A stretch of 64,000 nucleotides of DNA from the NCBI GenBank assembly GCA_015233405.1, contig JADFXT010000007.1, positions 390-64,389 on the forward strand. Direction: 5' to 3'. The DNA is from Candidatus Omnitrophota bacterium (GTDB taxonomy: Bacteria > Omnitrophota > Gorgyraeia > Zapsychrales > Zapsychraceae). Each line of letters starts with the position of its first letter. Within the stretch, counting starts at the first letter, position 1. A program made the translations under genes and the position numbers. The notes under the pieces are model-generated. The model had not been told where the DNA came from. It did no database searches and was given only the letters and a program-made list of their open reading frames with translations. Shown here in pieces: positions 1 to 64,000 of the stretch.

Positions 1-1
1 C

Positions 2-1402
2 ACGCAAAATCCGACGATGACCTTTTATTCTCCAGTCACACGTTTTTGGGAATTAATGTTGGGTTGTTCGCTTAGCTTTGTGGATCTCTATAGAAAAAAT
101 GCAACTTTAAAGGCCAAAGGATCGCTAGCAGATTTTAAATCCGCTCTTGGGTTCTTATTGATCATTTTGGCTTTAGGTTTACTCGACGAAAATAGCCCAT
201 TCCCGGGTTGGTGGGCTTTGTTGCCGACATTGGGAGCAGTTTTCATTATCTGGGCTGGTCCTCAAGCATTCCTCAACCGGATGGTGTTGTCCAACAAACT
301 ATTAGTCTGGTTTGGTTTGATCAGCTATCCTCTTTATTTGTGGCATTACCCTTTGTTTTCGTTTACACGCATTCTTGGTGGCGAGCCTTCAGCTCTGACG
401 AGAGTTGTATTAGCGATTGTGAGCATCGCCTTAGCCTGGGGAACCTATAAGTTCGTCGAGAATCCGGTACGCTTGGGATCGTATAACAAAATCAAAGTCG
501 CGGCGTTGTGTATGCTTATGGTTGCCTTAGGCTTGATCGGGTTTATCACGTATAAGGGCAACGGATTTCCGTTTAGAAAAGACCCGCCCGTCGATCTAGT
601 CAACCAATCTCAGTTAACCTATGAGAACCCGCTGCAGCAGGAATGTATTGACATGATCGGTTTAAATCGAGAAGCTGCAGACGGCCAGGAAATTTTTTGT
701 TCTATGAGCAGCCCGAAGGAAAACCTTCAGGTCGCGGTCGTCGGAGATAGTATGGCCAGTGCTCTCATGCCTGGGCTTGAAAAGATCTATAAAGAGAAAA
801 ATATGGGAGTCATTAATGTCGTTAATTCGTCTTGCCCGCCGTTTAGGGGGCTGATTGGAAATTTTGGCTGGAGCAGGGACTGCGGAGAAATAAATCGTAA
901 GATCTACAATTATGTTTTGAATACTCCTTCCATAAAAAAAGTCATCATGATATTTTGGGCCGCGGAGTTTCAATGGATTGGCGTCGAGGGAGCAAGAAAA
1001 GGAGCTCCTTTTAAAGAAAAAATTCCTTTTTATTCTCAATTGATCCAGAAAGACCTCTCTGATCTGAAAAAAGCCGGGAAAGAAGTAGTCGTTAGTTTCG
1101 ATCCTCCGGTCATGACGAAAGATCCGACGGATTGTTTTTATAGAATTCTTCAAAGTAATCCTAATGGCTGTGACGTATTAGAATCAAAAATACCTAATAG
1201 ACAACCCTATATCCGTTATTTCGAAAATTTATTTAAAGATATGGATGTCTGTACGTTTTATCAATCCACTGCACTTGAGTCGGGTGGCGTTTTCCATATG
1301 TTGGACAGCGACGGGGTTTTATTATTCAGAGATATATACCACTTAAGTTCTAACGGCGCAGACAAAGTGGCGCATGCTTTTATGCAGTCACAATGTTTTT
1401 AA
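2..1402 (+). CDS. Acyltransferase family 3 (OafA/YrhL-type O-acyltransferase) C-terminal TM segments fused to an SGNH-like domain; 5' end cut by the window edge
   Basis: The frame is open to position 2, so the ATG at 17 is probably internal. It has multiple TM helices and the motif LISYPLYLWHYPLFSF typical of acyltransferase_3. The downstream soluble domain carries a GDS block (VAVVGDSMASAL), as in SGNH hydrolase-type O-acetyltransferase extensions. Confidence 0.7.
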   Translation, partial: TQNPTMTFYSPVTRFWELMLGCSLSFVDLYRKNATLKAKGSLADFKSALGFLLIILALGLLDENSPFPGWWALLPTLGAVFIIWAGPQAFLNRMVLSNKLLVWFGLISYPLYLWHYPLFSFTRILGGEPSALTRVVLAIVSIALAWGTYKFVENPVRLGSYNKIKVAALCMLMVALGLIGFITYKGNGFPFRKDPPVDLVNQSQLTYENPLQQECIDMIGLNREAADGQEIFCSMSSPKENLQVAVVGDSMASALMPGLEKIYKEKNMGVINVVNSSCPPFRGLIGNFGWSRDCGEINRKIYNYVLNTPSIKKVIMIFWAAEFQWIGVEGARKGAPFKEKIPFYSQLIQKDLSDLKKAGKEVVVSFDPPVMTKDPTDCFYRILQSNPNGCDVLESKIPNRQPYIRYFENLFKDMDVCTFYQSTALESGGVFHMLDSDGVLLFRDIYHLSSNGADKVAHAFMQSQCF

Positions 1403-1599
1403 AAAAAGTGACAGTCACTTTAAAGGGCACAGGCCCCCTTAAATTTTTAACTCAATCATTTCCCGTTACCCATTTTCTGCTAAAATAAGCCCATTCTCTC
1501 CCCACCTGCCGGCAGGAATCCGGCTCATTTTTTAGACGTATTTTGTAAGGGGTTTTTAAAACCGAAGGTTGAAAGCCGTTAACAGGGATTAATAAAAAC

Positions 1600-1797
1600 A
1601 TGTTTTGGATACCGATAGCGCTTATTGGGATTTGTTTGATATTGCTGGTCATTATTTGTGCCCTGCTTTGGAGTACCGTAAGAAAATATGAGCAGGAATC
1701 CCAAGATCTCAAAGAAGAAGTGGCGCGGCTCAAACGGGCAAACGATTCTTTAAAAGACTCGGTCTTTGTCTGGAAATTAAGAGAACGGGGCCGCTAG
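1600..1797 (+). CDS. Small hypothetical membrane protein (one TM helix plus a charged coiled-coil tail)
   Basis: 65-aa ORF with the hydrophobic N-terminus FWIPIALIGICLILLVIICALLW followed by a charged heptad-like tail. There is no clear SD sequence and no recognisable family. Confidence 0.35.
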   Translation: MFWIPIALIGICLILLVIICALLWSTVRKYEQESQDLKEEVARLKRANDSLKDSVFVWKLRERGR

Positions 1798-1833
1798 AAA
1801 ATTTCCTTTCGGAAGAAGAACAAATTTCCTCTC

Positions 1834-1860
1834 TTGACAGGAAGCGCTTAGAAGTATAAA
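1834..1860 (+). promoter_or_regulatory. Candidate sigma70-type promoter for the PilZ gene
   Basis: TTGACA (1834-1839) and TATAAA (1855-1860) with a 15-nt spacer (16 nt if the -10 is read as ATAAAA), just upstream of the 1868/1886 start codons. Confidence 0.35.
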
Positions 1861-1867
1861 ACAAAAC

Positions 1868-2224
1868 ATGGAGGTAATAAAGAAGATGGCCTATCCAATC
1901 AATTCTCACGACCAACGCCGGGACCCGCGGTATGCGTTACAGCTTCCGGCTCAGATCAGCGTGGGCTCACAATTTGTCTTACAAGGAAGGCTCAGAGATC
2001 TTTCTTTAAATAGCGCGTTTATTTTGATGAAGACCGGTAGCGTTTATTTTAAGACGAATGATGAAGTGGGGTTTGCGATTCATAGCTCGTCGGAAATTGG
2101 GGCGGATTTGATCGAAGGATTAGCTTGCATCTCGCGTATCGTTTCTGGCGAAGGGCTTGCGATTTATTTTACAAAGATGGATAAAAACTCGACTCTTCGA
2201 TTAAGAGAGCTCTTAAAGCAATAG
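1868..2224 (+). CDS. PilZ domain protein (putative c-di-GMP receptor)
   Basis: The N-terminal QRRDPRY matches the RxxxR half of the PilZ motif and DLSLNSA approximates the D/NxSxxG half. Size (about 112-118 aa) is typical of a single-domain PilZ. An alternative start at 1886 lies behind GGAGG (1870-1874). Confidence 0.6.
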   Translation: MEVIKKMAYPINSHDQRRDPRYALQLPAQISVGSQFVLQGRLRDLSLNSAFILMKTGSVYFKTNDEVGFAIHSSSEIGADLIEGLACISRIVSGEGLAIYFTKMDKNSTLRLRELLKQ

Positions 2225-2266
2225 TTTTCTAGAAAAGTTGACTTAGAAATTTATAGATGGAGGACT

Positions 2267-2304
2267 GGGGACAACGCTGATAAAAACGTTGTCCCCATTT
2301 TTTT
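2267..2304 (+). terminator. Rho-independent terminator after the PilZ gene (the stem is shared with the convergent gene)
   Basis: Perfect 10-bp stem GGGGACAACG (2267-2276) / CGTTGTCCCC (2287-2296) followed by ATTTTTTT. Confidence 0.65.
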
Positions 2305-2318
2305 GGTGGGAAGCGTGT

Positions 2319-2666
2319 TTAAGATCCCTTAATAATATTCTCGATTTTTGTTCTTAATTCCTCTTTGGCTTTTCCCATAGACATCATGGATTCTTTTTTC
2401 ACTTCCATGGCCGCGATAACGGCATCAGCGACCTTTTCCATTTTTGCGCCCCAAACTTTCTGAATTTTAGCTTTGAAAATATCTTTCATCAGCTCTTCCT
2501 TGGCCTCATGAAAGGCTTTTTTGGAAGCGATCATGGTGCAGACAACAGGATCTCCGCCGCAGACGCCTCCACAGGAACATTTTGCTTCGCAGGATTGATG
2601 AGGCATTGGGTTGGCTGCAGGTGTCTCACAGACACCGGTTTTTGAATCACAACTGGACATTGACAT
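2319..2666 (-). CDS. Small Cys-rich hypothetical protein (N-terminal Cys cluster plus a Lys/Glu-rich helical tail)
   Basis: The start was moved to the ATG at 2666, which sits 6 nt behind a perfect AAGGAGG; the track used a TTG at 2672. The N-terminal 45 aa contain 7 Cys (CDSKTGVCE, CEAKCSCGGVCGGDPVVC). The remainder is predicted amphipathic helix. Confidence 0.55.
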   Translation of the reverse strand: MSMSSCDSKTGVCETPAANPMPHQSCEAKCSCGGVCGGDPVVCTMIASKKAFHEAKEELMKDIFKAKIQKVWGAKMEKVADAVIAAMEVKKESMMSMGKAKEELRTKIENIIKGS

Positions 2667-2816
2667 AAACAACCTCCTTAGGTAAATATTTTGGTTTAAT
2701 TTGATGGTATTATGATGAAATCATGGCGAGTTCCAAGAGGCAGATTCGCTTTTTATTTGACTTTTTTCTACTGAAAAAAGGTAAGCCATTAGTTGTTGGG
2801 ATAATCTATCCGTTTC

Positions 2817-2844
2817 TTGACAGGAGGGATTTTCGGAGTATAAA
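2817..2844 (+). promoter_or_regulatory. Candidate sigma70-type promoter for the LOG-family gene
   Basis: TTGACA (2817-2822), a 16-nt spacer and TATAAA (2839-2844), about 55 nt upstream of the ATG at 2899. Confidence 0.4.
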
Positions 2845-2898
2845 GCCAAGTGGGGGGCTTGCGGATAAAAATTTCTAAGTCAAGGAAGGGACTTTTTT

Positions 2899-3936
2899 AT
2901 GAGAAAGACATCAAAAGATTATGAAATTGGCGACGAGACAGTGGATGGTTTGATCAATGAGCTTGTCAAGCGGTCGGCTTCCGTCGAAACGGAATCGCTG
3001 TTGAGTGAAATTTTAACGACGGCGGTCAAGCTCGGAAAAGAATCAAATGATAAAGGGGACCTTAAGCTGGTCAACAGTGCACTTAAAGAGTTGCGCTATT
3101 CTTTTAAAATATTTTCTCCGTATCGAAACGTCAAGAAGGTCATTATTTTTGGGTCGGCGCGTTCAAAGAATACGTCGAGTGAATATCTCATGGCCGAAGA
3201 ATTATCAAGAAAGCTGACCGCGAAAGGTTATATGATCGTCACTGGCGGCGGCCCCGGCGTCATGGAGGCCGGCAATAAAGGGGCTACGAAAGGTAAGGAG
3301 TTCGCGCTTAATATCCGTCTGCCGTTCGAACAAAAGGCCAATCCTTACATCGACGAAAAAGGGAAGATCATTAATTTTAAATATTTTTTTACGAGAAAAC
3401 TTATATTTATCAAAGAGACCGATGCGACGACTCTATTTCCCGGCGGATTTGGTACCAATGATGAGGGGTTTGAGGCGATCACTCTGATCCAAACCGGCAA
3501 GTCCAAGCCGCGGCCGGTTCTGTTAATGGAGCCAAAGGGTTCCACCTATTGGGCTGAGTGGATGCATTTTGTCGAAAATCAACTTGTTCGAAATGGATAC
3601 ATTAACAAAGCGGATTTAAGTATTTTTCGGATCATTAGGAACGTCGACGATGCAGTTAAGGAAATAGAAAATTTTTATAAGGTGTACCATTCGATACGCT
3701 ATATTTCCGGCTTGACCGTTTTACGGCTCAATCAGAAACTGTCGGATAAAACCCTAAATCGAATCAACCAAGAATTTAGCGATATTTTGGCTGGCGGAAA
3801 AATCGAGCTTTCCTGCGCGACCAAGGAAGAAGTGGAGCGCGGGGAATATCCTGAGCTTCCCCGGCTTATCATGAATTTTAACATGCGCAGTTACGGCCGG
3901 CTATGCGAATTGATAAGGGTTATTAATGGAAATTAG
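2899..3936 (+). CDS. LOG / TIGR00730-family Rossmann protein, long PpnN/YgdH-like form (putative nucleotide 5'-monophosphate nucleosidase)
   Basis: Contains the family motifs GGGPGVMEAGNKGA and PGGFGTNDE. N- and C-terminal extensions bring it to 345 aa. Confidence 0.8.
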   Translation: MRKTSKDYEIGDETVDGLINELVKRSASVETESLLSEILTTAVKLGKESNDKGDLKLVNSALKELRYSFKIFSPYRNVKKVIIFGSARSKNTSSEYLMAEELSRKLTAKGYMIVTGGGPGVMEAGNKGATKGKEFALNIRLPFEQKANPYIDEKGKIINFKYFFTRKLIFIKETDATTLFPGGFGTNDEGFEAITLIQTGKSKPRPVLLMEPKGSTYWAEWMHFVENQLVRNGYINKADLSIFRIIRNVDDAVKEIENFYKVYHSIRYISGLTVLRLNQKLSDKTLNRINQEFSDILAGGKIELSCATKEEVERGEYPELPRLIMNFNMRSYGRLCELIRVINGN

Positions 3937-3973
3937 ATAAAAAATCGAAGTTAATATTTATCGACCTTAGACA

Positions 3974-4010
3974 AAAGACCAGCCCCTTTGGGTTGGTCTT
4001 TTGTTTGTTT
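3974..4010 (+). terminator. Strong rho-independent terminator after the LOG gene
   Basis: A 12-bp stem (AAAGACCAGCCC / GGGTTGGTCTTT, one G-U pair) with a CTTT loop, followed by TGTTTGTTT. It overlaps the TTG start at 3993 proposed by the ORF track. Confidence 0.75.
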
Positions 4011-4088
4011 GCCGGTTTGCTTTTTGATAAAAGATTATTGTATACTTTAACTATTATGTTTAAAGACCAATATAAATATAAGAAGTCC

Positions 4089-7000
4089 ATGTCATTTCGG
4101 CTGATGACGAGCTTTGTTCTTTTGGCTTTTATTTTATCTTTGCCGGGGACGTCGTTGGCTCAATCGCCTACAAATTTTTCAGCGCCGGGCGCTCTGCCTG
4201 AATTGACACAATCGTTTTCTCCGTCCATGGTCCGTGGGCTTAAAGTCTATCCGGATGACCCTTTAAAATTTAGTTTTATCGTCGATACCGGTGATGCGCA
4301 ACTTGACGCGGCGGCGTTTAAGAAGGAGTCGCAAAAACTCATCAACTATTTTCTTGCCGCATTGACCGTCCCAGAAAATGATTTTTGGGTCAATTTGTCG
4401 CCTCAAGAAAAAAACAGAATCGCTCCGCAGGCTTTAAGCCGCACCGAAATGGGCCGGGACATGCTCGCGCAGGATTATGTGCTTAAGCAATTAACCTCCT
4501 CTTTAATGTATCCGGAAAAGGAGCTGGGACGAAAATTTTGGGACGCAATTTATAAAAAAATCTCTCAACAATATGGGAATACGGACATTCCGGTTAATAC
4601 CTTATCTCGGGTCTGGATCGTTCCGGATAAGGCAACCGTTTATGAAAAAGGCGTGACCGCATTTGTCGTCGAGCGACATTTGAAGGTGATGTTGGAGGAA
4701 GAATATCTAGCGGCTTCGAAAACTGTAGGGGCGGGGTTTCCCCGCCCTGATAATAAAGGGCGCGGAGACCGCGCCCCTACGGCGATCATAAAAGAAATCA
4801 TCATTCCTGCCCTTGAAAAGGAAGTCAACGAAGGTAAGGCGTTCGCTAATCTTAGGCAGATCTTTAATTCCATGATCTTAGCGACCTGGTATAAGAAAAG
4901 ACTTAAAGAAAGCCTTTTGGGAAAAGTTTACGTCAATAAAAATAAAGTGACAGGCATTGACTTGGCTGAGCGGGATAGTAAGGAAAAAATTTACAATCAA
5001 TACCAGAAATCTTTCCGTGAAGGGCTGTATAACTATATTAAAGAAGAATACGACCGTGTTCGTCAAGAAGTCATCCCGCGCAAATATTTCTCCGGCGGTA
5101 TCGCTCCGGGAGTCGCCAATGAACGCGATCTGGCGATTGTCACAGATAAAAATATCCCTGAAAAATTACGGCAAGCGGTTACGACCCCTAAAGGAGCAGA
5201 CACCGAGGTCACTTTCGCGCTTCATGAAAAAGCTGCCGACCATACGATTTTTGCCAACACCGAATCCGTGCTGAACTATTTTCGTCCGCTGCTTAACCCA
5301 GCCGAGACACGCAAACAAAAAGAGATCAGAGCGGCATTCCCGTTGTTACACGGGTATCTTTTCCCTGTTGAGACATCTTTGAATTTTGACTTGGAAAAAC
5401 CAACGGTCGGCGATGCCAAGCGTTCCAGGGCCAAGAATTTTACGCTGGTGAATCATATATTTCAAAGGGCTTTGGGACGAAAGATCCGCGGACTTGAAGA
5501 GAATAACATTAATATTTTTCAAACGGATAATTCTTTATCCGAAAGTTCTTTTCAATCTGTTTCCAAAAAATTTACTGCGTTAAAAGAGGCGGGTGTTCTT
5601 CCGTATTTTCTGACAGCTTTTCTTTATCATGATGTTGCCAAATCCGGATACAAAAAAGAACGAGATAAATGGAAGAAGATCCCGGACGTCGACATGTTAA
5701 TTCCCAATAAAGCCTCGGCGCTGATCTTAAGGAGCATGGAAGTGCCCAATTCATCCGTCCACGGCCTTTTTGAAAATATTGAAAATTTGAGAAACCATCC
5801 TCAAAGCCAGCTTCTGAACGAATTTTTTTATCGCATCATCGCCATCCGCGGATATGCCGGGCAATTTGTCCGTGGGGAAGTCGGTTACGCGGTCTTTGAA
5901 GAATTGACGGACTGGATCAGAACCCACTTCCAGGAATTAAAAGGTGTTTTGGCTGCCAATGAGAACGACGCGGTAGCGGCACAACGGATCACGGATGTCA
6001 TTTATCTTTTTGATTTTGTCGACGTCTCGGCGGTGAGAGAAGGGTTGATGACGGATTCCTTAAACAGCAAGTTCCTTTCTTTTTACAATGATTTTAAGAC
6101 GGTCATTACTCCGGATAAGGGGATATTTCGTGAAAACTGGCAGGATATTTTTACAGGCAAATGGGGCGACCTTTCGGATGTTTCCATGAAGCGCAATTAT
6201 TTAAAAGACCGGTTGAACCGTTTTCGCGTCGCGCGGCAGGAGTTAGGCGAAGATGCAGAAAAGATCAATCAATATGTCGATAAAGTCATGACCGACGATG
6301 AAGTCACAAATATTGTGGAGTTGCTGCATAATTTTCAAGGGTGGTATGTGGAGGACGCGACGTCGGGTTTGACGGTGGAAAGCCAGATAAAGCTCATCGC
6401 GCTAAGTATTATTTTTGCCAGAAAAGAAGGATTGGATATTTCTAGGCCGTTTAATATCAATTATTCGAGTTTGATGAAGGTCTTGGCGAAGGACCGGCAA
6501 GATTATGACCGCTATAAAATACGCATCTTGGAAACGTTCTTAAGAAAATTTAAACTAAGCGATGTTTTTAAAGATGATTCTGTTACGGCAATGCTCAAAG
6601 ATGAAGAAAAAAGTCCTTTGTTAGGTGCGGATATGAAGATCGACGGGCAGAAGGCTGTTTTGTTTGATTTTCATTTGAAGCCGGAAGCCGACGCGCTGCT
6701 TGTTTTGCTTAAGACTTATGAATCCAGGAGCTCGGTTAATTTCCATCAACTATTAAAGTTGTTGATGGATGCCTATGGGTTAAGAAAAGATGAATTTGAT
6801 CGTGTCAGTAACGAAATGTCTTATCTGTCCAGCATGGCTGCGGCACGTTCTGATAAAGAGAAATTGGCGCGATATTCTCGGGGGCCAGTTGTTCTTGACG
6901 TCGGGGCTGCTGGAGGGGCGATGCTCGACCTTTTGGAAGAATATAAGGATGTGTTAGCGCTTAAGCGCGCGGTGGGACTTGATGTTTCGGAAGAGGCATT

Positions 7001-7976
7001 AGAAAAATTGGAGATTCAAAAGAAAGAGAAAGGCTGGAGTATCGTTGACTTGATCAAAGGAGATGCCCTGGAGTTAGAAAAAGCACTTAAAGAAAACGGG
7101 ATCACAGCGCCGAATACCATTATCTTTTGTTCTATCATGCATGAAATCTTTAGCTATGTGACAAATAAAGAAGGGAAAAAATTTAGTATGGATACCGTCC
7201 GGCATGTTTTAAAAACAGCCTTACAGTTATTGCCGGCCAATGGGAGGATTTTGTTTAGAGACGGGCTTATACCCGAGGATGGAGAAAAAGAACAGATCAT
7301 GATGCTTTATGGAAAGGATAACAAGAAATTTTTTGATAAGTATATCGATAACTTTGAAGGGAGGCCGATCACTTATCAAATCATCAGTGAGGACGAGGCC
7401 AAAGAGATCTATAAGATTAAAATCCTTCGTAAGGATGCCATGGAATTTTTATATACTCTGACCTGGGGTTGGGAAAGTTTTCCTTATGAGGTGCGGGAAC
7501 AGTATGGTGTGTTAACGCGCCAAGGTTATATAAAACTTTTTCATGATCTGGCCGATGAAGCGGGATTAAAGATCAAAGAAATAGAACTTCCCGTCGAAGA
7601 TCAGAGCTATTTGCAGCCTGGGTATGTTGAGCATTTAAACGGTAAGGCGGAATTGTTTGATCTTGATGGAAAACCGGCCGATCTTCCGCCGAGCAACATG
7701 ATGATTGTGATTGAAAAACAATCGGACAACAATGGAAATCCAGTAAAGAATGGCGACCGCGCGCTTCTGACTGATTCTAAAAAAGATTCTAGCGTCGGTG
7801 GTATCGATTTTAATTCAAATCGAATGGAGCTTTTTATTCGCCGGGACAATAATGGCGTGCCGCTATCTTTGTCAAAACAACCTTTGGAAAATATGCGCAT
7901 CGATGGGTTTCAGCCCGTTATTCTAAATATCAATGTGCTTCGCGTGCCTATTACGGCTTGGATTAATAGCAAATAA
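4089..7976 (+). CDS. Secreted 'bracket-family' protein A: signal peptide, conserved N-domain, HD-like region, class I SAM methyltransferase-like domain, conserved C-terminal GGIDFN domain
   Basis: The ATG at 4089 gives a classical signal peptide (MSFRLMTSFVLLAFILSLPGTSLAQS); 4056 is an alternative start. The N-domain (VRGLKVYPDDPLKFSFIVDTGD...WVNLSPQEKNRI...GRDMLAQDYVLKQLTSSLMYPE) is homologous to the N-termini of both giant genes. It also has a YHDVAK (HD-like) motif at 5628, VLDVGAAGGAMLDLL (MTase motif I) near 6891, and a C-terminal GGIDFNSNRMEL...GFQPVILNINV tail homologous to the giant C-termini. Confidence 0.8.
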   Translation: MSFRLMTSFVLLAFILSLPGTSLAQSPTNFSAPGALPELTQSFSPSMVRGLKVYPDDPLKFSFIVDTGDAQLDAAAFKKESQKLINYFLAALTVPENDFWVNLSPQEKNRIAPQALSRTEMGRDMLAQDYVLKQLTSSLMYPEKELGRKFWDAIYKKISQQYGNTDIPVNTLSRVWIVPDKATVYEKGVTAFVVERHLKVMLEEEYLAASKTVGAGFPRPDNKGRGDRAPTAIIKEIIIPALEKEVNEGKAFANLRQIFNSMILATWYKKRLKESLLGKVYVNKNKVTGIDLAERDSKEKIYNQYQKSFREGLYNYIKEEYDRVRQEVIPRKYFSGGIAPGVANERDLAIVTDKNIPEKLRQAVTTPKGADTEVTFALHEKAADHTIFANTESVLNYFRPLLNPAETRKQKEIRAAFPLLHGYLFPVETSLNFDLEKPTVGDAKRSRAKNFTLVNHIFQRALGRKIRGLEENNINIFQTDNSLSESSFQSVSKKFTALKEAGVLPYFLTAFLYHDVAKSGYKKERDKWKKIPDVDMLIPNKASALILRSMEVPNSSVHGLFENIENLRNHPQSQLLNEFFYRIIAIRGYAGQFVRGEVGYAVFEELTDWIRTHFQELKGVLAANENDAVAAQRITDVIYLFDFVDVSAVREGLMTDSLNSKFLSFYNDFKTVITPDKGIFRENWQDIFTGKWGDLSDVSMKRNYLKDRLNRFRVARQELGEDAEKINQYVDKVMTDDEVTNIVELLHNFQGWYVEDATSGLTVESQIKLIALSIIFARKEGLDISRPFNINYSSLMKVLAKDRQDYDRYKIRILETFLRKFKLSDVFKDDSVTAMLKDEEKSPLLGADMKIDGQKAVLFDFHLKPEADALLVLLKTYESRSSVNFHQLLKLLMDAYGLRKDEFDRVSNEMSYLSSMAAARSDKEKLARYSRGPVVLDVGAAGGAMLDLLEEYKDVLALKRAVGLDVSEEALEKLEIQKKEKGWSIVDLIKGDALELEKALKENGITAPNTIIFCSIMHEIFSYVTNKEGKKFSMDTVRHVLKTALQLLPANGRILFRDGLIPEDGEKEQIMMLYGKDNKKFFDKYIDNFEGRPITYQIISEDEAKEIYKIKILRKDAMEFLYTLTWGWESFPYEVREQYGVLTRQGYIKLFHDLADEAGLKIKEIELPVEDQSYLQPGYVEHLNGKAELFDLDGKPADLPPSNMMIVIEKQSDNNGNPVKNGDRALLTDSKKDSSVGGIDFNSNRMELFIRRDNNGVPLSLSKQPLENMRIDGFQPVILNINVLRVPITAWINSK

Positions 7977-8240
7977 TTTAGAAGCGCCAGCCTTCCTTTA
8001 AATCCTTCCCTAAATTCTTTTTTTTTCACATGGAAAAGAGTCTAAAAAAAGGCGAAAGAGCCTCTAGATTGTTTGAATGCTAGGGGTTAATATTAAATGC
8101 TAATTTTTTAAAAATTAAAGGGGCCTTGAGAAGATGTAATAAAAACACGCTAATCGCCTGTTCTTGTGTTAAAATAAAGGCGTTTTTGAAGAAGGCATTT
8201 CCTTTGAGCTGTATTTCTTGTCAAGAAAGGTGAAAAGGTA

Positions 8241-8504
8241 ATGAATGTATTTTTTTCACAGCTTCCCATTTGGCTTTCCACGCTTTGTTTTGTCGTCGGT
8301 ATTGTATTATTCCTCAAACCTAAAGAAGTCATTCAGTTCCAGATAAAATTCTATCAAACAATCAACTGGCGTATGGAACCGATATCCATGCCGAAAGAGA
8401 TCCAAAATACAAAATTGATGGGGATATTTATGGTGGCCATCACGCTGTTGACTGTCTGTTATATTCTTCGAAACAGATTTTCTCTGTTAACCCAAAGCGG
8501 CTAA
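8241..8504 (+). CDS. Small hypothetical membrane protein (2 TM helices)
   Basis: 87-aa ORF with two hydrophobic helices and a weak SD (AAAGGTGA). No recognisable family. Confidence 0.4.
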   Translation: MNVFFSQLPIWLSTLCFVVGIVLFLKPKEVIQFQIKFYQTINWRMEPISMPKEIQNTKLMGIFMVAITLLTVCYILRNRFSLLTQSG

Positions 8505-8529
8505 AGTTTTTTGTGAGCAAGGGGGAGCT

Positions 8530-9009
8530 ATGATATTCAGTAAATTGTTAAAAAATAAAAAAGCACAGAATACCGCGGAATACGCGATCTTAATATCGCT
8601 GGTTGTCTCGACGGCAACAACGATGCAGGCTTATGTTCAACGGTCTATTCAAGGCAGGGTCAAGGACGCTTCCAATCTGATGACCTCTGTCAAAGGCGAT
8701 GATGTGGTTACGATTTCTTGGAAATCGGTCACGTGCCGTAAGTCCATGCAGTCCACCCAGCAATATGAACCGTATTATTTAACCAAAGAGTATGAGATCG
8801 CGAGCGCCACGGAAAAAATGAAATATTTAAATGGTGATGCGATTGAAGGTGCCGGGATGAGCGTCAATTCCACCCGTTCCAAGATGGGCGGGCAAACAAC
8901 ATTATGGAATGCGACTTTAGAAAAACTTTTTGCGGAAGACAATTTCTTTAATCGGCATAGAAGACATCACCATCATCGAAGAGATACCACACCAACCTCG
9001 GTACTCTAG
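8530..9009 (+). CDS. Flp/Fap-like type IVb pilin-like protein with a long C-terminal extension and a His/Arg-rich tail
   Basis: A GGGGGA SD precedes the ATG. The N-terminus KKAQNTAEYAILISLVV places Glu and Tyr at +5/+6 of a putative cleavage site, followed by a hydrophobic helix, as in Flp prepilins. The C-terminus ends in HRRHHHHRRD. Confidence 0.45.
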   Translation: MIFSKLLKNKKAQNTAEYAILISLVVSTATTMQAYVQRSIQGRVKDASNLMTSVKGDDVVTISWKSVTCRKSMQSTQQYEPYYLTKEYEIASATEKMKYLNGDAIEGAGMSVNSTRSKMGGQTTLWNATLEKLFAEDNFFNRHRRHHHHRRDTTPTSVL

Positions 9010-9215
9010 AGATCAATAATCTTCATTTCATTTGCCAATCCTTCTTGGGATGCCCTTCCTGTGTTGTTTCTTTGTTTTAATCCTGGTAAAAAAAGGTTAG
9101 AAAAGATTTTCACCAGTGCATTTTGGGTCTAGAGAAGAGGGGCTTGACAGAACCAGCTCTCGTCGGACAAGTTTGGCCTAAAAACAAATGTTTGATTAAT
9201 CATCAAAAATATTTG

Positions 9216-9244
9216 TTGACAAATAAAATATCTTTTGGTATAAA
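9216..9244 (+). promoter_or_regulatory. Near-consensus sigma70 promoter for the SpvB-domain gene
   Basis: TTGACA (9216-9221), a 17-nt spacer and TATAAA (9239-9244), 27 nt upstream of the ATG at 9271. Confidence 0.5.
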
Positions 9245-9270
9245 TGGCATTGTCTCCCCAAGACGATGTA

Positions 9271-11931
9271 ATGAAAAAGATATTCTTAAGCATTTTTGTT
9301 GTTACCATTCTTTTTAGCAAATTATCCTACGCCGCAACGCCGACCCTCGGCACGGTTACACCTGCAAGCGGCAACACTACTCCCAACGCGGCGATATCTT
9401 TTGTTTGTAAATATTCCGACACCACCGGCTGGCAAGATTTAAAAGAAGCCAACCTCTTGGTCAATACATCCACAACGCTGACCAATACCGCCTACCTTTA
9501 TTATGACCAGAACAGCGGACTTCTCTATTTAAGGAACGACGCGAACACGGCGTGGTTAGGAGGTTACAAGCCGGGAACAAGTAATGTTATAGAGAATGCG
9601 CAAGTCAAACTCAATTGTGCCTCATCGACGGTTTCCGGTTCCAGTACGACCATGACCGTCACCTTTAACGTAACATTTAAGACGGCCTACTCCGGGAAAA
9701 CTTTTAATCTGTATCTGGCCGCTAAGAATGACGCCGGAACTTCCGTTACCTTCTCTAATAAAGGAACATACACGATTAATAGTGCGCCGGCCCTAGGAGC
9801 GGTGACGCCATCTTCCGGCACGGGCACTGCTGGCGTACAAAAAATTTTTACCACAACTTATACGGATTCGGATGGCTGGCAGAATATTCAGCTGGCATAT
9901 TTTCTTATCAGTACTTCCTCGACGGCGCTTACAAATTGTTTTTATGGGTATTATGACCAAAATGCAAATAAACTTTATTTGCGTAATGATGCAAATACTG
10001 CTTGGTTAGGCGGTTATGCGCCGGGATCTGCTAATACCATAGAAAATTCCTATGCCAAGATTGACTGCAGTACGACCACTGTGACGGCAAGCACATCTAC
10101 TATGACGGTCAGCTGGGCGGTGACTTTAAAACCGGCATTTAAAGGAAGCAAGAGCGTCTATCTTTCCGTCAAGGATGATGTCAATATCTCCGTTAACTTA
10201 ACGTCCAAGGGAACATGGATCGTCGCTGTGGTCAATAATCCGCCGCAGACAAGCGATGTATCGCCTTATGTCGGCGCTTCGATTCCAAACCAAACGTTTA
10301 ATTTTACAACCACGTATTCAGATGCCGACGGTTACTCGGATATCAAATCCGTCTACTTTTTGATCAGTCCATCTTCGACGAGTTTAACGAATTGTCCGTA
10401 TTTGTATTACGACAAAAGCGCCAATAAGCTTTATCTCAGGAATGATGCTAACACCGCTTGGCTGGGTGGTTATGCGCCGGGATCGAGCAATACAATTGAA
10501 AATTCTTATGCAAAATTATCGTGCGCCTCAACCACGGTTTCCGGTAGTGGAAATATTCTTACAGTCAAATGGTCCATTATTCTTAAAACAGCATTTCTGG
10601 GGACGGAAAATACTTATTTAAATGTTACGGACACGGCCGGTCTGACTTCCGGCTGGATACAAAAAGGTTCCTGGACCGCGCTCGATAGCGGAACGGTCAT
10701 TGGTCCTTCGGGTGGCCAGGTTTCCTCTCCCGATGGAAAGGTCAAATTGATCATTCCCGCCGGAGCGGTCACAAGCCCGACGGCCATGAGCATTTCTCCG
10801 GTCTCAAATGACACTTTAAAGACGGCCGCACCACAGAATTCCATCATGCTAAGTGCGGTTGATTGTAAGCCGTACGGTTTTGTCTTTAATAGTTTGGTTT
10901 CTCTTGTCTATACACTTTCTCAGGCCGCTGTTCCGGGGACGACGGTCCAGCTCGGGCTTTATGATAGTGCCAATAAAACGCTTATTTCCATGGATTCACC
11001 GTCGGGGATTTCAAGTGACGGATACAGCGTGACATTTTCGATCGTCCACTTTTCTACGTATGCCGCGTTTGAAAATCTGATTTCAAGCGGGGCGGCCATT
11101 GGCGGAGGAGTCAAGATCCCATTGCCGGACATGCTGACCGGAGCTTTTGGCCATGCGATCCCCATTGCTGTCTCGCCGGGTCGAAAAGGCATGCAACCAG
11201 CCTTGGCCTTAAGTTATCGTTCCGCAAGTGGTAATTCTTGGGTCGGTTTAGGCTTTAGCCTTAATCCCGGTTATATTGTCCGCTCCACAAGGTTAGGCCC
11301 GCCAAAATACGACGATGTTCAAGATACATTTTATCTGGTCACCGACGCTGGAACTATGGAGTTGGTGCATCTGATCGACAACCTTTACCAAGCGAAGATC
11401 GAGTCGACGTTCACAAAATTTTATAAGGAAACGGACAATTCTTGGCGGGCCTTGAGTAAAGACGGCAGTGTTTTAAGGTTCGGCCAGACGAGCGACGCAC
11501 GGGAAGATGCGACCCAGGGCACGTTTAGCTGGTATTTGACCAAAGCCATTGACACCAACGGAAATTACGTTGCCTACAGTTATACCAAAGACCAGGGCAA
11601 GAATTATTTAAGCCGCGTCGATTATACCGGAAATGACATCGACGTTGCGCCGACGAACAGTGTTGAGTTTGTTCTGGAATCAAGAGAAGACGTTGTTCCT
11701 AGTTATTTGAGTACGTCGAAGATTTCGACAGCCAAACGTTTAAAAGAAATTCAAGTTAAGGCTAATTCACAACTTGTGTGGAGGTATGTCTTAGATTACA
11801 GCTTAAGCTTAGACACCAACCGTTCCCTGTTAACGTCAATAACGCAATTTGCCAGCGACGGGAAGTCTTTGCCGGTACAGAGGATGAAATATCAGAGTTC
11901 AGGAAACGCGGTACAGGGAACAGGAAATTAA
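9271..11931 (+). CDS. Secreted protein: three ~150-aa tandem beta-rich repeats, then an SpvB/TcaC-type N-terminal domain (N-terminal half of a Tc-B/RHS-type toxin)
   Basis: Signal peptide MKKIFLSIFVVTILFSKLSYA. The SpvB-type signature is GAFGHAIPIAVSPGRKGMQPALALSYRSASGNSWVGLGFSL, followed by YD-like strands (WYLTKAIDTNGNYVAYSY; SLLTSITQFASDGKSLPVQRMKY). Confidence 0.8.
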   Translation: MKKIFLSIFVVTILFSKLSYAATPTLGTVTPASGNTTPNAAISFVCKYSDTTGWQDLKEANLLVNTSTTLTNTAYLYYDQNSGLLYLRNDANTAWLGGYKPGTSNVIENAQVKLNCASSTVSGSSTTMTVTFNVTFKTAYSGKTFNLYLAAKNDAGTSVTFSNKGTYTINSAPALGAVTPSSGTGTAGVQKIFTTTYTDSDGWQNIQLAYFLISTSSTALTNCFYGYYDQNANKLYLRNDANTAWLGGYAPGSANTIENSYAKIDCSTTTVTASTSTMTVSWAVTLKPAFKGSKSVYLSVKDDVNISVNLTSKGTWIVAVVNNPPQTSDVSPYVGASIPNQTFNFTTTYSDADGYSDIKSVYFLISPSSTSLTNCPYLYYDKSANKLYLRNDANTAWLGGYAPGSSNTIENSYAKLSCASTTVSGSGNILTVKWSIILKTAFLGTENTYLNVTDTAGLTSGWIQKGSWTALDSGTVIGPSGGQVSSPDGKVKLIIPAGAVTSPTAMSISPVSNDTLKTAAPQNSIMLSAVDCKPYGFVFNSLVSLVYTLSQAAVPGTTVQLGLYDSANKTLISMDSPSGISSDGYSVTFSIVHFSTYAAFENLISSGAAIGGGVKIPLPDMLTGAFGHAIPIAVSPGRKGMQPALALSYRSASGNSWVGLGFSLNPGYIVRSTRLGPPKYDDVQDTFYLVTDAGTMELVHLIDNLYQAKIESTFTKFYKETDNSWRALSKDGSVLRFGQTSDAREDATQGTFSWYLTKAIDTNGNYVAYSYTKDQGKNYLSRVDYTGNDIDVAPTNSVEFVLESREDVVPSYLSTSKISTAKRLKEIQVKANSQLVWRYVLDYSLSLDTNRSLLTSITQFASDGKSLPVQRMKYQSSGNAVQGTGN
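9337..10684 (+). repeat. Three tandem in-frame ~150-aa domain repeats within the SpvB-domain protein
   Basis: Each unit contains the core F..(T/K)Y(S/T)D..G(W/Y)......L(I/V).(T/S)S...LTN..Y.YYD(Q/K)...(K/L)LYLRNDANTAWLGGY.PG(S/T).N.IEN...K, then T(M/L)TV.(W/F) and a (K/T)G(T/S)W strand. Confidence 0.8.
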
Positions 11932-11934
11932 AAG

Positions 11935-12390
11935 AACGAAATTCGAATATCGAAATCCGAGGCAAAAAGCAATGTTAGAAATAAAAAATCCTAAACAATA
12001 TGACTTAGAAGAACGTACTTTTAGGTTTGCCCAGAGAATTATGAAATATGTGAAAAATCTGCCGCGGACAATTCCTAACTTTGAAATATCAAGCCAGCTT
12101 GTTAGGTCAGGATCTTCTGTGGGGGCAAATTACATTGAGGCCAATGAATCTTTAGGGAAGAAAGATTTTATGATGAGAATAAAAATATCAAGAAAAGAAG
12201 CAAAAGAAAGCAGATATTGGCTGAAGTTAAGCGAATTTAGAGAAGATCAATCAGAAGAAAAAGATTTTTTAATCCAGGAGTCAACGGAGCTCATGAATAT
12301 CTTTGGGGCAATTTTAAAGAATTCACAGACCCCTTAGAGTTTATATGTTTCGGATTTGTTTCGTATTTCGATATTCGTATTTTGAATTTT
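11935..12390 (+). other. Inverted-repeat-bracketed cassette carrying the four-helix-bundle gene (IVS-like element)
   Basis: The left arm TCGAATATCGAAATCCGA (11943-11960) is complementary to the right arm TCGGATTT[bulge]TTCGATATTCG (12350-12378). The arms share 13-17-nt identities with the perfect palindrome at 36853-36956. Confidence 0.55.
11972..12337 (+). CDS. Four-helix-bundle protein (23S rRNA intervening-sequence protein family, TIGR02436/PF05635-like)
   Basis: The family signature runs across the whole length: ERTFRFAQRIMKYVKNLP...QLVRSGSSVGANYIEA...KDF..RIKISRKEAKESRYWLKL. Confidence 0.85.
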   Translation: MLEIKNPKQYDLEERTFRFAQRIMKYVKNLPRTIPNFEISSQLVRSGSSVGANYIEANESLGKKDFMMRIKISRKEAKESRYWLKLSEFREDQSEEKDFLIQESTELMNIFGAILKNSQTP

Positions 12391-12409
12391 AAAAATAGGA
12401 GGATTGGCT

Positions 12410-13180
12410 ATGAAGAAGATGTTTATTTTGTCGTTGTTATTGTTAATTATGTGCGCTCCTGTTCTTGCCTCGGTTCCGCACTTGATCAACTATCAAGGAC
12501 GGCTCACGGACACAAGCGGTGCGCCTTTGACCGGATCGTATAGCATTACGTTTCGGCTTTATGACGCGCTGACGGCGGGTAATTTGTTATGGGAAGAAGT
12601 GCAGACGGGCGTTGTCGTCGATAAAGGATTGTTCTCGACGCTTTTAGGCTCCACCACAGCGTTAAATCTTGTTTTTGACGCGCCGTATTTTTTAGAGATC
12701 AAAGTGGGGACTGAGGTCATGAGCCCGCGGCAGAGAATCACATCCGCCGGATATGCGATAAGAGCCGAAAGTGTGGACAGCGTGCCTAAGGGTATTATTG
12801 TCGCCTGGTCAGGAACGATTGCCAATATCCCATCCGGCTGGACATTGTGTAACGGCTCCAACGGTACGCCGGACTTGCGGGACAAATTCATCATCGGAGC
12901 GAAACAGGATGATAGTAGCATAGCAAAAACAAATGTTTCCGGTGCGCTTACGCAAGCTGGCGGTGAGGCGTCCCATACTTTAACTATAGTCGAAATGCCA
13001 GCGCATGCCCATACGGGATCTACTTATTATCAAGAAGGTCCTGTTGGTTATGATAGAATCGCAGTTTCCTACACGAATGGTTCTCCTGTAGGAACGGTCA
13101 CAACAAGTTCGGTAGGCGGTGGGCAGGCGCATAATAATCTTCCGCCATATTATTCATTGGCGTACATTATGAAATTATGA
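12410..13180 (+). CDS. Secreted phage tail-collar domain protein (MdpB-like)
   Basis: The start was moved to the ATG at 12410, 7 nt behind AGGAGG. It has a signal peptide and the N-terminal INYQGRLTD...FRLYD..T.GN.LWEE motif. The collar region is GWTLCNGSNGTPDLRDKFIIGA...HTLT..EMPAHAHT...GGGQAHNNLPPYYSLAYIMKL. Confidence 0.8.
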   Translation: MKKMFILSLLLLIMCAPVLASVPHLINYQGRLTDTSGAPLTGSYSITFRLYDALTAGNLLWEEVQTGVVVDKGLFSTLLGSTTALNLVFDAPYFLEIKVGTEVMSPRQRITSAGYAIRAESVDSVPKGIIVAWSGTIANIPSGWTLCNGSNGTPDLRDKFIIGAKQDDSSIAKTNVSGALTQAGGEASHTLTIVEMPAHAHTGSTYYQEGPVGYDRIAVSYTNGSPVGTVTTSSVGGGQAHNNLPPYYSLAYIMKL

Positions 13181-13193
13181 AAACCATGAGGAC

Positions 13194-13298
13194 AAATTCG
13201 AAAAACGAAGCACGGAACCCGAAATAAAAGGCAAAAATGAAAAATTTAAAATTTAAAAATTTTCGAATTTCTGATTTTAAATTTGTTTCGGATTCCGT
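13194..13298. repeat. AT-rich palindromic element (TTCGAAAT family) enclosing the annotated RHS start codon
   Basis: There are two interleaved inverted-repeat pairs. AAATTCGAAAA (13194-13204) pairs with TTTTCGAATTT (13260-13270) at 11/11. ACGGAACCCGAAA (13212-13224) pairs with TTTCGGATTCCGT (13286-13298) at 12/13. The ATG at 13237 lies between them. Confidence 0.6.
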
Positions 13299-16200
13299 AT
13301 TTAGAATTCCGGATTTATTTAAACGAATCACTTGTCTTGCTCTTGTCGTCGCGCATTTGGCGGTTTTTGGACCGGTCAGAGAGGCGTTGGCCTTTGGGGC
13401 CACGAGCACAAGTTTTAAGCTGAACTCCGGGACAATCACCGTGGGAGGAAGTGGGCGCAGCTCGACGTCTTATAAGGTAAAGCAGGACGTGGTTGGCGAA
13501 CCATCGGCAGGAAAATCCACAAGTGCGAGTTATGTGTTGGAATCAGGATTCATGCCTTCTATCAAATCCAATCCCCCGACGCAGACACAAACAATTCCTA
13601 ATCAATCCTGGTTAGAAAATGAGACGAAGAGCAATCTTTTTGATCTAGACAATTATTTTTCTAGTCCTGATGGATTAGCGCTTAGTTTTACAGCGAGCGG
13701 CACGAGCAATATCGTTGTCGCTATTGACCCGTCGACGCATCAGGTCAGTTTTTCTCAGCCGCAAGCCTGGTATGGCACGGAAAAGGTCAAGTTCACGGTA
13801 AGCGACAGCGACGGAAACACTCTCATTAGCAATGAAGTAACATTACAGGTCCAGGGCGTGAATAATCCGCCGGCTCTAGATTTCATCGCCGATGTGAATA
13901 TCAATGAAGGGGATCTTGTGACCATCACGCCGCATGCGACGGATTTGGATAATGACACGATTGCATATACTTTTAGTTCGCCGTTAAACGCGCAAGGACA
14001 ATGGCAAACGAATTATGCCAGTGCCGGAATTTATACTGTCACGGTTACGGCGACGGACCCAATGAATTTATCCGCCAGCCGGCAGTTTAAAATTAACGTC
14101 AGAAATGTCAATCGGCCGCCCGTGTTAAATCCATTGTCGACGATTACAGCCAATGAAGGCGATTTAGTCGTGATCACTCCCGTCGCCAGCGACCCAGACA
14201 ATGACGCGGTGATGCTTTATTATTCGACGCCATTTGATTCCAATGGAAGATGGTTGACCGGTTACAACGACGCAGGAACGAAGGCGATCACGGTCACAGC
14301 TTCCGACGGCACTGACACTGTGACACAAAATGTGAACGTAATTATCAACAATACCAACCGTAAGCCAATAGTTAATTTAACTGCGAGCAAGTACACGGTT
14401 AGCCCGAATACGACGTTGACCATTACTCTTTTAGCATCCGATCCCGATGGGGATGCGCTGACCTATTCCCTAAAGAAAGACACTCAGGTCATTGGCTCCG
14501 GCGTGTTTACAAATACTGTTACAGTTTCGACGTCATTTGCGGACATCGGTGACCATACGTTTACAGCGACGGTAACAGATAGCGGCAGCTTATCGGCAAC
14601 ACAGACCATCGGTATTGACGTCGCTGACCCATTACTCAATCAATATGCCATCAATCCGGTGATGGGCGATTTTAACGGCGATGCCTTAATGGATTTAGGA
14701 TTGCATAATTCGGACACGGGAAATTGGGAAATCGCGCTTTCAAATGCTGGAGTGTTTACCAATTCCGTGGATTGGCTTTCCGGATTCGGGAACTCGCGTT
14801 CGTGGCAGCCAACGAGCGGTGATTTTAATGGCGACGGGAAAACGGATGTTGCGGTCTATAATACGGCGACCGGTGAGTTTAAGGTGGCGTTGTCTACGGG
14901 AAGCAGCTTTAGCGCTCAGGCTACGACATGGCTTACGTTCTCTGGCGCGTCGGCGTCGTGGCAAATTTTTACAGGAAATTTTAATGCGGATAAATATACG
15001 GATCTAGGTTTTTATAATAAAGATACCGGCGAGGTTAAAGTTTCTTTGGGGACTGGAACGGGTTTTGGCAGCTTGACAACCTGGGTGAATAATTTCGGGA
15101 CTGGTTCTGTGGCCATGAGCGGAGATTTTAATGGCGACTCTTTGTCGGACCTTTGTTTGTTTAAAAAGGAAACCGGTGAATTTAGAATTTTGTTATCGAA
15201 TTCTCAGGTATTTGTCGATGGTTCGATATGGATATCCGGCTTTGCGATGGGATTAGATCCCATACTCTCTGATTTTAATCATGATGGATTGACCGACATT
15301 GGTTATTGGGATAAATCAACAGGTTCGTGGTATTATGCGATCTCAACCGGCTCGCAGTTTGTAAATAAGGGCACATGGCTGACGAGCTTTACCGCAGCCA
15401 ATGCCGAAAGCGCGACGACCGGCGATTTTAATGCCGACGGGATTATGGACCGCGCACTTTTTGACCGCGACGCCCAGGGCATTAACCGATGGATCATTCA
15501 GCTGACGTCGGGCGTAAAGATCCAGGACCTTTTGACGACAATCGATAACGGCATCGGCGGAAAAACCCAAGTGACCTATACTTACGCTGCTGCGTCCGAG
15601 AATGCTGAGCTGCCATTCCCCGTCTATGTCGTTTCCTCAACAAGTCTTAGCGACACGTTACCGTCAAACCAGCCGCAGGAAGTGTATACACAGCAATTTA
15701 CTTATTCCGGCGGATATTATGATGCCGCCGAGCGCGAATTCCGTGGGTTTGCGAAAGTTCGGGTGACAGATCCGATCACCAATAATTATACGGAAACGTA
15801 TTTTTATCAGGGACGGCCTAGCCAGGATGGTGCGCTCAAAGGACAGATCGACAAAATTATTGCCTACGACGGCAATGGCCGGCAGATCAGCCAAATCCAG
15901 AATACTTATGAGGTTAAGAAGGCCGGACCCGACGATAATATCCTGGGCTTTCCGGCGATCATTCAAGTCGATGCGACTGTTTGGGAAGAAAACGGCACAT
16001 CGTTACAGACGCGTAGCCGGCTAGTTTATGACGCGATCGGTAACGTGACGGCTTCTTTCGATGACGGAGAGGCGGCCAAAACCGGTGATGAAAAATCCAC
16101 CGCCACGACCTATGCTCCGGCGTATGACAACGGCAGCAGCCTTGGGTTCGCCGCCGGATTCAATCGCCCGCTTGAGGTGAGCCTTAAGGATAAAGACGGC

Positions 16201-19200
16201 AATGTCGTTACCAAAAAAGATTTCGAATATGATATCAAAGGCAATTTGTCTCGTGAGACAGCGGCTATTTATAATCCGGTCTCGCTTAGTTCCACCGATG
16301 TATCGATGTCCTACACGTATGATTCATTCGGCAATATTGCCTCAGCGACGGATGCGTTGGGACACACGGCCACGACGGAATACGAGAATACCCTGTATGC
16401 CTTTCCTCAAAAAGTCACCAATGCTTTGGGTCAGAGTGTCTCTTCAATTTACGACACCCGGTTTGGCGTAGCCACTTCCACGACGGATACGAACGGACAG
16501 ACTTCGACGACATCGTATGATTCTTTTGGGCGTCCGGTGGAAAGCCGAAATGCCAATAATGATCTCGTCGTCAGTTTTTCTTATCCGGATTTTAATACCA
16601 AAGTCACCACGCAAGGGATCCTGACAAAGACGGAATATGCCGACGGACTTGGCCGGAAATACAAAGCCGTATCAAATGGCGAAGATGGATCTTCCGAGCG
16701 CCAAGTCTCGTCGGAAATTTACTATAACAGCCGCGGTTTGGTTGACCGTGAGTCCATCGCGCATTATATCGATGAAGACGCGGCGCAAATTTCCTATACC
16801 CGAAACGAATATGATATCCGCGGGCGGCTGACAAAGACGACCGCGGATTTTCCGGGTGAGGCCAATGATGCTGCTAGTTCTGTCAATTATGTGAGCCCGC
16901 TTTATACCGAGACGACCGACGCCCAGGGGCATAAAAAAGGTGCTTTGAAAGATGTCTACGGCAACTTAATCGAGGTGACTGAATTTACCTCCGGCGGCGT
17001 TTATAAGACGGATTACGAATATGATATCCAGAAAAATTTGACCAAGGTCACGGATTCCAAGGGCAATGTCACTCAACTGACCTATGACTCCGCCGGGCAC
17101 AAGGTCAAGATGGTCGATCCCGACATGGGCACATGGACTTATGAATATGATAAATTAGGTAATTTGACAAAGCAGACCGACGCCAAAAGCCAGGTCATGA
17201 CATTTACGTATGATGCGCTTAATCGTCTTATTACTAAACAGGCCGGAAGTCAAACGCTCGTAACGTATCTTTATGATGATGTGGCCAAACAAAACAGCGT
17301 TGGCCGGTTGTCTAAAGTCACCGACCAATCGGGTTCGACGGAATTTTTCTATGACAATCTTGGACGGGAAATCAAGTCGATCAAGACCTTGGATGCTGTG
17401 CCGTATACCGTAGAACGAACCTACGATACTTTGGACCGACTGGTAACACTTAAATATCCAGACGCAGAAGTGGTGACGTACAGCTATGACGCGAATTCGG
17501 GATTATTAGAGAAGGTCCAGGGCGCGGTCGATTATGTCAAAGACATCAGTTACAACGCTAAGGGGCAGATCAAGAATATTCAGTATGGCAATAACACTAG
17601 CACAAACTACACTTACGGAAGCGATTTAAGATTGTCGCGTATTCTAACTCAAGGCGTAGGAACGCTTCAGGATCTAAATTATGTCTTTGATAAAAACGGC
17701 AATATCATGACGCTGACGGATAACTTAAGGAATAATATCCGAAATTTCTCCTATGACGACCTTGACCGTCTGACGAGTGCGCAAAATGTTCCGGCGGCGG
17801 GCGGCGGATATGCAACGTATAATTATCAGTACGATTCAATCGGCAATATGACATACAAGTCAGACGTGGGTGTGATGTCGTATGGAACAACCATTCGTCC
17901 GCATGCGGTCACGTTAGCTGGAGGATATTCCTATGCTTATGATGCCAACGGAAATATGACATCAGGAAAAAACAATCAAACATTTGCGTATGACGCCGAG
18001 AATCGTATAATAAGTGTAGCCTCATCGGGAGTGACCACCACGTTCGCCTATGACGGCGACGGAGGCCGGGTCAAAAAGACCCAAGCCAGCGGGCAGACTT
18101 CAGCGAGCACCACCTACATTGGCGCGCTCTTTGAGAAAAATTCCGACGGGAAAGCCACGAAGCACATCTTCGCCGGGTCGAGTAAGGTCTGTTCCATAGA
18201 GTCGACGGGCAACAAGTATTATATCCATTCCGATCATCTTGGCTCGTCGAGCGTCATCACGGACCAGAACGGCCAGCAAACCGCGCACTATGAATATAGT
18301 CCTTACGGTGTCGTGGTCCAGAGTGAAGGCGCGGACGCCACAAACTATAAGTTCACCGGCAAAGAGCTCGACAATACGGGCTTATATTTCTACGGGGCCC
18401 GATATTATAATCCCGAACTCGGCCGCTTCGTGACAGCGGACACCATTGTCCAGGCACCGTACAATCCGCAGACCTTAAATCGCTACGCTTATTGCGGCAA
18501 CAATCCTTTTAATTACGTCGATCCAAGCGGGCATTTTTGGTTTGTTGCTGCCATCATTGCCATTGTCAAAGCCGCAGCTGTCGGTGCTGTTATTGGCGCA
18601 GGGATTGCAGCAGCAACGAGTGGAGATATTAGCAAAGGAGCTTTACTTGGCGCAATTAGTGGCGTCCTTTGGAGCGGCACATCATTATTAATCAATCAAT
18701 TTAAAATTTCAGGTGGATTTAAACTATTAGCATATGCCGTCGGAGGAGCAGCGTCTGGGGCACTAGGATGCGCTGCTATTGGGACTGACCCAGGTCAAGG
18801 AGCGGCTTTCGGGGCGCTTAGTGGAGCAGTTTTTGGAGGAATTTCAGATATAGGGGGAAAAAGCTGGAAATGGGACCTTGGCAGAGTAGTCCTTGCTGGA
18901 GCTGCTGGGGGAGGAATTTCAAAATTAGCTGGCAGACCATTTCTTGATGGATTTGTCTTCGCTGCCTCAGTAGCAGGCGCAGATTTCGTATATAGAACAA
19001 TCCTGAATGTAAAACCGGAATGCCAGGGGCGAGGCGGTTCTATGAAAACAGCCTTAAAAGATGGTCAGCCCAAATTGGACGTTGATGGTAATCCCTTAAT
19101 GGGAATGGATGGTAAAGAGAAAGTCATTCAAAAAGATCTTGATGTTAGTAATGTCGGAGTTCGTTCAAGACCAAGTTACATTGATTTAAAACAAAAATGT

Positions 19201-26019: not shown

Positions 26020-26605
26020 CGCAGGGTTCACATTGGTGGAATTGCTCATTGCCTCGACGATACTAGTCATCGTCCTGGTCGTGATCTATTCCGGTTTTCG
26101 GACCGGTGTTTTTGGTTCTCGGGACATTGCTCATACGGTGGACCTTCATCAAGCGGCCATGGAGGCGCTGGAGCGTATTAATATCGACCTGAGGAATTCC
26201 TTCATTTATACGAAAAAGAACACAAAATTTTTTGGCGATAAAGAACACATGAGTTTTTTAAGTTTGACGGACAAGTTTAGTGAGGACGGCAATAGTCCGG
26301 AATATTGTTTTATCTCTTACGAGTTAGACAACGGAAAACTGATAAGAGCTGTACGTAAAAATAAAGCCAGCCTGGATGAGACGGCGGATGCCGAGCGTGA
26401 TGAGTTGGCTGATGGCGTCGAGGATCTAACATTTTCATACGGCATTAGTTCTTCTGACGCGAAAGAAATTTTATGGAAAGAGTCGCTCGAAGGCAGCAGC
26501 GCTGTTCCTTTCTTGATCCAAGTTCGCCTGGCATTAAGAAATGGAAAGGCGCAATCGGTTTTTGAACGTAACGTTGCGCTTCCGTTATCGGGGATATCTC
26601 TGTGA
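26006..26605 (+). CDS. Minor pseudopilin, GspJ-like
   Basis: The ATG at 26006 gives MQKDNAGFTLVELLIASTILVIVLVV. Size is about 200 aa. Confidence 0.6.
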   Translation: MQKDNAGFTLVELLIASTILVIVLVVIYSGFRTGVFGSRDIAHTVDLHQAAMEALERINIDLRNSFIYTKKNTKFFGDKEHMSFLSLTDKFSEDGNSPEYCFISYELDNGKLIRAVRKNKASLDETADAERDELADGVEDLTFSYGISSSDAKEILWKESLEGSSAVPFLIQVRLALRNGKAQSVFERNVALPLSGISL

Positions 26606-27564
26606 ACAATAAAGGACAAGTGTTGATGATCAGTTTATGGGTTCTTATTATTTTAGCGCTTTTGGCCGTGAATTTAGGCCATGAGGTTTCCTTAGATTTA
26701 CGGGTTGGCCGATATCATGTCGATAAATTAAAGGCCTATGCCTTGGCCAAGGCCGGCTTAAACAGCGCCGTGGTTGAATTGGATAATGACAAAAATGATT
26801 ATGACGCTTTAACGGAACGCTGGAGTACCGGTATGGAGGCTGGTAAACCCATTTTCCAAAAGAAAGAAATTCGAAGTGGTTCGGGAGAGGATTTTACCGT
26901 CGGAGAATTATCGTCGGACGGGACTTATGAATGCATTATTGATGAAGAGCGAAAGATCAATATTAATACCGCTTCTCTGGGATTGCTTTCCGCATTTTTG
27001 GAAGATGCCGGGGTGGCCAACGCTAGATCCGTTGCTAACAGCATCCGTGCTTTTCGGGGAGCGACGGACATTTCTTTCTCAGAGCAATCCAGCCATCCTC
27101 AAGGCGGACAAGGGTTTAAAGGCCAGGATTTTGTTAACGCCGAGGAGCTCATTCTCGTTGATGGCATGACGGAAGAAGCCGTTAAGAATTTAAGCTTAAA
27201 GGCCACAGTGTTCGGCGATGGGCTTATTAATATCAATACCGTTTCCGCAGAGACTTTGAAGATTTTCTTAAGAGGGATCGCGCGTGATATTTCTGTAGCT
27301 GACAATTTTGCAGACCAATTGACAGACAAGGTCGTCAAAGATCGTAATACCGTCGGCGCTTATAAAAGTGTTCGCGATATTAATGTCATGGTTAGCACAG
27401 AAGAAGAAACAAATATTTTTAACCGTTTTGTGAACAGAATTGTTTTTAAGTCGAACAATTTTTTAATCAACGTTACCGGTGAGGCCGGTGTAACCAAAAC
27501 CAGATTGGCTGCTATTTATGAGAAAAAGAATAAGAAAATTGTTTTCTGGCATGAAGAAGGATAA
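26602..27564 (+). CDS. Minor pseudopilin GspK-like
   Basis: N-terminal hydrophobic helix without the conserved Glu5 (GQVLMISLWVLIILALLAV). Size (320 aa) and position after the J-like gene fit GspK. The C-terminal half has helix-hairpin-helix-like segments. Confidence 0.55.
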   Translation: MNNKGQVLMISLWVLIILALLAVNLGHEVSLDLRVGRYHVDKLKAYALAKAGLNSAVVELDNDKNDYDALTERWSTGMEAGKPIFQKKEIRSGSGEDFTVGELSSDGTYECIIDEERKININTASLGLLSAFLEDAGVANARSVANSIRAFRGATDISFSEQSSHPQGGQGFKGQDFVNAEELILVDGMTEEAVKNLSLKATVFGDGLININTVSAETLKIFLRGIARDISVADNFADQLTDKVVKDRNTVGAYKSVRDINVMVSTEEETNIFNRFVNRIVFKSNNFLINVTGEAGVTKTRLAAIYEKKNKKIVFWHEEG

Positions 27565-28993
27565 AACCCCAAAACCGGTCTTTGTCCTTTCTATTACCGA
27601 GAATTCCATCACGGCCGCGAAAATTAATACGGAAAAAGCCTTAAGAAAGTCCGTTACGTTAGTAAAAGAAGAACTCGCCTCTGATGCGGATGAAAACGCT
27701 ATCGCTCAAAAGCTCAACGCGCTTTTGGCAAGATTGGAGTATCAGCAAGAGCCGGTGATTCTTTCCTTATCCAGAAATCAGGCGACGTGTCGGTATGTCA
27801 ACATCCCGTCAGATTTTGACACTGAGATTGAGCATATGGTCGTTCTTCAGGCGTGGCAACATTTGCCTTATCCGCCGGAAGATTTGATCACGGGTCATCA
27901 AAGGATACAGACGAATCAAGAAGGGTATACACAAACCAATGTGATCATTCTTCATAAAGCGGTGGTGGAACGGTTTATCCGGATTTTTCATGAAGCGGGA
28001 ATCCAGGATTTCATTGTCGCGTTAAGTTCTTACGGCGTCAGTTGGTTGTATGGATTTCTTGTGCCACAGAATGGAAAAACGATTTTGTGCGCGGACATTA
28101 ATTCCCATCAGGCGGAATTGGTCGTCATCAGCGATAAGAAAATGGTTTTTAGCCGGTCTTTTAAATTTATGAAGGAGCAAACAGGTTGGCAGGACCTTTT
28201 TGCTGAAGAAATTAAAAAAACGTTAGAAGCTTATGCCAAAGAAGTTAGTCTTAACCAACCTGAAAAAATACTTCTTTTAGGGCAGGGGCCAGCCCAAGAA
28301 GCGTTGTCGTATTCTTTGAAAGAAAATTTTGTTTTACCCGTCGAGATCCTGCCGTATTCGGATAAGATGGATGTCATTTCTTTGGATGGGAATTTTTCCA
28401 TGGGCATTTCTTTTGGCGGGATCGTTGGGTTAGGCTTACAAGAAATTCCGTTGTCGCTCAATTTACTTCCGGCAGAACTTAAAGCCGCGACAAAACGGTT
28501 TGCGTTCCGTAAGGAGCTTGTTCACGCCGGGATATTGATGGCGGCCGCGTTGTTAATGTGGGGTTTGGGAACAGTTAAAGATCTGGAAAATAAGGAGCGG
28601 TATCTTCAACTGTTAAAGGCGAAACAGAAAACCGTTACCGACGAGGCGCAGCCGCTCGAGTATGCCGACCGTCGGTTTAAGATCCTTGAAAATCTTTCTC
28701 AAAAAGAATTTTCCGGGTTAGATATGCTCTCAGAACTTTATCAAATCACTCCCCCGCAGATTTCCCTTTTAAGCCTAGGATATGAAGCGGGACCGCGGAT
28801 CATTCTCAAAGGCCAGGCCCCAACGCTCGACAATGTTTTTGATTTTGCTTCTTTGCTCAAAAACTCGTCGGGGTTTAAGGATCTACAGATCGAGGTCAAG
28901 TATGCCACACAAAGAAAACTTCAAACATCACAAGCTGCAGATTTTGAAATCGTCTGCGCATCGAGGACTTTCCATGCTCAAACAGCTCAATAA
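27518..28993 (+). CDS. GspL-like assembly protein (PilM-type actin-like cytoplasmic domain, one TM helix, PilN-like periplasmic domain)
   Basis: The domain order was inferred from sequence: a ~320-aa soluble N-terminal region, a TM helix HAGILMAAALLMWGLGTV, then a ~130-aa C-terminal domain. Its position in the operon supports the call. Confidence 0.55.
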   Translation: MRKRIRKLFSGMKKDKTPKPVFVLSITENSITAAKINTEKALRKSVTLVKEELASDADENAIAQKLNALLARLEYQQEPVILSLSRNQATCRYVNIPSDFDTEIEHMVVLQAWQHLPYPPEDLITGHQRIQTNQEGYTQTNVIILHKAVVERFIRIFHEAGIQDFIVALSSYGVSWLYGFLVPQNGKTILCADINSHQAELVVISDKKMVFSRSFKFMKEQTGWQDLFAEEIKKTLEAYAKEVSLNQPEKILLLGQGPAQEALSYSLKENFVLPVEILPYSDKMDVISLDGNFSMGISFGGIVGLGLQEIPLSLNLLPAELKAATKRFAFRKELVHAGILMAAALLMWGLGTVKDLENKERYLQLLKAKQKTVTDEAQPLEYADRRFKILENLSQKEFSGLDMLSELYQITPPQISLLSLGYEAGPRIILKGQAPTLDNVFDFASLLKNSSGFKDLQIEVKYATQRKLQTSQAADFEIVCASRTFHAQTAQ

Positions 28994-29504
28994 AAGGGAA
29001 AAGCTACTTTTTTATATCACCATGACATCGGTCATCTTGACCGTGGCAGCCCATATTTTTATTTTGCCGTGGCTCCAGAAACGAGATGCCTTGACCCGGC
29101 AGATCGCGTTTATAAAAACAAAATTGAATAAATCATTGGCCCTTTTACAGCAAAAGGATTCTTTTGCGGATGTCCTGGAGCAATCCCGTGCGTGGGCTGA
29201 GGAGCTGGAAAAGTCGAAAGACCCGGCGGTCGCGGTCTTGCTGGAACTGGAATCATTAGCGAAGAAGTCGGGTATCACAATTACAGATATTAGGCCGAGA
29301 AGCTCGTCAGGGATTTCTTCTCATAAAGAGTTGGTTATTGATGTCAGAACACAGGGTGCCATTAAGTCGTATATTCAGTTTATGTTTGATGTGAAGCATT
29401 CGATGTCGTTACTCAACATAAAGAAATTTCAATTAAACGTGAAAACAAATGGGGATGTTTTGGATGGGGCCTTTTCTATCCAATCCTTAGAGACCGACAA
29501 ATGA
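28974..29504 (+). CDS. GspM/PilO-like bitopic protein
   Basis: The ATG at 28974 gives a short cytoplasmic N-terminus, a TM helix LLFYITMTSVILTVAAHIFIL, a coiled coil and a ferredoxin-like C-terminal part. The track's longer N-terminal extension overlaps the preceding gene out of frame. Confidence 0.45.
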   Translation: MLKQLNKREKLLFYITMTSVILTVAAHIFILPWLQKRDALTRQIAFIKTKLNKSLALLQQKDSFADVLEQSRAWAEELEKSKDPAVAVLLELESLAKKSGITITDIRPRSSSGISSHKELVIDVRTQGAIKSYIQFMFDVKHSMSLLNIKKFQLNVKTNGDVLDGAFSIQSLETDK

Positions 29505-30034
29505 ACCGGCGATTTCCTCCTAAAGAAAAATTATTGTGGTTGGTTATTCAGCAAAAGGGCATTGTGTTTTTTTCTCATTTTTCCGTAAAAAAGTTGGCGG
29601 TAGGAGCGGTGATCGTTTCTTTCTTGTATTGTGCGATAGTTTTCGGATATTCATCAGCTTGTTTAAAAGAAATCAAGATTTTGCCGCCGATGGCAAAATT
29701 GACATTGCACAATAATAAAAGGATTCTTAAAAAAGAAAAACCGCTGGAGGCCTATCTCACCAACGTCGAGAATAGAAATATTTTTTCTTTCTCGGATTTA
29801 AACAGCGTTCAGGAGAAAGCCGTTAGAGTAAATGGTATGGATTCCATGAAAGATATCATGCTTGTTGCTATTCTCCTCGGAGAAAATCCTCAGGCGGCCA
29901 TTCAAAATAAAAATACGCAAAAAATTTTTTATGTGACCAGAGGGCAATTTGTCGGGGAGCTACAGGTCGACGATATTCAGGAAGGGAAGGTCTTTCTGAA
30001 TTATAACGGAACGCGATATGAATTTGATTTATGA
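29501..30034 (+). CDS. GspC/PilP-like bitopic protein (candidate secretin-interacting component)
   Basis: One TM helix (VGAVIVSFLYCAIVFGY) and a small C-terminal beta domain (VTRGQFVGELQVDDIQEGKVFLNYNGTRYEFDL). It sits immediately upstream of the secretin. Confidence 0.35.
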   Translation: MNRRFPPKEKLLWLVIQQKGIVFFSHFSVKKLAVGAVIVSFLYCAIVFGYSSACLKEIKILPPMAKLTLHNNKRILKKEKPLEAYLTNVENRNIFSFSDLNSVQEKAVRVNGMDSMKDIMLVAILLGENPQAAIQNKNTQKIFYVTRGQFVGELQVDDIQEGKVFLNYNGTRYEFDL

Positions 30035-30050
30035 CGCCCAAGGAGACGTT

Positions 30051-31613
30051 ATGAGAAAAAGAATTATTTTTTTATTAATGATGTTTGCATTTGTTTTAAC
30101 CGGGGCGGCATTGGCTCAACCGGCGCCCGTAACGCCGGCGTTGGGAACTTCCTCTATGGCTAGCCCCGGAGGAAAAAATACCATCAGCCTTGAAATTCGT
30201 GGCCTTGATGTCATCGAGGTCTTTAAAATGTTGTCGGCGCGCACGGGAATGAATATTATTGTGGGCGCCAATGTGGCCGGACGGGTGACGCTTTTTTTTA
30301 AAGACGTGGATCCCCTCGAGGCATTCGAGATTGTGGTCCTTGCCAATGACCTGGCCTATGTGAAAAAAGGAAACGTCATTACCGTTATGACACAGCGTGA
30401 TTATCAAGAGGCCTACGGAGAAAGATTTCAGGACCAGGAAAAGGTAAAAATCATTCCGCTTAAATATGCAAAAGCGGTTGACCTTGCACGGGCCCTGCTT
30501 CAGCTGAAGACTAATGTGGGCAAAATCATCGTCGAGGAAGTATCTAATACCGTTATCCTTAAGGATAATCCGGACCAGGTTAAAGAGATGGAGGATTTTA
30601 TCGTCAAGGCTGACCGTCCGCTGGAAACAAAGGTCATTATTCTAAATTATGCTCAGGCAAGCAAAATAGAAACAGAGCTTCAAGATGTCCTAACGAAAGG
30701 GGCCGGTTTTGTCAAAATCGATGAGCGGACTAACAAGATCATGGTGACGGATTATCCAGAAAAGCTAGAGGAGATTAGCCGGCTTGTCGCGGCGTTTGAT
30801 GAAAGAACTCAGCAGGTCTTGATTGACGCCCAGATCATCGAGCTCAACCCGTCGAATAAGTTGGAAATGGGCGTTGACTGGGATTTTTTTATCAAGAAAC
30901 ATCTGCATGCATCCACGTTTTTGCCTATTGGCGATGCGAGCCGGATGTTTTTGGGGACTGCCAACGTTTCTCCGCAGCAGCCGGGAGAGTTTAAATCAAT
31001 TTTGGACGTCTTACGGACCGTTGGTGATGCAAAGATCTTATCGAGCCCGCGGATCATGACATTAAATAATCAGGAGGCCAAGATTCTGGTCGGAACAAAG
31101 GACGCGTATATCACATCCACGACGACCGTGACTCAGCAGAATCCCATTACGACCCAGTCGGTTAATTTTGTGGACGTCGGGATTAAATTATATGTCACGC
31201 CGACCATTAATGCAGATAAATTTGTGACCATGAAGATCCGGCCGGAGATCAGCTCTTCGACTCGAACGGATATCACCTCCGAGGGGCAGATCACACAGAT
31301 TCCTATCGTGACAACGTCCGAGGCTGAGACCACGGTCATGGTCAAGGCCGGGACCACGATTCTTATTGGCGGATTACAAAAAGACGAACATAATAAAACT
31401 GTTAAGAAAATTCCTCTCCTCGGAGATGTTCCGGTCTTAGGGATGGCGTTTCGAAGCACTTCCGATGAGATCAAAAAATCCGAGCTGGTGATCCTCTTAA
31501 CGCCGCATATTATGTCTGGAGAAAGTTCGTTTACGGACGCCTCTGAGCTTAAGCCCGTCGACGGCGCGTTTGCGACCATGGAAAACGGTGATATTATTTT
31601 TCACAAAAGATAA
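30051..31613 (+). CDS. gspD: Secretin (GspD/PilQ family)
   Basis: The ATG at 30051 lies behind AAGGAGA and gives the signal peptide MRKRIIFLLMMFAFVLTGAALAQP. It has N-domain repeats and the secretin C-domain signature IPLLGDVPVLGMAFRSTSDEIKKSELVILLTPHIM. Confidence 0.9.
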   Translation: MRKRIIFLLMMFAFVLTGAALAQPAPVTPALGTSSMASPGGKNTISLEIRGLDVIEVFKMLSARTGMNIIVGANVAGRVTLFFKDVDPLEAFEIVVLANDLAYVKKGNVITVMTQRDYQEAYGERFQDQEKVKIIPLKYAKAVDLARALLQLKTNVGKIIVEEVSNTVILKDNPDQVKEMEDFIVKADRPLETKVIILNYAQASKIETELQDVLTKGAGFVKIDERTNKIMVTDYPEKLEEISRLVAAFDERTQQVLIDAQIIELNPSNKLEMGVDWDFFIKKHLHASTFLPIGDASRMFLGTANVSPQQPGEFKSILDVLRTVGDAKILSSPRIMTLNNQEAKILVGTKDAYITSTTTVTQQNPITTQSVNFVDVGIKLYVTPTINADKFVTMKIRPEISSSTRTDITSEGQITQIPIVTTSEAETTVMVKAGTTILIGGLQKDEHNKTVKKIPLLGDVPVLGMAFRSTSDEIKKSELVILLTPHIMSGESSFTDASELKPVDGAFATMENGDIIFHKR

Positions 31614-31778
31614 TTTTTTAGGTAAATCGATGTCTTAAATTTCTTGTCTGTTCATATCGGTGAAAGAAGTCGAGGTCGTTGTTTGCATTATTTTCCTTAA
31701 ACCTCTTGGTCTTATCGAACCCCGTTTCTTTTTGACATTTCTTTATTCATCAAAAACTCTCTATGTTATAATCCCGTT

Positions 31779-32108
31779 ATGACTTGGCGGGTTTATATTC
31801 TTGAAACACAAAATGGACAGCTTTATACCGGCATCACCAACAACTTAAAGCGGCGCATGAAAGAGCATGAAAGCGGACGAGGCGCACGCTTTACGCGGGT
31901 CTTTGGTTTTAAAGAACTTCTTTATACCGAGAAACATCCCACCCGGTCAGACGCCCTTAAACGGGAATCTCAAATCAAAAGCTGGAGCCGGCCTCAAAAG
32001 GATAAGTTGGTCTTAGGGAAGCGGAAACGAAAAAAATCTGTTAAAGTGCTCGGCCTTTCAAAGAAAACATCCGAAGGAGAATGTTTGAAATATGCGTATC
32101 GCCAATAA
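31779..32108 (+). CDS. GIY-YIG nuclease superfamily protein (small URI-domain protein)
   Basis: WRVYILETQNGQLYTGITNNLKRRMKEHESGRGARFT is the GIY-YIG core. An extended -10 (TGTTATAAT, 31764-31772) ends 6 nt before the ATG. Confidence 0.8.
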   Translation: MTWRVYILETQNGQLYTGITNNLKRRMKEHESGRGARFTRVFGFKELLYTEKHPTRSDALKRESQIKSWSRPQKDKLVLGKRKRKKSVKVLGLSKKTSEGECLKYAYRQ

Positions 32109-33729
32109 ATTATCCTTGCTGATTGCTTTTTTCTGGGCGGTCCTCGCCATCAATACGTTTGTGGCGATGCGGGAGATCCATGCCATCGCGCGAGAGCTGA
32201 AAGAAGTGGCGCATAATGATATTCAGCTCAACGAGATCGTAACGTCCATTACGCAGAATCAGCTCGAGAAAACGATTCTAGTCGAAAGGATCTTAAGCAT
32301 TTCAGAGGAAATGGGATTTGAAAATGTTCCGCCGGCTCGACGGGAACATTTGGTGCATTACACGCAGCTTATCAGAGATGGCGTCGATGATTTTACCAAA
32401 AAAGGGGCGCTGGAAATTTTGCGCGGGAAAGAGATCATCGCCCAGAACATGCTTAAAGCTAAACAGCCGGAGATCAAGGTCAAATGGCAGCAGGCCAAAG
32501 GCCGCTTGGAAAAAATCGAACAGGCACATATTTTATATGACTCTCAGGTGATGGAAATTTCACAACAGATTATCGACGGAAAATATGAATTATCCCTTGA
32601 GGATATGCGTCGAATTCAAAACGGTCATAAACGGCTTTCCGAACAGCTCAAGGCCTTCTTGGCAGAAGTTCAGGGATTCGTCCGCGACTCCATGAGTCGT
32701 GCCGCGCTTTATGAAAATATCGCCCAAAGGATTTTAGGCATCGCGTTATTTGTCAGTATTTTCTTTGGGATCCTGCTCGCGCTGTCCATCATTTATCGCA
32801 TCTCCGTTCCCTTGGGGAATCTCACCCAGGCGGCAAATCAAATCGCGCGGGGAAATTATAAAATTTCTTTAAAAGATACGGCCCATGATGAGACCGGCGA
32901 GGTGACGAGGGCTTTTCAGCTGATGAGCCAAAGGATTTTGGAAGCCACCTCCGAGCTCGAGAAGAAAAACAGTGCGCTTTCCACAAGCCTTGATATCACC
33001 GAGCGCCAGAAGCGTGATCTTGAGAAGGTGAATAAGGAATTGGACCGGTTTGCGCATACGGTCAGCCATGATATCCGGGCTCCGCTAACCGGCATCGTCG
33101 GCTATGTTCGTTATCTGGAAGACCATGGTTTGGAGGTTTTAGATGAGAAAGGCCGACGCAGTATTCAGGGGATCAAGCGCGGTGCCAATCGATTGTCGTC
33201 GATGATTCGTGATTTATTGGAGCTCACGCGCATTTCCCGTATTAAAAATCCATATGAAGAAGCGTCTGTAGAGGAAATTCTCAAAGATGTATTGGAGCGT
33301 CTGGAATTTAAGATCAAAGAAAGTCGGGTCGAGATTATTTGTCCTGTAAATTTGCCGCGGATTCTTTGCGATCGGATTAAGATCGGCGAGGTTTTCCTAA
33401 ATTTGATCAGCAATGCTGTTAAATTTTCCGCAAAAGCGCCAGGCGGAAAACCGCTCGTCGAGATCAGTTATATCGAACAAAAAGATGCGCACGAATTTTG
33501 CGTGAAGGATAACGGAATCGGCATCGCACCAGATTATCACGACGCCATTTTTGAAATCTTTCGGCGTGTGGAAACGTCGCAGGATTACGAAGGGACCGGA
33601 GTAGGTTTAAGTATCGTTAAAAGCGTTATCGACGACCACGGCGGAAAAATTTGGGTTGAGTCAAGCCCGGGCCAAGGGGCAGCGTTTCATTTTATCATCC
33701 CTAAAATAATGCGCGCACCAACTGCGTGA
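32092..33729 (+). CDS. Sensor histidine kinase (helical periplasmic sensor, HAMP, HisKA, HATPase_c)
   Basis: Two TM helices flank a ~190-aa helical region. HAMP is PLGNLTQAANQIARGNY...DETGEVTRAF, the H-box is FAHTVSHDIRAPL, and the G-boxes are GTGVGLSIVKSVIDDHGGKIWVESSPGQGAAFHF. No response regulator is adjacent. Confidence 0.85.
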   Translation: MRIANKLSLLIAFFWAVLAINTFVAMREIHAIARELKEVAHNDIQLNEIVTSITQNQLEKTILVERILSISEEMGFENVPPARREHLVHYTQLIRDGVDDFTKKGALEILRGKEIIAQNMLKAKQPEIKVKWQQAKGRLEKIEQAHILYDSQVMEISQQIIDGKYELSLEDMRRIQNGHKRLSEQLKAFLAEVQGFVRDSMSRAALYENIAQRILGIALFVSIFFGILLALSIIYRISVPLGNLTQAANQIARGNYKISLKDTAHDETGEVTRAFQLMSQRILEATSELEKKNSALSTSLDITERQKRDLEKVNKELDRFAHTVSHDIRAPLTGIVGYVRYLEDHGLEVLDEKGRRSIQGIKRGANRLSSMIRDLLELTRISRIKNPYEEASVEEILKDVLERLEFKIKESRVEIICPVNLPRILCDRIKIGEVFLNLISNAVKFSAKAPGGKPLVEISYIEQKDAHEFCVKDNGIGIAPDYHDAIFEIFRRVETSQDYEGTGVGLSIVKSVIDDHGGKIWVESSPGQGAAFHFIIPKIMRAPTA

Positions 33730-33742
33730 TCAGGAAAGAACT

Positions 33743-34126
33743 ATGGAAAAGAAGATTATTAAGTCATCTAAGGCCCCGTTGCCGGTTGGGCCGTATAATC
33801 AAGGCGTTATCGTCGGGAATTTGATTTATCTCGCCGGACAGATTCCGATAGACGCAAAGACCAATGAATTTGTTCCGGGAGGAATTAGTGAACAAGCCGA
33901 ACAGGTGATCGCTAATATCAAAGGCGTCTTGGAAGAAGCTGGCTCGTCGCTTGAGAAAATTGTTAAAACAACGGTTTTCTTAAAAAACATGAATGATTTT
34001 CCGGCCATGAACGCCGTCTATGGAAAATATTTTAAGCCCCAAACCGCTCCGGCGCGCTCCACCGTTGAAGTGGCGCGTCTGCCTAAAGATGCGCTGGTCG
34101 AAATTGAGGTTGTTGCGACAATATAG
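33743..34126 (+). CDS. ridA: RidA/YjgF family reactive enamine/imine deaminase
   Basis: 127 aa. The motifs APLPVGPYNQGV, GQIPID and PARSTVEVARLPKDALVEIE are typical of RidA. Confidence 0.9.
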   Translation: MEKKIIKSSKAPLPVGPYNQGVIVGNLIYLAGQIPIDAKTNEFVPGGISEQAEQVIANIKGVLEEAGSSLEKIVKTTVFLKNMNDFPAMNAVYGKYFKPQTAPARSTVEVARLPKDALVEIEVVATI

Positions 34127-34148
34127 ATTTTTTTAAGGAGAGGTCAAC

Positions 34149-34535
34149 ATGGTGAAAGCATCAAAGAATAAATCTATCAAAGCAAAAGAATCCAAATCGC
34201 CTTTTTCCGTTCATGTGACGGCGGATTTTCATAGCTCGCGCCCGATTGTTTCCGTCGAGGAACTTAAAAAGCTTCTTTTTCAAGCCGCAAAGGCTGCCAA
34301 TAATACGCCGTTAAAATGCTGCATCCAGAAATTTCCTGTTCGAGGGATGACCGGCGTGCTTGTTTTGGCGGAATCCCACATTGCGATTCACACATGGCCG
34401 GAACATCAATATATCGCGATTGATCTTTTTACGTGTGGGAAAGATACACAGCCTATCCGTGCGATGGAATATTTAAAAAAGATTTTAAAACCGAAGAAGG
34501 CTGTCATCCGCCATATCCGTCGGGGCGGGGTATGA
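34149..34535 (+). CDS. speH: S-adenosylmethionine decarboxylase proenzyme, small prokaryotic (SpeH) type
   Basis: Contains the self-processing site motif VLAESHIAIHTWPE. Size (128 aa) fits class 1 AdoMetDC. Confidence 0.85.
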   Translation: MVKASKNKSIKAKESKSPFSVHVTADFHSSRPIVSVEELKKLLFQAAKAANNTPLKCCIQKFPVRGMTGVLVLAESHIAIHTWPEHQYIAIDLFTCGKDTQPIRAMEYLKKILKPKKAVIRHIRRGGV

Positions 34536-34543
34536 GTTTCTCG

Positions 34544-34942
34544 CTAATTCGCTGCAATAAATTTTAACCAAACTTCCCTGTTTCGCGGTCCGTCAAATTC
34601 CATGAAGAAAATTCCCTGCCAGGTCCCTAGCGGTATTTGATTATTCTCTACAATAAAACTTTGAGAAAATCCAACAAGGCTTCCTTTAATATGGGCGTCG
34701 GCATTGCCTTCACTGTGGGTAAATCCAGAATTTTGAGGGATCATCTTTTTGAGGAACGACTGGATATCTCGTTTGACGTCGGGGTCGGCATTTTCATTGA
34801 CGGTGATCCCGGCCGTTGTATGGGGCGAGTAGACAATAAGCATGCCTGATTTTAAGCCTTCTTTCTGAAGATAGCGATTGAGAAGAGGCGTTATATCGAC
34901 GATTTCTTCCCGAGCGGATGTTGTAATGGATAATTTCTGCAT
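34544..34942 (-). CDS. yjbQ: YjbQ/UPF0047 family protein (secondary thiamine-phosphate synthase enzyme)
   Basis: The motifs SPHTTAGITVNENADPDVKRD and HSEGNADAHIKGSLVG are family hallmarks. The start was moved to the internal ATG (MQKLSITTS...), which gives the typical ~132-aa length. Confidence 0.85.
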   Translation of the reverse strand: MQKLSITTSAREEIVDITPLLNRYLQKEGLKSGMLIVYSPHTTAGITVNENADPDVKRDIQSFLKKMIPQNSGFTHSEGNADAHIKGSLVGFSQSFIVENNQIPLGTWQGIFFMEFDGPRNREVWLKFIAAN

Positions 34943-35023
34943 GAAATTATTATACACAGTGGATAAAAAAGAGGTATAATTTTTCATCAAAACGGCTATT
35001 AGGATTCCAAAAGGAGGTCAGTT

Positions 35024-35188
35024 ATGAAAATAGGGAAACATTCCGTCAAGATGTTCCAAATCAAGAATCGAAAAGGGTTCGCGGCTATTTGTTGTGATTG
35101 CCTGACCGAAGGGAAGACCAAAGAAGAGGCTTATGCCAGAATGGTAAAGGCCATTAAGCGCGTGGAAAGAAAAGCTAAGAAGAAATAA
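35024..35188 (+). CDS. Small basic hypothetical protein (54 aa, not in the ORF track)
   Basis: AAAGGAGG lies 6 nt upstream of the ATG and the frame is open for 54 codons (MKIGKHSVKMFQIKNRKGFAAICCDCLTEGKTKEEAYARMVKAIKRVERKAKKK). No family was recognised. Confidence 0.35.
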   Translation: MKIGKHSVKMFQIKNRKGFAAICCDCLTEGKTKEEAYARMVKAIKRVERKAKKK

Positions 35189-35197
35189 CAAGAACCA

Positions 35198-36073
35198 ATG
35201 TCCACACCCGGTGTGGACAAGGCGCCTATGAAAGACGATTTTCTAAAAACAATGAGAGAGTTTGTCCTCGAGGGAGGGCAAATTGCTTTGGCATTTATGG
35301 ACAAACGGACCGATTCTTTAAAATCGGATCAGTCCGTTATTACAGAGGCAGATAAACGCATATCGGCTTTAGCGCATGCGAAGCTTGCGCCATATTTGAA
35401 ACAGCCCGGTCATGTTCTTCTCGACGAGGAAGACCCCAAGAAGGCAAATTATTTAAACCAGGAATTTTTAGAGAAAACGCCGTATCTCTGGGCCATGGAC
35501 CCTGTGGATGGGACGCGTCTTTATGCCAACCAAATGCCGCTATTTGGAGTGTCGCTAGGACTTTTAAAAGATTTAAAACCGTGGCTGGGTATGGTGTATT
35601 TTCCGGCGCTTAAAGAATTATTTTACTGCGACGGAGAGGGATCGTATTTTGTCCAGAATGCTTTTTTGCCCGACGAGAAAAAGGTGAAGATCAAGCCGCA
35701 GGATATTGAAGTCACCAGTAAGTCTTTATTTTTATTGTCGGATCTATTTTTCGACGATTTTAGCTGGGACCATGAAAGCTGCCGGATTCTGATCACGGCA
35801 TGTGCGGTGACCGATGTTTGCTGGCCGGCGATAGGCCGGGGCGTAGGGTGTTTTGACCAGTCGCATCTTTGGGATTTTGCCGGCTCCTGGCCGATTGCAC
35901 AGTCCGCCGGACTGGAATTTAGGAACTGGAAGACCGGAAAAGTTCTGGATAAAGTCAGTGAAGACTCATTCAAAAAAGTCAATGGATTATGGCAACTTAA
36001 GGATTACCATCTCTTGTCGACGGAAAAAAATTTTCCTGTATTAAAGAGTAAGATCCGGCCATTAAAATCATAG
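35198..36073 (+). CDS. Inositol monophosphatase/FIG superfamily phosphatase
   Basis: Metal-binding motifs LLDEED...WAMDPVDGT and a WDFAG-type C-terminal motif (LWDFAGSWPIAQSAG). Confidence 0.75.
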   Translation: MSTPGVDKAPMKDDFLKTMREFVLEGGQIALAFMDKRTDSLKSDQSVITEADKRISALAHAKLAPYLKQPGHVLLDEEDPKKANYLNQEFLEKTPYLWAMDPVDGTRLYANQMPLFGVSLGLLKDLKPWLGMVYFPALKELFYCDGEGSYFVQNAFLPDEKKVKIKPQDIEVTSKSLFLLSDLFFDDFSWDHESCRILITACAVTDVCWPAIGRGVGCFDQSHLWDFAGSWPIAQSAGLEFRNWKTGKVLDKVSEDSFKKVNGLWQLKDYHLLSTEKNFPVLKSKIRPLKS

Positions 36074-36085
36074 AAAGGACCGATC

Positions 36086-36841
36086 ATGAAAAAAACGCTT
36101 ATTTTCTTTTTTATTTTGTTTTGCGCCGGCGTTTCCTTGTCTTTTGCCGACGAGGCTCAATCCAATTATTTCGGATTAGTGGCTTTGACGACCAGCAGTC
36201 CTTACAAAGATGTCAGTACAAAGGTCTGGCCGGTTCCGATTATTTCCTGGCACTCGAAAGACGGAAAATTTTTTGTCGAAGGAAAAGAATCAGGATACCA
36301 GGTGCTCAAATATCAGGATTTGACGTTGGATGCTATCCTAAGGCCCCGGTTAATGGGTTATGATGATAATGATGCCACCGTGCTTAACGGCATGAAAGAC
36401 CGTAAGTGGTCTATTGACGGAGGGCTTCGATTGGCCTGGAATATTCCGGATTCTGGAAATATTTCCGTCGAGACTAGCCTTGTAACGGATTTATTATCAG
36501 AACATCAGGGGCAGGAAGCAGAGATTGCTGTTGCCAAGAAATTTAAAGGTGACATTTTTGTCTTAAAACCCAAGATTGGTCTTCGCTGGCAGAGCCAGAA
36601 TCTCGTTGATTATTATTACGGCGTTCAATCTACGGAGGCCACGGCTTCAAGAAGGACTTATGAGCCGTCTTCTTCTTTAAATAGTTTTGCTAATTTAAGT
36701 TTTGATATGGGAGTATCAAAAAATTGGGTGATGGCAACGATGTTGGAGTATGAACAGTTGGGAAGCGCCATCCGTAACAGCCCCATCGTCGAAAAACATG
36801 GCATTTTGACAGGGCTGTTAGGATTGATTAGAAGATTTTGA
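36086..36841 (+). CDS. mipA: MipA/OmpV family outer-membrane scaffolding protein
   Basis: Signal peptide, about 250 aa, beta-strand periodicity, an internal GLRWQSQNLVDYYYGV motif and an aromatic C-terminus (IRRF). Confidence 0.65.
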   Translation: MKKTLIFFFILFCAGVSLSFADEAQSNYFGLVALTTSSPYKDVSTKVWPVPIISWHSKDGKFFVEGKESGYQVLKYQDLTLDAILRPRLMGYDDNDATVLNGMKDRKWSIDGGLRLAWNIPDSGNISVETSLVTDLLSEHQGQEAEIAVAKKFKGDIFVLKPKIGLRWQSQNLVDYYYGVQSTEATASRRTYEPSSSLNSFANLSFDMGVSKNWVMATMLEYEQLGSAIRNSPIVEKHGILTGLLGLIRRF

Positions 36842-36852
36842 TTTATAAATTT

Positions 36853-36956
36853 GAAATACGAATATCGAAATTCGAAACAAGTCTCAAATTCTAGAAATCA
36901 AAAATTTTGGATTTAGAATTTAAATTTTTTATTTCGAATTTCGATATTCGTATTTC
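36853..36956. repeat. Perfect 25-bp inverted repeat (AT-rich TTCGAAAT-family palindromic element) between convergent genes
   Basis: GAAATACGAATATCGAAATTCGAAA (36853-36877) is the exact reverse complement of TTTCGAATTTCGATATTCGTATTTC (36932-36956). The 54-nt spacer holds a nested imperfect inverted repeat (AAATTCTAGAAATC / GGATTTAGAATTT). Confidence 0.85.
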
Positions 36957-36968
36957 GGGTTTCTTCAA

Positions 36969-38306
36969 TTATAGAAGATTGCTTGCGATTTCCGCCAGTT
37001 CCGAACGCTCGCCTTTTTCCAGATTGATGTGGGTATAGAGTTTCTGCCCCTGCATCTTTTCAATCAAATAACTTAAACCATTGGAATAGATATCCAAATA
37101 TGGATGGTCGATCTGGAAAATATCTCCGGTAAAGACCATCTTGGTATTCTCACCGGCACGCGTGATAATCGTTTTGACCTCATGCGGTGTTAAGTTCTGC
37201 GCTTCATCGACGATAAAATAGGTGTCAACGAGGCTTCGGCCGCGGATATATGCTAAAGGCGCGATGGTGAGTTTTTCTTCATCCAAAACTTTGGCGAGTT
37301 TTTTGGGCTTTTTAGCTGATTCTTCGATGCGTTTGTTCTGAATCACGCCCAAGTTGTCATACAAAGGTTGCATGTAAGGAGAGATTTTTTGGAAAATGTC
37401 GCCGGGCAAAAATCCGGAGTCTTTATTGCTTAAAGGAACAATGGGCCGCGCTAAAAAGATCTGGCCGTAATGATCCCGACGCTCGAGGGCTGCGGCTAAG
37501 GCCAATAGCGTTTTCCCGGTTCCGGCTTTTCCGGAGATCGTGATCAGTTTAATGCTCTCGTTTAAAAGAGCGTGGAGCGCGAAAGTTTGTTCGACATTCC
37601 TGGGCTTGATTCCCGACGAGGATATTTTTTCTACGCGTTTAATCATGCCATCAGCGGGATCCAAATAGCCGAGCGCAGACTTGTTGTCATTGCGCAGCAC
37701 AATATATTCATTGGGCAGAAGATTTTTTTGGGCATTGAGGAGCTTCGCATCAATCCCGGCAGGATCGTTATAAATCTTTTCGATCAGGTCCAAGGGGATG
37801 TTTTCTTCAAAACGGTATCCTTTATAAAGCTGGGAAATATCTTTGACGTGGTCCGTGGTGTAATCTTCAGCGGTTAATCCGACGGCGCGTGCCTTCATGC
37901 GCAGGTTGACGTCCTTAGTAACTAAAACCACTTTCTGGTTTTCGAGTTTCTTGGAAAGTTGATAGGCGGTATTAAGAATATTGTGGTCGGGTTTATTGGT
38001 AAAACTTAAAGCCAAGTCCTTGTGATATTTCCCGTCGAGTTTGATGGAAATCTTTCCTAAATCCGGTCCGATAGGCACACCGCCGTTAAAGATTTTATCG
38101 CTGCTTAAGGCGTCTAGCGCGCGCAGGAATTCTCTGGCGTGCAGATTGAGCGTATCATGGCCTTTTTTAAAATTGTCCAGCTCTTCAATAACGGAGATGG
38201 GGATGACGATGTCACATTTTTCGAATTGGTAAATGCAGGAACTATCATGCAGGATAACATTTGTATCGATAACAAAGATTTTCTTTTTCTTTTTTTGCGG
38301 CGGCAT
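36969..38306 (-). CDS. PIN-domain plus PhoH-like ATPase (PhoH2/YlaK family)
   Basis: The N-terminal PIN region is FVIDTNVILHD. The PhoH region has Walker A GKAGTGKT and Walker B FIVDEAQN. Confidence 0.85.
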   Translation of the reverse strand: MPPQKKKKKIFVIDTNVILHDSSCIYQFEKCDIVIPISVIEELDNFKKGHDTLNLHAREFLRALDALSSDKIFNGGVPIGPDLGKISIKLDGKYHKDLALSFTNKPDHNILNTAYQLSKKLENQKVVLVTKDVNLRMKARAVGLTAEDYTTDHVKDISQLYKGYRFEENIPLDLIEKIYNDPAGIDAKLLNAQKNLLPNEYIVLRNDNKSALGYLDPADGMIKRVEKISSSGIKPRNVEQTFALHALLNESIKLITISGKAGTGKTLLALAAALERRDHYGQIFLARPIVPLSNKDSGFLPGDIFQKISPYMQPLYDNLGVIQNKRIEESAKKPKKLAKVLDEEKLTIAPLAYIRGRSLVDTYFIVDEAQNLTPHEVKTIITRAGENTKMVFTGDIFQIDHPYLDIYSNGLSYLIEKMQGQKLYTHINLEKGERSELAEIASNLL

Positions 38307-38589
38307 AGGTTAGCGTCCTTTAGGTTGTAGGTTCAAGAAAGAAGTTAACTTATATCATAAACTTTTATTAAATAATTTTCTAGGAACATTTTGAAAATTA
38401 TACGATTTTTTTAACATTTAAGTCTTTATATTTCAATGCTTTAAGTTTTTTAAGAAAGCGCTGTCAAAACAGGGCTTTCAAGGCCTGGCATTTTTGTTTG
38501 TTCATGTTATATTTCTATTGAAGGCAATCAAAAAAAATTTCAGTAGTTCGGTCATAAATGTTTTTCCATAAGGTGTTTATTCTTAAACT

Positions 38590-38620
38590 AGGCAGGAGTT
38601 GGAGGCTCCTGCCTTTTTTA
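38590..38620 (+). terminator. Orphan plus-strand intrinsic terminator in a gene-free AT-rich region
   Basis: A 9-bp stem AGGCAGGAG / CTCCTGCCT with a 7-nt loop, followed by TTTTTT. There is no ORF upstream on the plus strand between 38340 and 38590. Confidence 0.5.
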
Positions 38621-38763
38621 TTTGTTTACCTGCCTCTCAATGTTTTCTAGCGAAGGTAAACAACCCTTGACGGTTCTGTTCGTCAAGGGTACAAGTAAGC
38701 AAAAAAATATCGTGTAGGGGTTTCCACCTCCCAGCAAACGCTTTCAGCTAGTACCGTGATTTA

Positions 38764-38793
38764 TTGGCAAATATAATAAATATATTTTATACT
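38764..38793 (+). promoter_or_regulatory. Candidate promoter of the giant-gene-1 leader
   Basis: TTGGCA (38764-38769), an 18-nt spacer and TATACT (38788-38793). The same architecture is conserved upstream of the second leader (TTGGTA / TATACT at 49783-49812). Confidence 0.35.
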
Positions 38794-38810
38794 TATTAAG
38801 GAAACAGATT

Positions 38811-38899
38811 TAGTGAACCGAAACGGCAAACCCATCGTAAGGTGGGGACGCAAAGTTAGAGGGTCCTGGAATAGGATAGCCTGACTACCGAAGTCGCTA
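38811..38899 (+). promoter_or_regulatory. c-di-GMP-I (GEMM-I) riboswitch-like aptamer, copy 1
   Basis: It contains GGCAAACC-CAUC-GUAA(GNRA)-GGUG-GGGACGCAAAG, which matches the conserved GEMM-I core (Vc2: GGCAAACCAUUCGAAAGAGUGGGACGCAAAG). The 3' part AGCCUGACUACCGAAG resembles Vc2 AGCGGGGUUACCGAUG. The closing helix is UAGUGA (38811-16) / UCGCUA (38894-99). Confidence 0.75.
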
Positions 38900-38909
38900 G
38901 AATATTTAA

Positions 38910-38948
38910 GCCTATTCCTAATGATGCACGGGAGTAGGCATTTTTTTT
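38910..38948 (+). terminator. Intrinsic terminator serving as the expression platform of riboswitch copy 1
   Basis: GCCTATTCC (38910-18) pairs with GGAGTAGGC (38931-39, one G-U) and is followed by T8. GGAATAGG inside the aptamer (38868-75) can pair with the terminator 5' arm instead, forming an anti-terminator. Confidence 0.7.
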
Positions 38949-38989
38949 GGGGAAGCTTATGAAGTAAAAGCGATATAAAGAATGTTTTT

Positions 38990-39097
38990 GTCATCCCCGC
39001 AATTTTTAGGCGGGGATCCACAAGGGTTGAAGACATGGATTCCCGATAGAGGATTTCGGGAATGACAGCTGAAGGTGAAGATCGCGGGAATGACAGC
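38990..39097. repeat. Cluster of GC-rich REP-like hairpins in the leader of giant gene 1
   Basis: ATCCCCGC-9 nt-GCGGGGAT (8-bp stem), ATTCCCGA-9 nt-TCGGGAAT (8-bp stem), and a half-site CGCGGGAATGACAG. The GTCAT(C/T)CCC...GGGAATGACAG family recurs at 50017-50143 and 62184-62260. Confidence 0.7.
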
Positions 39098-39149
39098 AGT
39101 GAAAAAGGAATGACCAGTGTAGTTTAGGACGAAGAAACGGGGGCAATAG

Positions 39150-42100
39150 ATGTTTAGGGGGCAAGGCACAACAAGAAGTAACATACTAAAGACTATTAGT
39201 CTTATAGTTCTTTTTATTTTTATCCCTCAGACTTTATTCGCTCAAGTGGTTTTATCCGGCGGGGTTACTCTGCCTACGCCCGGCACGATGGTGTCTTTAA
39301 GCCAGCCGTTTCATCCCGCGGTAGTCAAAGGCCTGAAAGTTTATCCGGACAATCCGCTACGTTTTGATTTCATATTGGATAAAGGCGACGCCTTTAGCCA
39401 ATATGACCCTGAGCGACCAACGGGAGCTCAAGGGTTACAACTGAAAAAAGAATCCGAGAAGCTCATTAAATATTTCCTCGCCTCCTTGACCATTCCCGAG
39501 AAAGACCTGTGGGTCAACTTATCTCCGTATGAAAAAGACCGCATTATCCCTGAGGCCTTTGGCCAGACGGACATGGGCCGAGATCTCTTGGCGCAGGATT
39601 ATATCTTAAAACAGATCACGTCATCCTTGATGTACCCGGAAAGTAAATTGGGAAAGAAATTTTGGGATGAAATTTATAAAAAATCGTATGAGCTTTATGG
39701 TGTAACGAACGTGCCGGTCGATACATTTAATAAAGTCTGGATTGTTCCCGATAAAGCGGTTGTGTATGAGAACCAAAACCGCGCGTTTGTGGTTGAGGCA
39801 AAATTGAAAGTGATGTTGGAGGAGGACTATGTTGCTGCGCAACAGACTAAAGACCATAGACTCCAGACGATAGACCAGCCTTCGGCTGAAAAAAGGTCTG
39901 TGGTCTCTGGTCTAGGGTCTTCAGTCTCAGACCTGACAAGGTCTGTTATTCTTCCCGCGATTGAAAAAGAAGTCAACGAAGGCCAGCAATTCGCCCAGCT
40001 ACGGCAGGTTTATTATTCGCTGATCCTTGCTACCTGGTTTAAGCGAAACTTAAGAGAGAGTATTTTTGGAAAAGCCTATGTCGGCAAAAATAAAATTGCC
40101 GGTGTGGATATTAAAGATAAGGAAATCAAAGAGAAGATCTATGCCCAATATTTGGAATCTTTTAAGAAGGGTGCTTACAACTATATTAAAGAAGAATATG
40201 ATCCGGCGACGAAATCTGTGATTCCCAGGAAATATTTCTCCGGCGGGTTTGGGTTCGAGAAGATGGACGCTGCGATGACAACCACAAACAATTACTCCGA
40301 TCTGCTTAAAAATACGGCAGGTCTTGTTGTCATCGAGAGTAAGATTGATAAAACAACGGCAAATATGAGCCATGCAGAAGCCATCAAGACGCGGGTCGTC
40401 AAAGATAGGGATTGGCCTCAGGAGTATTTAAAAGGGCATGTTTATGTATTAATTAAGAAAGCCGATTTCGTCTTGCCTGTCACCGAGACTGTGGACGAGG
40501 CGATGACGGGTATTGCTACGAAGTTTGTCGACGGGATTGGAAATTTGACAGTCCTGCGTCGGCTGGGTGATGCCAGACATGTGGTTTACGTCATGAGAGA
40601 GATGAGCACAAACAAAACCTATTTCTTAAAGATTTTGCCGAATGAGCTTTTTGCTGAGGAATGGCTTCATTACCGGTTAGCCAAACGCTTAAAGGTCAAT
40701 ATTCCACGGTTTTTCAATGTGTCGCCGGAATTTTATCAAGACATGATTGGCGTTCCTCAATCCCTTCGCTCGCCAGGAACATCGCGCGGCATTATTACTT
40801 CTGATGTGAACGAAATGGGGATTGATGATCTTCTGGAGAAGCAAGGTTCCGGGCTTGAAGCCGCTTTTGTTTTTATTCAATTTTCTTTGCACCTGGATGT
40901 TGAATTCGACGGAAATCTCAATTCCGTTATGCCCACTATTGCGGGGAAACAGAGGTTCATTCTTTATGATTTTGGCGACACGTTCCCGTCATTTTGGATT
41001 ACGAATACCCCGCTTAGGGACACAGAATACACAAAGCAAAATGTGAAGACCCGGGTTTCTCAGAAATGGGAGTTGTATAAGGATAGGATTGACCCGCAAC
41101 GTTTAATCGAAGCAATCCGTCAGTTGATTTCCTTGACGCCGGATGAAGTAAAGGAAATGGCGCTCGAGAGCGGGTATTCATCTGACCAGATTGATTTGGC
41201 CCGATTCGAACGCCGTAAAAAGGAATTGATCCCGGAGATCATCACTGTCCTCGAAGAAGCGCAGAAAGACTCGGCCATGATGACCTGGTCGGTGAAAAGT
41301 CTAGCTGCCTTAGGATTGACATCTTTAGCGGCGTTCAGTTTATTTGTCTCGCCTGTTTCTGGTCGAGAACATGTGTCCATTTCAAAGCCCGCGATAACCA
41401 TGGGTATCGGCGCTCAAAGAAATGTTGACCTGTCGGGCAAGGTTTTTAATGTTACCCCTGCTCAATATGAAGATGCTTACAACATGCCGCCTTTGTGGCG
41501 GTCTTTTTCATATCCTTTAGGAGAAGAAGGCAGAGACCTTTCCTCATTTAAGTCGCTCACTCTTTCCGTCGAGGGGCACGGAAATGTTTTTATTGAATTT
41601 GAAGACCAGGGCAATCCGCGCCAGCGGGCCTCAAGTCCTGTCTATACTGTGCGCGATGGCAAAGTGGTCATAGACGTCGAGCAATTGAGGATAAATTTCC
41701 CTCATGTGAATTTTCAGAAAATAAGAGAAATCATCGTCAACGTCGGAAATCGTTTCTATGATATTGAACTCAATGCTCCCGGCGCCGACATCAAAGTTAC
41801 TGGGACCCCTCAATTTAGCCAAGAGAACGTTAGTCATTTTAATCCCGAGCAGGCACTATCCCAGCTGCCAACGGCCCAGCAGATCGAAAATCAGCATAGC
41901 CAACAGCGACAGCAGTTATTCGAGTCATTGACGCTTCCCGACGGGCATCTTGTCCAACAGTCGGATGCATTATCCCATGGATTTTTTGGCGGAAGAATTC
42001 AAGCTGTTAAGGAATTGCGTGACAAGGTCTTGAACAAAGCTTCAGACCGTCGGGATGCTTTGACGCTTTTACGGCATGAGCTTTTTAATCCGGCCCAGAA

Positions 42101-45100
42101 TACCAATTTACGAGCATATATCTATTATCTTTTGAAAGATGTCTTAAAAGCCGGGCTTACGTTCGATGAGGAAAGTCTCCTCGAGAATTTTTTGACCAGA
42201 TCTTATAAGGTCACTGACCCTATTGCCGTCAAGTTCCCGTACATTAAAGCGGATCAGACGAAACCGGATTTTTATGAATTCCAGTTAAACGGCGGCCGGT
42301 TCGACGGAAATGGTTATCTTTACGGCGTGGAAGGCTTGCCGGTCCCAGTCGAACATATGGTCGAGCGTATTGTTGACGGGCGGACAATGGAGCGTCTAGC
42401 GTATTGGTCGATTCTAATGAACATCGACCCGCTTAAGATGACATTTCCTATTATTTATACGGAATCGTTGTTGGGCGCTTTTCCGGAAAAACAGTTTAAT
42501 ATCATGTGCATTCATAGTCCGGACATCAACGCTCAGTTAAGCCCGCAGAATATCGCCTTAAGAGACCGGCTTCTTTCCCAATTTTCTTCAAACAATCCGG
42601 AAGATTTCTTGATGAATAAGATCATTGTTACCGGACTGATCTTGATGCAGGACGGTTTTAATGTGCATACGAACAACGGCAGTCTGGCTTCTCGTCTTCA
42701 AGGTTATAACGGTTACGGATGGCTTAAAATTGGCGACGAGACCGTGAATATGGCTAGAGATCCGAGAATCGGTAAAAGAGCGGCTTTGATCGGTAATAGT
42801 CTTGATCCGAAATTCAAAGATATTGTTAACGCTGTAGCCAAAAAAATAGGATATCAAGTCCCGCGGCTTCCACAAAATTTGAAGGGTTACACGGTTGGGA
42901 TAAAAAACATCGTCTCGCTTGCTTCTGTATCTGGAAAACAAGGGGACTTTGCGATGACTGTTTCCGCGCCCCAGATGTTCGGTCATCGAGGAGCTTTTGA
43001 TGTCAGCCAAGGCATCTTTGAAAATAGTCTTGAGTCCTTTAGACGAGCAATGGTGATGGGCTTGGATGGTTTTGAATTAGATGTTCGTTTAAATGAAAAC
43101 GGCGTTTTGATTGTTGTTCATCCTAAGGCGGCCAGCACAGTAAAGACCCCGACTTTCCAGGAAGTTTTTGATTTGGTAAAGAATTCCAAAATCCAGTTAC
43201 AGGTCCATATTCAGGACATGAACAGCGTCAATAAGGTTGTTGAATTCATTGCGCAGAATAAATTTGAAAAGAGAGTGACGATCAGCTCGACAAACCTGGA
43301 CATATTAAAAAAGGTGCGCAGCCGGAACCAAACCATAGCGACGGCCTTTATCCTTAAGGACCTAGCCACTACGAAGTTGTTGTTAAGAGATGCCCAAGAG
43401 GCGAAAATTACTTTGTTGGATTTATCGCTGCGTGATCCTCGAGACATCTTAACCAAGGATGTCGTCGATCTGATTCATTCAGCAGGAATCAAAGTGAACG
43501 CCGGATTTAAGTTGTTAGACGAACAAACAGCTCAAAAAATGGTCGGGTTTGGCGTCGACAGAATTATATCTGAATCTCCAGAGACCATGAAGAATCTTAA
43601 GGATTCACTCGCAAAGGTTGATAAAGCGATGTTGGCAGGAAAAATGTTTAGAAAATTCTTATGGTTTTTTGCCGTGCCGTTTATCTTTCAGATGACGACG
43701 CCGGCTGTAGTGTCAGCGCAGAATCTGAATATTAAACAAGCTAATGTGACATTTTCTGTTCCCCTTACTTACAAAAATGGATTTTCACCTGATTTCAGTA
43801 ACTCTAATTTTTCTGTTTCTGTCAAAACAAACATAGCGACAGCCAATGTTTGGACGACGGGATTTTTAAAACATTTTTATGGTTCGGCCAAGCTGGCCAA
43901 CAATAATTTTACTGTAAACGAAAAGACATTAGCTCAAATAAAAGTAGGGTTAGGTTTAATTAGCGATGAAGGATTAGGAGAAGCCACAAAAGAATTTGCT
44001 GCAACAGGACTTAAAAAGTTTGTTGGAAGTGTTGACCGTGCCATAGTAACGGACTCGAAGGCTGTTCAGCGGCCGCTGGTTGACAATCCGATTGATCCGG
44101 TGAAAGCTAAACAATGGGTCGCGGCGCAAGGAGCTTCAGAGATTCGTGACCTTGCTCAGTTTTTACTTAATCATGTGACGCATGTTTCGCAAAAGGAATT
44201 TGAAACGGCGCTTCAAGAAACCGTCAATGATTTTAATGCCAACATGGGCGACAAACCGTATATTTTAGTGTTTCCGTCGGAGAATGAAGATCGAAGTATC
44301 GGGTGGACATATCAATTGGCTTTGGAGAAAGGATTAAAACCGGCTCAGCATGTCATAAGATTGGATCAGCTGGATGTAGCACAACAGATCAGTAAAACGG
44401 GCGTTCACGACATTGTCTTGATAGATGATGCTGTTTATTCCGGACATCAAATGTTATCTCATGTCCGCAAATTATTTAAGGCGATGCGTAAAGACAGCCT
44501 GGACAGTAGCGATTTTAATTTTCATTTTGTTACGCCGTTTATGTCTGCTCATGTTGAGGAAAAATTCTTTTCACAACTTCGAAGCTTTCATTATAAAGCC
44601 ATTTTTAAAGCCCTCTTTAAAGGATCTCGAAGGTCAGAGGGGAGAACGGTATTTTATAAACACCGTTCTATGCCGAATTTGTCACAGATTTTCCGTTCTG
44701 AACCGAAGCGTGAGGCCTTGTTTAAACAGCTCGTCGATATGCCTAAAATATTGTATGAATTTATGACGTTAACTTATTTTCAGCATAAAGTCGCTGATGG
44801 TCTTTCAATGGTCGATTGGCTTTCTAAAGGGTCTGTGCATACGGAATTTGTCATTGCAGGGTCAGTGTATAAAGTTAAAGAAAACGAAAAGAATATCAAA
44901 GCAATCCGATTTATTCCCGAAACAATCCCTCCTTATGAAAAGAATTATTTAGAGAAAGTCCAGGGCACAGCCGGTAGCGAAGCCGACCGTGCCATGGCGA
45001 CGGCTTCGACGACGGTGCAGCGGCCGCTGGTCGATAATCCTATTGATGTTGAAAAATCCAAACAATGGGTCGCGGCGCAGGGGACTCCGGAACTTCGCGA

Positions 45101-48100
45101 CCTTGCGCAGTTTCTCTTAAATCATGTGACGCACATTACGCAAAAGGAATTTGAAGCGGCGCTTGAGAACATGGTCAATGATTTTAATAGCAAGTTAGGT
45201 GACAAGCCGTATGTTTTAATAATGCCGAGGGACAAAGGAGAGCGTAGTGAATCGTGGACATATCAGCTGGCTTTGGAAAAAGGGTTAAAACCTGCGCAAT
45301 ATATTATCAAGACAGATGGAGGCGTATTGTCTTATGACCAAAGAATTTTAAAAGATGTCAAAAATGTTGTCTTCATCGATGATGCTTTCTATTCGGGAAC
45401 ACAGGTGCTCAATGCGTCCCAGGCGTTGCTAAGTCATATAACGGTTTTCGATCCCCAAGATATTAATATTCATTTCCTCACGCCGTTTATGACATCTTTT
45501 GCTCAGAATAAGATCCTAACCAATCCCAAAGCTTTTGTTTATCAGCATCAGACAATGCCGACCATATCGGACATTCTTGCCTCTAATGCTGAGTATGAGA
45601 AATTATTTAAAACTCTCATTTATGAAAATATTGACCGTGGATATCCAGGCATAACGCTAACGTATTTCCAACATAAAGTGGCTGATTCCGTTTCAGTCCT
45701 CAGTTGGGTCTTTGGTGGCTATGTTTATGAACAAAAACGTAAAGTGAGCAATCAGACAATTCCCTTTATTCCCGGGACCTTTCCTCCTTATACAGAGGGT
45801 TATTTAAACATCATCAAGATGTATTCATCGAATGCCGTTAAAAACAATGCGGATGGGGCTATGACCACATCTTCGACGGAAGTTCAACGTCCGTTGAAGG
45901 ACAATCCGATCGATATGGAAAAAGCCAAGCAATGGGTCGAGGCGCATAAAGACCCGCATTTGCGTGACCTTGCGCAGTTCCTCTTAAGTCATGTCACGCA
46001 TGTCTCGCAAAAGGAATTCGAAGAAGCGCTCCAAGAAACCGTCGATGATTTTAATAGCAAGATAGGCGACAAACCGTATGTTTTGTTGCTCCCGCAGTGG
46101 AACGGGAATCGCAGTGAATGGTGGACGTATCAGCTGGCTCTGGAAAAAGGCTTAAAGCCGGCAAAGGATATTATTAAGATGGCTGCCCAAGGGGCTTCGT
46201 ATAACTCTTATCTAGCCATGGTTCAACAAATTCGGGACGCGGGAAAAGATGTTGTCCTTATTGACGATGCGGTGTATTCGGGAGTGCATATGTTAGATAT
46301 TGTCCAGCGTTTGTTCGGGGACACATGGGGCAATAACCCGGACAGTCGCGATTTGAATTTTCATTTCGTTGCGCCGTTTATGTCGACGAATATTGAAGAA
46401 AGAATTTTTGCAGATTCGAATCGTTCCGGGAACAGGAACGTGTATTTTTATAAACATCGTTTTATGCAGACATTGTCGGAGATTTTCCGTTCTGAGCCTG
46501 AGCGGCGGAAATGGTTTGAAATATTTTTTGGCATGATCGACTATTTTTATTCCTATAGGACGTTAACGTATTTTCAGCATAAAGTCCCGGATTTTCTTTC
46601 GATGTTTGATTGGATCACTCAGGGCAATATTTATGAAGAAAGACAAGGGGCTCTGGAACGGGATGCGGCCATTAAATTCATTCCTGAAACCATCCCGCCT
46701 TATGAGGAGGATTATTTAAAGAAAATAAAGTCTTCTTCATCGACGGATAAGGCGATGGCGGCGCAATCTGCCGTCCAGCGGCCGGTGGTGGATAATCCGA
46801 TTAATTGGAAGAAAGCCAATCAATGGGTCGCGGCGCAAGGAACGCAGGAACTTCGTGGTCTTGCGCAGTTTCTCTTAAATCATGTGACGCATGTCTCGCA
46901 AAAGGAATTCGAAGAAGCGCTGCAGGAAACCGTGAATGATTTTAATAGCAAGATAGGCGACAAACCCTATATCTTGCTTCTTCGAACAAGAAAAGGAATC
47001 CGCAGTGAATGGTGGACGTATCAGCTGGCTCTGGAAAAAGGCTTAAAGCCGGCAAAACATATTATTAAAGTCGGATTCCCCAGAATTGAAAATAAGCCTT
47101 CAGCTTGGTTAGAAAAATATTTTCAGGCCATTATTAAGCAAATGAAGGCAACAGGGATAAAGGATGTTGTCCGCATAGATGACGCGGTTTATTCGGGGCT
47201 CAATATGGAATCCGATATCCGAAATTTATTGTGGGCAGATAATATGAGAAATGATAATGATTCATTCTGGACGATAGATGAGTATCGTCAGGGTACGGAC
47301 GGGTTTAAGCTGCATTTCGTTGCGCCATTTATGTCCAGCGTTGGAGAAGACAAGCTCAAGGGATTAAATTCTCAGAAAGTGTCGATTTATCAGCATCGTT
47401 CTATGAAAACATTGCCGGAAATCTTTCATTTTGAGCCTGAACAAGAGAAAGTATTTAAAAAATTATTTGGCGGGATATATGCCGACGTAACACTGACTTA
47501 TTTTCAGCATAAAGTTCCTGACCATATTTCCACGCTCAATTTTGTTACGGAAGGGAATGTTCCTAAGAAAGAAAACGGGCACTTATTACGAGCAAGTCCT
47601 TCCATTCGTTTTATTGCTAAAACCATTCCTCCCTACGAGAAGAATTATTTAAAGCGAATAGCTTTCAAACGATTTAAAGAATCTTTGATTGGCATGTTTA
47701 AGCGTAAACATGATCGTGCCATGACGACGGTCCAGCGGCCGGTGGTCGATAATCCTATTGATGTTAAAAAAGCTAAAAAATGGGTCGAAGCGCAAGGGAC
47801 TCCGGAGCTACAGGATTTTGCTCGATTTTTATTGAATCATGTGACCCATATTTCACAGAAAGAATTTGAAGACGCCCTTCAGGAAGCTGTAAATGATTTT
47901 AATAACAAAATCGGCGATAAGCCGTATATTCTTCTTCTTCCGGCGGATAAAGAGGATCGCAGCGATGGATGGACGTATCGTTTAGCTTTGGAAAAGGGAT
48001 TAAAACCGCCGAAACATATCATTAGGGACAAAAGGAATTATTCATCTGTCATCCAAGAGATTCATGACACCGGCGTTAAAGATATTGTGGTCATGGATGA

Positions 48101-49757
48101 TGCTGTTTATACGGCGACACATATATTAGGGAGTGTGGAGCACACGTTTTCTTGGTATGGCAATAGTATTTATAAGGACTCAAATGATTTTCAGGTGCAC
48201 TTTGTTGCGCCGTTTATGTCCAAGGATATCGAGAAAAGAATTTTTTCACAGTTAAAGGATTATAACGTCGGACAAATATTTGTTCATCAGCATCGCGTTA
48301 TGGAGACTTTACCGGAGATTTTCCGTTCTGAGCCTAAATACAAGAGGATCTATGAGAGAATTTTTAACGAACTTGATTCTAGCGACTCTTATGTCACATT
48401 GACTTATTTTCAGCATAAAGTCCCTGATAACGTTTCAGCTCTGGGATACGTCATGGATGGGATTGTTTTTGAAAAAACGTTTCAACATGTCGTTCGTTCC
48501 ATTCAATTTATTCCTAAAACCATTCCTCCCTATGAAGAGAATTACTTAGAGCAAATAGCTTTCAAGCGATTAAAAGAATCTTTGATTCGCATGTTTAAGC
48601 GTAAGCATGATCGTGCCATGACGACGGTCCAGCGGCCGGTGGTGGACAATTCGATTGATCTGGTGAAAGCCGAACAGTGGGTTGCCGCGCACAAAGATCC
48701 ACGGATACGAGATCTTGCCCAATTCTTGCTTGATCATGTCAATCATGTGACGCAGAAAAAATTTGAAGAAGCATTGCAGGAAACCGTCGATGATTTTAAC
48801 GCCAAGATGGGCGACAAGCCGTATGTTTTGCTTGTTCCCTCATGGAGAGGAGACCGCAGCGAATGGTGGACCTATCAGCTGGCTTTAGAGAAAGGATTAA
48901 AACCGGCTAAAAATATTATCCGAATGGGAAAAACAGATTTGCGTGATGGGATGGATGTTTTGAAAGAATATTCTCAGGATATCCTTAAGCAAATCCGCGC
49001 CACAGGCGTTGTGGATATTGTTGTGATGGACGATGCCGTTTATACAGGACAACGGATATTAGAAAATCCAAGAATTTTATTACATGACAAGCATATTAAC
49101 CCACAGGAAACAAAGGATTTAAATTTCCATGTAGTTACGCCATTTATGTCTGTTGGCCTGGAAGAGAAGCTCACTCAGATGCGACAATCTTATTATGATG
49201 GAGGACAGATCTTTGTTTATAAACATCAAACTATGCCGACGATGGTAAGCATTTTCCAATCTGACCTGAAACGTAAAGCTTTGTTGGAAGAGTTTTTCCC
49301 TCATTTGGAAGAAGGTTTTCCGTATCTTACTCTGACCTATTTTCAGCATAAAGTTCCTGATGAGTTGTCGCTGTTTTATTGGGTTTTAAAAGGTAAGATT
49401 TATCAAAAAGATATTCATAAGGAAAGACCTTTGTGGATTCAGTTCATTCCTCCAACAGTCCCTCCTTATGAAGAAAATTATTTAGAAAAAATTAAGGCTG
49501 CTTCAGCGACGGATAAGGCGATGGCGACAACAAACGCGAAATATGGCGGTATTGATTTTAATCCTGAAAAAATGGATCTTCAGGTGAATGGGAGCGGTAA
49601 TGCCGAGTTGAAGGCCTTAAGCCCGGCCGCACTGGAGGAATTGAAGAATGCCCCGGGATTTACGCCGGTCATCATTAATATCAAGCCTGTGGACAGCCTG
49701 CCCGCGTTCTTGGGCCTGTCCCAAGCCCAGGTGGATGCTTCACTTTCAAAGATCTAA
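39150..49757 (+). CDS. Giant bracket-family protein 1 (3,535 aa): signal peptide, conserved N-domain, protein-kinase-like region, TM, large unknown region, GDPD-like domain, TM, 6 tandem PRTase-like modules, conserved C-terminal GGIDFN domain
   Basis: An uninterrupted 10.6-kb ORF with the signal peptide LIVLFIFIPQTLFA-QV. The kinase-like region has YFLKI, HLDVEFDGN and YDFGD (about 40509-41240). The GDPD-like region is GHRGAF..ENSLESF...GFELDVRL..NGVLIVVHP (about 42975-43600). There are six units beginning VQRP(L/V)(V/K)DNPI. The C-terminus is GGIDFNPEKMDLQV...GFTPVIINIKPVDSLPAFLGL. Confidence 0.85.
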   Translation: MFRGQGTTRSNILKTISLIVLFIFIPQTLFAQVVLSGGVTLPTPGTMVSLSQPFHPAVVKGLKVYPDNPLRFDFILDKGDAFSQYDPERPTGAQGLQLKKESEKLIKYFLASLTIPEKDLWVNLSPYEKDRIIPEAFGQTDMGRDLLAQDYILKQITSSLMYPESKLGKKFWDEIYKKSYELYGVTNVPVDTFNKVWIVPDKAVVYENQNRAFVVEAKLKVMLEEDYVAAQQTKDHRLQTIDQPSAEKRSVVSGLGSSVSDLTRSVILPAIEKEVNEGQQFAQLRQVYYSLILATWFKRNLRESIFGKAYVGKNKIAGVDIKDKEIKEKIYAQYLESFKKGAYNYIKEEYDPATKSVIPRKYFSGGFGFEKMDAAMTTTNNYSDLLKNTAGLVVIESKIDKTTANMSHAEAIKTRVVKDRDWPQEYLKGHVYVLIKKADFVLPVTETVDEAMTGIATKFVDGIGNLTVLRRLGDARHVVYVMREMSTNKTYFLKILPNELFAEEWLHYRLAKRLKVNIPRFFNVSPEFYQDMIGVPQSLRSPGTSRGIITSDVNEMGIDDLLEKQGSGLEAAFVFIQFSLHLDVEFDGNLNSVMPTIAGKQRFILYDFGDTFPSFWITNTPLRDTEYTKQNVKTRVSQKWELYKDRIDPQRLIEAIRQLISLTPDEVKEMALESGYSSDQIDLARFERRKKELIPEIITVLEEAQKDSAMMTWSVKSLAALGLTSLAAFSLFVSPVSGREHVSISKPAITMGIGAQRNVDLSGKVFNVTPAQYEDAYNMPPLWRSFSYPLGEEGRDLSSFKSLTLSVEGHGNVFIEFEDQGNPRQRASSPVYTVRDGKVVIDVEQLRINFPHVNFQKIREIIVNVGNRFYDIELNAPGADIKVTGTPQFSQENVSHFNPEQALSQLPTAQQIENQHSQQRQQLFESLTLPDGHLVQQSDALSHGFFGGRIQAVKELRDKVLNKASDRRDALTLLRHELFNPAQNTNLRAYIYYLLKDVLKAGLTFDEESLLENFLTRSYKVTDPIAVKFPYIKADQTKPDFYEFQLNGGRFDGNGYLYGVEGLPVPVEHMVERIVDGRTMERLAYWSILMNIDPLKMTFPIIYTESLLGAFPEKQFNIMCIHSPDINAQLSPQNIALRDRLLSQFSSNNPEDFLMNKIIVTGLILMQDGFNVHTNNGSLASRLQGYNGYGWLKIGDETVNMARDPRIGKRAALIGNSLDPKFKDIVNAVAKKIGYQVPRLPQNLKGYTVGIKNIVSLASVSGKQGDFAMTVSAPQMFGHRGAFDVSQGIFENSLESFRRAMVMGLDGFELDVRLNENGVLIVVHPKAASTVKTPTFQEVFDLVKNSKIQLQVHIQDMNSVNKVVEFIAQNKFEKRVTISSTNLDILKKVRSRNQTIATAFILKDLATTKLLLRDAQEAKITLLDLSLRDPRDILTKDVVDLIHSAGIKVNAGFKLLDEQTAQKMVGFGVDRIISESPETMKNLKDSLAKVDKAMLAGKMFRKFLWFFAVPFIFQMTTPAVVSAQNLNIKQANVTFSVPLTYKNGFSPDFSNSNFSVSVKTNIATANVWTTGFLKHFYGSAKLANNNFTVNEKTLAQIKVGLGLISDEGLGEATKEFAATGLKKFVGSVDRAIVTDSKAVQRPLVDNPIDPVKAKQWVAAQGASEIRDLAQFLLNHVTHVSQKEFETALQETVNDFNANMGDKPYILVFPSENEDRSIGWTYQLALEKGLKPAQHVIRLDQLDVAQQISKTGVHDIVLIDDAVYSGHQMLSHVRKLFKAMRKDSLDSSDFNFHFVTPFMSAHVEEKFFSQLRSFHYKAIFKALFKGSRRSEGRTVFYKHRSMPNLSQIFRSEPKREALFKQLVDMPKILYEFMTLTYFQHKVADGLSMVDWLSKGSVHTEFVIAGSVYKVKENEKNIKAIRFIPETIPPYEKNYLEKVQGTAGSEADRAMATASTTVQRPLVDNPIDVEKSKQWVAAQGTPELRDLAQFLLNHVTHITQKEFEAALENMVNDFNSKLGDKPYVLIMPRDKGERSESWTYQLALEKGLKPAQYIIKTDGGVLSYDQRILKDVKNVVFIDDAFYSGTQVLNASQALLSHITVFDPQDINIHFLTPFMTSFAQNKILTNPKAFVYQHQTMPTISDILASNAEYEKLFKTLIYENIDRGYPGITLTYFQHKVADSVSVLSWVFGGYVYEQKRKVSNQTIPFIPGTFPPYTEGYLNIIKMYSSNAVKNNADGAMTTSSTEVQRPLKDNPIDMEKAKQWVEAHKDPHLRDLAQFLLSHVTHVSQKEFEEALQETVDDFNSKIGDKPYVLLLPQWNGNRSEWWTYQLALEKGLKPAKDIIKMAAQGASYNSYLAMVQQIRDAGKDVVLIDDAVYSGVHMLDIVQRLFGDTWGNNPDSRDLNFHFVAPFMSTNIEERIFADSNRSGNRNVYFYKHRFMQTLSEIFRSEPERRKWFEIFFGMIDYFYSYRTLTYFQHKVPDFLSMFDWITQGNIYEERQGALERDAAIKFIPETIPPYEEDYLKKIKSSSSTDKAMAAQSAVQRPVVDNPINWKKANQWVAAQGTQELRGLAQFLLNHVTHVSQKEFEEALQETVNDFNSKIGDKPYILLLRTRKGIRSEWWTYQLALEKGLKPAKHIIKVGFPRIENKPSAWLEKYFQAIIKQMKATGIKDVVRIDDAVYSGLNMESDIRNLLWADNMRNDNDSFWTIDEYRQGTDGFKLHFVAPFMSSVGEDKLKGLNSQKVSIYQHRSMKTLPEIFHFEPEQEKVFKKLFGGIYADVTLTYFQHKVPDHISTLNFVTEGNVPKKENGHLLRASPSIRFIAKTIPPYEKNYLKRIAFKRFKESLIGMFKRKHDRAMTTVQRPVVDNPIDVKKAKKWVEAQGTPELQDFARFLLNHVTHISQKEFEDALQEAVNDFNNKIGDKPYILLLPADKEDRSDGWTYRLALEKGLKPPKHIIRDKRNYSSVIQEIHDTGVKDIVVMDDAVYTATHILGSVEHTFSWYGNSIYKDSNDFQVHFVAPFMSKDIEKRIFSQLKDYNVGQIFVHQHRVMETLPEIFRSEPKYKRIYERIFNELDSSDSYVTLTYFQHKVPDNVSALGYVMDGIVFEKTFQHVVRSIQFIPKTIPPYEENYLEQIAFKRLKESLIRMFKRKHDRAMTTVQRPVVDNSIDLVKAEQWVAAHKDPRIRDLAQFLLDHVNHVTQKKFEEALQETVDDFNAKMGDKPYVLLVPSWRGDRSEWWTYQLALEKGLKPAKNIIRMGKTDLRDGMDVLKEYSQDILKQIRATGVVDIVVMDDAVYTGQRILENPRILLHDKHINPQETKDLNFHVVTPFMSVGLEEKLTQMRQSYYDGGQIFVYKHQTMPTMVSIFQSDLKRKALLEEFFPHLEEGFPYLTLTYFQHKVPDELSLFYWVLKGKIYQKDIHKERPLWIQFIPPTVPPYEENYLEKIKAASATDKAMATTNAKYGGIDFNPEKMDLQVNGSGNAELKALSPAALEELKNAPGFTPVIINIKPVDSLPAFLGLSQAQVDASLSKI
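44064..49530 (+). repeat. Six tandem in-frame copies of the ~285-300-aa module in giant gene 1
   Basis: Module consensus: VQRPVVDNPID..KAKQWV.AQ...LRDLAQFLLNHVTHV(S/T)QKEFE.ALQETVNDFN.K(M/I)GDKPY(V/I)L.......RSEWWTYQLALEKGLKPA..II....(D/N)(V/I)V.(I/M)DDA(V/F)Y(S/T)G.....L(N/K).HF(V/L).PFM(S/T)......Y(K/Q)H(R/Q).M.T...I(F/L).....LT(L/Y)FQHKV(P/A)D.....FIP.T(I/F)PPY(E/T)..YL. (Some copies, such as the second, deviate at individual positions.). Confidence 0.9.
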
Positions 49758-49782
49758 TGGAAATAGCCCTACTTTAAGAATA

Positions 49783-49812
49783 TTGGTATTTTTTCTAATA
49801 AAATTATATACT
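49783..49812 (+). promoter_or_regulatory. Candidate promoter of the giant-gene-2 leader
   Basis: TTGGTA (49783-88), an 18-nt spacer and TATACT (49807-12), at the same spacing from the aptamer as in copy 1. Confidence 0.35.
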
Positions 49813-49824
49813 TATTATAGAAGT

Positions 49825-49916
49825 TAGTGAACCGAAACGGCAAACCCATCGTAAGGTGGGGACGCAAAGTTAAAGGGTCCAAAAGGAATAGGACAGCCTG
49901 ACTACCGAAGTCGCTG
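49825..49916 (+). promoter_or_regulatory. c-di-GMP-I (GEMM-I) riboswitch-like aptamer, copy 2
   Basis: The core GGCAAACCCAUCGUAAGGUGGGGACGCAAAG is identical to copy 1. Differences from copy 1 fall in loops or preserve pairing: GGAUAGCC becomes GGACAGCC, turning a G-U pair into G-C opposite GGGUCC. Confidence 0.75.
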
Positions 49917-49935
49917 AATGAGTAAAGAATTTTAA

Positions 49936-49975
49936 GCCTATTCCTAATGATGCACGGGAATAGGCATTTTTTTTT
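49936..49975 (+). terminator. Intrinsic terminator serving as the expression platform of riboswitch copy 2
   Basis: Perfect stem GCCTATTCC (49936-44) / GGAATAGGC (49957-65) followed by T9. The competing GGAATAGG lies in the aptamer at 49885-92. Confidence 0.7.
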
Positions 49976-50016
49976 GGGGAAGCTTATGAAGTAAAAGCGA
50001 TATAAAGAATGTTTTT

Positions 50017-50143
50017 GTCATCCCCGCAATTTTTAGGCGGGGATCCACAAGGGTTGAAGACATGGATTCCCGACCTGTCTGCCGACAGGCAGGTAGAAGA
50101 TTTCGGGAATGACAGCTGAAGATGAAGATCGCGGGAATGACAG
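50017..50143. repeat. Cluster of GC-rich REP-like hairpins in the leader of giant gene 2 (with a nested extra palindrome)
   Basis: The units are the same as at 38990-39097, but the loop of the second hairpin carries an additional ~20-nt palindromic insert, CCTGTCTGCCGACAGGCAGG (50073-50092). Confidence 0.7.
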
Positions 50144-50195
50144 CAGTGAAAAAAGGATTACCAGTAGTTTAAGGGTGGAAAAAAGGGGGCAATTG

Positions 50196-53100
50196 ATGTT
50201 TAGGGGGCAAGGCACAATAAGAAGTAATATATTAAAGACTATTAGTCTTATTCTCCTTTTTATTTTTATCCCTCAGACTTTATTCGCTCAAGTGGTTTTA
50301 TCCGGCGGGGTTACTCTGCCTGCGCCCGGCACGATGGTGTCTTTAAGCCAGCCGTTTCATCCCGCGGTAGTCAAAGGCCTGAAAGTTTATCCCGAGAATC
50401 CCCTAAAGTTTGATTTCATATTGGATAAAGGCGACGCCTTTAGCCAATATGACCCTGAGCGACCAACGGGAGCTCAAGGGTTACAACTGAAAAAAGAATC
50501 CGAGAAGCTCATTAAATATTTTCTCGCCTCCTTGACCATTCCCGAGAAAGACCTGTGGGTCAACTTATCTCCGTATGAAAAAGACCGCATTATCCCTGAG
50601 GCCTTTGGCCAGACGGACATGGGCCGGGATCTCTTGGCGCAGGATTATATCTTAAAACAGATCACGTCATCTTTGATGTATCCCGAGGACAAGTTGGGTA
50701 AGAAATTTTGGGATACGATTTACAAGAAGGCTTATGAGTTGTATGGAAGAACGGACATCCCGGTGGACACCTTTAATAAGGTCTGGATCGTTCCGGATAA
50801 GGCTGTGGTCTATGAAAACCCCGCGCCCAAAGTTGGTGAAGCGACAGCTTTCGTCGTAGAAGCAAAATTAAAGGTTATGTTGGAGGAGGACTATGTTGCT
50901 GCGCAACAGACTAAAGACCATAGACTCCAGACGATAGACCAGCCTTCGGCTGAAAAAAGGTCTGTGGTCTCTGGTCTAGGGTCTTCGGTCTCAGACCTGA
51001 CAAGGTCTGTTATTCTTCCCGCGATTGAAAAAGAAGTCAACGAAGGCCAGCAATTCGCCCAGCTACGGCAGGTTTATTATTCTTTGATCCTCGCTACCTG
51101 GTTTAAGCGAAACTTAAGAGAGAGTATTTTTGGAAAAGCCTATGTCGGCAAAAATAAAATCGCCGGCGTTGATATTCAAGATAAAGACGAGAAGCAAAAG
51201 ATTTATAACCAATACCTCGAGGCATTCAAGAAAGGCGCTTATAACTACATCAAAGAGCAGTACGACCCGTCGACGAAGACCATTGTCCCGCACAAATATT
51301 TTTCCGGCGGTTTTGGGTTTGAGGGCATGGATTCCGCGATGACAACCACAACGAATGCTGCTGATTTAGGCCCTCAACAAGGCCTTGTTGTCATTGAGAG
51401 CAATATCAAGAAAACAACAAAAGAAGGCTCCGAGATATCAGGCGTTCCAGAAGCGGGCGCGGCTATGGCGACGGCTCCGTCGGCCGTCCAGCGGCCGGTG
51501 GTGGATAATTCAATTGATCCTAAAAAAGCCGAACAGTGGGTCGAGGCACAAGAACCAGATTATCGTGACCTCGCTAGATTCTTACTGAATCATGTGACGC
51601 ATGTTAGCCAAGAGGAATTTGAGGCGGCACTTCAGGAAACCGTTAATGATTTTAACGCCAAGATGGGTGACAAACCATATGTTTTAGTGCTCTCGCGGCA
51701 AGGACGTAGTGAAGAGTGGACGTATCAACTCGCATTGGAAAAAGGATTAAGACCTGCAAAGCATATCATTAAATTAGCTAATGGCGTCATGCCAGATAGC
51801 GCGCGGACGCTTTTGCAGAAAATATCGGATGTCGTGTTCATGGATGATGCTGTTTATACGGCATCACTGCTGACATCAACAGTATCGGGCTTTGTGCAAA
51901 GCCTGCCTTGGGCGAAAGTGCGAAATCTTAATTGCCATCTTTTAATACCGTTTATGACTTCTTTTGGTGAACAGAGAATTTCTTCCCGGGATCTCAATAT
52001 CAAGCTTTATAAGCACCATTTAATGCCGACGCTGCCGGAAATTTTGCGTTCTGACGTTGGGCGGAATTGGGCACCAGAGTTTGAAAAGATTTTTCATGGT
52101 TCTGTGGATAAAACATTTTCTGGTATGACACTCACATATTTTCAGCATAAAATTCCAGATTTTATTTCCGCGCTTGCTTGGCTTTTTAACGGCGAAACAT
52201 TAAAAAAAGGATTGGTCGGGCCTAATTATTCAACTAATTGGGTTCGATTTATTCCTGAAACCATCCCGCCGTATGAGAAAGATTATTTAAAGAGAATCCA
52301 AGAGCTCCCGTCTGACGCGGCCATGGCGACGCAATCTGCCGTCCAGCGGCCGGTGGTTGACAATCCGATTGATATGGCTAAGGCGAAACAATGGGTCGAG
52401 GCGCAAGAACCAGATTATCGCGACCTCGCTCAATTCTTACTGAATCATGTGACGCATGTTAGCCAAGAGGAATTTGAGGCGACACTTCAGGAGGCTGTTA
52501 ATGATTTTAACGCCAAGATGGGCGATAAACCGTATATTTTAGTGTACTCGTGGAAAGGAAAAAAACGGAGTGAATGGTGGACGTATCAATTGGCTTTAGA
52601 AAAAGGATTAAAGCCGGCGAAGCATATCATCAATTCAGGCGGCGGCTTGTTATCAACAAGTGACCAGATGCTTTTGCAGGAAACGCCGGATGTTCTGTTC
52701 GTAGATGATGCGGTTTATTCCGGAACGCAGATGTCGATAACAGTAAACGGATTTTTTGGCGACATAACTTCACTAAACAAAGCAGGTCTTCGTTGCCATT
52801 TTCTTGTGCCATTTATAACTTCTTCGGGGCAGGAGAAAATTTCTTCCGTGGCGCTAAATTCTAAGTTTTATAAACACCGTTTGATGCCGATGCTGTTGGA
52901 AATTTTAAATTCTGACATTAGCCAGAAGCGGATATCAGAATTTGAGAAGATTTTTGGCCCTAAAAATATTCATGGAATGACGCTCACGTATTTTCAGCAT
53001 AAAGTTCCTGATTCGGTCTCTATGCTTTTGTGGATTTCCGGGGGGAATGTACTTACAAACTACAATCAAAATGCCATACGTACGGGAATGATTCGTTTTA

Positions 53101-56100
53101 TTCCTTCGACTATTCCTCCTTATGAGAAAGATTATTTAAAGAAGATTCAAGAGCTCCCCTCTGATGCGGCGATGGCGACAGCTCCGACGGCTGTTCAACG
53201 GCCGCTGGTTGATAATCCGATTGATGTTAAAAAAGCTAAGAAATGGGTCAAGGCGCAGGATCCTGATTTACGTGAGCTTGCGCAATTCTTGCTTGACCAT
53301 GTGACCCATATTACGCAGAAAGAATTTGAAGAAGCTCTGCAGGAGGCTGTCGATGATTTTAATGCCAAGATGGGCGACAAACCATATATTTTAGTGCTCT
53401 CGTGGAAAGGAAAAAAACGAAGTGAATGGTGGGCCTATCAGTTGGCCTTGGAGAAAGGATTAAATCCGGCGAAACATATCATCAATTTAGATGAGGTAGG
53501 TGATAACGAAATATCAAAAAGCGATCAGATGCTTTTGAAGGACGCCCCGGATGTTGTTTTCCTAGATGATGCCATGTATTCCGGAACGCAGATGTCGGAA
53601 ACAGTGGAAGCTTTGGTGCAGAAGATGCCCTTTAGGTGGAACCCGGAAAATCTTAATTATCATTTTCTTATACCATTTATGACTTCATTTGGTAAGAAAG
53701 AAATTTCTTCCAAAATTCGACCTAAGTTTTACAAGCACCGTTTGATGCCGACGCTCCAGGAAATTTTTAGTTCTGATGCTGGGCGAAAGAGGGTATTAGA
53801 GTTTGAAGATATTTATCGTGACTCTGTGGAAGGAAAGAAATTTGCTGGAATGACGCTCACATATTTTCAGCATAAGGTTCCCGACCAGGTCTCGATGGTT
53901 TCGTGGATTTCCAATGGAGAAATATTGTCAAGTGATATTGTTAGGCGTGCGAATAAAATGCCATTTATCCCTGAAACAATCCCGCCTTATGACGAGAATT
54001 ATTTAGAGGAAATTAAGGCTGCTTCATCCCGCACGGCAGGCAGCGAATCTGACCATGCTATGGCAACGGCTCCGACGACTACTGTCCAGCGGCCGGTGGT
54101 GGACAATCTAATTGATGTTGAAAAAGCTAAGAAATGGGTCGCAGCGCAAGGAACTCCGGAGATTCGCGAGCTTGCCCAATTCCTACTTGACCATGTGACT
54201 CATGTTAGTCAAAAAGAATTTGAAGCGGCGCTTCAGGAAACCGTCGATGATTTCAATAAGAAGATGGGCGATAAGCCGTATGCTTTTGTTATCTTGAGGC
54301 CGTCGTGGAAAGGGGACCGCAGTGAATTTTGGACCTATCAGTTGGCTTTGGAAAAAGGGTTAAAACCAGCCAAATATATTATTAAGACGGAAGAAGATCT
54401 TTCAATCTTTGTTCAAAGGGATTTGAGGAATGTAAATGATATTGTCTTCATGGATGACGCGGCTTATTCCGGAGGACAAATATTAGCTAAAAGAAACAGA
54501 TTTCTTTTTAACTCAAAGGCTCTGAATTTCAACAATCTTAATATGCATTTTGTTATGCCATTTATGTCGTCTTATGCCAAAAATAAACTCCTTTCTCAGC
54601 CGCATGTCTTTATTTATAAGCATCATTCTATACCGACATTGTCGGAAATTTTTAGCTCTGATGTTGGGAAAAAACAGAAGCGGGTGTTTGATTCTCTGGG
54701 TAAGAGATTTGCAGGTCTCACACTGACTTATTTTCAGCATAAGGTCCCTGATTATTTTTCCGCTTTTCAATGGCTTTTTGAGGGCGTTGTAGTGAAAGAA
54801 AAGTCGAAAGCGCAAATTAAATTTATTCCTGAAACAATTCCGCCATATGAAAAAGATTATTTAAAGAAGATACGGATTTCTTTATTTAAGGGGAAGAAGA
54901 GAAAAGCTGATGCCGCGATGGTGACGCAATCTGCCGTCCAGCGGCCGGTGGTGGACAATCCAATTGATATGGCTAAGGCGAAACAATGGGTCGAGGCGCA
55001 TAAGGACCCTGCTGTCCGCGACCTTGTCGAGTTTTTACTTAACCATGTGACCCATGTTACACAAAAGGAATTTGAAGCGGCGCTTCAGGAAACCGTCAAT
55101 GATTTTAACTCCAAGATGGGCGACAAGCCGTATGTTTTATTACTTCCGGCGTGGAAGAGAGGCCGCAGTGAGCTGTGGACGTATCAATTGGCTTTGGAAA
55201 AGGGATTAAAACCGGCAAAGCAGATCATAGAAGCTGGAGATAATCTGAATCTAGTTCAACAGATTCGCTCGACGGGCATAAAAGATTTAATTCTGATGGA
55301 TGATGCGGTCTATTCGGGAAAGCAGACATTAGATAAAGTTTACGATGTATTTAGGTATGTGCAGAGCAGCGAACTAAACAACCGGGACCTAAATCTGCAT
55401 TTTGTTGCGCCGTTTATGTCTCTCGGGGTAGAGAACAAAATTTCTTCAGGTTTGCAACGATATAAAATAGGGGAAATGTTTGTTTATAAGCATCGTTCTA
55501 TGGAGACGTTGCCGGAGATTCTCCGTCATGAGCCCGAGCGTAAGGAAGTCTTCGAACAGTTTTATCCCTCTTTTGAGGATTATTATCAATATATTACGTT
55601 GACTTATTTTCAACATAAAGTTGCTGATAGCGTTTCAATGCTTCCGTGGCTTTCCGGAGGGAATGTATTGGAAATGGTAGGAGGCGGAAGAGAAGTCTCC
55701 TCTGTCAGAGTTAACTTTATCCCTGAGACAATCCCGCCTTATGACGAGAATTATTTAGAGGAAATTAAGGCTGCTTCATCCCGCACGGCAGGCAGCGAAT
55801 CTGACCATGCTATGGCGACGGCTCCGACGGTCGTCCAGCGGCCGGTGGTGGATAATCCTATTGATCCGGTGAAAGCTAAACAATGGGTCGAGGCGCATGA
55901 TCCGGAGCTCCGTGACCTTGCTCAGTTTTTGCTGAATCATGTAACTCATGTTAGCCAAGAGGAGTTTGAAGCGGCGCTGCAGGAAACTGTCAATGATTTT
56001 AACGCCAAGATGGGCGACAAATCGTATATTTTAGTGCTCTTGCGGCCAGGACATAGTGAAGAGTGGACGTATCAACTGGCTTTGGAAAAAGGATTAAAGC

Positions 56101-59100
56101 CGGCAAAACATATCATCAATTCAAGTGAAGCGAGTGATATTGCAATTAGAAAAAGAGACCAGAAATTTTTGCAGGAAACGCCTGATGTTGTGTTCATGGA
56201 TGATGTTGTTTACACGGCTGCACAGATGTCGTTAACAATAACACATTTTGTCGATAGCATGCCGTTGGAGCGTGCATCATCTCTTAATTATCATTTTCTA
56301 ATACCATTTATGACTTCTTTTGGTGAACAGAAAATTTCTTCTCGGGAGCTAAATTCCAAGTTTTATAAACACCGTTTGATACCGACGGTATCAAAGATCC
56401 TCCGTCTTGAGCCAAAACTTAAGAATTTGTATAAAAAGATTTATGAGCAAACAGTTTTTGGGAATTTCCCTGGCGTCGCGTTGACATATTTTCAGCATAA
56501 AGTTGCTGATAGGGTTTCAATGTCGGAGTGGATTTCAAAGGGTACGGTATTCAAGAAAAGATCTGGAATTTTCATTAATACCAGTAAGGTTTCGTTTATT
56601 CCAGATACAATTCCGCCGTATGAAGAGAATTATTTAGAGAAAATCAAGGCTTCCTCAGCTGATAGCGCCATGGCGACGGCTCCGACGACCGTCCAGCGGC
56701 CGGTGAAGGACAATCCGATTGATATGGAAAAGGCCAAACAGTGGGTCGAGGCGCAAGGGACACCAGAACTTCGCGACCTGGCACAGTTTCTCTTAAATCA
56801 TGTGACGCATGTCTCGCAAAAGGAATTTGAAGAAGCGCTCCAAGAAACCGTCAATGATTTTAATCGTAAGATGGGTGATAAACCTTATGTTTTATATCTT
56901 CCGCCGCACGGAGGTAACCGAAGCGAATGGTGGACGTATCAGTTGGCTTTGGAAAAAGGATTAAAGCCGCCTCAACGCGTTGTAAGAAGTTTTTCGAAAG
57001 AGGGCACAACATTCTTGGATGAAGCCAAGGACATTGTTCTTATTGACGATGCTATTTATACAGGATCAGAAATATCCGCATACGTTCTGGATGTCTTAAA
57101 CCATATGGGTTCCAAAGACGTTAACATCCATTTCGTCGCACCCTTTATGTCTGCCGGTGCCGAGAAAAGAGTGTTTCTTGAGTTGCTTCCGACGCGTTAT
57201 AGGACAATTCTTAAAAACTTTCTTACAGGATTTTTTAAAGGCGGAAAGATGGTTTTTTATAAACATCGCGCCATGCAAACATTGCCGCAGGTTTTTCGTG
57301 CCGAAAAGAAGCGTAAGGATTTGCTTAAACAGGTTCTCCAGACAAGCTCGTGGTCGTTACAACTTATGACATTGACTTATTTTCAGCATAAAGTTGCTGA
57401 TAGAGTTTCCTTGGTTAGCTGGCTTTCTAAGGGATGGGTTTATGGCAAAAGAGGCGAATTTACCAATGCTAGTATTAGTTTTATTCCTGAAACAATCCCG
57501 CCATACGACGAGGATTATTTAAAGAAAATCCAATCGAAACCTGTCGACGCTGCTATGACAGCCGTTCAGCGGCCAGTGGTCGATAATCCAATTGACCCGG
57601 TGAAAGCCGAACAGTGGGTCGAGGACCAAGAACCAGAGCTTCGTGATACGGCTAGATTTTTGCTTAATCATATGACGCATATCACTCAAAAGGAATTTGA
57701 AGAAGCTCTCCAGGAAACTGTAGATGATTTTAACAGCAAGATGGGTGAAAAACCGTATGTTTTGATCATTCCGACGTGGAATGGGGAACGTAGCGAATTA
57801 TGGACCTATCAGTTGGCTTTGGAAAAGGGATTAAAGCCCGCGAGTCACGTCATTAATTTAGATACAGTTCGGGGTGAAATAAAAAAGGCTGACTGGCCAT
57901 TTTTGCAGGAAACGCCTGATGTCGTTTTCATGGATGATGCTGTTTATTCTGCAGAGCATACCTTGTTAATGTTAGAAAATCTTTCAAAAAGAATTAATTC
58001 GCAAGATTACAAAGGTCTTCAGAGTCATTTTCTCATACCATTTATGACTTCTTTCGGAGAGAAAAGAATTTCTTCTCACGCGCCGAATCCCAGTTTTTAT
58101 AAGCACCGTTTAATGCCGACTTTATTGCAGATGTTGGATTCAGAAGAAGGGAAGAAATGGAGGCCGCAGATTGAAGGTTTTTTCAAGTACGATATGGAGA
58201 TGGAGCGTTTTGCTGGCGTAACGCTTACCTATTTTCAGCATAAAGTCCCCGATGGTCTTTCCGCATTTAAGTGGCCTTTCGAAGGAACTATCTTTAGGAA
58301 AAAGACAGGATGGAATTCGATTATGATGGCAGGTGATGAGCCGTTCATACCTGAAACCATTCCTCCTTATGATAAATATTATTTAAAAAGAATTCAGGCT
58401 TCCCGTCCGGACGCGGCGATGGCGACAGCTCCGACGGTGGCCCAGCGGCCGGTGGTCGATAATCCCATTGATATGGTTAAAGCTCATGAATGGATCCAGG
58501 CGCAGGGTCCGACTTTACGTAGCCTTGCGCAATTCTTGCTTGACCATGTGACCCACATTTCGCAAAAAGAATTTGAAGAAGCTTTGCAGGAAACAGTTGA
58601 TGATTTTAACAAAAAGATAGGCAACAAACCGTATATTTTAGTGCTCTTGCGGCTAGGACGTAGTGAAGAGTGGACATATCAACTGGCGTTGGAAAAAGGA
58701 TTAAAGCCGGCAAAGCATATCATCAATTTAAGGAATGGCCAAATGCCAGAATATGAGCAGACGCTTCTGCAGGAAATGCCGGACGTTGTGTTCATGGATG
58801 ATGCTGTTTACACGGCATCACTGACATCATCAACAGTATCGGGCTTTGAGGAAATGATGCCTTTGGTGAAATCACAAAATCTTAATTACCATTTTCTAAC
58901 GCCATTTATGACTTCTTATGGTGAAAATATCCTTCTTCACAAGGGGTCGAAACCTAACTTTTACAAACACCGTTTGATGCCGACGCTGTTGGAAATCTTA
59001 AATTCTGATATTAGCCAGAAGCGGATATCAGAGTTTGAGAAGATTTTTGGCCCTAAAGATATTCGTGGAATGACGCTCACGTATTTTCAGCATAAAATTC

Positions 59101-62100
59101 CTGATTTTATTTCCGCGTTTCCTTGGCTTTTTAACGGCAATGTGTTAAGGGCAGGGGCAAAGGGATCTATCAGGGCGACGGGTGTGGTCCGGTTTATTCC
59201 TAAAACGATCTCGCCTTATGAGGAAGATTATTTAGAGAAAGTACAGATGTCTTCCATTGACGCGGGGATGACGGTCCAGCGGCCGGTGGTGGATAATCCG
59301 ATTGATATGGTTAAAGCTCATGAATGGGCCCAGGCGCAGGATCCTTCTTTACGCGAGCTTGCCCAATTCCTGCTTGATCATGTGACCCATATTACGCAGA
59401 AAGAATTTGAAGAAGCGCTTCAGGAGACCGTCGATGATTTTAACGCCAAGATGGGCGATAAGCCGTATGTTTTGTTGCTTCCGGCGTGGAAGGGGGATCG
59501 TAGTGAATGGTGGACGTATCAGTTGGCTTTGGAAAAAGGATTAAAACCGGCGAAGCGTATCCTAAAAGTGGGAAATAGTGAATCATCAACACATGGCTGG
59601 AGTTACGAGAAGACAGTTCAGCAAATTCGTGCGACGGGCATTTCCGATGTTGTCCGCATTGATGATGCTTCTTATTCAGGAAAGAATATTTTTGATGATG
59701 TTCAAACTATTCAACGTAAAGAGCACGACACCAGGGACCTTAATTTTCATTTCATTACGCCGTTTATGTCTGGTCATGCTGAGAATAAAATTCTGATGGA
59801 TTCAGAAATCCATGTTTATTTAACCGGGAAGATGGTTATTTATAAACACCGTCCGATGCAAACATTGTCGGACATTTTCCGTCTTAATCCGAAACTTAAG
59901 GATGTATTTGAAAAGTTTTTTAATACCGATATCGAGAGGGAATATGCAGGTGTGACATTGACGTATTTTCAGCATAAAGTTCCGGATCATGTTTCAACGT
60001 TGAGTTGGATTGTCAATGGAAGGGTCTATGAAATTCAAGGAGAACGTAAATTGGTCGGCGATATTAGATTCATTCCCGATACGTTCTCTCCTTATGAAGA
60101 TAATTATTTAAAGATTATGAGCTCTCTCTTTCCTGCGGCTGCAGGGAAAAAGACTGACAACGCGATGGTGACAACCTCGACGGCTGTCCAACGGCCGGTG
60201 GAGGACAATTCGATTGACCCGGTGAAAGCTGAACGGTGGGTTAATGCGCACCAGGACCCTGAAATCCGCGATCTTGCTCAGTTCCTCTTAAATCATGTCA
60301 CGCATGTTACGCAAAAGGAATTTGAGGAGGCGTTGCAGGAAACGGTCAATGACTTTAATAAGAAGATGGGCGACAAACCGTATGTTTTGGTCGTTCCGAT
60401 GATAAAAGGAGAGCGTAGCTCATGGTGGACGTATCAGCTGGCTTTGGAAAAGGGCTTAAAGCCGGCTCAATATATTATTAAGACCATAGGGGGATTGTTT
60501 GCTGCCGATAAAGAGGCTTTGATGGAAATTCATGATGTCGTCTTCACGGACGATGCTTCTTATACCGGAACACAGATATTAAATAATGTCCAAGATTTTC
60601 TTTCTAACGCGGAATTCTTGAACATCAAAAACTTGAATGTCCACTTTGTTGTCCCGTATATGACTTCTTTTGTTGAGAATAAAATCCTCTCCTATCCGGG
60701 CGCTTTTGTTTATCAACATCGTTCTATGCAAACATTGCCAGAAATTTTCCGCTCTGACATGGGACAGAAACAAAAATTGGAATTCGAAAGGTTGTATCAG
60801 TCCTCGGTGGACAATAAATTTGGCGGTGTAACGCTGACGTATTTTCAGCATAAAGTCCCAGATTTCATGTCCGCGCTTGCTTGGCCTATTCAAGGCATAG
60901 TTTACATAAGATCAGAGTCGGTGGGGGGTATTGTGGCAGGTAGGGTTCAATTTATTCCTTCAACGGTCCCGCCGTATGAGAAAGACTATTTAAAGAAAAT
61001 CCAGGAGCCCAAAGTTGACCATGCCATGGTTGTACAGCGGCCGGTGGTGGATAATCCGATTGACCCTGTGAAGGCTGATAAATGGGTCGAAGCGCAAGAA
61101 CCGTCGATTCGCGATTTGGCACGATTTCTTTTAAAACACGCAACACATGTTTCTCAAAAGGAATTTGAAGAGGCGCTTCAGGAAACCGTGAATGATTTTA
61201 ATAAAAAGATGGGTGACAAACCATATGTGGCCGTTATTCCGGAGACAGATGGAGACCGCAGCGAATGGTGGACGTATCAATTGGCTTTGGAGAAAGGTTT
61301 AAAGCCTGCGAAAGATGTCATCAGGTTGAGCTGGGATAAAGTATCTAACATTCAACAAATGGTTTTAGCGGATGTGCGCGAAGTGGTTTTCATAGACGAT
61401 GCTGTTTATTCCGGTTCACAGATGATAGAAACGGTCAGAAGTCTTGTTCCTGCCTTAAATTTGTTGGATGCCCAGGATTTTAATCTTCATTTTATGGCGC
61501 CGTTTATGACTTCTTCTGGCAAAAGCAAAATTCGCTCCTATTTGAATAATTCTGTTTATCTTTTCGGAAAGAGTACATTTTATCAGCATCGTTTGATGCC
61601 GACCTTGTCGGAGATTTTTCTTTTCGATCCGCAACAGAAGGACGTGTTTGAAGAATTCTTTCATGTCAGTGTTGATATGCAATATTTAGGCACGACTTTA
61701 ACGTATTTTCAGCACAAAATTCCTGATGACGTTTCTGCACTTTCGTGGTTTTTCAACGGAGATGTCTTTAGGAAAAGTATCGCAAACTCCCCCGAATGGG
61801 TACGCAGAAACAAGTTTATCCCTGTAACGATTCCTCCATATGAAAAAGATTATTTAGAAAAAATCCAGGCGCTCTCGTCCGACAAGGCGATGGCTACCCA
61901 AGCGCCAGGTGGTATTGATTTGAACCCAACGAAGATGAACCTTCAGGTGAAAGGTAATGGCAACGTCGAGTTTAAGGCATTAAGTCCGGCAGCCTTGGAA
62001 GAATTGAAGAACGCCACCGGATTTACACCGGTCATTATCAATATTAAGCCCGTCGAAAGTTTGCCGGCTTTTTTGGGATTGTCCCAAGCCCAAATGGAAG

Positions 62101-62120
62101 CCGCAACCCCGCAGACATAA
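50196..62120 (+). CDS. Giant bracket-family protein 2 (about 3,974 aa): signal peptide, conserved N-domain, 12 tandem PRTase-like modules, conserved C-terminal GGIDLN domain
   Basis: The start was set at the ATG at 50196 (MFRGQGTIRSN..., colinear with giant 1, behind AAAAGGGGG). The track's 50109 start would translate the REP hairpins. There are 12 units beginning (V/A)QRP(V/L)(V/K/E)DN.ID. The C-terminus is GGIDLNPTKMNLQV...GFTPVIINIKPVESLPAFLGL. Confidence 0.85.
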   Translation: MFRGQGTIRSNILKTISLILLFIFIPQTLFAQVVLSGGVTLPAPGTMVSLSQPFHPAVVKGLKVYPENPLKFDFILDKGDAFSQYDPERPTGAQGLQLKKESEKLIKYFLASLTIPEKDLWVNLSPYEKDRIIPEAFGQTDMGRDLLAQDYILKQITSSLMYPEDKLGKKFWDTIYKKAYELYGRTDIPVDTFNKVWIVPDKAVVYENPAPKVGEATAFVVEAKLKVMLEEDYVAAQQTKDHRLQTIDQPSAEKRSVVSGLGSSVSDLTRSVILPAIEKEVNEGQQFAQLRQVYYSLILATWFKRNLRESIFGKAYVGKNKIAGVDIQDKDEKQKIYNQYLEAFKKGAYNYIKEQYDPSTKTIVPHKYFSGGFGFEGMDSAMTTTTNAADLGPQQGLVVIESNIKKTTKEGSEISGVPEAGAAMATAPSAVQRPVVDNSIDPKKAEQWVEAQEPDYRDLARFLLNHVTHVSQEEFEAALQETVNDFNAKMGDKPYVLVLSRQGRSEEWTYQLALEKGLRPAKHIIKLANGVMPDSARTLLQKISDVVFMDDAVYTASLLTSTVSGFVQSLPWAKVRNLNCHLLIPFMTSFGEQRISSRDLNIKLYKHHLMPTLPEILRSDVGRNWAPEFEKIFHGSVDKTFSGMTLTYFQHKIPDFISALAWLFNGETLKKGLVGPNYSTNWVRFIPETIPPYEKDYLKRIQELPSDAAMATQSAVQRPVVDNPIDMAKAKQWVEAQEPDYRDLAQFLLNHVTHVSQEEFEATLQEAVNDFNAKMGDKPYILVYSWKGKKRSEWWTYQLALEKGLKPAKHIINSGGGLLSTSDQMLLQETPDVLFVDDAVYSGTQMSITVNGFFGDITSLNKAGLRCHFLVPFITSSGQEKISSVALNSKFYKHRLMPMLLEILNSDISQKRISEFEKIFGPKNIHGMTLTYFQHKVPDSVSMLLWISGGNVLTNYNQNAIRTGMIRFIPSTIPPYEKDYLKKIQELPSDAAMATAPTAVQRPLVDNPIDVKKAKKWVKAQDPDLRELAQFLLDHVTHITQKEFEEALQEAVDDFNAKMGDKPYILVLSWKGKKRSEWWAYQLALEKGLNPAKHIINLDEVGDNEISKSDQMLLKDAPDVVFLDDAMYSGTQMSETVEALVQKMPFRWNPENLNYHFLIPFMTSFGKKEISSKIRPKFYKHRLMPTLQEIFSSDAGRKRVLEFEDIYRDSVEGKKFAGMTLTYFQHKVPDQVSMVSWISNGEILSSDIVRRANKMPFIPETIPPYDENYLEEIKAASSRTAGSESDHAMATAPTTTVQRPVVDNLIDVEKAKKWVAAQGTPEIRELAQFLLDHVTHVSQKEFEAALQETVDDFNKKMGDKPYAFVILRPSWKGDRSEFWTYQLALEKGLKPAKYIIKTEEDLSIFVQRDLRNVNDIVFMDDAAYSGGQILAKRNRFLFNSKALNFNNLNMHFVMPFMSSYAKNKLLSQPHVFIYKHHSIPTLSEIFSSDVGKKQKRVFDSLGKRFAGLTLTYFQHKVPDYFSAFQWLFEGVVVKEKSKAQIKFIPETIPPYEKDYLKKIRISLFKGKKRKADAAMVTQSAVQRPVVDNPIDMAKAKQWVEAHKDPAVRDLVEFLLNHVTHVTQKEFEAALQETVNDFNSKMGDKPYVLLLPAWKRGRSELWTYQLALEKGLKPAKQIIEAGDNLNLVQQIRSTGIKDLILMDDAVYSGKQTLDKVYDVFRYVQSSELNNRDLNLHFVAPFMSLGVENKISSGLQRYKIGEMFVYKHRSMETLPEILRHEPERKEVFEQFYPSFEDYYQYITLTYFQHKVADSVSMLPWLSGGNVLEMVGGGREVSSVRVNFIPETIPPYDENYLEEIKAASSRTAGSESDHAMATAPTVVQRPVVDNPIDPVKAKQWVEAHDPELRDLAQFLLNHVTHVSQEEFEAALQETVNDFNAKMGDKSYILVLLRPGHSEEWTYQLALEKGLKPAKHIINSSEASDIAIRKRDQKFLQETPDVVFMDDVVYTAAQMSLTITHFVDSMPLERASSLNYHFLIPFMTSFGEQKISSRELNSKFYKHRLIPTVSKILRLEPKLKNLYKKIYEQTVFGNFPGVALTYFQHKVADRVSMSEWISKGTVFKKRSGIFINTSKVSFIPDTIPPYEENYLEKIKASSADSAMATAPTTVQRPVKDNPIDMEKAKQWVEAQGTPELRDLAQFLLNHVTHVSQKEFEEALQETVNDFNRKMGDKPYVLYLPPHGGNRSEWWTYQLALEKGLKPPQRVVRSFSKEGTTFLDEAKDIVLIDDAIYTGSEISAYVLDVLNHMGSKDVNIHFVAPFMSAGAEKRVFLELLPTRYRTILKNFLTGFFKGGKMVFYKHRAMQTLPQVFRAEKKRKDLLKQVLQTSSWSLQLMTLTYFQHKVADRVSLVSWLSKGWVYGKRGEFTNASISFIPETIPPYDEDYLKKIQSKPVDAAMTAVQRPVVDNPIDPVKAEQWVEDQEPELRDTARFLLNHMTHITQKEFEEALQETVDDFNSKMGEKPYVLIIPTWNGERSELWTYQLALEKGLKPASHVINLDTVRGEIKKADWPFLQETPDVVFMDDAVYSAEHTLLMLENLSKRINSQDYKGLQSHFLIPFMTSFGEKRISSHAPNPSFYKHRLMPTLLQMLDSEEGKKWRPQIEGFFKYDMEMERFAGVTLTYFQHKVPDGLSAFKWPFEGTIFRKKTGWNSIMMAGDEPFIPETIPPYDKYYLKRIQASRPDAAMATAPTVAQRPVVDNPIDMVKAHEWIQAQGPTLRSLAQFLLDHVTHISQKEFEEALQETVDDFNKKIGNKPYILVLLRLGRSEEWTYQLALEKGLKPAKHIINLRNGQMPEYEQTLLQEMPDVVFMDDAVYTASLTSSTVSGFEEMMPLVKSQNLNYHFLTPFMTSYGENILLHKGSKPNFYKHRLMPTLLEILNSDISQKRISEFEKIFGPKDIRGMTLTYFQHKIPDFISAFPWLFNGNVLRAGAKGSIRATGVVRFIPKTISPYEEDYLEKVQMSSIDAGMTVQRPVVDNPIDMVKAHEWAQAQDPSLRELAQFLLDHVTHITQKEFEEALQETVDDFNAKMGDKPYVLLLPAWKGDRSEWWTYQLALEKGLKPAKRILKVGNSESSTHGWSYEKTVQQIRATGISDVVRIDDASYSGKNIFDDVQTIQRKEHDTRDLNFHFITPFMSGHAENKILMDSEIHVYLTGKMVIYKHRPMQTLSDIFRLNPKLKDVFEKFFNTDIEREYAGVTLTYFQHKVPDHVSTLSWIVNGRVYEIQGERKLVGDIRFIPDTFSPYEDNYLKIMSSLFPAAAGKKTDNAMVTTSTAVQRPVEDNSIDPVKAERWVNAHQDPEIRDLAQFLLNHVTHVTQKEFEEALQETVNDFNKKMGDKPYVLVVPMIKGERSSWWTYQLALEKGLKPAQYIIKTIGGLFAADKEALMEIHDVVFTDDASYTGTQILNNVQDFLSNAEFLNIKNLNVHFVVPYMTSFVENKILSYPGAFVYQHRSMQTLPEIFRSDMGQKQKLEFERLYQSSVDNKFGGVTLTYFQHKVPDFMSALAWPIQGIVYIRSESVGGIVAGRVQFIPSTVPPYEKDYLKKIQEPKVDHAMVVQRPVVDNPIDPVKADKWVEAQEPSIRDLARFLLKHATHVSQKEFEEALQETVNDFNKKMGDKPYVAVIPETDGDRSEWWTYQLALEKGLKPAKDVIRLSWDKVSNIQQMVLADVREVVFIDDAVYSGSQMIETVRSLVPALNLLDAQDFNLHFMAPFMTSSGKSKIRSYLNNSVYLFGKSTFYQHRLMPTLSEIFLFDPQQKDVFEEFFHVSVDMQYLGTTLTYFQHKIPDDVSALSWFFNGDVFRKSIANSPEWVRRNKFIPVTIPPYEKDYLEKIQALSSDKAMATQAPGGIDLNPTKMNLQVKGNGNVEFKALSPAALEELKNATGFTPVIINIKPVESLPAFLGLSQAQMEAATPQT
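51485..61895 (+). repeat. Twelve tandem in-frame copies of the ~285-300-aa module in giant gene 2
   Basis: Unit starts (the VQRP codons) are at about 51485, 52341, 53193, 54084, 54936, 55833, 56691, 57564, 58437, 59274, 60185 and 61032, giving a period of 837-911 nt. The consensus matches the giant-1 array. Confidence 0.9.
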
Positions 62121-62183
62121 TAGACAATATCTTTTTAGAGTTATTTGGATTGGTTTGTTATTTCGACCGGTTTTTATTTTTTT

Positions 62184-62260
62184 GTCATCCCTGAATGAAT
62201 TAGTCGGGGAACCACGGTTTTAAAAAAGTTGCTGGATTCCCGCCTTCGCGGGAATGACAG
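62184..62260. repeat. GC-rich REP-like hairpins downstream of giant gene 2
   Basis: A degenerate unit GTCATCCCTGA...TCGGGGAACC, then a perfect unit ATTCCCGC-CTTC-GCGGGAAT (62236-62255) followed by GACAG. Confidence 0.65.
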
Positions 62261-62337
62261 AGAAACGGTGTGAGAATGACAATCTTAGTTACGGCGATAT
62301 TCCTTGCCAATCCTTCTTTTTTTCTTATGATAAAGGG

Positions 62338-63279
62338 ATGAATTCACTTCCTCCATTATTCATCCAAAGACTCGAAAAGATTATCCCTGCGGAAAAATTT
62401 TCATCCGTGTTAGAAAGATTTTCCGCCAAGAAGCCGCTGACTATCCGCGTCAATACGCTGAAAGCCAGTGTCGACGATGTTTTGGGGTGTTTTGATGGCT
62501 TCGGTCTTAAATATCGGCAGGTTTCCTGGTATCCCGAAGCATTGATACTAGAGGACATTGTGCCAGAGCAGTTAGCGGCAACGGCGTTACTTGAACAGGG
62601 TAAAATTTATATTCAAAATCTCGCCAGCATGCTGGTGCCGGTTATTCTGGCGCCTCAACCCGGCGATCTGGTCTTGGACTTGTGCGCGGCGCCGGGAAGT
62701 AAAACAACGCAGATGGCAGACATGATGGAGAACAAAGGCAAAATCGTTTGCGTCGAGAATATTCGCGGGCGTTTTTATAAATTAAAGTCTGTTATTGCGC
62801 TTTTGGGCGCCGGTGAAGTTTGCGAGCCGTGTTGTGTCGACGGGCGAAGATTCCGTAGCTCATCCGGCGAATTGTTTGACAAAATCCTGGTCGACGCGCC
62901 GTGCAGTTCCGAAGGACGGTTCCAGCTTGCCGATAAGAAAACCTTGGCCTTTTGGAGTTTGCGGAAAATTAAAGAGATGCAGAAAAAACAAAAGGGATTA
63001 TTACTCAGCGCCAGCCGGTTCTTAAAGCCGGGCGGAACGCTTGTGTATTCAACCTGCACGTTCGCGCCGGAGGAAAATGAGTCGGTCGTGGATTGGCTGT
63101 TACGAAAGACAGATGGCGTGCTTAAAGTTGTTCCCTGGGACATGGAGGGTGTGTCACGTTATCCGGCGATACAAAGTTGGAATGAAAAAGTTTTTCATCC
63201 GCAGGTGCAAGATTGCGGGAGGGTCCTTCCCGACGGGAATATGGACGGTTTCTTTATCACAAAGCTCCGAAAGGAATGA
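62338..63279 (+). CDS. RsmB/RsmF/NOP2-family RNA (cytosine-C5)-methyltransferase
   Basis: Motifs DLCAAPGSKTTQ (SAM binding), DAPCSSEG (catalytic Cys) and LVYSTCTF (second Cys). The start was moved to the ATG at 62338 because the track's 62254 start lies inside the REP hairpin. Confidence 0.8.
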   Translation: MNSLPPLFIQRLEKIIPAEKFSSVLERFSAKKPLTIRVNTLKASVDDVLGCFDGFGLKYRQVSWYPEALILEDIVPEQLAATALLEQGKIYIQNLASMLVPVILAPQPGDLVLDLCAAPGSKTTQMADMMENKGKIVCVENIRGRFYKLKSVIALLGAGEVCEPCCVDGRRFRSSSGELFDKILVDAPCSSEGRFQLADKKTLAFWSLRKIKEMQKKQKGLLLSASRFLKPGGTLVYSTCTFAPEENESVVDWLLRKTDGVLKVVPWDMEGVSRYPAIQSWNEKVFHPQVQDCGRVLPDGNMDGFFITKLRKE

Positions 63280-64000
63280 TGATGATCTTTTTGGTCGCGA
63301 TTGTTTTGCTCATTATTTTCTCACTCGATATTAAATTTTTAAAAAAACAGGATTTGGCTCTTTTTAAAACTGTCTTTCAATTTTCTCGCGGGTTTATGGC
63401 GGCGATGTTGATCGTTTTGTCTTTCATCGGCGTTTATTCCTATGATGATAAGGAGACGGTAATTCTTTGCGTCGTAGGATTTTTATTGCCGTTTTATCTT
63501 CTTCGTCGGGAGCGTTTTGTTCGACAATTCAATGCGTCTGGGGTTTCCGTTCCCCAAAAGCTTCTTTGGGCCTCGGATGCCTTGGGTGTTGTGATTCATT
63601 GGTTCTTTGTCTTCGCAATCCTGGATGTATTGTCTGAAAATCTTTTTTCTTTGGTTTCATTTCCCGACGCAGAATTGGTCAGCCTGATGCTTTTAGCGGT
63701 TTTGTCGTTTGGCACTCTTATCGTTTTTATTGCCCAAGCCTCGCGGAAATTTTCTCCAGAAGATTTTTGGGCGCGCCTGGGATTTTTAAAACAGAAAAAG
63801 GATTTTATCAAGGTTTTGCTGATCCCCGCTCTTTTAGGATTATTTTTTGCCTATGTCTCGGTCGCGGTTGTTTTGACAAGGGCGGTGCAGCCTCCAACGC
63901 CGCTAGGGGACCTTTTGGATAAAACGCAATCGCCTCTTGCGATGGCGTTATTTATTTTTTTGGCGATTATCGTGGCTCCGCTGGTCGAGGAGATCATCTT
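63276..64000 (+). CDS. CPBP (CAAX) family intramembrane metalloprotease, 3' end cut by the window edge
   Basis: The frame is open from ATGATGATG (63276, overlapping the upstream stop) to the window end; it is absent from the ORF track because no stop is reached. It has multiple TM helices and ends in APLVEEII, the start of CPBP motif 1 (EExxxR). Confidence 0.6.
   Translation, partial: MMMIFLVAIVLLIIFSLDIKFLKKQDLALFKTVFQFSRGFMAAMLIVLSFIGVYSYDDKETVILCVVGFLLPFYLLRRERFVRQFNASGVSVPQKLLWASDALGVVIHWFFVFAILDVLSENLFSLVSFPDAELVSLMLLAVLSFGTLIVFIAQASRKFSPEDFWARLGFLKQKKDFIKVLLIPALLGLFFAYVSVAVVLTRAVQPPTPLGDLLDKTQSPLAMALFIFLAIIVAPLVEEII

Follow-up and report, generated by a model that had tools for sequence, protein, structure and literature searches.

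Two c-di-GMP-I aptamers with intrinsic terminators precede giant genes in an Omnitrophota bacterium and probably form transcriptional OFF switches

The window (the whole stretch of 64,000 nucleotides analysed here, from a Candidatus Omnitrophota bacterium) carries on its plus strand two giant genes. Each encodes a protein with a signal peptide, an N-terminal domain of about 370 aa, and stretches matching the Pfam domain PRTase-CE (6 or 10 stretches); a GDPD domain was found in the product of gene 1, and gene 2 has the locus tag HQL24_05680. Both proteins are present in the protein database, where one entry is 100% identical to the gene 1 product, and both are encoded on a 130-kb contig.

39150 to 49757, plus strand: giant gene 1 (3535 aa), with signal peptide, Omnitrophota-specific N-terminal domain, GDPD, six PRTase-CE stretches and C-terminal motif
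50196 to 62120, plus strand: giant gene 2 (3974 aa when translated from the homologue of the gene 1 start), with ten PRTase-CE stretches

Through the N-terminal domain, both proteins belong to a very large Omnitrophota family (more than 1900 matches), the members of which range from about 400 to more than 6000 aa, are very diverse and enzyme-like in their middle parts, and have in common a C-terminal motif, GGIDxxP...TPVI. Upstream of the giant genes, the window also contains a complete type II secretion-like operon (21738-31613), and the ATPase of this operon carries an MshEN domain. MshEN is a known c-di-GMP-binding module; in the window ATPase, the first Arg of what we take to be the MshEN motif is missing.

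Each giant gene is preceded by a structured leader. In copy 1 (38764-39150), the order of elements is promoter, aptamer segment, a 10-nt linker, hairpin, A, U8, about 200 nt, and the ATG. The main elements of both leaders are as follows.

38764 to 38793, plus strand: sigma-70-like promoter, TTGGCA-18 nt-TATACT (10 of 12 matches)
38809 to 38901, plus strand: c-di-GMP-I aptamer with extended P1 (Rfam match 38816-38893; outer P1 38809-16 / 38894-901)
38910 to 38948, plus strand: intrinsic terminator of copy 1 (10-bp stem 38910-19 / 38930-39, 10-nt loop, A, U8 at 38941-48)
49783 to 49812, plus strand: promoter-like site of copy 2, TTGGTA-18-TATACT, the equivalent of the copy 1 site
49825 to 49916, plus strand: second c-di-GMP-I aptamer (Rfam match 49830-49910, 62.3 bits)
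49936 to 49975, plus strand: intrinsic terminator of copy 2 (stem 49936-45 / 49956-65, U9 at 49967-75)

The aptamers were identified by scanning the whole 64-kb window with the Rfam 15 covariance models at the gathering threshold, with only the best member of a clan reported per site. Exactly two matches were obtained, both on the plus strand, both to clan CL00126 and both over the full model length: one at 38816-38893 (60.4 bits, E 9.3e-12) and one at 49830-49910 (62.3 bits, E 2.7e-12). These full-model matches above the gathering score uphold the GEMM-I aptamer that a first-pass annotation of the sequence had proposed about 340 nt before the ATG. The RNA string quoted there was found at 38811-38899 on the plus strand, 339 nt 5' of the ATG at 39150. 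The top model at both sites was RF03167 (c-di-GMP-I-GGC; gathering score 59 bits), the P1 and hairpin lengths of which the window aptamers fit well, and not RF01051, with which the first-pass annotation had suggested searching. Two lower-scoring clan matches also passed their own gathering scores in the scan; the simplest reading is that a second clan model passed at each site, and this second model is presumably RF01051 (gathering score 35 bits).

The folded structure and the conserved bases were then read against this class. The conserved core (GGCAAACC...GGGGACGCAAAG...AGCC...UACCGA) is present, with a GUAA tetraloop on the first hairpin at 38836-39. P1, both aptamer hairpins and the terminator were all reproduced by the minimum free energy (MFE) structure of the leader (z = -2.9). 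The first hairpin covaries in Omnitrophota, its strands reading CCCAUC/GGUGGG in the window, CCCGGG/CCCGGG in locus L017 and CUCGGA/UCCGGG in locus L036 (for these loci see below). In the distal second hairpin there is a CC:GG step (C38865-66 / G38874-75). Such a step is said, after work by Costa and Michel in 1995, to suit a GUAA loop, and the tetraloop may dock on it. In Vc2, c-di-GMP is contacted by G20, A47 and C92, equivalent to G12/A39/C104 in Vc1, and a universally conserved interhelical C-G pair lies three bases before A47 (PMC4744006; PMC11218506). As placed by the cmscan alignment, the window equivalents of G20, A47 and C92 are G38825 (model position 10), A38852 (model position 37) and C38888 (model position 75), and the copy 2 aptamer has the identical G/A/C at the three positions. 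The first two lie 27 nt apart (38852 - 38825), which matches the spacing in Vc2 and Vc1. The equivalents of the Vc2 C44-G83 pair are C38849 (the C of GAC) and G38879 (the AG bulge of AGCC), and they occur in both copies. The first-pass annotation was thus right that a G favouring c-di-GMP occupies the G20 position, but it placed this G directly 5' of CAAACC; that base (38826) belongs to the closing G-C pair, and the G20 equivalent is 38825.

Given these bases, two assignments to variant families were rejected. The consensus of RF03167 reads GCGAAg, with G at position 37, whereas the window reads GCAAAG in both copies; locus L017, where RF03167 likewise outscores the other clan members, also has A in place of the GGC-defining G at the A47-equivalent position. 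We take the "GGC" of RF03167, as read from the consensus, to denote positions 20/47/92. On this alignment, the top score of RF03167 is read as the outcome of clan competition and not as membership. Specificity for 3',3'-cGAMP (GEMM-Ib) would call for A20, but G is found at 38825 and at the equivalent position in copy 2. Because the site is without the G that defines the GGC variant, the window aptamers are best read as having the canonical class I c-di-GMP pattern (G20/A47/C92) and not the cGAMP pattern.

From the promoter, the transcription start is predicted near 38800, about 10 nt 5' of the aptamer. Downstream of the aptamer, the first-pass annotation had proposed a terminator expression platform, and a G+C-rich 10-bp hairpin followed by A and U8 (U9 in copy 2) was indeed found there. 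In copy 1, its arms are GCCUAUUCCU (38910-19) and GGGAGUAGGC (38930-39), which pair with each other; the stems are of 10 bp and have an energy of -13.7 kcal/mol when folded alone. A consensus terminator scanner that allows loops of 3-8 nt listed neither hairpin because the loop, at 10 nt, exceeds the usual size.

The part of the leader with which the terminator could be opposed lies within the aptamer, and involves the following predicted elements.

38868 to 38875, plus strand: putative anti-terminator strand GGAAUAGG, located in the second aptamer hairpin (its loop and distal 3' strand)
38877 to 38899, plus strand: alternative hairpin UAGC-cu-GACU / AGUC-GCUA, nested in the anti-terminator and made of the 3' strands of the second hairpin and P1
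49884 to 49892, plus strand: putative anti-terminator strand of copy 2, AGGAAUAGG, with a 9-nt match to the terminator arm

In copy 1, GGAATAGG (38868-75) is an exact inverted repeat of CCTATTCC (38911-18) over 8 nt, with 8 of 8 positions complementary; as RNA, GGAAUAGG is the exact complement of CCUAUUCC (38911-18) in the terminator 5' arm. It had been claimed that one octamer occurs both in the aptamer and as the terminator 3' arm. This is exact in copy 2, but the copy 1 arm reads GGAGUAGG, not GGAAUAGG. When the aptamer was shuffled with dinucleotide composition kept, complementarity to the 10-nt arm as long as that of copy 1 or longer arose in 208 of 20000 shuffles, and the 9-nt complementarity of copy 2 in 32 of 20000 (0.16%). 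Chance complementarity is unlikely but not wildly so (about 1% for copy 1, 0.16% for copy 2).

Transcripts truncated at successive points were folded with nearest-neighbour energies, which ignore tertiary structure and ligand. The MFE of the full-length leader consists of aptamer plus terminator (-44.8 kcal/mol). When the transcript ended at 38920, with the terminator 5' arm out and the 3' arm not, the MFE was instead the anti-terminator helix plus the nested hairpin. At this decision point, the copy 1 anti-terminator fold had -30.4 kcal/mol, whereas a forced Rfam-type aptamer had -26.7 and the most stable aptamer-like structure -29.6; in copy 2, the 9-bp anti-terminator fold had -33.1 vs -25.0 kcal/mol. 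Pairing of GGAAUAGG with CCUAUUCC is thus the MFE at the decision point in both copies, which bears out the anti-terminator that had been proposed. No nucleotide is common to the aptamer and the terminator, and the MFE contains both; ligand binding therefore cannot oppose the terminator. The anti-terminator, by contrast, excludes in silico both the aptamer and the terminator, which are compatible with each other. A ligand adding several kcal/mol to the aptamer would reverse the order of the folds. The first-pass annotation had suggested an OFF switch with uncertain polarity; the anti-terminator fold at the decision point and the compatibility of aptamer and terminator point in silico to OFF.

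The two leaders were also compared with each other. The leaders are collinear from the promoter on, and DNA homology extends over 38774-40357 vs 49796-51418. Identity between the copies is 68% in the promoter, 94% in the aptamer, 97% in the terminator and 99-100% in the next 125 nt, and it stays at 97-100% from the terminator to codon 100. Synonymous third positions are 96% identical in codons 1-100, then about 80%, and then 62%; the rest of the two giant proteins is about 49% identical. The switch is duplicated together with its giant gene, and the way in which identity rises and falls indicates a gene-conversion tract that covers the leader and the 5' ends of the genes. The copies are therefore not independent, and their near-identity alone is no proof of selection. 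Three substitutions between the copies fall at paired positions, and none of them breaks a pair in the aptamer, anti-terminator or terminator. U38877>C changes a G.U to a G-C pair and A38899>G a U-A to a U.G pair in the aptamer fold, where both are tolerated; together, they change a U-A to a C-G pair in the alternative hairpin (38877-38899). G38934>A converts a U.G into a U-A pair in the terminator.

The leader between the terminator and the start codon was also examined, and it contains one conspicuous element.

38983 to 39072, plus strand: leader module of two inverted palindromic units, with hairpins at 38993-39017 and 39039-39063

The units of this module of about 90 nt stand in inverted orientation (GTCATCCCCGC...GCGGGGATCCA and TGGATTCCCGA...TCGGGAATGACAG). 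The module recurs after the second terminator, and a third, diverged copy with two compensatory pairs lies after the stop codon of gene 2. An Rfam search at E up to 10 gave no match to the module, and its identity as a described RNA family was rejected. A covariance model of our own (R1) found strong copies only in the window. Other Omnitrophota loci also contain the palindrome GTCATTCCCGCGAAAGCGGGAATCCAG or its complement, not only in untranslated but even in coding regions. The module looks like a REP/REPIN-type repeat, and it may have no relation to the switch. An ATG at 39062 opens a 21-codon ORF in the copy 1 leader; a conserved upstream ORF was rejected as a candidate, as a 1-nt indel in copy 2 fuses the ORF to the giant gene.

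The occurrence of such leaders across the protein family was surveyed in 160 loci encoding the N-terminal domain, taken from genomes and metagenomes. Rfam gave one match in the 20 family loci that were scanned. An initial regular-expression screen, which found only L017 and L113, was too strict and missed three loci; the final locus count was made with a covariance model of our own (R2) plus Rfam confirmation, and this model agrees with Rfam in the 20 shared loci. Among the 160 loci, c-di-GMP-I aptamers were found upstream of the family gene in L017, L036, L066 and L113, and in L077 an aptamer lies 1.9 kb away from the family gene. Riboswitch-bearing loci thus amount to roughly 3% as a lower bound, and the riboswitch was rejected as a general feature of the family; riboswitch control is recurrent in the family, not typical. 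L017, L036 and L066 have orthologous leaders, each with a terminator after the aptamer; as read from the alignment, the stem differs while the G+C-rich hairpin and the T-run are kept. In L113, the 3' part of the aptamer (CCGAAUUGCC) is itself the terminator 5' arm, which is the ON arrangement, so both polarities appear to occur in Omnitrophota. An association with PRTase-CE was also rejected, for the three other PRTase-CE proteins that could be placed have upstream gaps of 23-120 nt, without room for a switch. In the genome and metagenome collections, no close orthologue of the window leader was found, the best N-terminal identity being about 63%.

These combined data suggest that both leaders are canonical class I c-di-GMP riboswitches that probably act as transcriptional OFF switches on the giant gene behind them; OFF polarity and c-di-GMP as the ligand, both inferred computationally, are most likely. 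According to this model, transcription would begin some 10 nt 5' of the aptamer. When c-di-GMP is high, its binding would lock P1 and both hairpins, probably including docking of GUAA on the distal CC:GG pairs, and GGAAUAGG and the 3' strand of P1 would be unavailable. CCUAUUCC would then pair with GGA(G/A)UAGG, the 10-bp/U8 terminator would form, and transcription would end about 200 nt 5' of the start codon. If the tetraloop docks on the CC:GG pairs, which overlap the anti-terminator strand, docking would help to hide that strand. At low c-di-GMP, GGAAUAGG would pair with CCUAUUCC once that segment emerges, a pairing supported by the nested hairpin of the aptamer 3' strands; the terminator would be blocked and the giant gene transcribed. 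The second switch would also gate read-through from gene 1 into gene 2, because it lies 72 nt after the gene 1 stop with no other terminator between.

Several observations weigh against a working OFF switch. The greater part of GGAAUAGG is in the second hairpin's terminal loop (6 of 8 bases in copy 2), and even with ligand bound to the aptamer some 6 bp might still form with the terminator arm, so that switching would be weaker. In copy 1, the energies of the anti-terminator and aptamer folds differ very little (-30.4 vs -29.6 kcal/mol), and shuffles still reproduce the complementarity with a probability of about 0.01; the top-scoring Rfam model is that of a variant family, RF03167; and the covariation support for the platform consists of one compensatory pair only. 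It is conceivable that the aptamer is real yet does not respond to ligand in vivo, with the terminator serving as a largely constitutive attenuator and read-through set by other factors, such as proteins acting on the 200-nt leader and the palindromic module. This would agree with the presence of the terminator in the full-length MFE already without ligand, with the long, structured and highly conserved leader after the terminator, and with the precedent of Bc1, which is OFF in vivo regardless of c-di-GMP (PMC11218506). However, an attenuator of this kind would have no need of an anti-terminator that wins energetically at the decision point, and both copies preserve the anti-terminator complementarity exactly; we regard such an attenuator as unlikely. 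A third possibility is that the leader RNA, terminated after about 150 nt, is made for its own sake (as a trans-acting small RNA or a c-di-GMP sponge), with gene control secondary. It draws on the fact that promoter, structured RNA and strong terminator make up a self-contained unit in two copies. In Listeria, the terminated riboswitch transcripts SreA and SreB do act in trans. Yet a co-oriented gene always follows the unit directly, and the two were duplicated together, which leaves this possibility only a slight chance.

The remaining alternatives concern ligand and polarity. At both window sites and in L017, RF03167 scores above the other members of the clan, and this family was reportedly set up by Weinberg et al. 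in 2017 for variants suspected of altered specificity, so that a related cyclic dinucleotide or another signal might be sensed in place of c-di-GMP. Against this, the bases at positions 10, 37 and 75 are the canonical G/A/C, with A at position 37 where the RF03167 consensus has G; another clan model passes its gathering score at each site; and the scores barely exceed the RF03167 threshold (60.4 and 62.3 vs 59 bits). A different ligand is hence quite improbable. An ON switch, or control of translation or RNA stability instead of termination, is very improbable as well. The overlap of a c-di-GMP-I aptamer with the terminator 5' arm in L113 gives an example of the ON arrangement, but in the window the aptamer and terminator coexist without common nucleotides, and the ligand cannot disfavour the terminator. 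The end of the aptamer lies 256 nt before the start codon, too far for direct masking of the ribosome-binding site.

The Omnitrophota are uncultured; tiny cells and dependence on hosts are supposed for many of them, and their giant genes are conspicuous and functionally opaque. In other bacteria, c-di-GMP governs the choice between a motile and an attached life. A switch before two giant genes provides a concrete, testable statement on when these proteins are made, and links them to this motile/attached signalling pathway; by the folding model, the giant proteins are likely produced at low c-di-GMP. The c-di-GMP-I riboswitch class has been known since 2008, and the present case is a known mechanism in an unusual setting. 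What sets it apart is the phylum, how large the controlled genes are and what they encode, and an anti-terminator strand taken from the loop of the second hairpin. For riboswitch biology, the position of the anti-terminator strand is the sole unusual feature of this example of the class. A more far-reaching proposal, which we consider possible but doubtful, joins an unusual wiring, in which docking and not just P1 closure converts c-di-GMP into termination, to a c-di-GMP regulon of the family. If true, the wiring would follow the overlap of the anti-terminator strand with the tetraloop-receptor end of the second hairpin instead of the P1 strand. The regulon, if true, would comprise the window and at least four family members (L017, L036, L066 and L113) in other Omnitrophota. 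Through it, some of the giant secreted "cargo" proteins would be turned off, perhaps in connection with the type II secretion system encoded nearby. Such a regulon would give a first handle on the control of lifestyle in an uncultured phylum.

The window leaders were finally compared with described riboswitches. With Vc2 and Vc1 of V. cholerae (RF01051), they have in common the core, G20/A47/C92, the interhelical C-G pair and a GNRA tetraloop (PMC4744006). They differ from Vc2 and the RF01051 consensus in having a GUAA tetraloop and lacking the consensus CUAAgg receptor segment, and possibly in a junction 5' of G20 that is shorter by one base. The tetraloop of Vc2 is GAAA, with a receptor of the 11-nt type. 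In 2015, Kellenberger and Nelson reportedly linked cGAMP selectivity to an A at position 20. The pilM riboswitch is an ON switch. The GEMM-Ib 3',3'-cGAMP riboswitches, of which Geobacter pilM is an example, have the same fold and belong to the same clan as the window aptamers (PMC9262584; PMC7266159). The window has G at position 20. Bc1 of B. thuringiensis has a 220-nt expression platform with two terminators and is OFF in vivo regardless of c-di-GMP (PMC11218506). It resembles the window in its long platform to the start codon (about 220 nt vs 256 nt) and in terminator-based repression (PMC11218506); it has two terminators and a Zur site, whereas the window has one terminator followed by the palindromic REP-like module. 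The Cd1 riboswitch of C. difficile lies in the flgB leader; there, an anti-terminator competes with an aptamer and a terminator that can form side by side, and expression is turned off by c-di-GMP (PMC9262584). The window has in common with Cd1 the class I aptamer, the intrinsic terminator and, by the folding model, the OFF logic. The Cd1 anti-terminator, however, uses the 3' strand of P1, whereas in the window this role would fall to the second hairpin, in its loop and distal stem, with the P1 3' strand taking part only in the nested helper hairpin. Moreover, Cd1 belongs to the Bacillota and to flagella genes, and the window switches to the Omnitrophota and to giant secreted proteins.

The giant genes 1 and 2, each of which follows one of the two near-identical c-di-GMP-I riboswitch leaders (copies 1 and 2), belong to an Omnitrophota protein family that is framed by an N-terminal domain of ~370 aa and a C-terminal GGIDxxP...G(L/F)TPVI...FLG motif. 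In gene 1, these framing regions correspond to window positions 39150-40300 and 49500-49757 (database matches P0001-P0240). Within the Omnitrophota, the N-terminal-domain family had more than 1900 matches, with lengths from ~400 to more than 6000 aa, and the middle parts of these proteins carried highly varied enzyme-like domains, including kinases, methyltransferases, glycolytic enzymes, and GGDEF. The family looks like a shared chassis, for export or anchoring, that carries variable cargo.

c-di-GMP-I aptamers were also found at other Omnitrophota loci carrying genes of this family, as follows (locus coordinates):

L017, 1509-1655: orthologous c-di-GMP-I leader
L036, 1396-1546: orthologous c-di-GMP-I leader
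L066, 1394-1547: orthologous c-di-GMP-I leader
L113, 1223-1326, continuing downstream to ~1370: c-di-GMP-I aptamer (RF01051, 51.9 bits)
L077, 49-138: c-di-GMP-I aptamer in an Omnitrophica MAG (RF01051, 65.6 bits)

The three orthologous leaders come from different MAGs, lie 5' of family genes, and share a ~66-nt insertion in the second hairpin of the aptamer. In the terminator that follows each of them, the stem sequence varied by genome, but the G+C-rich hairpin and T-run were kept. These leaders would be well suited to a study of covariation in a second expression platform. At L113, where the element likewise precedes a family gene, the 3' part of the aptamer (CCGAAUUGCCAA) doubles as the 5' arm of a terminator with a 12-bp stem and a U8 tract. 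This arrangement is of the ON type, opposite to that of the window switches. At L077, 1.9 kb separate the family gene from the upstream aptamer, which presumably controls a different gene.

When the two leader-gene units of the window were compared (38764-40350 with 49783-51400), identity was highest between the terminator and codon 100 (97-100%, synonymous sites included) and dropped on either side, to 68% in the promoter and 62% in codons 300-400 (synonymous sites). This peak, together with the fall-off on both sides, suggests a recent gene-conversion tract.

The neighbourhood of the giant genes contained the following features (window positions):

9244-19446: upstream SpvB/TcdB/Rhs-repeat (Tc-toxin-like) genes, 895 and 2069 aa
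21738-31613: complete type II secretion/type IV pilus-like operon (GspE, GspF, GspG, minor pseudopilins, GspK, PilM/N, secretin)
38590-38614, plus strand: strong terminator-like hairpin
38663-38690, minus strand: strong terminator-like hairpin
38983-39072, 50010-50119, and 62174-62266: palindromic repeat, each occurrence an inverted pair

Given the SpvB/TcdB/Rhs-repeat genes, large proteins of secreted or toxin-like type are abundant in this region. The ATPase of the secretion-like operon has an MshEN domain. At the N-terminus of this ATPase are two 24-residue motifs in tandem, which are similar to the MshEN motif that binds c-di-GMP except that the leading Arg is absent. Both terminator-like hairpins are flanked by the PhoH/PIN gene (36969-38306, minus strand) on one side and by the riboswitch promoter on the other. 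The plus-strand hairpin is not close to the end of any plus-strand gene.

In the public annotation, gene 2 (HQL24_05680, 4003 aa) begins at an ATG within the palindromic repeat (GGGAATGACAG), whereas the start homologous to that of gene 1 (MFRGQG...) is at 50196. The stretch in question is 50109-50195. The copy 1 counterpart of the annotated ATG, at 39062, begins an ORF of no more than 21 codons. Annotation probably places the start of gene 2 87 nt too early.

The repeat consists of one arm, GTCAT(T/C)CCCG-loop-CGGG(A/G)ATCCA, and an inverted arm, TGGATTCCCG-loop-CGGGAATGACAG; at all three window sites, the inverted pairs fold into a multi-branch structure. A search against Rfam gave no match to the repeat. 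The same ~27-nt palindrome was present in other Omnitrophota genomes:

L040, 1848-1891
L132, 2209-2228
L146, 1461-1485
L162, 10665-10684
L163, 2525-2544 and 8739-8758

These sites lie in 5' UTRs, close to gene ends, and within the N-terminal-domain coding region. The palindromic repeat looks REP/REPIN-like.

Follow-up and report, generated by a model that had tools for sequence, protein, structure and literature searches.

Whether two long genes that stand in tandem in an Omnitrophota genome each carry a c-di-GMP riboswitch of their own, in which direction such switches would act, and what the differences between the two leaders mean are the questions raised by the locus described here. It lies in a 64,000-nucleotide stretch of DNA, referred to below as the window, in which a leader cassette is present twice, at 38764-39149 and 49783-50195. 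Each cassette contains promoter-like boxes, an aptamer, a terminator and a REP-like leader of ~200 nt, and is followed by a gene of 3535 or 3974 codons, respectively. Most Omnitrophota are uncultured, and no regulation is known for their very long genes. In the two preprints on the giant genes of this phylum, whose products are defined as proteins of at least 7000 aa, and in Seymour et al. 2023, giant genes are linked to c-di-GMP only via neighbouring PilZ genes and GGDEF domains (10.1101/2023.11.21.568195), and riboswitches are not mentioned. By this definition the proteins encoded in the window, at 3.5-4 kaa, are long proteins and not giants.

The two long genes and their neighbourhood

The two genes have the following organization:

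39150..49757, + strand: long gene 1, 3535 aa, with an N-terminal helix, an Omnitrophota-specific N-domain, a GDPD domain and 6 PRTase-CE repeats (ORF, Pfam)
50196..62120, + strand: long gene 2, 3974 aa, with the same N-domain and 10 PRTase-CE repeats (ORF, Pfam)

The listed ORF start of gene 2, at 50109, is 29 codons upstream and in frame; the ATG at 50196 is the one that aligns with the start of gene 1. The GDPD (glycerophosphodiester phosphodiesterase) domain of gene 1 occupies residues 1272-1412, and the sequence matches in the PDB are to GDPD. The PRTase-CE repeats, each of ~283 aa, extend over 40900-49500 and 51000-62000 (+) and are ~45-49% identical between the genes. The N-domain, ~400 aa long (39150-40400, +), belongs to no Pfam family and often occurs several times per genome. 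With the N-terminal 417 aa of gene 1, 1641 homologues were found, nearly all of them from Omnitrophota and none more than 61% identical, so the host has no close sequenced relatives. When an AlphaFold model of the N-domain (pLDDT 70) was compared with the PDB using Foldseek, there was no significant match, the best one having E = 0.04 and a TM score of 0.10.

A type II secretion/type IV pilus cluster lies upstream and includes an ATPase with an MshEN domain (21738-23474, +). The N-terminus of this ATPase, LIGQILVEEGLVSHQQLESALKEQ, resembles the c-di-GMP-binding motif with the arginine replaced, and the protein may be a second c-di-GMP output nearby. Further upstream of the secretion cluster, at 9244-19446 (+), are Tc-toxin-like genes (SpvB; TcdB mid/N, RHS repeats, YD-shell).

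A leader cassette present twice

The elements of the two cassettes, in order along the forward strand, are as follows:

38764..38793, + strand: promoter-like boxes of copy 1, TTGGCA, 18 nt, TATACT (10/12 matches in a consensus scan)
38811..38899, + strand: c-di-GMP-I aptamer of copy 1 (Rfam match 38816-38893, 60.4 bits, E 9e-12)
38868..38875, + strand: proposed antiterminator 5' strand of copy 1, GGAAUAGG, in the P1b apex
38910..38948, + strand: intrinsic terminator of copy 1, GCCUAUUCCU, 10-nt loop, GGGAGUAGGC, A, U8 (sequence and fold)
38949..39149, + strand: post-terminator leader of copy 1, containing a REP-like composite at ~38989-39097 and, ahead of the ATG, GGGGG as a Shine-Dalgarno-like run
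49783..49812, + strand: promoter-like boxes of copy 2, TTGGTA, 18 nt, TATACT
49825..49916, + strand: c-di-GMP-I aptamer of copy 2 (Rfam match 49830-49910, 62.3 bits, E 3e-12)
49885..49892, + strand: proposed antiterminator 5' strand of copy 2, GGAAUAGG, mostly in a 10-nt P1b loop
49936..49975, + strand: intrinsic terminator of copy 2, GCCUAUUCCU, 10-nt loop, GGGAAUAGGC, A, U9 (sequence and fold)
49976..50195, + strand: post-terminator leader of copy 2, with a REP-like element and, at 50074-50093, an additional 20-nt palindrome

Homology between the copies runs from the -35-like hexamer through the aptamer, the terminator and the leader into ~1.2 kb of coding sequence, with 86% identity in the alignment of 38774-40357 with 49796-51418. 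A duplicated leader comprising boxes, aptamer, terminator and REP hairpins had been claimed in the original prediction, and both a re-reading of the sequence and this alignment bear the claim out; the T-tract ends that it placed at 38948 and 49975 are correct, and the octamer that it described as retained is indeed GGAAUAGG in each copy. The promoter-like boxes of copy 2 start 26 nt past the stop codon of gene 1. The terminator stems fold into 10 bp in both copies. A separate scan of 49500-50400 for terminator-like hairpins found none, and it also missed the riboswitch terminator, which has a 10-nt loop.

In the REP-like leader region, CGGGAATGACAGC occurs twice. The REP-like composite, which can be written as GTCATCCC..GGGGA..GGATTCCCG..CGGGAATGACAG, is found three times, at 38989-39097, 50027-50144 and 62184-62261, that is, in both leaders and just past the stop codon of gene 2.

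Aptamer fold and ligand class

A search of the whole window with Rfam cmscan gave exactly two matches, both above the gathering score, and two more matches of the same clan, at or above their own cut-off, were hidden by clan competition (CL00126). The best model for both copies is RF03167 (c-di-GMP-I-GGC), whose gathering score of 59 is exceeded by the 60.4 and 62.3 bits listed above; our own covariance model R1 gives 94.3 bits for copy 1 and 93.0 bits for copy 2. The outer helix P1 is formed in copy 1 by UAGUGA (38811-38816) and UCGCUA (38894-38899), and in copy 2 by 49825-49830 and 49911-49916 (3' strand UCGCUG); according to the folds it extends past the Rfam model and reaches 6-8 bp in both copies. 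The P1a tetraloop is GUAA in both, and P1b lacks the asymmetric CUAAG/UAUG receptor seen in the RF01051 consensus.

The family RF01051, which includes Vc2 of Vibrio cholerae and Cd1 of Clostridioides difficile, shares with the window copies the three-helix aptamer, the GGCAAAC...GACGCAAAG core, the equivalents of G20, A47 and C92, the P1a GNRA tetraloop and the intrinsic-terminator platform. Cd1 is an OFF switch that promotes termination. The window copies differ from these systems in their short P1b without the tetraloop-receptor motif, in drawing the antiterminator strand from the P1b apex and 3' strand and not from P1, in their host, an Omnitrophota bacterium, and in their cargo of 3.5-4 kaa genes. 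With RF03167 they share the compact, receptor-less P1b and the modelled P1. A comparison of the consensus lines of RF03167 and RF01051, on which our choice of the GGC-defining position rests, reveals a single conserved core difference, GACGCGAA versus GACGCAAA (GACGC-G-AA versus GACGC-A-AA), at the equivalent of A47. Where the variant has G, both window copies have A: they read GACGCAAAG, and the match line is blank at this position. Riboswitches of the GEMM-Ib type, which bind 3'3'-cGAMP, have A at position 20. The window aptamers have the same fold and G at this position (38825 and 49839, in the context ACGGCAAAC). According to the cmscan alignments, the ligand-contact equivalents are thus G20 = G38825, A47 = A38852 and C92 = C38888 in copy 1 and G20 = G49839, A47 = A49866 and C92 = C49905 in copy 2; the roles of G20 and C92 have been described in PMC5888326, and those of G20, A47 and C92 in PMC11218506.

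Because these equivalents are canonical, we file both copies, on their sequence, as ordinary c-di-GMP-I (GEMM-I) aptamers, neither of the GGC variant nor of the cGAMP type, and infer c-di-GMP as the ligand. What the RF03167 label reflects is the short P1b that lacks the receptor, rather than any change in the binding site. Near-identical aptamers at another locus, L082, score best on RF01051 (59.8 and 57.2 bits, gathering score 35), so the label does not discriminate.

Related leaders in Omnitrophota

Eighty genome loci encoding the gene 1 N-domain were screened with Rfam and with our own covariance model; these covariance models replaced a regular-expression screen for the core, which proved too strict and returned only L078 and one false match. 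In three of the loci (L016, L036 and L065) a c-di-GMP-I aptamer precedes the N-domain gene by 350-500 nt, and in L078 the aptamer lies ~1.9 kb upstream of the match. The association of aptamer and N-domain thus recurs but is sporadic. Four loci with the aptamer subtype of the window came out of one metagenome scan for a 23-nt core pattern, and a scan of viral contigs for the aptamer found none. Rfam aptamers number three in L081, two each in L083 and L082, and one in L084.

A covariance model was built from ten sequences and its twelve matches, 11 of them distinct, were aligned. Among the 11 distinct related aptamers, 96.6% of the cells are paired and 12 of the 19 pairs have changed on both sides; none of 500 shuffles comes up to these figures, and in slid controls 26-48% of the cells are paired. 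It should be noted that the model was also the basis of the alignment and that the double changes come mostly from the divergent L084, L078 and L036. The original prediction had named disruption of the helices in homologous leaders as a result that would count against it, and here the outcome favours it, as the related leaders keep the P1a and P1b helices of the three-way junction.

Several aptamers of this kind stand in arrays. L081 (1743-1821, 6196-6274 and 10815-10892, -) and L083 (11-88 and 3578-3655, -), which belong to contig(s) Ga0206817_1074, carry at least five cassettes of promoter and aptamer, and each aptamer precedes its own protein of 1150-1500 aa with Ig-like or GDSL domains. 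A riboswitch per gene in tandem arrays of large secreted proteins is therefore a repeated layout in Omnitrophota. In these cassettes the P1 3' strand (CCAUGAAAA) contains the start codon, and the P1b apex contains a GGAGG-like run. Binding of the ligand should therefore block translation, which is the same repressive direction as the one proposed below for the window. A terminator-like hairpin with U6-7 is also found within the L081/L083 coding sequence, where it encodes PNL(F/L)RQGLGFLFF of the signal peptide.

Two further arrangements were observed. In L079 (1061-1234, +), another of the 80 N-domain loci, a ~75-nt insertion between GGGGAC and GCAAAG splits an aptamer of the window subtype. 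This aptamer, in which A replaces G20, does not reach the Rfam gathering score and lies upstream of a neighbouring gene for a CheY-like response regulator; the complementarity between P1b apex and terminator arm is kept. The aptamers of L016 (2001-2200), L036 (1889-2075) and L065 (1886-2075; all +) form a second c-di-GMP-I subclass with a large P1b insertion, in which a conserved outer helix of GCCGAUAAAG with CUUUAUCGGC encloses the aptamer and a hairpin that varies between loci. The distal CUUUAUCGGC+U of L016 had been considered as a terminator competing with P1, that is, as an ON switch, and this candidate was dropped when L036 and L065 showed the conserved outer helix.

Terminator, proposed antiterminator and probable direction of the switch

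In every leader of the window type a hairpin with a U-tract follows 10-45 nt past the aptamer. In the window the terminator has no overlap with the aptamer, its 5' arm beginning 10-19 nt after P1, and the sole conserved alternative pairing joins the P1b apex and 3' strand to the terminator 5' arm. The strands concerned are:

Window leaders: apex GGAAUAGG, terminator 5' arm CCUAUUCC
L084: apex GAAGAAUAGG..GCCAAU, terminator 5' arm AUUGGCCUAUUCUUUC
L082a: apex UGGAUUAGGAU, terminator 5' arm AUCCUGAUACCA
L079: apex AAUUAGGAUAG, terminator 5' arm CUAUCCUUAAUU

In copy 1, GGAAUAGG is complementary to CCUAUUCC at 38911-38918, with a duplex energy of -15.7 kcal/mol; the corresponding duplex of copy 2 has -17.0 kcal/mol. 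Shuffle tests of the duplex, when confined to the two window copies, are weak (p ~0.11 and ~0.05). In a 5x5 matrix of duplexes, no row has a more stable partner than the leader's own, although there is a tie in the L079 column; the mean is -15.7 kcal/mol as against -11.0 kcal/mol for cross pairs, and by our own estimate the chance of this pattern in four independent lineages is ~0.004. A search for an antiterminator in L081, L083 and L082b found none better than shuffled controls, and these cassettes, in which the start codon is located in P1 instead, were left out of the terminator model.

The nascent transcript was folded as it stands immediately before synthesis of the terminator 3' arm, using nearest-neighbour energies, which ignore tertiary contacts. 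The antiterminator fold is then the minimum free energy (MFE) structure in both copies, with an MFE advantage of 1.8 kcal/mol in copy 1 and 8.4 in copy 2 (13.7 in L084 and 9.8 in L082a) and an ensemble advantage of 3.9 kcal/mol in copy 1 and 9.1 in copy 2. For the full-length transcript, the terminator fold is the MFE structure with or without the antiterminator, and any control would therefore need to be kinetic.

Computationally, two features of an OFF switch are present: a GC-rich hairpin followed by a U-tract, and an antiterminator that is exclusive with both aptamer and terminator. On the basis of these models we consider it rather probable that each of the tandem long genes has its own promoter-proximal c-di-GMP-I attenuator, which would most likely act as an OFF switch. 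Without ligand, the P1b apex and 3' strand, GGAAUAGG, would pair with the terminator 5' arm, CCUAUUCC, and with this antiterminator formed, polymerase would read into the ~200-nt leader and the gene. Binding of c-di-GMP would lock P1, P1a and P1b, and the terminator hairpin and U-tract would form, giving transcripts with ligand-induced ends at ~38948 and ~49975. It is from the freeing of the terminator arm by a ligand-stabilised aptamer that we infer the OFF direction. As only 26 nt separate the stop codon of gene 1 from the promoter boxes of gene 2, riboswitch 2 would also meet, and act on, read-through transcripts from gene 1. The original prediction had both long genes individually gated by the same second messenger; each does have its own c-di-GMP-class aptamer, terminator and promoter-like boxes, and the direction of the gating, which it did not give, is added here. 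The antiterminator advantage of copy 1 is small, and this copy could terminate constitutively; in copy 2 the octamer is mostly in an open loop of the folded aptamer, and the ligand might not fully exclude its pairing with the terminator arm.

Alternative readings of the cassettes

Three other readings compete with that of c-di-GMP-dependent attenuators that repress. The one we find hardest to credit, giving it a very small chance, is that the aptamers sense another ligand, either that of the GGC class or 3'3'-cGAMP: the best Rfam model is RF03167, and the related split aptamer of L079 has A at G20, but the window copies have A and not G at the sole core position that separates RF03167 from RF01051, keep G at the G20 equivalent, unlike the cGAMP-selective GEMM-Ib, and have in L082 near-identical counterparts that fit RF01051 best. 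It is also unlikely, though less so, that ligand binding turns the genes on, or that control is mainly translational. Among the c-di-GMP riboswitches found upstream of adhesin-like genes, many work in the ON direction, Bc2 (PMC11218506) being one of them, and a long post-terminator leader could hold more control elements. Against this reading stand the position of the terminator, which does not overlap the aptamer, so that the ligand cannot sequester a terminator arm, the nature of the only conserved alternative pairing, which connects the aptamer with the terminator 5' arm, and the distance of the start codon, ~200 nt past the terminator; the leader of copy 1 contains no further Rfam family, even at E <= 1.

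A similarly low probability attaches to the cassettes being constitutive attenuators or decaying relics that do not respond to ligand. In copy 1 the aptamer and the antiterminator are close in energy and termination may dominate regardless, and there is a precedent in Bc1 of Bacillus thuringiensis, a riboswitch with a similarly long platform that is barely responsive to c-di-GMP in vivo (PMC11218506). Bc1 shares with the window cassettes the ~200 nt between aptamer and start and the termination-based control; unlike them, it has two terminators and a GAAA tetraloop with receptor and lies upstream of a chemotaxis gene (PMC11218506), whereas each window cassette has one terminator followed by REP-like hairpins. 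What speaks against this reading is that the ligand-contact bases and the helices are all intact in both copies and that the subtype is conserved, with compensatory changes, on several Omnitrophota contigs. Repressing c-di-GMP-I attenuators remain our preferred reading of both cassettes.

Differences between the two copies

The four classes of difference that had been listed for the two leaders were all found again. In the apex of P1b (previously termed P2), copy 1 has CC-U-GGAAUAGG and copy 2 CC-AAAA-GGAAUAGG; U38877 corresponds to C49894, which turns a G.U into a G-C pair opposite GGGUCC; the linker of copy 2 has a 9-nt insertion, to which 4 substitutions can be added; and G38934 corresponds to A49960, turning a G.U into an A-U pair in the terminator stem, with T-tracts of 8 and 9 bases. 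Two statements need amendment. The aptamer core had been called identical, and this fails at G38859/A49873 in the internal bulge of P1b, which was overlooked. The apex change is present, but it is not purely one of the loop, since the replacement of U by AAAA removes two apical P1b pairs that can form in copy 1 (U:A and G.U). The same change lengthens the antiterminator of copy 2 to 9 bp (with A49884); U38877C strengthens the upper P1b stem of this copy, and G38934A gives it a perfect terminator. The net difference between the copies is ~5 kcal/mol in the modelled balance of antiterminator and aptamer (ensemble).

On the model energies we hypothesize that copy 1 should switch off at a lower c-di-GMP concentration than copy 2; the differences may equally be neutral. 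There is close to an even chance that the two copies are functionally equivalent products of recent duplication or conversion, with every difference due to neutral drift and no tuning. Of the four-fold sites compared between gene 1 and gene 2, 44 of 46 agree in codons 1-150, ~50% in codons 150-250 and 15 of 15 in codons 250-300, and such a mosaic is characteristic of a recent duplication or of gene conversion. Substitutions amount to 3 in the 89 nt of the aptamer and 1 in the 39 nt of the terminator, on a par with the neutral codon sites (2 in 46), and the 98 nt past the terminator are unchanged; between the copies, the aptamer is no better conserved than neutral sequence. Stem substitutions number just two, both of them transitions that swap a Watson-Crick for a wobble pair, and two such pairing-preserving changes would, by our own reasoning, be expected by chance about 1 time in 4. 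The homogenised block, the neutral-rate divergence of the aptamer and the small number of stem changes leave unsupported the original prediction's claim of selection on RNA structure rather than recent duplication. On the other side, the apex indel combined with both stem changes produces the modelled shift of ~5 kcal/mol, and the -35 and -10 hexamers are kept although 10 of the 18 spacer bases differ, which hints at constraint, that is, at some purifying selection on the cassette. Equivalence concerns the meaning of the differences and is compatible with both copies being working switches. In our preferred reading, too, the two cassettes are paralogues that owe their similarity to recent duplication or gene conversion.

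In the N-terminal coding sequence (39150-40400 versus 50196-51440), blocks of ~97-99% identity alternate with blocks of ~80%, and the synonymous sites match this pattern, which suggests gene conversion.

Implications for Omnitrophota

Riboswitches of the c-di-GMP-I class with a terminator platform are already well known before genes for large surface proteins, and in this respect the RNA biology of the cassettes is routine. The novelty lies in the host phylum and the cargo, in an antiterminator strand supplied by the P1b apex, in the recurrent layout of one cassette per gene and in the finding that the GGC model of Rfam captures aptamers with canonical binding bases. A c-di-GMP-I attenuator before long genes provides a testable input for them, with repression predicted at high c-di-GMP, and no culture of the organism is needed to assay short RNA constructs in vitro.

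It is conceivable, though on the models rather doubtful, that promoter and riboswitch together form a portable Omnitrophota module that is placed before large secreted or surface proteins and whose two copies in the window are tuned to different c-di-GMP thresholds by the apex indel and the two stem transitions. If this is true, a fall in c-di-GMP would release the two paralogous long proteins of the window from repression in sequence, and the expression timing of Omnitrophota long genes would become experimentally tractable.
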